This document shows positions 1 to 35,177 of a DNA stretch of 35,177 bases, piece by piece. This DNA comes from Chrysochromulina tobinii (taxonomy: Eukaryota): the NCBI GenBank assembly GCA_001275005.1, contig JWZX01002947.1, forward strand, positions 1 to 35,177, written 5' to 3'. Both the position numbers and the translations under genes were made by a program. Position 1 is the stretch's first letter. Each line of letters starts with the position of its first letter. The notes under the pieces are model-generated. The model was not told the DNA's origin. It did not search any database and saw only the letters and a list, made by a program, of their open reading frames with translations.

Positions 1-244
1 TAGTCAATGTCGCCAAAATTTTCGCGCCTGCGGCGGGCGGAAAATCTGCGCGCTACGCGCGCAGGGCAACTTGATTACCCCCCCTCTATAGAGCACCCCC
101 GTCACTTCCCAAGAGGCTGTCGACTACCCGGGTGGCGCCGCCGTTCTGCGAGAAGCAAGCAGGGTGAGCGGTGGACGCGCGGCGATCCTTAGCGGTCGTG
201 TGGTACGCATGAATTAACGAAACTGCCTTGCTGTATACCTTTGA

Positions 245-296
245 GTTGAGTTTGGTTCGGGAACGTTCAGGTTGAGTTTGGTTCGGGAACGTTCAG
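245..296. repeat. 26-nt tandem duplication upstream of first gene
   Basis: GTTGAGTTTGGTTCGGGAACGTTCAG occurs exactly at 245-270 and 271-296. Confidence 0.9.
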
Positions 297-342
297 GTGT
301 TTTTCACAGCAGGGGCCTCGTGAACTGCGCGGCTCCTTGAAG

Positions 343-1803
343 ATGAGGCAACCCGCGACGAAGGCCGAGTTCGACGCCGTCCTCGCTGCGGCCGGCGATC
401 GCGCCGTCGTTGTGGAGTTCACCGCAACCTGGTGCGTTCCGTGCAGCACGATCGCGCCGTTTTTCGAAGCACTCGCTGCCGAGTTCCCTTGGTGTGAGTT
501 CATCAAGGTTGATGTGGACCAGAACCATGAGACGGCGCAGGCGTGTGAAATCAGTGTAATGCCTATGGTCAAGGTCTTCCGGCAAGGCGAGGAGATTGGC
601 ATGGCGCTAGGCGCGAACCCCGAAAGCCTCCGACAGCTCCTAACCACGCACGCCGGCCCAAACTCGGCAGCCGCGAGAGATAAGGTGGCGGCGATGGCGG
701 AGAGTCCTAAGCCGGCACCGCCCATTCGTCCGAGATATTACGTCTTGCTCATCTCAGGCACGATGAATCCTCCTCACCTTGGCCATGTGCGCCTTGGGCT
801 CATAGCCGCCAAGCACTTGCGTGCATCGGGCCACACAGTCACTGCCATCTGCTACCTGCCAGTGCATGATAACTATCTCTGCAACAAGGTTCTATTGAAG
901 CGGAAGGCCACCGCGTCGCCTGATCTTGCGGACACAATGGCCTTTTCGATGGGCGAGCGCTGCGCCGCGCTCAAAGCGCTGCTGAAGAGTGAGCCCGCAG
1001 AGGAAACCAAACTCTGCCATGTGCTCGACTACGAGTGCACGAGCGGTGACGCCTCACTTCTCCAGGCGTCTCCCGGGTACTGGGCACCCAAGCTGCCCGA
1101 AGGCTACTTGAAGACGGTCCCAACCACAGCGGTCATCGCTCACTTTGCGGCGCACTCCCCGCTACTCGTCCCTGGTGCACGTCTCGGCCTCGTCTTCGGC
1201 GTGGACAATCTCGCCGGCATGGCCAGCTGGAACAACCCTGGCGAGCTGTTTGCTCACCGCGCCGACCTTGTGCTGGTCGCGCGCGCCATGGCGATGGTCA
1301 AGATGAGCAGTGATCCGTCGGAGCTGCTGCGGGCGCTCAAGCACCTCGATATTAGGGTCGCCGTGCCCGTGTTCCGTGGAGACACGGAGTTGCTCGGTGG
1401 CACGGTAGGTACCTATGAGAACCCTGGCGCCACGGGCGACGGCGCGCTCTTCGTGCTGCCACCGCTCGAGGGCGAAGACGAGATCTTGAGCTCGACGAGC
1501 CTTCGCGAGGCCATTGCCGCACGCATCGCCTCCGACGCAGCCGCCGCTGCTTCCGCCTCGAAGCGAGCCTCGAAACGACTCAAATCCGTCGCTGGTCCTC
1601 AGCTGGACGTAGGGCGGAGCAGTCCGCCCGAGGCGCTCTTTGCCAGGCACGGCTACCCCGCCTCATCCATTGACGCATTACTCAAGACAGCGACCGATGG
1701 CGAGTACGCCGTTCGCACGATGATCGCCGTAGGCAAAGAGCGTGGCGAGTGGATAGTGGGTCGCGCCACGACCCTTAACGGATCCTCGACGCTTGTACGC
1801 TGA
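343..1803 (+). CDS. Thioredoxin domain fused to nucleotidyltransferase (NMNAT/NadD-like, HxGH family)
   Basis: First ATG at 343. N-terminus VVVEFTATWCVPC...FIKVDVD...MP is a thioredoxin fold with WCxPC. Downstream are LISGTMNPPHLGH (GxxNPxHxGH), FGVDNLAGMASW and ILSSTSLR (ISST-like), the three NadD/NMNAT signature segments. Single exon. Confidence 0.8.
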   Translation: MRQPATKAEFDAVLAAAGDRAVVVEFTATWCVPCSTIAPFFEALAAEFPWCEFIKVDVDQNHETAQACEISVMPMVKVFRQGEEIGMALGANPESLRQLLTTHAGPNSAAARDKVAAMAESPKPAPPIRPRYYVLLISGTMNPPHLGHVRLGLIAAKHLRASGHTVTAICYLPVHDNYLCNKVLLKRKATASPDLADTMAFSMGERCAALKALLKSEPAEETKLCHVLDYECTSGDASLLQASPGYWAPKLPEGYLKTVPTTAVIAHFAAHSPLLVPGARLGLVFGVDNLAGMASWNNPGELFAHRADLVLVARAMAMVKMSSDPSELLRALKHLDIRVAVPVFRGDTELLGGTVGTYENPGATGDGALFVLPPLEGEDEILSSTSLREAIAARIASDAAAAASASKRASKRLKSVAGPQLDVGRSSPPEALFARHGYPASSIDALLKTATDGEYAVRTMIAVGKERGEWIVGRATTLNGSSTLVR

Positions 1804-2062
1804 GCTCGCGGTGGCGTTGCACTTCGGCAGCGCATGCTGCAGTATTGCGGTAACATAAAATCGGGATGCGGCATTTGGATTTCGAGTACTGCGCTTTGGG
1901 CCCGGTGCAGCTCATCTCGAGGCGCTGTAATTAACGAATTCTCGTACGTGAGCTCGTTAAGGGACGGGATTGAATGTTTAGAATCTAATAAGCCACGGGA
2001 GCTCGCCATGGCGCGACCGCGAGCCCCCTCAAGCGTCACTCACTTGAGCCCTCTGCCCTGAC

Positions 2063-2210
2063 CTCGACAACTCGAAAGGAAACTCGACAGCTACTCGACA
2101 GGTAGCTCGACAGCTACTCGACAGAACCCCCCTGACTCCATGCGACGGCGGCGTCAAGTGTCAAGCTCGACAGCTCTGGACAGCTCGACAGTCCTCGACA
2201 GACCTCGACA
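2063..2210. repeat. CTCGACA motif array (probable non-autonomous element or satellite)
   Basis: Nine exact CTCGACA copies starting at 2063, 2083, 2094, 2106, 2117, 2166, 2184, 2194 and 2204, in two clusters around a unique core. Confidence 0.8.
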
Positions 2211-2448
2211 CAAGAAGACACGAGATAAGACGAGGTCTAAGACTGGGATCTAGCACAAGCTGAGAGAAGCCAGGTTAGAGCCCCACTCCTTCAAGGTGAA
2301 GGTTGATGGGCCCACTGGTCAACTACACAACTTGGTGGCTGGATGATGTATGTTCTGGTGGACCTTTCGTTCATGCTCTTTCGTGCTCTTATTGACCTAA
2401 TTCTCCTCAGAATTGCATTAAGGTTGCATTTTCTGGTCTTGAAACCAG

Positions 2449-2550
2449 TGGCTAGGTAGGGGCTTAGGGTGGGTATTACAAAAATAACAGTAAAGAAACC
2501 TGTGGCTATGTAGGGGTTAGGGTGCAGGGTTAGGGGCTAGGGGCTAGGGT
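2449..2550 (+). repeat. Degenerate telomere-like (TTAGGG/CTAGGG) tract
   Basis: TTAGGG at 2464, 2517 and 2530; CTAGGG at 2537 and 2544; six G-runs in 2513-2549. Confidence 0.65.
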
Positions 2551-2746
2551 GTGACGCGTTAGTGTTAGTTCATGAGGGCATGGGGTCGCCGCGCGCCATG
2601 TACGTGCCTCCTCATATGAGCGATGCAGGCGGTTTGGCGCGTCGGCGCGGCGAGCCAATCGCTCGGGCGCCCCCAAGTTGCCCCTCGAGGCCGCGGCCTC
2701 AGTGCGCCAGCGCGGCGCTAACCGCGCTCGTGGGGCCGTGCGTCCG

Positions 2747-3120
2747 CCGGAGGCGTCCGAGCGACGCGCGGAGCGCGAAGCGAGGTCAGTGGAGGTGGCG
2801 CCCGAGCGACGCGCGGAGCGCGGAGCGAGGTGAGGCTTCCTCCCGCCGATGCTTGCCCGGCTGCGCGTGCGCCGCAGGCATCCCTACGCTGCCGACCGCC
2901 TGGCTGCGTTTGAGGCGTCCGAGCCACGCGCGGAGCGCGGAGCGAGGTGCGCGGAGGAGGCGCCCGAGCGACGCGCGCAGCGCGGAGCGAGGTGAGGCTT
3001 CCTCGCGCCGATGCTTGCCCGCCTGCGCGAGCGCCGCAGGCATCCGCCTGCAGCCGCTGCGGGCCCAGCTGCGTCTGAGGCGTCCGAGCGACGCGCGGAG
3101 CGCGGAGCGAGGTGCGCGGA
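2747..3120. repeat. Compound tandem repeat (~162-165-nt period) containing five 29-30-nt hairpin sub-repeats
   Basis: CGAGCGACGCGCGGAGCGCGGAGCGAGGT-like units at 2758, 2803, 2920, 2965 and 3085. Confidence 0.85.
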
Positions 3121-3954
3121 GGGGGCGCCGAGAGACGCGCGCCTGTCGCTCGACACCGTCGCATTGCGACGGTGTCGAGTGCATCTTTGCGTTTACCGAG
3201 GGGGGGGGAGGCGCGCCATCGGGCGCGTCGGTGCACACAGGTTCGACGCCGCCGTCGTCTCCAATCGCGCCCTTCCATCGTCCCCTTCCCAGCGGATGCG
3301 CGCCGCAGGCTCCCGCCCGCCGCCTTTCCGCCGTCGGCGCTGCCTCGACCTCCTCCTCCTCCTCCTCTACCTCTCCGAAGTCGCCGGAGCCTCCCCCGCT
3401 TCGGCCTTCGCCGCAGCTGTCGCCGCCAGGGCTCGCCCGTGCGGGAAGTTTGTTGCCCTGGCCGAATTGGCTGCGGGACGGTAGGAACGTACTGGGGCCG
3501 GCGCACTCTGGATTCGTGTGGTGTATGACGTGGAGTATGGCGGCAATGGGCATGTCCAACGCTGGCGGCAGCGCCGGCGTCGGCGGCAAGCGCGCCAGAG
3601 AGTTAAAGAACGTGTGTTTGCCCTTCGGGCGTTAGGCGTACGGTACAGGCTTCCTAATAAACACCGCACGTCGTCCACGTACCGACTCCGTGGAAGAACG
3701 GGTAAAATACGCACACCCACATCGGGCGGCGCCTTTAATCACTTTGGCTAGCCAACCAGTCAGCGTTGCGCTGAGTGGCCCGGTTCGCTCGAACCGAGCG
3801 AACCTTCCCCCAAACTTATACGTGAACGTCAATCGCGATTGAGAGACAATCAATCATTCACAAGAAGCGCGCGCGCCGCACGACTGTGCGCACGGCACGC
3901 ACGCACGCACCGAGCGGTCATCTCGCGCCCTGCAGGCGAACAGGCCCGCCCGCG

Positions 3955-5543
3955 ATGACGTCTTCCGCGTCACAGTGGATATACCCAAGTTTGGCGCTCA
4001 ACTGCATCTTCTTCCTGAACCTCGTAGTGCGCGGCAATCTTGTCCCATGTAATGCTGTGCCATGTTTCGTGATGACGCCGTCTGCAAGTTCAGCGACGCC
4101 GTCTGCAAGTTCAGCGACGCCGTCTGCAAGTTCAGCGACGCCGTCTGCAAGTTCAGCGACGCCGTCTGCAAGTTCAGCGACCCCGTCTGCAAGTCCAGCG
4201 ACCCCGTCTGCAAGCTCAGAGGCCGAATCCATGCCTCCAAAGGACCCACATAGTTTGCCACTCTGGGCCAGGTTCGCACGGTATCCAGGGCCCGATTGGA
4301 ACAAGCTCTTCGATAAGGAGGAGCGAAAGCCCATTCAATCTTCTCCGCCGACGCCGCCGTATCCGCCGCCAGGGCCGGCTCAGGCGGTTGGTTCGCCCGC
4401 GTGCACGCATTTGCTCGAGTGTAGCCTCTCCAAGGGTACGCGGTCCAAGGTGTACCAAGCGTTCCAGAATGGGTACACGCACCTGATCCCGGACGAACTT
4501 GGATACGAGAGTGGCATCCGAGACATCGCCGACGGCGGCAGCGAGCTCCTCGTCCCTATTCGAAAGCAAATCATGCCGCCCGCTGCCAACATCCAGCTTG
4601 ACTGGAAGCCTGCGCCGTGGCCCACTCGCATCGATCTCAACCACCTCAACTGGGCAGCCCTCCCGAATGGGGAAAGGTTCCGCGAGTGCGGGAAATCGCA
4701 TGCACACAATGCTGAAGTGCACTTATACTGCAAGTGCGTGCTCCGCTTGCGTCGATCGTTTGTTCTTGGAGCCCTCACCACCTCGAAGCTGGCGTCTCAG
4801 AAACCAACCTTTGTTTGCCCGCAGGTATTTTACGAAGCAGTCCCTATTGTGGAATAAGGACTACTGGCCGGGGGCTGGGCCCTACGAAGACATCCCCGAC
4901 CACGTGTTCGATCGGCCAGACGTGCGGCTGGTACTTGATATAGGTGCAGGCAACGGCAACCTCGCCGTCAACTTGTTTCGGCGATATGGCGATCGCATCA
5001 TCACAGTGTCCACCACGCTCATCGTCGCCGCCGAGACTGTCCCCACGCTTCCGCCGCCCTTCATGCAAGTGATCGCGGCGCGTGGCTTCCCCACTGTGGC
5101 GCTCGACATCTTCTCATTCTTCCCCTTTGGCGAATCAACGTTTGACGTGATTCACACGAGCTGGGTCTATACCAGCGGCTTCACGCGCCACGCCATCATG
5201 GAGATGTGAGCAGTCGTCACGCGATTCCAACCTTGTCAAGTGATTCCAACCTTGCTTCACACACGCTGTCTGCTGAGCGGTGGTACCTAATCGGTTGGGC
5301 AGGTACCGTGTGCTGCGCCCCGGCGGGTACTTGATCCATACGGTGTGGGATAAGATGGCCTCCACCAGGGGCACGCTGCTCCTTGAATCGCTCGCCGCGA
5401 AGATGAATTGGAAGCTACTCGCCCATTACGAGACCTTCTCGGGCCGCAATGTGACCCAGGCGAAACTACGGGGGGACAAGGTACCTTACGACACCTACAA
5501 GACCATCTATCAGATGCCAAGCTACAAATACTCGAAGAAGTAG
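3955..5543 (+). CDS. Membrane-anchored class I SAM-dependent methyltransferase (resembles Methyltransf_29/PMT-type); exons 3955-4733, 4825-5205, 5303-5543
   Basis: N-terminal hydrophobic anchor (WIYPSLALNCIFFLNLVV) and a Ser/Ala/Pro stem. Motif I VLDIGAGNG, PFMQVIAARG, PFGESTFDVIH, and EM|YRVLRPGGY restored by splicing. GT-AG introns 4734-4824 and 5206-5302 join three ORFs in frame. Confidence 0.8.
4074..4215 (+). repeat. 21-nt coding minisatellite (TPSASSA repeats)
   Basis: GACGCCGTCTGCAAGTTCAGC repeated about 6.5 times in frame. Confidence 0.95.
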
Positions 5544-5789
5544 GAAGTCCTGCAGGTACGTGTGAGTCAATTCAGGCAAGTAATACCAACGGCTGGCCAC
5601 ATGTGCACTGCTTGTAAACTGCTTGGACATGGTTCCACTGACATGTTCTTCACTGTGTTTACTCTGTTGACTCATGGCTGGGAGCGCGTCTTGATCTTTG
5701 TGTGTCACGAGTCGAGACTGAGGTCTGAGCCCAGCGGCGATCCGCGCGGCGGGACCGGCTGGGGGCGAGCGATTAGGCGAGCGACGTGG

Positions 5790-6065
5790 GACGTGTACCG
5801 ACATGTATTCCCGGTGTGTCATGTATCTGAGGGTTAGGATACATTGTATCCTAAATGTATTTCGAATGTATCGTAAAGAAGGATACATATCCCTGAGGTA
5901 TGTAGGTAATAAGTATACATTTCCTATGATAGATTGATTAGCCAAAGTGACAGATACAAATGTTTCTCGCCGAAACGGCCGGCTCGTGCCGGCCATGATG
6001 CATGAAGTCAGAAGTTTCTCGCCGAAACGGCCGTCTTGCCGGCCATGAAGTCAGTATCTCGCCAC
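5790..6065. repeat. AT-richer GATACA/TGTATC motif island followed by a short imperfect tandem duplication
   Basis: Perfect inverted repeat TTAGGATACA-T-TGTATCCTAA at 5834-5854 and several more GATACA/TGTAT motifs. GTTTCTCGCCGAAACGGCCG...GCCGGCCATGA occurs twice in 5962-6053. Confidence 0.6.
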
Positions 6066-6600
6066 AGGCCTGCCTGGCTGCCGATCGTCCACATCTACTG
6101 TGCAATCGTAGTGGCAAGCGTAGTCGAGAGTACTAAGGGACTTGAGTATTATTGCTCGACCCCCCGATAACCATGCTTGGCATGGCATAGAGAGTCCCCC
6201 TAACTGCTACTACATGAGTAAAGGACTAGCCCATTCTACGTCGCGGCCGCTGAGTGGGGGGTGCGCGGGCCCCTTGCTGACTCATGTTGACGTCGAGGCG
6301 AGGGCGACAAGCGCACGAAAGGAGTGCGCGAGGAGGCCGGTGCTCAGCGAGGAGGTGGGCGATGGCGCTAATACTAATAGAGCGCGAAGTCCGCAGTTTT
6401 AAGTGACCGTTGAGGCCGAGCGGTTGAGGCCGGCGTGGTACCGGTGATGGGGTTGGTTGGTGGGTGTTGTCGAAGAGCGTGACGACACCGCTCTGAGGAG
6501 AGCTGCGTCTCTGCCATGACGAGGCGAGGCCGGGTCCTTTTGGTTGTTTCATCTCCGACGTTTCGTAAGTCGTTTCGTCGTCGACGTTACATGTACATAC

Positions 6601-7042
6601 GATTTCACACCCCTGTGAAATCGCAGGTGGCGTGTGTGATTCCCGGTGTGATTTCACACCCTACTGTGAAATCATACGCCCTGCGAAAGCACACCCCCTG
6701 TGATTTCGTAGCCGGCATGTGCGAAATCACAGCCCATCGTGAAAACGCACCCCTCGCGCCTCGGTGTGACTTCACACGAGGTCCCTGTGAAAATTATTCT
6801 GCGCGCAGACTGGACTATCAGACTGCGAAATCACACCCCCTGTGATTTTGCACCCGGCATGTGCGAAATCACAGCCTCTCGTGAAAACACACCCCTCGAT
6901 TTCACACGTGCCGCGTGTGATTTCACAGGTCCCTGTGAAAATGCATGCCCAGCGAAAACACACCCCCTGAGTGATTTCGCACCCGACATGATGTGCGAAA
7001 TCTCAGCCTCTCGTGAAAACACATCTGGTGGGATTTCACACA
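6601..7042. repeat. GTGAAA/TTTCAC-rich repeat island (probable non-autonomous mobile element)
   Basis: Hairpins GATTTCACA..TGTGAAATC at 6601-6622 and 6650-6673. Three diverged ~65-nt copies of CACCCCCTGTGATTT..CCGGCATGTGCGAAATCACAGCC..TCGTGAAAAC near 6690, 6832 and 6960. Confidence 0.75.
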
Positions 7043-7148
7043 CACAATGTTTTCGAGGGGTGTTTCCAAAGAGAAAGCGAGCTCTGGGAAAGCAAGCTAG
7101 CCTTCCGTGCAAATGGTGTGAGCTCCCGCGCTTGCCGTCTCGGGATCG

Positions 7149-8780
7149 ATGGGCGATGCTCAATCGAATTCAATAGGACCCTTGACGGCGAGCGCTCCAG
7201 TCCCGCAGCACCAGACCGTTCGGGGGCCACCCCTCGACGCAACGACGATACTCGACAGCACCACAGGTGCCCAAACCTGCGGTCGCGACGAGAGGGCCGA
7301 CAACCCGAAGCGGACGTGCACCGATGGCGGCGGAGCACGCAAGAGGGCGGATTGCGTGGTCTGCCTTGAACCTCGCGATGTGCTCATTCAATGCGACGAG
7401 GGCCACCCGATCTGCCGAGATTGCCTCGAGATGCACATTCTCACGAACGTGGAGAAGCTTCGGAAGACAGACTACCTGCCGGCGAAGGCAGATACGGCGC
7501 AGATCAGTGAGGACGGTGCCACACTCGCCTTCCTCCGCGGCGCCTGCTCTTGCCCGCTCCGCGATCATGGCTGCGGTGCGGCGCCATTTGGCGACCGCTT
7601 GATCGCATTGAACGTGAGCGATCGTGCCTTCGCCGAGTACTCCGAGGGGAAGGCGCTGCTCCCCATCGCGCGCAAGGTGGACCAGGTTGTCCAGGAGGGT
7701 TCCGAGCTCGCCTTGCTCATGCCAAACGCTCGCATGTGTGCGCGCTGCCACTATGGCCCCGTTGAGCTCGCGGCGGGGAGCTGCAATGATCTGACGATGC
7801 ACCACGGCGAGGTTCGGCCCGGGAGGGCGCAAGTGAGTAACGCGTGCCCGAACTGTGGCTGGTTCGCGGAGACTATCCACGCGTGGCCGAGGTGGGTGCG
7901 GCAGACAACGGCCGAGGAGGCCACCTGGGCGACGGTGCACGCAGCGCAAGAGAGACGAGGGGGACGGCGGGGCGAGCCAAGCGCCGCTGCGGTGGAGCGC
8001 GCAGTGGCCGACGCGGATCCAGCCGCGCTCGTGGCGTTGTTCCAAGCGTGCGCCATCGGTGCGCGGACGCCGGTGGCGAGTGGCATCGCCATCCTCGCCG
8101 ACAGACCGCCTGGACAGTCGACAGATCCGATGCGTGGGGCACTCGCCGCGGCCGGCGCCATCCCGCCGCTGGTGGCGATGCTGAGGAATGGCACCGCTGA
8201 GGAGCAGGCTGCAGCCGCGGAGGCCTTGTGGAAGCTAGCGCGCGACGCTCCCATCGGGGCGGTCATCGTAGCGGCGGGCGCCCTCGGGCCGCTCGCGGCG
8301 CTTGTGCGCGACGGCGACGCTCAAGGCATGGAGAACGCCGCCGGCGCGTTGGGGAATCTGGCGACAGGCGGCGCTGCCATCCAGGCGGCCATCGTAGCGG
8401 CGGGCGGCCTCGTGCCGCTCGCGGCGCTCGTGCGCGACGGCGACGCTCAAGGCAAGGAGAACGCCGCCGGCGCGTTGCGGAATCTGGCGACCGGCGACGC
8501 TGCCATCCAGGCGGCCATCGTAGCGGCGGGCGCCCTCGAGCCGCTCGCGGCGCTCGTGCGCGACGGCGACGCTCGAGGCAAGGCGAACGCCGCCGGCGCA
8601 TTGGCGAATCTGTCGACCGGCGACGCTGCCATCCAGGCGGCCATCGTAGCGGCGGGCGCCCTCGTGCCGCTCGCGGCGCTTGTGCCCGACGGCGACGCTC
8701 AAGGCATGGCGAGGGCCGTGGCCGCGTTGCAGAGTCTGGCGGCTGCCGCCGCGTTGGCGAGTCAACCCGATGTCGACTAG
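7149..8780 (+). CDS. RING/RBR-like zinc-finger protein with C-terminal armadillo repeats (putative E3 ligase)
   Basis: RING-like CVVC..CDEGHPICRDC..CPLRDHGC. Second Cys/His cluster CARC..GSCNDL..HH..CPNC resembles the RBR RING2/Rcat pattern. 42-aa ARM repeats (AAGALxPLAALVRDGDAQGKENAAGALxNLA). Confidence 0.75.
   Translation: MGDAQSNSIGPLTASAPVPQHQTVRGPPLDATTILDSTTGAQTCGRDERADNPKRTCTDGGGARKRADCVVCLEPRDVLIQCDEGHPICRDCLEMHILTNVEKLRKTDYLPAKADTAQISEDGATLAFLRGACSCPLRDHGCGAAPFGDRLIALNVSDRAFAEYSEGKALLPIARKVDQVVQEGSELALLMPNARMCARCHYGPVELAAGSCNDLTMHHGEVRPGRAQVSNACPNCGWFAETIHAWPRWVRQTTAEEATWATVHAAQERRGGRRGEPSAAAVERAVADADPAALVALFQACAIGARTPVASGIAILADRPPGQSTDPMRGALAAAGAIPPLVAMLRNGTAEEQAAAAEALWKLARDAPIGAVIVAAGALGPLAALVRDGDAQGMENAAGALGNLATGGAAIQAAIVAAGGLVPLAALVRDGDAQGKENAAGALRNLATGDAAIQAAIVAAGALEPLAALVRDGDARGKANAAGALANLSTGDAAIQAAIVAAGALVPLAALVPDGDAQGMARAVAALQSLAAAAALASQPDVD
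8260..8710 (+). repeat. 126-nt coding tandem repeat (armadillo repeats, about 3.5 near-identical copies)
   Basis: ATCGTAGCGGCGGGCG recurs every 126 nt with very high DNA identity, indicating recent expansion. Confidence 0.9.
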
Positions 8781-9416
8781 CCGGCGGCCGGCGGCGTGTG
8801 CAATGAGTACCGAGTCGACGTGGCCGGAGCCAACTTCGGTGATTGCAAGTGTGGCTTTCCGAAGAGTGCCCATGCGGAGAGCGCGATGAAAGGCGATCGC
8901 CGTGGCGAGCGCCAAGAAGATGATGGGACCCTGAATGCAACCGTAATGCAACCCGGCTACGGCGTCCCCGGTTTGATGGGCACCCCGATGGACCAGTATG
9001 GCCTGATGGGACAGATGGGGCGCGGCGCGGGCGCCGGCCGTATGCAGCAGGGACAGCGCGGCGGCCCCGGCGGCCAGATGCGTGGCGGCAAGGGCGGGCC
9101 TGACATGCAGGGAGTCATGCAGGGCATGTAGGGCATGCAGAGCGTGCAGGGAGCCATGCAGGGAGCCATGACGGAAGCCTCACTCGCGGCGGCGGCGCCC
9201 GACCAGCAGAAGCAGCTCCTCGGCGAGCGCCTCTTCCCGCTCATCTCCCAGGTTCAGCCGGCCTTTTCCGGCAAGATCACGGGCATGCTCCTCGAAATGG
9301 ACGACGGCGAGCTGCTCAACCTTCTCGAGTCGCCCGAAGCGCTCATCGCCAAGATCGTGGAGGCGGTCTCAGCGCTCGAGATGCACGCCGCCGAGGGCGA
9401 TGTCAACCCCGAGTAA
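8781..9416 (+). pseudogene. In-frame continuation behind TAG stops: small Cys/His finger, Gln/Met/Gly linker and PABP-type MLLE (PABC) domain
   Basis: Same frame as 7149-8780, with TAG at 8778-8780 and 9129-9131. [24 protein letters not shown]...[11 protein letters not shown] is the canonical MLLE domain. Pseudogene versus readthrough status is unresolved. Confidence 0.6.
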
Positions 9417-9884
9417 GCGCTCGGCTCAGCGCGAGACCCGGCAACCAGGACGGCACGGCGCGGCACGTAGTGCGGGGCTGGAGTGTGTTTGCGCCTCCAG
9501 CCCCCCATTGCGTGCCGTCGGGACCGGGGTGCTCCTTTGTGAACCACCGGTACGACAGCGCGACGACAGCACGCCACAAAGTCATTGCCCATCGCCCGCG
9601 CGACCCTCCTAAGACCCTCCGAAGCAACAAAATCCGACGTGACGCGCGTCCGGCCAAAGCGGCCAGAAAAAATGCGTCGAAGAAAAAACTAAAACCAAGA
9701 GTAAATCGCTGCGCCGCGCGCGATGAGTTCTTCTCGAGCGGCTTCTACGTGTCTTACTAGAGTGTCTAGTTTCACACAGATGATCGAGCGACGCCGACCG
9801 GGCGCGGTGAGCGAGCCTGCAGCCTCACGCCCACACCGCCCCCGCACCGGACGTCCGGACCGTGGTGCGAGTCTCGGGCGACCA

Positions 9885-12800
9885 TCAACGGCCGTACGAG
9901 ACGGGCGGCACGTACTGTTGCTGAAGGTAGGGTGCCGGTGCGAGCTGATGTGGGAGCGTATGAGGCACCTGCCCCCCAAAGTAAAAGGGCGGTGCGCCTG
10001 CCGCCACCGCCGCGGCCATGGCCGCCGCTGCCGCCGGGTCATAGCCCGGCAGCGGCACACCGAGGCTCGACGGCGGCTGGAAGGCAGCGCTGCCCGCGCC
10101 TGGATAGTATCCGGGCACAGGGGCCTGCTGCGCCTGCTGCGCCTGCTGCGCCTGCTGCGCCTGCTGCGCCTGCTTGCTACCGGCCTTGCTGCCCGAGGGC
10201 GCCGCCGGCTGCGCTCGAGGAGGCTTGAGCTGCGACGGCAACGGCTGCGGCGGCGGCTGCGGTGGCTGCGGCGGCAACGGCTGCTGCGGCTGCTGCTGCT
10301 GCGGCGGCGGTTGGAAGGGCGGCGGAGCGTTCTTACTGGTAGGCCAGATGGGCTGAGGCTCACCATCACTCGAGTGGATCAGGTAGGGCGGGGGCGAGAC
10401 CCCTGGGGGGAGGAAGAGCTGGATCAACGGCTGCGGCTGCGGCTGCGGCGCGTTGGGCGGCCAGAGCACGGGGGGCCCCGATTGGAACCCACCGTGGAAT
10501 CCAAACTGGGGAGGCGGTTGGTTTCCAAATTGGGGAGGTGGTTGGTTTCCAAATTGGGGAGGCGGTTGGTTTCCAAATTGGGGAGACCCATAGGGAGCAT
10601 TCGGAGGGAGCGCGCCGTACTGGGCAGTCGGACGCGGCGCGCCGTACTGAGCCGCCGGCGACGGACCAAAGGGAGGCGGCGCGAAGTCTTGCGCTGGAGG
10701 GAGGCCGGGGTAGGCGCCCAAGACAGCGCCCAACGGCCGTGGCAAGCGCCCCTCGATGCCGGCGGCCACGGCGAGCTTCTGTTGCTGCTGCTGTGCCTTG
10801 CGCCCCACGGCGCCTGTGGGGGCGCCTGTGGGGAGCGCTGTGGGGGCAGCTGTGGGGAGCGCTGTGGGGAGCACCAGCGGCGGCTGCGGCTGCTGCGGCT
10901 GTGCCGCCGGCTTCGTGCGGGCGGGCCGAGGCAAGCCCTTCGCACCCATATTAGGCAAGCCCTTTGCTGCAGCGACGCCGGCGCCGGCCACGCCGCCGCC
11001 AGCCACGCCGCCGCCCACGTTCGTCTGCGGCGGTGGCACACCCATATTAGGCACGCCCTCGACGACGCCCGCCGGCGCCATGCTGGGCGCCTTGAGGATC
11101 GTCTTTCGGGGCTTGGGATTGCCTAATATGGGTGGCTCCTCGGCGCGGCCCTTCGGAGGCGCGGCGCTGCCGATCCGTGCCCGCGACGGCGCGCCGCTCG
11201 AGGGCGTCGGCGCCGCCGCGTGCAGCGCTGTGGTGGGCGCGACCGAGCCCGCTGCCTTGGCGTTGGGCAGCGCTGCGGTGGGCAGGTCGCGCGCTGCGGT
11301 GGGCAGGTCGCGAGTCGGCTTCGCACTGGACGTGGCCACACGGCCCCGCCGTGCCCCCGCCCCCCCCAACGGCGGATACCCGACGCCACTTGCGCGCAGC
11401 TCATCGACCTCCTTCTTGGCGGCATTCGCGCGGAAGTGCGACTGAATCACTGTGGCCGCAGCTGTCTCCCCCTCCAAGGGCGCTGTGGTGGGCGCGGGCG
11501 CGGCCACGCGCGTCGGCGACACCTTGCGCCCTCCGGCCTTGGCGCCGGCCTTGGCTGAAGGCGCGCCCACCACAGCGCCCTTTTTGGCGGGCGCGCCGGC
11601 CGCGCCGCCCTTGCCCTTTGGCGACACTCTCGTCGCGGCCGCAGCGCCCGCGTCGGCGGCGCCCGCGGCAGCACTGCCACTTTCATAGTCGACCTCGCTG
11701 GGCAGGTGCCCTGTGACCACGGCGCCCACGACGTCGCTGGGCAGGCGCCCTGTGACCGGCGGCGGCGCCTGCGACGAGCGCGGCGGCGGCGCGCCCCTCT
11801 CGTACCCGACGCCGCCCATCTCATCGACGGCGCGCATCGCCATGCCCACGACGGCGCTCAGCTGCAGCAGCTGCTGGTCGCGGCTCAGGTGCGTGTAGCG
11901 CTCGTCGCCGTACAGCCCGTTCGTCTCGAGCGCCACGCGCCCGTGCCGAGGCGCCGTCGTGGGCGCGCCGAGGGCATGCCCATAATAGGCAGGTGGTTCC
12001 GCGAGCGCCGAGCTCGCGCACGCGCCGTCGTGGGCGCCGTCGGCGCCCTGGGGCAGCCCGACGCGCACGGGCGCGCCGTCGTGGGCGCCCGCGAGCACGG
12101 CAGGGGAGTCGGCACGCTGGCCGAGCAGGCTGTGCAGCTGCCCAAAGCCGCCCGAAAAGTCCGCAGCCGCGGCCTTGCTGTGGGTGACGAAACCCGTCGC
12201 CGGGTTCCCACTGGCCGCCGCGCCGTGCCGGGCGCCACTCGCCGCCGGCAGAGCGCCGGCGCTCAGGACGGCGCTGCCGATCGGCAGGTTGCTCGAGCTC
12301 GGCAGATTGCTCGAGATCGGCAGGTCGCTCGAGTGGGCCGCAAAGGCGTTGGTCGCTTGCTGGCGCCTCTCGAGGCGCGCGAGGGATGAGGGCGTACGCA
12401 GCCGACCGCCCGAGTTGGTGGACGACACGCCACTCGCGTCGTCCACGGCCGCGCGTTGCATCAGGCCCGCTGGGAACGGCAAGGCCTCCCCACCGGTAGG
12501 GTCGTCATCTTGCCACGCTTGACGCTGGCGCATGCCGCCGGCCGCGCCCGCCGTCGCCGCCGTCGCGCTGCCGCCCTCCGCGGAGAGTAGCGGCGGCGGC
12601 GCGAGGGCGGTGCCAGCGCCACCATATTGGAACGCCCCCGCCGCGTAGCCGCCACCCAAGCCGCCGCTCAAGCCGGCGCCCAAGCCGGCGCCCAAGCCGC
12701 CGCCTCGGCTCGCGTGGCTGTGAGCACCTAAGCTCGCAGCCGGCGGCCGCCTGTGCCCAACGCCCGCGACGACGCTCCCCTCGAGCAGCCGCTGTGGAGG

Positions 12801-14726
12801 GGGCGGCGCACGCAACGGCTCCGCGGGCATCGGAAGGGCGCCGTCGAGGGCGAGGCGCTGCCCGTTGAGGTACGAGGCGGTCGGCAGCGGCGCGGGCGGC
12901 GCGGGCAGAGGCACCGGCCCGGCGTACGCGCCGTACACGTCGACCTGTGGCGAAGCCGAGGGCGCTGTGGTGAGCACTTGCATGCAAGGCAGGTCATCAG
13001 TGGCAATCAGCGTACCTGTGGGGAAGCCGAGGGCGGCGCGTTGAGCACGTTGCAGTTGCATCCGAGGGTGGTCGGTAGCGCGCCGCCAGCGCTGCCCTGG
13101 GAGGCGCGCCGTAGGGGCTTCGCGCGCTCAGCGTTGGCTCCGGGCTCGACGCCGCTCAAGTCGGGCTCCGATGCCGGCGGGAGCGAGACGGCGGCCGCGT
13201 GCGGCTGCGCATACGCCGTGCTGATCGGCAGAGGGCCGGTGCTCGGGAGCGCCGCGCTGTCGTGGGCGCCCTTGGCGCCGCCACTGCTCCGCCGTCCATC
13301 GCGGCGTGCGTGGTGGCCGCGCGCCACCGACTGGAGTTTCATCGCGGCGAGCTGCTCCTCTTCAGAGTAAAAGTCGTCCTCATCCGCGCCGGAGGCGTCT
13401 GCTCCGTCGCGGCGCGAGCGGCGCGACGCGCTCACGGACGGCTCCTCGGGCACCACCTGATGAGGGAGGCAATCAGCGGTCATCAGTGGTCATCAGAGGT
13501 CATCAGAGACGGCTCTTCGGGCACACACCTGATGAGGCCAGCAATCAGTCGCACTCAGCAGTCAATTCAATCACAAGGCAATCATCGCTCCTCGGGCACT
13601 ACCTGCGAGCTCGAGAGCTCGAACGAAGGGACGAAACGGTCCATGCAATCAGAGGTCATCAGCGGTCATCAGAAGTCATCAGCGGTCATCAGCGGTCATC
13701 CACCTGCAAGCTCGAGAGCTCGGACGAAGGGACGAAGCGAGGGACGCCGCGCTCGCTGCCCTCGCTGCCTCCGCCGAGGTCTTCCTCCGCGTCCGAGGGC
13801 GTGTCGTACTCCTGGTACGAAAACTTATCCGACTCGGAACCTCCCTCGCCCCCTGCAGACTGACCGGCCCTCGAGCGCAACGGCGACGGAGCCCCGCCTG
13901 AGGGCGCCGTGGCGGGCGAGGAGGCGCCGCTCATGGCGTGCCACCACGCGCTCTGCTGCACCGCGGAGAGCGTCGCGCGCTGCGCCACGTCCACCACGAA
14001 GACGGTGTCGAACAGAGCGTTCAGTGGCGTTGAGAACCAATCGACGCGCTGCCACTGGCCCAACGCCTTGTGGCCATCGGCCTCGAAAGGGAGCTTGGCG
14101 GTGAGCATGGTGTACAGGACGACGCCGAGCGACCAGACGTCGGCGGGCGCCCCCGCGTACGGCGCGCCGCTCGACACCTCGGGCGCCATGTACTTGCCCG
14201 CGCCCACCTGCTCGGGGGGCACCTGTATGCCGATGCATGAGTGCGAAAAGTCGCACACGACCGCGCGCCCTGGACGGCCGTCGTCGTCGTCGGCGCTGCC
14301 CTCCTGAAGCAGCACGTTCTGCGGCTTGAGATCGAGGTGGGCGATCCCGCACGCGTGCATGTGCGCCACGCCCGTGACCACGTCGCGCCACACGCCAAAG
14401 TTGAAGCGCTCGTCCCCTGCTGCGCGCCCCTGCTGAATGAGGCGAATGAGGTCGCCGCCGCCGCAGAATTCGAGCACGAGCGAGTCGATGCCGCGCTCGT
14501 CGGGCACCACCTCGAGGAGCCGGACGACGTTCTCGTGCTCGCCGAGCTTGTGCAGCACGGCGACCTCGTTCGCCGCCTTGATCTTGTCGAGCTCGGCGCC
14601 CCCCTCGGAGAGGAACTGCTTGATGGCGACGGCGTCGCCAGTCTGGTCGGAGGTGGCCAGGTAGACCTTGGCGAATCCGCCCTCGCCAATCTCCTCCACG
14701 ACGCTGTAGCCAGCGAAGGAGGGCAT
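9885..14726 (-). CDS. CAMK-group-like Ser/Thr kinase with IQ motifs and long low-complexity tail; exons 14726-13704, 13456-13016, 12944-9885
   Basis: GEGGFAKV, VAIK, HLDLKPQN, CDFS, YMAPE, DVWSLG. IQ-like motifs KLQSVARGHHARR and VIQSHFRANAAKK. Two phase-0 GT-AG introns join three ORFs. Additional introns in the last exon cannot be excluded. Confidence 0.75.
12945..13015 (-). other. 71-nt intron whose 3' half copies the upstream exon end
   Basis: CAG|GTACGCTGATTGCCACTGATGACC...GCCCTCGGCTTCGCCACAG|GTC; restores frame PPSASPQ|VDVY. Confidence 0.8.
13457..13703 (-). other. 247-nt intron with CTGATGACC repeats and an internal exon-junction copy
   Basis: CAG|GTGGATGACCGCTGATG...CTGATTGCCTCCCTCATCAG|GTG; restores frame SSLQ|VVPEEP. 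Confidence 0.8.
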
Positions 14727-15151
14727 GGATGGGCCGCCTCTGTGCCTTGAAGAGGCAATGAACACAGGGGAGAAGTAACCGTCAACCGTTCAGCCCAACG
14801 GTCACACACTATCGCTCACACTGTTCACACAGTGAGGCTCAGAGTTCGAGTCTGTGAGAAGGGCTGAGGCGACGGCCGACCATGCGGCCGACTGTGCAAG
14901 TGCTTAACTGGGTATATTGTTGCGGGAGCGCAGATCCCCGCTGTTAAGTTCTAAGTTGTTACACGCTGCATTGACGATTGAGACATGAGAGATTCAGATT
15001 GACACGCTAATGACACGCTGACGGACCCTACTGTCTTGCTTATCCGGATACGTAAACTCTGAAGTGAAAAGTCACTTCTGTGCGCACCCTCGATACACGT
15101 ACGATCTGTCAATCGACGCTTGTGACGTTGTGAGCAGCGCCCGCGCCCCAA

Positions 15152-15210
15152 GTGTGCCATTGAAAAGTAACCGGCCATTGCTGGCCTCCGCCGGTGTGCC
15201 ATTGAAAAGT
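15152..15210. repeat. 17-nt direct repeat in intergenic/3' region
   Basis: GTGTGCCATTGAAAAGT at 15152-15168 and 15194-15210. Confidence 0.85.
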
Positions 15211-15263
15211 TACGCGGCCGAGGTACGGGATGGGAGTCCACCCAAAGAAGAGCCCCCAAGGCC

Positions 15264-15874
15264 CTAGGCCTGGCGCTGTGCCATTTCTTGCAAGAGGCGC
15301 TCTGCAGTCGCGACACTCCTTTCGTCGTTGTTGAGTGCGATCGCCTTCAGGCAGTGCTCCTTGGCTGCGAGCACGGCACTCACAGGCATGGAGCTTTGCA
15401 GTCCCTCGGCCGCGGCGGCTGCCCGAGCCCCTCTGCGAGACAGAGCAACGCGAGATTGACGTGCGCGGCGGAAAGCGCCCGGCACTCCAGCGCTCTCTCG
15501 AAGCTCTTCCTTGCAGCCGAGCGATCACGGCGCTGCACATACAGGATACCCATGTTAACCAGCACCTCAGAAAAGGTATGCGGAGGAGCGCCGTGCTCCT
15601 CGGCTGCCCTGACAAAGACATCGTAGGCTTCCAGAGCGCCGTTTGTGTCGCCAGCGCGCTGTCTGGCCACGCCAAGATGAAATTGCGACAGAAGCGAAGA
15701 ACTCTCTGTGAAGGTGCTAAACCCCAAGTCGTCACTCGGGAGGTCTCTGTCCTGCAAGCAGGCAGCACAACCACGAGCCATACCGACATCCACAGCAAGC
15801 CGCGGCTGGGGGCAGGTTCGCCAGCTCAGCGACCAGGCTGCTGCGGAGTGGACCGCGAGGACGATGGCGGCCAT
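15264..15874 (-). CDS. TPR-like helical-repeat protein with apparent 1-nt frameshift near 15430
   Basis: TPR-like segments FHLGVARQRAGDTNGALEAY, LVNMGILYVQRRDRSAARKSFERAL and AAHVNLALL. The natural continuation (AAKEHCLKAIALNND...AERLL) lies in the adjacent frame. Possible N-terminal signal peptide. Confidence 0.6.
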
Positions 15875-16122
15875 CGAATAATCAAGAGCGTGTGCGTCGG
15901 GAGTTGTGAAGAGAAGACTGCGTACGATGGTGCCGTTGGAAGCGAGTGAAGCGTACTTGTACCGAAACCTCTGTTCAGCTGTGTTCGCGCGCCGTCGTAG
16001 TGTTCACAGGATCACACCGCATTGCCGCTTTACGCACTACGGGTAGCCGCTCACGGCGCTGTCCAGCGTCGCCACCGAAGCCAGCTCAGCTCAATCCGCG
16101 CGACACCGGCCGCGCAGGCGCG

Positions 16123-17259
16123 ATGACGAGCGCTGGCTCCGACCTGGACCGGCAAATCGAGCAGCTGAAACGCTGCGAGTACATCAAGGAGGCGGAGGTC
16201 AAATCCCTCTGCGCAAAGGCGCGTGAGATCCTCGTTGAGGAGAGCAATGTGCAGCGCGTGGACGCGCCTGTGACGGTGCGTGCCTGGCACGCGCCCGGAC
16301 CCACGCGCTCCCATGGGCGCGCCGCCGGCCCCGCCGACCAGCCCTGGCCCACGCGTTGCTGTCGCCCTGTGTGCCCGGCCCGGCAAGCTGCCTCCGAGAC
16401 TGTGCTGTGGCCTGGTGTCCACGCTCTGGGCGAGACCCCCCTGCGCTCCTTGCTGAGCCTTGCCCGTGCCGCCTGCCCGCAGATCTGCGGCGACATCCAC
16501 GGCCAATTCTATGACCTGATGGAGCTCTTCAAGGTGGGAGGTGACTTGCCAGACACCAACTACCTGTTCATGGGCGACTTCGTCGACCGCGGCTTCTACT
16601 CGGTCGAGACGTTTCTGCTGCTGCTCGCGCTCAAGGTGCGGTACCCGGACCGCATCACGCTCATCCGTGGCAACCACGAGAGCCGCCAGATCACGCAGGT
16701 CTACGGCTTCTACGACGAGTGCCTGCGCAAGTACGGCTCCGTCAACGTGTGGCGCTACTGCACCGAGATCTTCGACTACCTGTCGCTCTCCTCGATCATC
16801 GAGGACAAGATCTTCTGCGTGCACGGTGGCCTCTCGCCCTCGATCAACACGCTCGACCAGATCCGCGTCATCGACCGCAAGCAGGAGGTGCCGCACGACG
16901 GCGCCATGTGCGACCTCATGTGGTCCGACCCGGAGGACATTGACGGCTGGGGTCTCTCGCCTCGAGGCGCCGGGTACCTGTTCGGCGGCGACGTGGTCAC
17001 GCAGTTCAATACCACCAACAACATCGACCTGATCGCGCGCGCGCACCAGCTGGTGATGGAGGGCTACAAGCACATGTTTACCGGCCAGACCCTCGTGACT
17101 GTTTGGTCGGCTCCCAATTACTGCTACCGGTGCGGCAACGTGGCGGCGATCCTCGAGCTCGATGAGCAGCTCCAGAAGAACTACAAGATCTTCGAGGCCG
17201 CGCCGCAGGAGGCGCGCGGTGTGCCTGCCAAAAAGCCCGCGCCCGACTACTTTTTGTAG
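16123..17259 (+). CDS. PPP4C: Serine/threonine protein phosphatase 4 catalytic subunit; exons 16123-16275, 16483-17259
   Basis: [43 protein letters not shown] and C-terminal DYFL. GT-AG intron 16276-16482 restores DAPVT|ICGD. Confidence 0.95.
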
Positions 17260-17814
17260 AGCGAGCTCCGAGGCCCCTGTGCTCGCGACGGCGCGCCGAG
17301 CCTCTCCGCACGCGCCGCGCTGGCACTGTGAAGGAGGCGCTGAGAGCGCGCTGTGCTGAGCACTGTGAAGGAGGCGCTCGTCCTCCCCAGAGCGCGCCGT
17401 GCGGCGGCTGTGCCGAGAGGAGGAGGGGATGCCGAGCCACAGCGGAGACGACTACCTTCAGGCGGCGCGTTCGCGTGTCCCTATCGCGAGGACGCATAAA
17501 GCAGGCACGAGACTCTCGATGAAGACAAATAACAGATCCGTAAACTGTCGCATGCGGCATGATGCAGGTCGCGCATACAGTGTAGTCAATTCGCATACAC
17601 TTTTAAATTCGAGTTCCAATCAATCACACGGGAAACTTGCAAAGATGCAAACGAAGTCGCTGTTGGCGCACTCACTGGAGTGGTCCTTGGAAGCGCCGCC
17701 AATCAGCTGCCAATCCATCGGTCGACGCAGGCGCGTTTGGCCTTCTTCCGTCGCGTGGCCGCTCGACTCCCGGCGGAATCTGAGTGACGTCCACACCCTG
17801 CTCGCCCCGCAGAA

Positions 17815-20800
17815 ATGGGCTGCACGTGCTCCCAGCCCAACGAGGCCGGTGCTCGCATGGCGGCCACTTCCAGCACCAAATTCTTCCATGGACAGAAGCG
17901 GAAGATGAGCAGAACACGCCGCATCGCCGTGCGGTGCGTGCAAGCACCACTCTGTGCCGCTAACCGCGGACCGCCCGCGGCGCACCCGACCCGGTGGCAG
18001 CTGCCTCACTGCGATGCTTGCTGAGCCTGCTGCGCTCGTGCAGGGTGGAGACCAACGATGATATGTCCTATGAGGATATGCACATGGAGGCGGTCTCTAA
18101 AACGGATGAAGAGCGCGCATTCATCACAAAGGCCACCAAGAAGAACGAGATCTTCGAGCAGTATGCACCGCCAGCGCGCGCAAAGCACGCATCACCACAC
18201 CTTCCCTGGTGCTCTGCAACACCACAACTACACTCACGCGGCTTTTGCGGCGGCTGCCGTCTCTCGCGTGCGCAGTCTGACGGATGATCAGGTCTCCTTC
18301 ATGATCCGTGGATTCACGAGGCTCGAAATCCCAGAGGGTGAGCTTGTAATCTCCCAGGGTGAGGCGGGCGACCACTTCTACATCGTCGTGAGCGGTCGTT
18401 ACGAGGCGTCGCTCTCGCAGCTCAGCGGTGAGGTCGTGGCCGAGTACGGCGGTGCCGATTCCTTTGGCGAGCTCGCGCTGCTGTACAATGCGCCGCGTGC
18501 CGCCACGATCAGGTGCACCGCAGGCGCGCCGGGCGGGCTGGCGAGCGGGCTACATGGCGGGGTGCTCTGGGCACTCGAGCGCAAGCGCTTTCGCCACGTG
18601 ATGGTTCACACGAACGCGTCCTCGCTCGCGTCGAAAGCCGAGCACTTCCTCAAGAGCGTGCCCATGCTCTCCGCCCTTACAGACGCGCAGGTGGGATGGG
18701 AGGCGCCCTCTCTGAGTGCTATGCCTACTTGATGCATGCCTCTCTGAGTGCTCTCGCCCTCCCTCCACAATGATTGCGGATGGGCCTCTCTGAGTGCTCT
18801 CTGATAGAACAGATGGAACGCGGATGGCCCTCTCTGAGTGCTCTCGCCTCCCTCCACAATGCACAGCGGCACGCTCTCGCGGATGTGATGGACGAGGTTC
18901 GTTACTCCGACGGCGAGTACCTGGTCACGATGGGTGAGGTGGCGGACGCGCTCTTCTTCATCAAGTCGGGCGAGGTACGCTGCTCGACCTGATTGCATGC
19001 TGATTGCCTCCCTCATCTCGAGCGTTCCGCGCTCTTCTTCATCAAGTCGGGCGAGGTGCATGCGCATGTGTAGCGCGTGTGTGGCACACCACCAAGCGCC
19101 ACACATACACATATGCCCCGCGAGCCGCGAGCGACTGTTCTACCACAGACTGATCAGAACACTGATTCTGCCGCTGATTGCGACCAGGTGGCATGCCATC
19201 AAGGCCGAGCTTCACGTGCGGGCGACATACTGCGCATGAAGACTGGGGACGTCTTCGGCGAGTCGTTCCTCGAGCCGACGGCAGAGGACGCGGTGCGCAA
19301 GGCGAACGTGGTGGCGGTCGGGCCGGTGACGGTGCTCAGGCTGACGGCGATGGCGTTCAGGGAGCAGCTGGGCAACTTGCAGGTCAGATGACCGCCAAAG
19401 ATGGTCGCTGATGGCATCTCATTCTGACTGATAGAGGCTGTGATAGCCACTGATTGAGACCGAGAGTGCCTCTGCTCAACGCGCGCTCGTGAGTGCTACC
19501 TGATACAGGAAGTCGTCAACCAGAACTTCAAGCGCAAGGTTCTCGAGGGGGTCGAGATCGAACACGTCAAACTCCTCGACCAACTGTCGCACGACCAGCA
19601 GGGTGACTTTCTCAACAAGCTGCAGGAGAAGATCATCCCCCCCGGCGGCCGATGCATCACGCAGGGCAACGAGAACGACACCTTCTTCGTCATCAAGACG
19701 GGTGTGGCGCGCGTGCTCCTCGACCGTGGCATCCAGGGCATGTGCAGCGGGCCGCTCGAGATTGCGACCCTCACCACGGGTAAGTTCTTCGGCGAGCGGG
19801 CGCTGCTCAAGTCGGAGCCGGCCTCGGCCACCATCCAGGCCGCCGGAGACCAGCCCCTAGTGTGCTACACGTGCGACCGCGACACATTCACCGCGGTACT
19901 CGGCCCACTCCAATCGCTCATCGATAAGGAGATGCAGAAGCGCGACAAGGCGCTCAATCGCCCCGACGCTCCCAAGTTTGGCGATTTGGAGCTTCGACGG
20001 ATCTTGGGCGTGGGTACGTTTGGGCGTGTGAAGCTTGTGGTGCACAAGAAGACGGGCGAGACGTATGCGCTCAAATGCATGCGTAAGGCACAGGTAGTCG
20101 CCATGAGGCAGCAGGCGCACGTGCTATTGGAGAAGGAGATTCTGTCGAGGATGGAGCATCCGTTCATCCTCAAGCTCGTGCAGACCTACCAGGTGAGTGC
20201 CGATTACTTCTCCAGCACACTCCCATTGCCATGCAACTGATTGAACCTAAGATTGAACCTAAGATTGAACCAGTGATCTTGTGTGATTGAACGCCAGCAC
20301 TGACCTTATGGCTGCCGCTGTGTGAGTGTGCGCCAGGACGAGGGAGAGCTCTACATGCTCGAAGAGCTCGCCCTGGGTGGCGAGCTCTTCTCCGTGCTCG
20401 CGAAGCGCGCGCCGCTCTTCGATGGGTACGCCCAATTCTACATTGCGTCGGTCGTCTCGATGTTCTCGTACATGCACTCGCTCAGGGTCGTCTACCGCGA
20501 TCTCAAGCCCGAGAACTTGCTCCTCGATGCACAGGGCTACCTCAAACTTGTGGATTTTGGCTTTGCGAAGGTCCTCGTCGACCGCACGTGGACGCTCTGC
20601 GGCACGCCCGAGTATCTCGCGCCCGAGATCGTCCTCAACAAGGGACACGGATTCGCGGCCGACTGGTGGTGCGTCGGCATCCTCGCGTTCGAGTGCCTAA
20701 CGGGTACCACCCCCTTTGTCTCAAGCGACCCGATGGAGGCCTACCGAAAGATCGTCAAGGGCAGGGTGCCCTGGCCGGCCCAGCTCACGACGAATGCGCG

Positions 20801-21074
20801 CGACTTCATCGACCGGTTGCTGTGCGTGGATCCCTCCCACCGGCTCGGCTCGTTCAAGGGGGGCTCGAAGGATGTGAGGAATCACGGCTGGTTCGACGGC
20901 CTCGACTTCAAAAGCCTCGAGGCGAAACAGCTCGCAGCGCCCTACGTGCCGAAAATCAAGCACGCCCTCGACGACTCCAACTTCGACACGTACGTGGATG
21001 AGGGCGTCTTGGATTATCCGCAGGAGGACTTCCCCAGGGACATGTTCGAGGAGTTTGCGTATGAGTGGGTCTGA
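17815..21074 (+). CDS. Cyclic-nucleotide-regulated AGC kinase (three CNB domains + PKA/PKG-type catalytic domain); exons 17815-17933, 18044-18160, 18276-18690, 18867-18974, 19188-19382, 19509-20192, 20337-21074
   Basis: MGCTCS acylation motif and RRIAV pseudosubstrate-like motif. CNB cassettes FGELALLYNAPRAATI, FGESFL..RKANV and FGERALLKSEPASATI. Kinase motifs GVGTFGRV, YRDLKPEN, DFG, RTWTLCGTPEYLAPE and DDSNFDTY. Six GT-AG introns each restore the frame. Confidence 0.88.
18691..18866 (+). other. 176-nt intron built of internal repeats
   Basis: CCTCTCTGAGTGCT occurs four times and the pre-acceptor CTCCCTCCACAATG twice; restores LTDAQ|RHALAD. Confidence 0.8.
18975..19187 (+). other. 213-nt intron containing an exact 28-nt copy of the upstream exon end
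   Basis: 18947-18974 equals 19028-19055; restores IKSGE|VACHQ. Confidence 0.82.
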
Positions 21075-21886
21075 TCGCCTCTACATACAGTAGCGCTTTG
21101 ACCACAAGTTGATTTTGGCTTGATCTGAGATGATCTGATCTGGTTCTTGCACTTAAGAACGCCCCACGTTCATACTCATAACCTTCTCGACCAGACCATG
21201 AAGATGGACCAGACGAGCTGAGGGATGGTGGAGGTGAGATGCGAAGGGAGGCGCATCGGGCAGGAGACGATTTACATTGGGCGTTTGGGGGTGACGTGTC
21301 TGGTTCTGTCGAGGGTCCAGGCTCCACGCTCCAGGGGGCGGTAGAAGCGTAGAACACTGGATGTCCACATGTGCTGGAGAGCGATGTCATGGACCCATGA
21401 ACGCTTGGTTGGTATAAAGGACGTCGGTCACCGGAAATCAGTCCTGTTCTAGTATCACGGGCTCTATTATGGGACAAGCATTATCGGAGTAGCGAGTTGT
21501 ATACTCCTAGTATACTGTCCCTCCCCCACGTCCGTGCCGGTCGACCGGGGAAAATCCACACATGCACACGCCGCGCCCGCGGACCCCCGACACGACGAGT
21601 CACAACAGACGCGCACGGCCGTGGAATTACTCACCAATTCCGAAACGGTTCACGTCCAAGTTCACATCACACCACAGAAGTTAACCAGTGCTGCTCGTTC
21701 AGGTCACACGATTTTCCTCCGAAACGAGTGTAGTGTGTAGTGGCCGAGTAATCAACAGTCTGTTCTGCCCCCGTCCGGAACCCGCCATGGTGTGAATGCT
21801 AATGTGTGAATGTGAATGTGTGATTTCTCCGCACATGTAAACAACCGTCGTGGCGGGGCCGCGGTCGCGCGTCGACCAATCGATTC

Positions 21887-24800
21887 ATGAATGCCAGCTC
21901 CGCATTGACCCTCGATCGCTTCGCCACCACCGGCGTCGGCATGGTGCCCATCACCGCACGCAAGTATGACGGCGCTGTCGCAGTCGGCTCCTTGTTCGTC
22001 ATGGCGCCGCAAGACGAGGACAGCATCGGTATCCTCGACGCCGAAACGCTCATTTACAGTCGCGTGCCGCTCTCCGGCGTGTCGGGCCAGCGCAAGTACA
22101 GCGGCGCGGCGTTCGTCGGCGACACCGTCTACTTTGCGCCATTCCGTGCGACCGGTGTCGGGGTGTACGACGTGTCGGGCTCACGGCCCTTCCGGAGCAT
22201 CCCCGTGCAGTACAGCGGCAGCACTCCCGGTGCAATCCAATCCAACACGTACAGATACCAAGGCTTGGCGCACAACGCCCTGACGGGCAACCTCTACTTT
22301 GCGCCGTACGACAATCACGACGTGGGAGTGCTCAACGTGTCCTCGAGTGCCTGGCGGGCGGTCGCGCTGCCTACGCCGTCGGGCGGCTTCGTGAACGGCC
22401 AGTTCAGCGGTGTGGTGAGCGTCGGCCGGTACATCTACTGCGTGCCCTTCCAGCGGAGTGACCTGCTTGTTCTGGACACGCTCACCGAACAATTCACCTC
22501 CGTGGAGCTCCCGCTGAGCTCGCGTTTCGGCTCGTCCAAATTCTACGGCGGCGTGAGCGTCGTCTTGGGCGGATGGAGCGCGCCACGCGTGTATCTGGTG
22601 CCGTACAACCAGCCCGGCCTCGGGGTGCTCGACACGGCCACCTGGGCCTTCTCGTCGGTCGCGCTGCCCGTGAGCGGCCTCGCTAAGTACGCCGGCGGCG
22701 TCGTCCTGGGCACGCGCCTCTACCTGTGCCCCTATTACGCCGACGCTGTGGGGATCTTCGACCTTTCGAGCGGCAGCTTCCACAGCGTACCTGTCGGGCC
22801 GGCGGGCGCGGTCGGCATCCAAAAGTTTTCCGGCGCCGCCGTGGTGGGCGGCATCGTCTTCTTTGCACCCCGCGACACTGACGCCATTGGTCTCCTCTCG
22901 CCCTCCCCGCCGCCCTCGCCTTCACCCGGCAGGCCGCCGAGCCCTCCGCAGCCGCTGCACCCGCACGCGCCCCGCCATCCGCCGCCGCCGCATCCGCCAA
23001 GCGCGCCACCGCCCAGTAACACGGGACTGTGGACAACTCTCTTCGTCGTCATGTTCTCCTCGGTCACAGTCGGTACAATCCTCGGGCTCTTCATCCTGTG
23101 GCGCGCGGGGCGCATCTGGTACGTCCTTGATTGCGCCCGGATTGCATCTGATTGCCCCAGTTGAGGACCTCTGATGGCACCCCTCATCAGCTACCTGCCC
23201 ACGCTCCTTGATTACGCCTGGATTGCGTCTGATTGCGTCTGATTGCATCCCTCATCAGGTACCGCCGGCGCATCGCCTGGCGTCGCTACCGCGAAACTGT
23301 CAATACCGGCGGGCGGCGGCAGCGCGTCGCGACGAGCGCGGCCCAAGCCGCCCAAGCCGGCGCTCCCAAACTAGACCATCCCAAATTAGGCAAGGCCCGC
23401 ACTCTGAGAAAGAGCAGCTCGACGCGTGCGCTAGTCAACCCTTTTGGGTCTCCAAAGTTTGGCCATCAACCAAAGCCCGAGGGCGGCGCGGCCAACGGCT
23501 CGGCGGCCGACCACTCGAAGACGGCCAACGGTGGGCGCCATGATGGGCGCAGCTCTGGGCTCCGTGGTGGGCGTCGCGCACCGCGCACGTTGGATTTCGA
23601 CGCGGGCCTCAACCTGTGTGGTAAGGGCGGCGGTGGCGGTGAGCGTGCGGTGGCGGGGGGCGTGAAGGAGGGCGTGGAGGAGGAGGGGTATGAGGAAGAC
23701 CTGATGCCCCTTTCTGAGCGTGACGAGGACGAGGATGAGGACGACGAGGAGGAGGTGATTTCGATGGGGTGCTTCGACCCGCGCATGCCCAACACGGCGT
23801 CCCGCAGACCCACCCATGGGCGCGACTCCGAGGATGGCGTGCAGGTACACGTGGCGCCCACGGATGGCAACGGATTGCAACGGATTGCAACGGATGGCAA
23901 CGGTTGCGACGACAAGAAAAGCTCACCACGGCGCCCCCTTTCCGCGCGGGTACACGCGGTGCCTTGGATCCTGGCCTCTCCGACCTCCAGGGCTGTCCCC
24001 ACACCCCAATCGACGAAGACGACCCCGCGCCGGGCGGGCGGGATGAGCGGCGCCGGCGTCTTCGAATCTCCGAGCCCGAGCTGCGCCAAGCTCCCACAGC
24101 GCGCGCGGCCGACGGCGCGCGAGATTGAATCTCGGCGGACCGAGATAGAATCTCGGCGGACCGAGATCGACTCTCGGTCCGCCGTCCTCTGGGAGCCAAC
24201 GGCGCCTGCTCCACCGCCTCAGCTGATCAACACGGCGCGCGAGATCGAATCTCGGCGGACCGAGATTGAATCTCGGCGGACCGTCCTCTGGGAGCCAACG
24301 GCGCCTGCTCCACCGCCTCAGCTGATCAACACGCGCGTGCACGATCCGCGTGTGGCTCCTACGCTGAGGAAGCTTGCGACCTGGGAGCCCACAAGGCTGG
24401 CCCCTCGACTTGGAGTTGACGAAGCCCGAGATGACGAAGCCCCTCGATTTGGAGTTGACGAAGCCCGAGATGACGAAGCCCCGCGATTTGGAGAGAGAGG
24501 CTGCGGGACATCGCTCATGGCCCCAACGATGCAGCCTTCGCTCGCCCCACCCGCGCAGCCATCCCCGCCGCTGGCCCAGCCGCTGCAGCCGCGTCCACCA
24601 GCTGTGAACAGACTGGCGCAGCCGCTGCAGCCGCGTCCACCAGTGCAGCCGTCGTCGTCGCCTTCGATGCCGCCACTGCCGCCGGAGCCATCTCAGGAGC
24701 CCGCGCTGGGAGTGCCTCGCCGTCCCCCATCCGGTGGGCAGCACACCCGCGTTGGGGAAAGTGGCTGCTCACCAGCTGTGAACCTACCAGCTGTGAACTC

Positions 24801-26007
24801 ACCAGCTGTGAGCTCGCCAGCTGTGAACAGACTAACTGTCGTTGACCGCTCCGCATCGGCAGCGGAGGCCGTTGTCGACTCGTACTTGGACCAGATTGAG
24901 ATTGAGAAGCAGATTGCCTCCATTGAGGCCGACGAGATGGCTGCCGCCGCTGCCGTCGCCGCCGCCGCCGCCGCCGCCGCGTCCGCGTCCGCCGCCGCGT
25001 CCGCCGCCGCCGCCGCCGCTGCCGCCTGCACCCCTCCCACCTCGCGCCAGGAGGTCAGCGGCCGAGGACGCGGTGGAAAGCTCGGAGGGCTCAGTGGGGA
25101 ACTCCTCGCTCTCCGCGAGCAGGCGAGTGCCGTTAATTGCCTCTTGATTGCCTCTTCTGATTGCCTCTGATTGCGTGGTTGCTCTCCGCGAGCAGGCGGC
25201 CGCGCTCCGGGCGCGTGCGGCGGCGGAGCCGATCCCACAGTCGCCCGATGCGCCCACGACGGCGCTTAAACAGTCGCCCGATGCGCCCACGACGGCGCGT
25301 ACACAGTCGCCCGATGCGCCCACGACGGCGCTTACACAGTCGCCCGACGAGCCGTTGTGTTGGGCGCCTGTCCCAGGCAGCCCCGGCCTCGAGCGCCGTA
25401 TTGGGCTCGAATCGCAGCTTCCAGGCACTCTGACGCCATCAAGGGCTGGCGGGAGCGGCGGCGCCGGCGCCGGCGCCGGTGGCGGTGGCGGCGGTGGCGG
25501 CCGCGACGGCGACGACGAAGGCGATGGCTCGCCGCGCGTTCGGCTTGTGGTACGCTCTTCGCCTCTGCGCGCCTCCCATCTGTCTCGAGAGCACGAGGAT
25601 TGGACACTGCCTAATATGGAGGACGAGGAGCTGCCTAATATGGAGGACGCGACTCATCGGCAGCAGACCGCCGCGCCCAACACGACGCTCGAGGGCCTGT
25701 CCGGAGTACCGGTAGCCGGGGCCACGGGAGCCGCGCCCAACACGGCGCGCGTCGCGCCCGCGCTTCGAACGGCGCCCATCGCAGGTACCGAAGCCGAGCG
25801 TGAATGGCTCTGATTGGCTCTGATTGGCTCTGATTGCGTGTCTCATCAGGTATCGAAGCCGAGCGTGATTGGCTTCGATCGCTGCCCGTGCTGCCCTCGC
25901 TGCCGACGTTGCCAACGCTCGCGGAGGCACGACGGGCGAAGACCGAGCGGCCGCTGCCGCCGGTCGAGCGAGCATCACAAGAAGATCCATCAGTCCTCAG
26001 ATTCTGA
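21887..26007 (+). CDS. Single-pass membrane protein: beta-propeller-like repeats, Pro-rich stalk, TM helix, low-complexity tail; exons 21887-23118, 23259-25122, 25196-25784, 25850-26007
   Basis: About 7 repeats of K(Y/F)xGxVxVGxxxYxxPxxxxxxGxxD, a PPPSPSP stalk, and TM LWTTLFVVMFSSVTVGTILGLFILW followed by basic W|YRRR. Introns 23119-23258, 25123-25195 (GC-AG) and 25785-25849 restore frames. 5' end uncertain because no clear signal peptide is present. Confidence 0.65.
23119..23258 (+). other. 140-nt intron with GATTGC micro-repeats and shared 3' module
   Basis: TG|GTACGT...CTGATTGCATCCCTCATCAG|G. A decoy copy of the acceptor (CCCTCATCAGCTACC) sits near 23181-23195. Confidence 0.82.
24112..24490 (+). 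repeat. Nested coding duplications (EIESRRT, VLWEPTAPAPPPQLINT, GVDEARDDEAPRF)
   Basis: 21-nt units containing the self-complementary GAGATNGAATCTC, a ~105-nt duplication and a 39-nt duplication, all in frame. Confidence 0.8.
25123..25195 (+). other. 73-nt GC-AG intron flanked by an exact 18-nt duplication
   Basis: GCTCTCCGCGAGCAGGCG at 25108-25125 and 25181-25198 with TGATTGCCTC filler between; restores LREQ|AAALR. Confidence 0.72.
25785..25849 (+). other. 65-nt intron whose 5' part copies the downstream exon start
   Basis: CAG|GTACCGAAGCCGAGCGTGAATGGCT versus CAG|GTATCGAAGCCGAGCGTGATTGGCT, with CTGATTGGCT filler. Confidence 0.75.
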
Positions 26008-26721
26008 GCTGTTGAGCAGCTGCCGCGACTCAGCATGTGTGCGCGGCGTCTAGCGCGGCGGTGTGAACGCTCCTCAAACCATCAGTGATCAGCCAGAACC
26101 CAGAAGCAGTAAGTGCTTAACATGTGTACGCCGGCCCGATGTCCACTTCGCGTCGTATTGGGAATAACGGACTGGGAATAACGAACCCGGTCTCCCGGGG
26201 ATTGGCATATTTTGACACGTGTGAAACCCGGCTTACCCGGGGGTCATCATATCAAAATCATAATAATTACGATATGTACGGTAATTCTAATTGTAAAAAT
26301 CGTGATCATGCGGTTGCGGGATCAAACCGATCAATTGTTTCATTACCGTCTGAGGCACGCAAGACGCATATCTGAGCATTGTTTCGTCACCTGTGGACGT
26401 CGCTGACTGTGCGCGGTCGCGGACGGCCCGCCGGGAACGCGTCCCTGATGCGGTCTGAATGTAAGCAGCACGGGGTGACGAGGGCTACTACTTTACTACA
26501 ATGTAAGCAGCACGGGGCCGCGAAGATCGGGGGGAGCACCTCGACGACAATTTAACTGACTAACCGACTGACGCTTAAACAGGGCTGTGGGAAGATTCTG
26601 CTTACTTGCGCCTCCCGCGATGTGTCTCCACGGGACCTGTGGCTTTGCGATTTTCTGCGATGTCAAGTGAACGTGAACGTGAACGTGAAGATGCTTCGAG
26701 ATATTGCTCCGCCCCGACAAG

Positions 26722-27513
26722 ATGCAGGCGATCATGATCTTCATGACGCTGCTCGGCATCACGTCTGGGTTCGCCCCTGCTTCCGTTCGGCGTGCGACGT
26801 GCCGACCCGCCAGGCGGGTGGCTTTCGCCCCTGTCGCTGCTGCCGCCGAGGACCCCGCCACCGTCGTGATCACCGACATGGATGAGACACTCATCACGAG
26901 GAAAAGCACAACCTATGTCATCAAGTTTCTCGTCATGTATCGTGCTGTTTTCCGCTTGCTTATGCTGCCGCTGCTGATCGCCACGCTCATCCCACTCTCC
27001 AAGGTCAAGCGGGCGCTCGCCGTCAAGATCATGTACTACTTTGCCTTCCGCGGCGTGCGCGTGGACAAGGCGAAACAGATCGCGGCCGACCTGGGCGAGC
27101 GCTACGCGCGCGATTTGCAGGACCCGGCTGCAAGCGCGGTGCTAGGCGCCGACCAGGCAGTCATCATCACGGCGTCGCCCAGTTTCATGGCGCGGCCCTG
27201 GCTCGAGAAGTACCTCGGCGTTCCGGCGAGCAATGTGTATGGCGCGGATCTGACCGAGCGCAACGGCCGCTTCACCGGCATGTTGTCGGGCGAGATCCCC
27301 ATCGGTCAGACGAAGGTGCAGCTGCTGAAGGCGAGCGTCGCAGCCCGCGCCAAAACCACCGTCGGTTACGGTGACCATCCAACTGACGTTCCTTTCCTCG
27401 AGGCATGTGACCGCGGGGTGCTGGTGCATGAGCTCAGCGCTGCGCAGGCTGGCTCGTGCGAGTACCAGCCCGCGCGCCCGTTCGACTTGACCAAGCTCGC
27501 CGCCCTACGCTGA
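26722..27513 (+). CDS. HAD-superfamily hydrolase (HAD-IB/phosphoserine-phosphatase-like), probably plastid-targeted
   Basis: Motif I TDMDETL, motif II IITAS, motif III K (GQTK), motif IV YGDHPTDVPFL. N-terminal MQAIMIFMTLLGITSG-FAP followed by an Arg/Ala-rich transit-like peptide. Confidence 0.82.
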   Translation: MQAIMIFMTLLGITSGFAPASVRRATCRPARRVAFAPVAAAAEDPATVVITDMDETLITRKSTTYVIKFLVMYRAVFRLLMLPLLIATLIPLSKVKRALAVKIMYYFAFRGVRVDKAKQIAADLGERYARDLQDPAASAVLGADQAVIITASPSFMARPWLEKYLGVPASNVYGADLTERNGRFTGMLSGEIPIGQTKVQLLKASVAARAKTTVGYGDHPTDVPFLEACDRGVLVHELSAAQAGSCEYQPARPFDLTKLAALR

Positions 27514-27851
27514 GCACTTGAGGCGCCCGGCCGCCTGTCTCTGCCCGCATACCCACACGATGCGCGCCAACTGAGGTAAGGGGTAGCCCACCTGACACCT
27601 CACCGCGTCACAAGACACCATGGTCATTTGCTCCGCTGCGAGGTGCGGCGGGAGTAATCGCGATAACGAATGCGAAAGAATACAGCCCCCCAAACCTGGT
27701 ACTAAATGTAGTAGTGAGAGAGAGTTTGTCGACTCAGCGCACATCGTGGTAAGCCCCTTTAGCGTGCTGGTGGGCGAAGCTCTGTGCTGCAGCATTTGGA
27801 AATAGTGGCGCACACTCCGCTGTCCGGCCAAGAGGTCCGGCCTCGACAGCT

Positions 27852-30170
27852 ATGGCCCTGGCTGTAGCTGCGGATAACCCGTCGGAGGAGATCGTTGGCT
27901 ATGCTGCGCTACCTTCGTGCGCTGCCGCCGGCTCCTCGTCGGCTGTTGCAACTGGTGATCGGTCCCGTGCTGCCATCGTTGCAGCAAATGTGCGAACAGC
28001 AGCAGCAGCGGAGCGCTGCAGTGAAGCAGCCGCCGAACGAGCCGCAAGAGCTCGGGAAGTAGTTGCACAGGCATCGTCTGGCATGGGTGCTAGCAGCACG
28101 CTTCCGAGCCGAAAGAGTTGCTGCTCAGCCAGCATAGCAAAGCCACAAGGAGGCTGCCGAAACGCCCCGCCAATGTCAGCAGAGCGACTGATCGCCGCTG
28201 GCTTCTCCCGCATGGCTTGGATGGACGAGATGGTGCTCAAACCGGTTCTTCCTCAGGGCCAGAGCACAAGGCCACCGAGAAAGACTTTGGAGAACCGCGC
28301 ATCAACCCTACTGCAGAGGCCGCCTTTGATGATGAAGCAGCTGACGATGAAGCAGCCATCGAAGAAGCAGCTGAAGGTGGCGGCTCCGCCCCCTGCACCA
28401 GCGGCGGCGGCTGTTATCGAGGCGAAGATCGAGGAGGTTTCTGGTTGGATCAAGAGCTTTTTCAGTAGCGGTTCGCAGCCTGTCTTGGCAGGCGCCACTT
28501 CCGCTGCTGCACCCGCTCTAGCGGCTGGAGCTGCTCCAGCATCAGCTGGCAAAGGACAGCGAGGAGATAATGAGAGCGGTGCTCCCATTGATCCGGCCCT
28601 TTCCGCGACTTCTATTCGGAACAAGGCAGCCAAATGGCAGAAGGCGACCAATGCACCCCTTGGGCCTCTTGCACCATGGACCCTGCGAGAGCACTTCAAA
28701 TTCGGCGGCGGGAAGCGTGTCATCGACTTCTTTCGTTCAATGGACGCGGACGGCTCTGGGGAGGTCACAATCAAGGAGTTTGGCCCGTTCGTGAAGTTCG
28801 TTGGCTTCACGGAAGCAACGGATGACGAGATCGCGGAGACGTTCAAAGCCTTGGACGTAGATGGCTCAGGCAGAATTCCGTACGTCGAACTCGACAAGAA
28901 GCTTCGCGAAAAGCCGCCCAAGCGCGAGCCGACGCCCAAGCCTCCACTTTCTCCTGAAGTACTCATCAAGAAGGAAATCGTCCATGGTGTCTGGCCCGCT
29001 CCGCCGCCGCCTCCAGCTCACACAACGTGGAGGCCGCGCGAATACGACAGTCGCTATTTAGCCACGACGCAAGAGGATCCGCGCTACACGCTCGGACGAG
29101 AGAGGCCATCGTGGGGGCTTCATGTCCCCTCACGCCACGTTCACGAGGCGTACTCGGATGATGAGCCGTTCGTGATGGCGGATGGCACGTCGGTAGCAAC
29201 GGGCGAGCTCGACGAACGGCTGTTAAAGCAATCTCAGTTGGTGGTACAAAGGCCACGTGGAGGGGGAGACAGCACGTACGCTGAGGAGTTTGCTGCCGCG
29301 AAGATTGCCGAGCGAAATCCGAGCTCAAGCAGTCCCGGCCAGCCCAGACATGCCGATCCCATCAAGCCAGGCCTGGGCCGATGGGCGGAGCGTCTCATGT
29401 CAGAGCGTGTGGGGTGGGTGCCTGAACCACTCAATGGCACACCAGTTGACGTGCCACACTCTTTCAAGGCTGCGGCTGCCGATGAGGTGTTGCTACGTGT
29501 CAAGGAGCTCAAGGCTCGTCAGACGCGCCTCGAGGCCAAACGGCGAGCAAACGACGCGAGAAAGGGCCGGGCTCGAACGGCGTCTCCACAGCCGACCCCT
29601 GCGCCCACGCCGACCGCTGCGCCCGCGCCACCCCCTGGTGCGATGGTGGTTGCGGGAGGAATCCAGATTTCTTCAACACTCATGAGCTGGGTGCCTGATC
29701 CACTCGTAGTCCCGAGTCCATTCCACGCTGTGCCAATAGACATGTTGCCGGCGCCTACAGACGGCGTGCCACCTCCAGATGCCCCAAAGACCCCCAAAGC
29801 TGGAGCGGCTTTGACGTTGCGCGCCGACGGAAAGATGGACCTACCGGCACCGCCCGACTTGCGCCCGGACCTGCGGCACCGTTCCAACTCGCCAAGTTCC
29901 GCCCGCTCGGCTAAGGCTTCGTCAGCACGCGGACCAACCGCCTTTCACGCAGCGCCTGTCTTCCAAGGCCCTCTAGGCCACCCGCGTGGGTCACCGTCAG
30001 GAGCTACTCCGCGTTCGCCCAGCCCTGGAGGCAGTGCACGTGCTGGCACAGCTCGTAGCAAATCCGACAGCGGCCCAAGTCCACGAAGCTCGAGGGTTAG
30101 CAAAACCAGTGCTAGGGACAGCAAAGGGGTGGACAAAGCCGCATTCCGAGCGTCTCTCGGATTCTCGTGA
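27852..30170 (+). CDS. EF-hand pair protein with low-complexity flanks
   Basis: 772-codon ORF with EF loops DADGSGEVTIKE and DVDGSGRIPYVE flanked by helices. The true start may be a downstream ATG. Confidence 0.7.
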   Translation: MALAVAADNPSEEIVGYAALPSCAAAGSSSAVATGDRSRAAIVAANVRTAAAAERCSEAAAERAARAREVVAQASSGMGASSTLPSRKSCCSASIAKPQGGCRNAPPMSAERLIAAGFSRMAWMDEMVLKPVLPQGQSTRPPRKTLENRASTLLQRPPLMMKQLTMKQPSKKQLKVAAPPPAPAAAAVIEAKIEEVSGWIKSFFSSGSQPVLAGATSAAAPALAAGAAPASAGKGQRGDNESGAPIDPALSATSIRNKAAKWQKATNAPLGPLAPWTLREHFKFGGGKRVIDFFRSMDADGSGEVTIKEFGPFVKFVGFTEATDDEIAETFKALDVDGSGRIPYVELDKKLREKPPKREPTPKPPLSPEVLIKKEIVHGVWPAPPPPPAHTTWRPREYDSRYLATTQEDPRYTLGRERPSWGLHVPSRHVHEAYSDDEPFVMADGTSVATGELDERLLKQSQLVVQRPRGGGDSTYAEEFAAAKIAERNPSSSSPGQPRHADPIKPGLGRWAERLMSERVGWVPEPLNGTPVDVPHSFKAAAADEVLLRVKELKARQTRLEAKRRANDARKGRARTASPQPTPAPTPTAAPAPPPGAMVVAGGIQISSTLMSWVPDPLVVPSPFHAVPIDMLPAPTDGVPPPDAPKTPKAGAALTLRADGKMDLPAPPDLRPDLRHRSNSPSSARSAKASSARGPTAFHAAPVFQGPLGHPRGSPSGATPRSPSPGGSARAGTARSKSDSGPSPRSSRVSKTSARDSKGVDKAAFRASLGFS

Positions 30171-30784
30171 GAGACACGGCGCCATCCACCAGCGACGACC
30201 AGGAGCCACGCAGGACCACGCATTGCATGGAGAGACACATAGTTACCCCGATGTTGTGATAGTCGAGCGAGGAGTCCGCGTGCGTGCATAGGTGTGAGCA
30301 CGAAAGTAACGGTCTCGTACATTATAGCTTAATACACGTACGAATCTGGATTATGGTGAGGTTGAATTCTCATTCGCCTGGTACAAGACCGACACGATAC
30401 TCTCGACAGTTAGCCTTAGTTTCCGGGACACCCATCACCCTCGGGCCACCGCCGCCGGACGGGCGGTTCGCGCGGGAGAGCGGTTCCAACCGTGATCCGG
30501 CGGCGCCGTACGCGTATATTCCGTATAGACGCGGAGAACGCACAATTCGATTGTACACGACAAATTCGATCCGCTCGTGGATTGAACTTGAGGAGGAGGT
30601 TGCATGCTCACCGCGCAGCGCGCCCGACCCGGCGGCGGCGGGGTAGTACGTATGCAGTAGGAACGAAGTCAATAATATAATCGAAGTGTTCGTAGTTATC
30701 TTCGATTTCCTGCGCCATGCAGCATCATATCTTCTAAGAGGTCGCCCTTCAGACGACCTTTCAGTTCGACCTCATCTTCCGAGA

Positions 30785-31864
30785 TCAGCTCCATGCCGTT
30801 GAGACTCGCTGCCGGATCGCTTCGAGCCCTACAGGGTGAGGCTCTAATTTGACGATTTCTTCCACAGCTCCATCGGTGGCGTCGAGTTCTCGAGTTGCGC
30901 GCTCGGCGCGACGACCGCCTATGCGCGCATCTTCATCTTCTCGGCCAGCGCGCTCGGCACGACGGCCGCCTAGGTGGGCACCTTCATCTTCTCGGCCAGC
31001 GAGACCAGCGAAACGCTCACTTGCAGGCGCCGTCTCCTCGAGGACGGAGCCGCCCCCTGAAGGTTCGTCAATAGGCTCGTCATCCCGCCGCGCCGAGGAA
31101 TGCGCGTCTCGTCGGGGATGCGTAGGCGGCGGCGGCGGCGCGTTCGGCAGCAGCGGCGGCGGCGCGTCCGGCAGCTGCGCGTCCGGCAGCTGCACGCCCG
31201 GCAGCTGCACGTTCGGCAGGGGCAGAGGCGCTCTCGGCAGCGGAAAGCCGCCGCCGCCGCCGCCGCTGCCACCGCCGCTGTCACTGCTGCCGCTGCCGAA
31301 CACGCCGCCGCCGCTGACTGCCACCGATTGCTGCCATGGCGTCGGGTAGCGTAAGGTGCCACCCGTCAGGCCGGTGCCGTATGAGGGCGATGGCGGCATA
31401 CTCCTGCTCGCCGCCGTCTTGGAGTTGATCGCGACGACCACGCCCATCCCCTGCAGTTCTTGTGTGCGGCGCTCAGTCCAATACACGATGCGCGCCCTGA
31501 GGCCATCCACCCACCTCATGCGCTCCCTCTCGCTCGAGCAGTGCAGCACCACTCGCATGGGCGCCTGCGTGACGCGGAAGCAGTGCAGCAAGCCGGCCGA
31601 ATCCTGGTCAGTCGGAGACAGCGGCGCAACCTCGGAGAGGTCGCTCATCGAGAAGACGATATCTCCCTCCTTGCCCTTCTTCTTCGAGATGTGCATGCGG
31701 CCCTTGTCATCACATACACGCACGTATCGTTGACCCCACTCATTGCCCCAGAAGTCCGTGCCCTTCTGGTGCTTCTTCTGCATCTTGCCCTCGAGCGGCA
31801 CGTTGAGGATGTCTGTCTCCTCGGAGGTCCGTTGATGCAATCGTGGCGACTCTTTGGCGTGCAT
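30785..31864 (-). CDS. PH-domain protein
   Basis: First in-frame ATG at 31864. LEGKMQKK..WGQRYVRV..HCFRV..VVLHCSSERERMRWVDGLR matches the PH fold pattern with the C-terminal helix Trp. Confidence 0.75.
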   Translation of the reverse strand: MHAKESPRLHQRTSEETDILNVPLEGKMQKKHQKGTDFWGNEWGQRYVRVCDDKGRMHISKKKGKEGDIVFSMSDLSEVAPLSPTDQDSAGLLHCFRVTQAPMRVVLHCSSERERMRWVDGLRARIVYWTERRTQELQGMGVVVAINSKTAASRSMPPSPSYGTGLTGGTLRYPTPWQQSVAVSGGGVFGSGSSDSGGGSGGGGGGFPLPRAPLPLPNVQLPGVQLPDAQLPDAPPPLLPNAPPPPPTHPRRDAHSSARRDDEPIDEPSGGGSVLEETAPASERFAGLAGREDEGAHLGGRRAERAGREDEDARIGGRRAERATRELDATDGAVEEIVKLEPHPVGLEAIRQRVSTAWS

Positions 31865-32974
31865 CGTGACGTCCGATCGCAAATACAAGGCTGTAACCTG
31901 CAGCTTTCGCACAGAGCCAAGGGCTGAACGTTCCGTCCCAGCCAGCCCCTTGCCCAGACGGAAGCCGTTTTTGGGTTTCTGATCGTCAAGGAGTCTGTTT
32001 TCGGAAACTCGTGAAGTCGTACGGAAAACAGACTCCTCTTCTTCACCTCCGCGCGCCCCGGGGGCGTCCCGCGCGCGCGACGTGAAAACGTTAGGTTGCC
32101 CCCCGCCCCCCGAAGCCCCGATCCGCGAGGGAGGTCCCTGCCTCGGGCGGACGCGCTGACCCGGCGACCCGCAACGGGACGCCCGCCACGCGCCACCCTC
32201 CAGAGTACTCTCCACCCAGGTGCCGCGGCGCGGGGGCGGGGCGCGCGGGCCAAGCTCGACCCCGGTCAAATCTCAAAACCGGCCGATGTCAACGCGGAGG
32301 GCCCGAGGCGAGGGGTCTCCGAACGACCGAAGCAGCAACTCCGAACTCGAGTACCGTACGCTCCGACGAAGACGATATTTGTAATATGAAATTAATTTTC
32401 AAGAATATCGGAGACGAGCGGCCTCACGCCTTAACGAGAGAGCCTCAGAGCCCTTGCTCAGAAGCCATCAGCATGTCGGCGTTTAGTCGGCGTAATGTCG
32501 GCCGGGCATGTCGCATGTGCGACGGAGAGCACGCGCCTCCGCACGCACGGACACAAGACGCGCACGCACAAACGCGCTCATGATTCTCTAACAACAGTCA
32601 ACACACGGGCACACAGTTGTGGGATAAATGGTGACTCCCCCGCACCAGCCCACGAACGAACTGAACGGGGTGTGACTGTACGAACGCTCGCCATGCGAGG
32701 CGCCTATCTCAGAGTACTGCGCGGATAGGGCGCGGCGCGCGGCAGGGGGACGCGTGGAGGGAGGGCGATGGAGGTGCCCATCACGACGCGAGCCCAATTA
32801 GGAGACGTGTTCCCTCAACTTGACACAAGCTGATGGAGGGGATTATGGTGTGTGCGGTGGGTCCGACCGCTCTGATCCGACTGGAGGCCACGCTGGGCAC
32901 GAGGCGAGGGCACAAGGCGAGAGTGGACTGCGGTGGGGCCAAGCGGGGGGGGGGCATGCCCCGAGGGCGGCGCC

Positions 32975-33126
32975 CCTCACGAGCGCCCCCTCAGCCTCGT
33001 ACGCTCGCGTCCTCACGAGCGCCCCCTCAGCCTCGCACGCTCGCGTCCTCACGAGCGCCCCCTCAGCCTCGTACGCTCGCGTCCTCACGAGCGCCCCCTC
33101 AGCCTCGTACGCTCGCGTCCTCACGA
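32975..33126. repeat. 36-nt minisatellite spanning the MAPK stop codon and 3' UTR
   Basis: CCTCACGAGCGCCCCCTCAGCCTCGTACGCTCGCGT in four copies plus a partial, with one substitution. Confidence 0.95.
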
Positions 33127-34384
33127 TGGCCGTGGGCCGACGCTGTGCGACGGTGGGAGGTCTGTTCGGCGCCGCGCCCGGCCGCCCGCTTTGCTTGGTC
33201 AATCTCCTTGTACAGGAAGTCGCGGTACCTGAGGAGAGAGGCAAGGAGAGGCGCTCAGCGATGCACTCATCGGTACTCGGTTCGGCCATCAGGTGGGCGA
33301 TCATATGCAATCCATGAATGAACATGGGCAATGAAGTAGCGTACATGCTCGTATTCTTCTTCTCATTGTCGTCGATGGGCACCTGAACGCATTTGGCCGC
33401 CTTGCGCTCGACTGCGGGGTCGTGGAACTGGGCGACGTATCGGTGCTCGAGCGCCTGCTCGGCCGTCAGCCGATCATCAGGGTTGAAGCGCAGCAGCTGC
33501 ATCATCAAGTCGATTGCGTCGTCGCTCGTGTCGGCGGGCAGCTTGCGCCGCCAGCGCTCCCGCGCGTCTTCGTCACTCGCGGCCGAGGGCATGCCCTGCA
33601 CTTGCTCGCATAGGGACGGCGCGTACTGGCTCACCTTGGCGATCGCCGCCGCGTCCGGCTTGCCGACGAGCTCCATCACTTTCTCGAGTTGATTCATAGT
33701 TGAGGATCCGGGGAACACGGGCTTGCCCAGGATCATCTCGCCCAAAATACAGCCGACCGACCACATGTCGACGCCAAACGTGTAGCGGCTCGAGCCGAGC
33801 AGGATCTCGGGCGCACGGTACCACCTTGTCGCCACGTAGTCCGTCAGCGGCTGCGGAGGGTCAGTCGAATCCAGCATGGCTCCCGTCGCGGGCGATGCGC
33901 GCAGCGAGCGCGCGAGCCCAAAGTCGGCCACCTTCATCAGGCAGTCCGAGTTGAGGAGGAGATTGGACGGCTTCATGTCGCGGTGAAGGAGCTCGGCCGA
34001 GTGCATGTACTTGAGGGCCTTTAGCGACTGCCACAGAATGTACTGCTTATGAATCTCCTGCAGGATGTTGGCACGGATGGCCGCGTGCAGGTCCGTCTCC
34101 ATGTACTCGAAGATGAGGTAGATGTCGCGGTCATTGTCGGCCTTGAGCACGCTGTGCAGCCGAATGATGTGCTCGTGACTGCTCATCTCGCGAAGCAAGT
34201 GGATCTCGCGAAAGGTCCGCTGCGCGTCCGTCGCATTCTGGAAGGCGTCAAAGATCTTCTTGAGTGCGACGACCTCCTTGGTCTGCTTCGACTGTGCTCT
34301 CCAGACGATGCCGTAGGCGCCCTTGCCGAGCTTCTGCAGGATGTCGTACTTGCGCAGCACATGCCGGTCTATCTCCTCCGACAT
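33099..34384 (-). CDS. MAPK15: Mitogen-activated protein kinase 15 (ERK7/ERK8-type); exons 34384-33345, 33228-33099
   Basis: MSEEIDRHVLRKY, GKGAYGIVW, KKIFDAFQNATDAQRTFREI, HRDMKPSN and TDYVATRWYR. Intron 33344-33229 restores SM|YRDFLYKEI. Confidence 0.92.
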
Positions 34385-34691
34385 TTGGTGATAGGGAGGG
34401 AGCCTCGGCGCGGTGGTAGTCAAGCGCTCAAAGCGCACTCAGGTCCAAAAAGAGGGGCCTTTCCCCACAAACTGCCACACATCGCGTCGTCTTGGGCTCT
34501 CCACTTAATCGTAGACGCCCCGTCGGTTACAACTCCGTCCATTCGTGCATGGAGGTTCCCGTCGACTGTTCCCGTGCATGGTGGATCGCGCGTCGTTTTG
34601 AGCTGCTCAACGTGTGACCTCAAATGCGGCCCTCCACAGATCCCTCCACACTGCTCACGGCGTCTATGGGCGCGAAGGAGGCGCTGTGGAC

Positions 34692-35177
34692 ATGTCTCTC
34701 CCCTCTCTCCCTACTTGCAACTCATGCGACAACGGCGGCGCGTGTGGCATGTGCCTGATGCTTCTCTCTCCGGCGCTCTGCCCCAACCAAACGGTCTCGT
34801 CGGCGCTCCCCAAGTGCTCCATCTCGTCCTACCAACCGAGTGTTCACGAACCGTTCTGCGAGGGCACCGGCTACTGCGGCACAGACAACCAGGCCAACAC
34901 ATGCGCTGGCCTTTACGAGGTCTACCGCTGGGTGCACTGCAACTTTGTGCCGCCGTCGCCTCCGTTTCCACCTCTCCCTCCACCATCACCTCCCTTGGCA
35001 CCTTCTCCGCCGTCGTTGCCGCCGCGCTCGCCGCCCTCACCACCCTCTCCCCCCTCGCCGCCTTCGCCTCCCTATTCTCCGCCGCCCTCGCCTCCGCCCT
35101 CGCCGCCGCCGCCTTCTCCATCGCCCTCCCCTCCGCCTCATCAGCCTCCGTCTCCACCATTGCCCTCGCCACCGCCG
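34692..35177 (+). CDS. Partial gene: Cys-rich domain followed by SPPP-rich linker (open to window end)
   Basis: ATG at 34692 opens MSLPSLPTCNSCDNGGACGMCL...CEGTGYCGTDNQANTCAGLYEVYRWVHCNFVPPSPP with no stop before the window edge, so it is absent from the ORF track. Confidence 0.7.
   Translation, partial: MSLPSLPTCNSCDNGGACGMCLMLLSPALCPNQTVSSALPKCSISSYQPSVHEPFCEGTGYCGTDNQANTCAGLYEVYRWVHCNFVPPSPPFPPLPPPSPPLAPSPPSLPPRSPPSPPSPPSPPSPPYSPPPSPPPSPPPPSPSPSPPPHQPPSPPLPSPPP

What the first reader, a model, noticed from the sequence alone, without database searches (positions are those of the whole stretch)
12945..25849. Candidate intron-generating system: introns made of self-exon duplications, CTGAT micro-repeats and a shared 3' module
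Seen: at least six introns in three unrelated genes (12945-13015, 13457-13703, 18975-19187, 23119-23258, 25123-25195, 25785-25849) share one architecture. Each has a near-exact duplication (about 15-49 nt) of sequence at its own splice junction, centred on AG|GT or AG|GC, plus filler of CTGATTG/CTGATGA repeats. Other introns here (PP4, first two in the CNB kinase, first in the methyltransferase) lack this. Known: CTRAY is the branch-point consensus, tandem duplication across AG|GT is a proposed intron-gain route, and described Introners are near-identical transposon copies with short target-site duplications. Inference: this is a hybrid mechanism in which long local duplications supply the splice sites and a reiteratively copied branch-point-like sequence fills the gap, for example by templated break repair or a reverse-transcriptase-like activity. 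High copy identity suggests recent events.
Basis: partly seen in the sequence, partly recalled or inferred. Interest (0 to 1): 0.88.

Follow-up and report, generated by a model that had tools for sequence, protein, structure and literature searches.

The report
Self-copying introns in a freshwater alga
In the alga Chrysochromulina tobinii many predicted introns are half a 13-55-base copy of the neighbouring exon and half a piece shared with other introns, often of the same gene, which likely means existing introns are being copied into new sites by a route that published intron-transposon screens scored as absent.

Summary
Real and genome-wide, but not quite as first described. The window is Chrysochromulina tobinii. 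Five of six claimed introns carry a 15-33-nt copy of a flanking exon; 23119-23258 does not. Only three end in the shared 3' module. In 133 further loci, about half of module-ended sites carry a 13-55-nt copy of the downstream exon start (63/133 versus 0.1% swapped). A mirror class copies the upstream exon end (9/17). The copy supplies one splice site and the inserted intron piece the other; AG|GT centring is the minority. CTGAT repeats are dispensable: a second module lacks them. New here: donors are enriched on the same contig (best match in cis 14/81, 1.0 expected), and one whole 101-nt intron was copied 2.9 kb upstream within its gene. Best reading, inferred: template switching copies existing intron ends into new sites with long target duplications. 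No spliced RNA junction, empty site or enzyme was shown. The scan noted the downstream-copy footprint before on another piece of this genome (e1-2577349).

The parts
12945..13015 (-). Predicted intron, class B: shared 5' module (about 51 nt, starts GTACG, includes module 2) plus a 20-nt copy of the upstream exon end that supplies the AG
   Evidence: near-identical 5' module in L015, L028, L037, L052, L069
13603..13703 (-). Intron 2, unit 1 (class B): GT + CTGATGACC filler + 33-nt copy of the upstream exon end
13529..13602 (-). Intron 2, unit 2 (class A): 16-nt copy of the downstream exon start + filler + module 1
13457..13528 (-). Intron 2, unit 3 (class A): second, gapped copy of the downstream exon start + a different filler + module 1 supplying the predicted acceptor
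   Evidence: read from sequence
18975..19187 (+). CNB/PKG-like kinase intron: class B unit (perfect copy 19028-19055 of 18947-18974) placed in front of an older-looking intron
   Evidence: removal is gap-free against 8 of 8 homologues
23119..23258 (+). Predicted intron of two filler+module-1 units; no long exon copy (4-nt GTAC only)
23845..23949 (+).
   Evidence: read through by contigs of 3 of 3 RNA runs laid
25123..25195 (+). Predicted GC-AG intron, class B: filler + perfect 15-nt copy of the upstream exon end
25785..25849 (+). Predicted intron, class A: 25-nt copy of the downstream exon start + 10-mer filler + module 1
   Evidence: identical in L110
9887..14726 (-). Host gene 1: protein kinase domain plus long low-complexity tail
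17815..21034 (+). Host gene 2: cyclic-nucleotide-binding kinase, 100% identical to a C. tobinii record (P0001); introns 18691-18866, 19383-19508 and 20193-20336 have filler motifs but no copy
21887..26005 (+). Host gene 3: 1280-codon frame with no Pfam match in the two exons scanned

Best explanation
These predicted introns are a long copy of the flanking exon joined to a piece shared with other introns, and they likely arise when a polymerase repairing a staggered break in a gene switches template to an existing intron, often one of the same gene, and back. In class A the insert is the 3' end of a donor intron (branch point to AG) and the duplicated target, starting at GT or GC, becomes the new donor site. 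In class B the insert is the 5' end of a donor and the duplicated exon end supplies the AG. With short homology at both ends a whole intron is copied. One switch falls at the donor's splice site, the other at 1-6 nt of microhomology. Products that splice out cleanly and reach about 60-90 nt would survive and become donors themselves, so a few lineages (modules 1, 2 and the 5' module) spread without a conserved full-length element. The CTGAT 10-mers likely expand and contract later by slippage. Shown: anatomy, enrichment over controls, microhomology, cis bias, one directional whole-intron copy, protein colinearity after removal. Inferred: splicing, novelty of most positions, the break, the polymerase, and the template. 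I favour the gene's own transcript or excised intron over DNA about 55:45.
For: Copy of exon start at module-1 sites 63/133 vs 0.1% swapped; module 2 21/48 vs 0.5%; class B 9/17 vs 0. Copy length 13-55, median 25; starts GT in 50/54. Microhomology mean 2.07 vs 1.08 nt, n=30 of 49, p=4e-4. Copy and insert lengths anticorrelate (rho -0.57, n=49) and total length varies less than in 5000 of 5000 permutations. Best match in cis for 14 of 81 sites vs 1.0 expected; high-similarity pairs 11.5% vs 3.0%, 2 of 5000 permutations; 9 of 10 top cis pairs inspected have unrelated downstream exons. L043 349-449 is 97/101 identical to 3217-3317 and carries the exon-derived 5' part of the 3217 site. L043 has 15 introns in 3.5 kb, 14 module-ended, none shared among three AAA-like repeats, in a genome averaging one intron per gene (PMC4580454, passage). 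Same strand in 67 of 70 pairs 0.3-4 kb apart. Removal restores colinearity: L020 30/30, L021 61/94 homologues gap-free, MetRS profile 348|350 in L080.
Against: No spliced RNA junction was seen; one RNA contig reads through most of intron 2 (X15 record 17). No empty site among 11 module sites in 7 strain pairs (seed sites are present in both by design). About half of module-ended sites have no long copy, and only 2-3 of 15 in L043 do. Most best matches (67 of 81) are not in cis. AG before the first copy is enriched over random coding GT sites (17/48 vs 14%), which also fits pre-existing junctions, and 12 of 54 copies follow an older module. Third-position excess of mismatches was not significant (16/37, p=0.11). 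Loci were selected by the module pattern, so the sample is biased.
Confidence: 0.6

Rival explanations
1. A very short non-autonomous element (SINE-, Penelope- or Replitron-like) is inserted by an autonomous partner with variable target duplications; copies survive where they splice out.
For: Variable duplication, one fixed end and one variable end with microhomology match target-primed insertion (recalled from L1 biology). Replitron-1 makes variable TSDs, and C. tobinii has one putative Replitron locus (PMC10288648, passages and section 9). The 5' module is near-identical over about 50 nt on six contigs.
Against: Two mirror polarities; several unrelated modules; sense-strand bias and no module-1 copy outside introns in the window; cis-shared variants; the copied L043 intron contains host exon sequence; no tail, no inverted repeat, no fold.
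Confidence: 0.15
2. The process only rebuilds existing introns: units are added at old junctions and the older part is later lost, so positions are ancient.
For: Window introns 2 and 3 and L022 show different units stacked at one junction; 12/54 copies follow an older module; AG and G enriched before the copy; no empty site seen.
Against: 29 of 42 first copies follow a non-AG dinucleotide with no intron remnant; the L043 copy sits at a site unrelated to its donor; no positions shared among three internal repeats.
Confidence: 0.12
3. Ordinary tandem duplications plus ectopic gene conversion between neighbouring introns, filtered by selection, with no dedicated mechanism.
For: The window is rich in unrelated tandem duplications; whole units are tandemly repeated (L012, L025) and vary in number (L024/L071); cis similarity could be later homogenisation.
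Against: A plain duplication does not bring in an AG-bearing module at a site with no intron nearby; perfect young copies already carry gene-specific filler (L020/L021).
Confidence: 0.09
4. One reading: a telomerase-like or repair activity reiteratively synthesises a branch-point motif between two exon copies that supply both splice sites.
For: Locally homogeneous 10-mer arrays; in 25785-25849 the unit resembles the exon.
Against: Module-2 introns lack arrays; the insert usually supplies one splice site; array length differs between strains.
Confidence: 0.04

Closest known systems
Introners / ILEs that carry one splice site and co-opt the other from the TSD (Symbiodinium and Polarella classes 4, 5, 6, 8, 10: bioRxiv 10.1101/2020.10.14.339549, parts 1-2 of 4 read; marine Chrysochromulina MAG introners: PMC9860276 and its preprint, passages and supplement rows)
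   Same: One splice site from the insert, the other from the duplicated target; strong phase-0 bias (32 of 48).
   Different: Reported TSDs are fixed at 3-8 nt (4 nt in the Chrysochromulina MAG); here 13-55 nt and variable, only part of an intron is shared, both polarities occur, donors are cis-biased. C. tobinii scored 0 introner families in PMC12130899 (supplement file 7 row).
Intron transposition / same-gene intron duplication (Oikopleura, Mycosphaerella; PMC3443670 and PMC3609843, passages)
   Same: A whole intron copied to an unrelated site of the same gene (L043); template switching is named there as a proposed route.
   Different: Described as rare (14 events; at most 16 same-gene duplicates per fungal species) and whole-intron; here mostly half introns with long target copies, at high density.
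Intron gain at staggered double-strand breaks in Daphnia (PMC4202315, passages)
   Same: Direct repeat of the adjacent exon at the far end of the intron; repeated gains at one site.
   Different: Repeats there are 4-12 bp; here 13-55 nt, and the insert is recognisably another intron's end.
Tandem genomic duplication across AGGT (PMC3443670, passages)
   Same: Exon sequence becomes intron; precise removal.
   Different: Both sites come from the duplicate there; here usually one, with foreign insert between the copies.
Replitron-1 of Chlamydomonas (PMC10288648, section 9 part 1 read)
   Same: Copy-and-paste, orientation-specific, variable-length TSD, one fuzzy end.
   Different: 0.9-3.6 kb elements with terminal direct repeats and a Rep transposase, not described there as intron makers.

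Membership tests
Introner (transposon-derived) | Near-identical full-length copies in unrelated genes | tested here: inconclusive
   Only ends are shared: 20-nt module 1, about 45-nt module 2, about 50-nt 5' module; one full-length copy, in cis
Introner (transposon-derived) | Fixed short TSD | tested here: not met
   13-55 nt, median 25
Introner (transposon-derived) | Terminal inverted repeats or stable fold (many families) | tested here: not met
   9 of 9 introns or units folded no better than shuffles, z -0.98 to +1.39
Introner (transposon-derived) | One splice site carried, one co-opted from the target | tested here: met
   (predicted sites)
Introner (transposon-derived) | Empty orthologous sites | tested here: inconclusive
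   0 of 11 sites in 7 strain pairs, biased sample
Introner (transposon-derived) | Autonomous partner element | not testable with these tools
   No whole genome held
Tandem genomic duplication across AGGT | Both splice sites from the duplicate | tested here: not met
   AG precedes the first copy in 13 of 42; acceptor lies in the insert
Non-LTR target-primed insertion | Variable TSD with one truncated, microhomologous end | tested here: met
   (class A); feature list recalled
Non-LTR target-primed insertion | Insertion in both orientations and outside genes; single fixed 3' end | tested here: not met
   67 of 70 same-strand pairs and a mirror class with fixed 5' end; small, gene-centred sample
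Same-gene intron transposition | Homologous introns at non-homologous sites of one gene | tested here: met
   L043 349-449 vs 3217-3317; one case
Same-gene intron transposition | RNA intermediate (reverse splicing, reverse transcription) | not testable with these tools
   No test separates RNA from DNA template here
Spliceosomal intron | Removed from mRNA at the predicted GT/GC-AG | tested here: inconclusive
   Protein colinearity supports it; no RNA junction seen

The most novel reading that the evidence does not exclude
C. tobinii is undergoing ongoing, transposase-free intron multiplication: the gene's own pre-mRNA or excised introns serve as repair templates, so half or whole introns are pasted into new exon sites of the same gene with 13-55-nt duplications, and each product becomes a new donor. 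This would be genome-scale evidence for the template-switching route of intron gain, invisible to introner screens.
Probability: 0.33. Interest if true: 0.9.

Novelty: new variant of a known kind. Interest (0 to 1): 0.74.

Why it matters
Where new spliceosomal introns come from is a long-standing question, and recent surveys attribute most gain to transposons found by whole-intron similarity. This genome scored zero in such a screen yet carries what are likely thousands of young chimeric introns whose parts can be traced to the flanking exon and to a donor intron. It is a cultured alga with wild relatives, so the template-switch and intron-transposition models become directly testable, and similar footprints can be sought in other genomes.

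Tried and rejected
No whole genome or contig handles were available, so genome-wide counts, paralogue comparisons and the search for an autonomous element were not done. RNA contigs gave no listed joint across any of the six introns; the joint table was cut and dominated by repeat noise. Two contigs start exactly at 13700, four shared bases into intron 2, which is only a weak hint. Homologue searches with unique exons of the minus and plus genes found nothing. Viral contigs: 52 pattern matches, none with the filler context, and no kinase relative, so no viral carrier was seen. Rfam: 0 matches. A hairpin or MITE reading of CTGATGA...TCATCAG was rejected on folding. L020/L021 was tried as a recent bacterial gene, but named homologues are other eukaryotes, so it does not date the introns; long uninterrupted ENA proteins spanning these sites (P0124, P0128) may be intron-free relatives, but the gene-calling method is unknown and I gave them no weight. 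A systematic search for introns carrying another site's exon returned 1 cis and 5 trans weak hits, none convincing, and its filter excluded the L043 pair. The L015 cis pair was set aside as a domain duplication. Two 'absent' flags (L012/L054, L024/L071) come from tandem units, not empty sites. Assembly artefact rejected.

Full report
Identity. An exon of the CNB kinase is 100% identical to a record named Chrysochromulina tobinii on a contig of 35177 bases. No whole genome was held, so wider evidence comes from one metagenome pattern scan: 134 stretches, stored as 133 loci, 390 kb. These come from several assemblies of the same or a very close organism (orthologous pairs mostly 96-100% identical). 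The sample is selected by the module pattern and is gene-centred.

Observation. The six segments exist and their removal opens long frames. Five of six have a junction-anchored exon copy and 0 of 9 other window introns do. The exception, 23119-23258, has only an internal repeat. Only three end in module 1. Intron 13457-13703 is three stacked units with different fillers and copy lengths, and 18975-19187 is a young unit in front of an older-looking intron. A seventh unit at 23845-23949 ends in GG, is in frame, and is read through by RNA contigs of all three RNA runs laid; intergenic bins had zero RNA depth, but DNA carry-over is not excluded. The summed DNA depth in the bin holding intron 2 was 45002 against about 45 in quiet bins. 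The tool warns this is no copy number, so 'thousands of copies' is an inference.

Class A. Of 144 module-1 sites with enough flank, 133 were distinct; 63 had an upstream copy of the exon start scoring 12 or more, against 0.1% of swapped pairs. A control anchored 40 nt into the exon gave 16, probably raised by tandem whole units and long copies. Among 107 terminal units, 54 passed: length 13-55, 21 perfect, first copy starting GT in 50, preceded by an older module in 12, by AG in 13, by neither in 29. For the 49 units of 130 nt or less, copy and insert lengths anticorrelate and the total clusters at about 60-90 nt. The copy-insert junction shows microhomology in the 30 of 49 testable cases; 19 were dropped because the insert start was not in the filler library. 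A second, unrelated module without tandem filler gives the same anatomy in 21 of 48 sites (that count includes some tandem units).

Class B. A shared 5' module is followed by a copy of the upstream exon end in 9 of 17 sites, against 0 in swapped controls. In two L022 cases the copy does not end in AG and sits in front of a further unit, so events also hit existing junctions.

Donors. After dropping 14 redundant or unrelated loci and clustering 285 sites into 160, same-contig pairs were more alike than others: 11.5% of 78 pairs versus 3.0% of 12375 at the high threshold, 2 of 5000 permutations; mean score 45 of 5000; best match in cis for 14 of 81 sites versus 1.0 expected. Nine of ten top pairs inspected have unrelated downstream exons. 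In L043, intron 349-449 matches 3217-3317 at 97 of 101 bases, including a 5' part that copies the exon after 3317 and not its own, so it was copied from there to a site sharing about nine bases of context. That gene has 15 hand-placed introns giving a stop-free 701-codon frame, 10 ending in module 1 and 4 in module 2, none at a position shared among its three AAA-like repeats (the family label is recalled from motifs, Pfam gave no match on four short exons). The repeats may be old, so this shows gain after their duplication, not its date.

Precision. Removing copy plus insert is gap-free against 8 of 8 kinase homologues, 30 of 30 for L020 and 61 of 94 for L021, and joins Pfam positions 348 and 350 in L080 (95 exon pieces scanned, most without a family). 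Retention would stop or shift the frame in 47 of 53 clean cases, with frames chosen by script. No RNA junction was seen, so splicing remains predicted.

Against. No empty site in 11 comparable sites. About half the module sites have no long copy. AG before the copy is enriched over random coding GT (17/48 versus 14%). Codon-position bias of mismatches was not significant. Filler unit numbers differ between strains in four pairs, which argues the arrays are unstable after insertion.

Mechanism. A duplicated target, one junction fixed at a donor splice site, one at microhomology, two mirror polarities and cis-biased donors are most simply explained by template switching onto an existing intron during repair of a staggered break, followed by selection for clean splicing. 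Sense orientation and exact donor ends favour an RNA or cDNA template, but selection could produce both from DNA-templated events. The enzyme is unknown.

Literature. Ten searches found no description of this anatomy in C. tobinii; the library lacks most subscription papers. The genome paper (PMC4580454, passages) says only one intron per gene. PMC9860276 and its preprint (passages and supplement rows; the file was cut when stored) report introners with 4-bp TSDs in a marine Chrysochromulina MAG and list C. tobinii as surveyed. PMC12130899 (passages; supplement rows; files 13 and 14 not searched) gives C. tobinii 0 families and notes a five-copy Emiliania family with 10-bp direct repeats, possibly related. 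Dinoflagellate ILE TSDs are 3-8 nt (its supplement was not seen). Daphnia repeats are 4-12 bp. Reviews list template switching and same-gene transposition as proposed or rare. Replitron-1 has variable TSDs. L1-type hallmarks are recalled, not from a call.

Verdict. A real, widespread and young intron-building process; it works like intron transposition combined with long target duplication, and fails the fixed-TSD and whole-copy tests for Introners. New variant of a known kind; interest 0.74.

Noticed in passing
window 23845-23949: In-frame, AG-less unit with exon copy, filler and module 2; likely an exonised or failed intron adding 35 codons.
   Followed up: partly
window 13016-13063 (minus strand): The predicted exon end before intron 1 itself resembles module 2, so it may be an older exonised intron end or mark a longer intron.
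   Followed up: no
window 18691-18866, 19383-19508, 20193-20336, 33229-33344: Introns with sense-strand filler motifs but no exon copy; possibly older members of the same lineages.
   Followed up: partly
window 19509 onward: The public protein model P0001 lacks residues just after the 19383-19508 intron that all seven other homologues and my model have; likely a mis-set acceptor in the annotation.
   Followed up: partly
window 15424-15428: DNA run X13 and two RNA runs each lack two single bases relative to the window; a possible assembly error or strain difference.
   Followed up: no
window 4071-4220, 6600-7030, 24112-24333, 32979-33126: Many other tandem or dispersed duplications in exons and between genes; the genome seems prone to local duplication.
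   Followed up: no
window 2455-2555: Short TTAGGG-like run away from a contig end; a similar run on the other strand lies in the last L043 intron (3407-3525).
   Followed up: no
window 349-660, 8950-9416; L043 3900-4230: Thioredoxin-like and poly(A)-binding-protein C-terminal-like pieces (labels recalled from motifs) attached to unrelated frames; the window and L043 thioredoxin-like pieces look related.
   Followed up: no
L020/L021: Large alpha-2-macroglobulin-like gene (bacterial MG10 domain, EGF repeats) with homologues in a dinoflagellate transcriptome and green algae.
   Followed up: partly
L024 vs L071: A 94-nt class A unit is present twice in one assembly and once in the other; unit-number polymorphism or assembly collapse.
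   Followed up: partly
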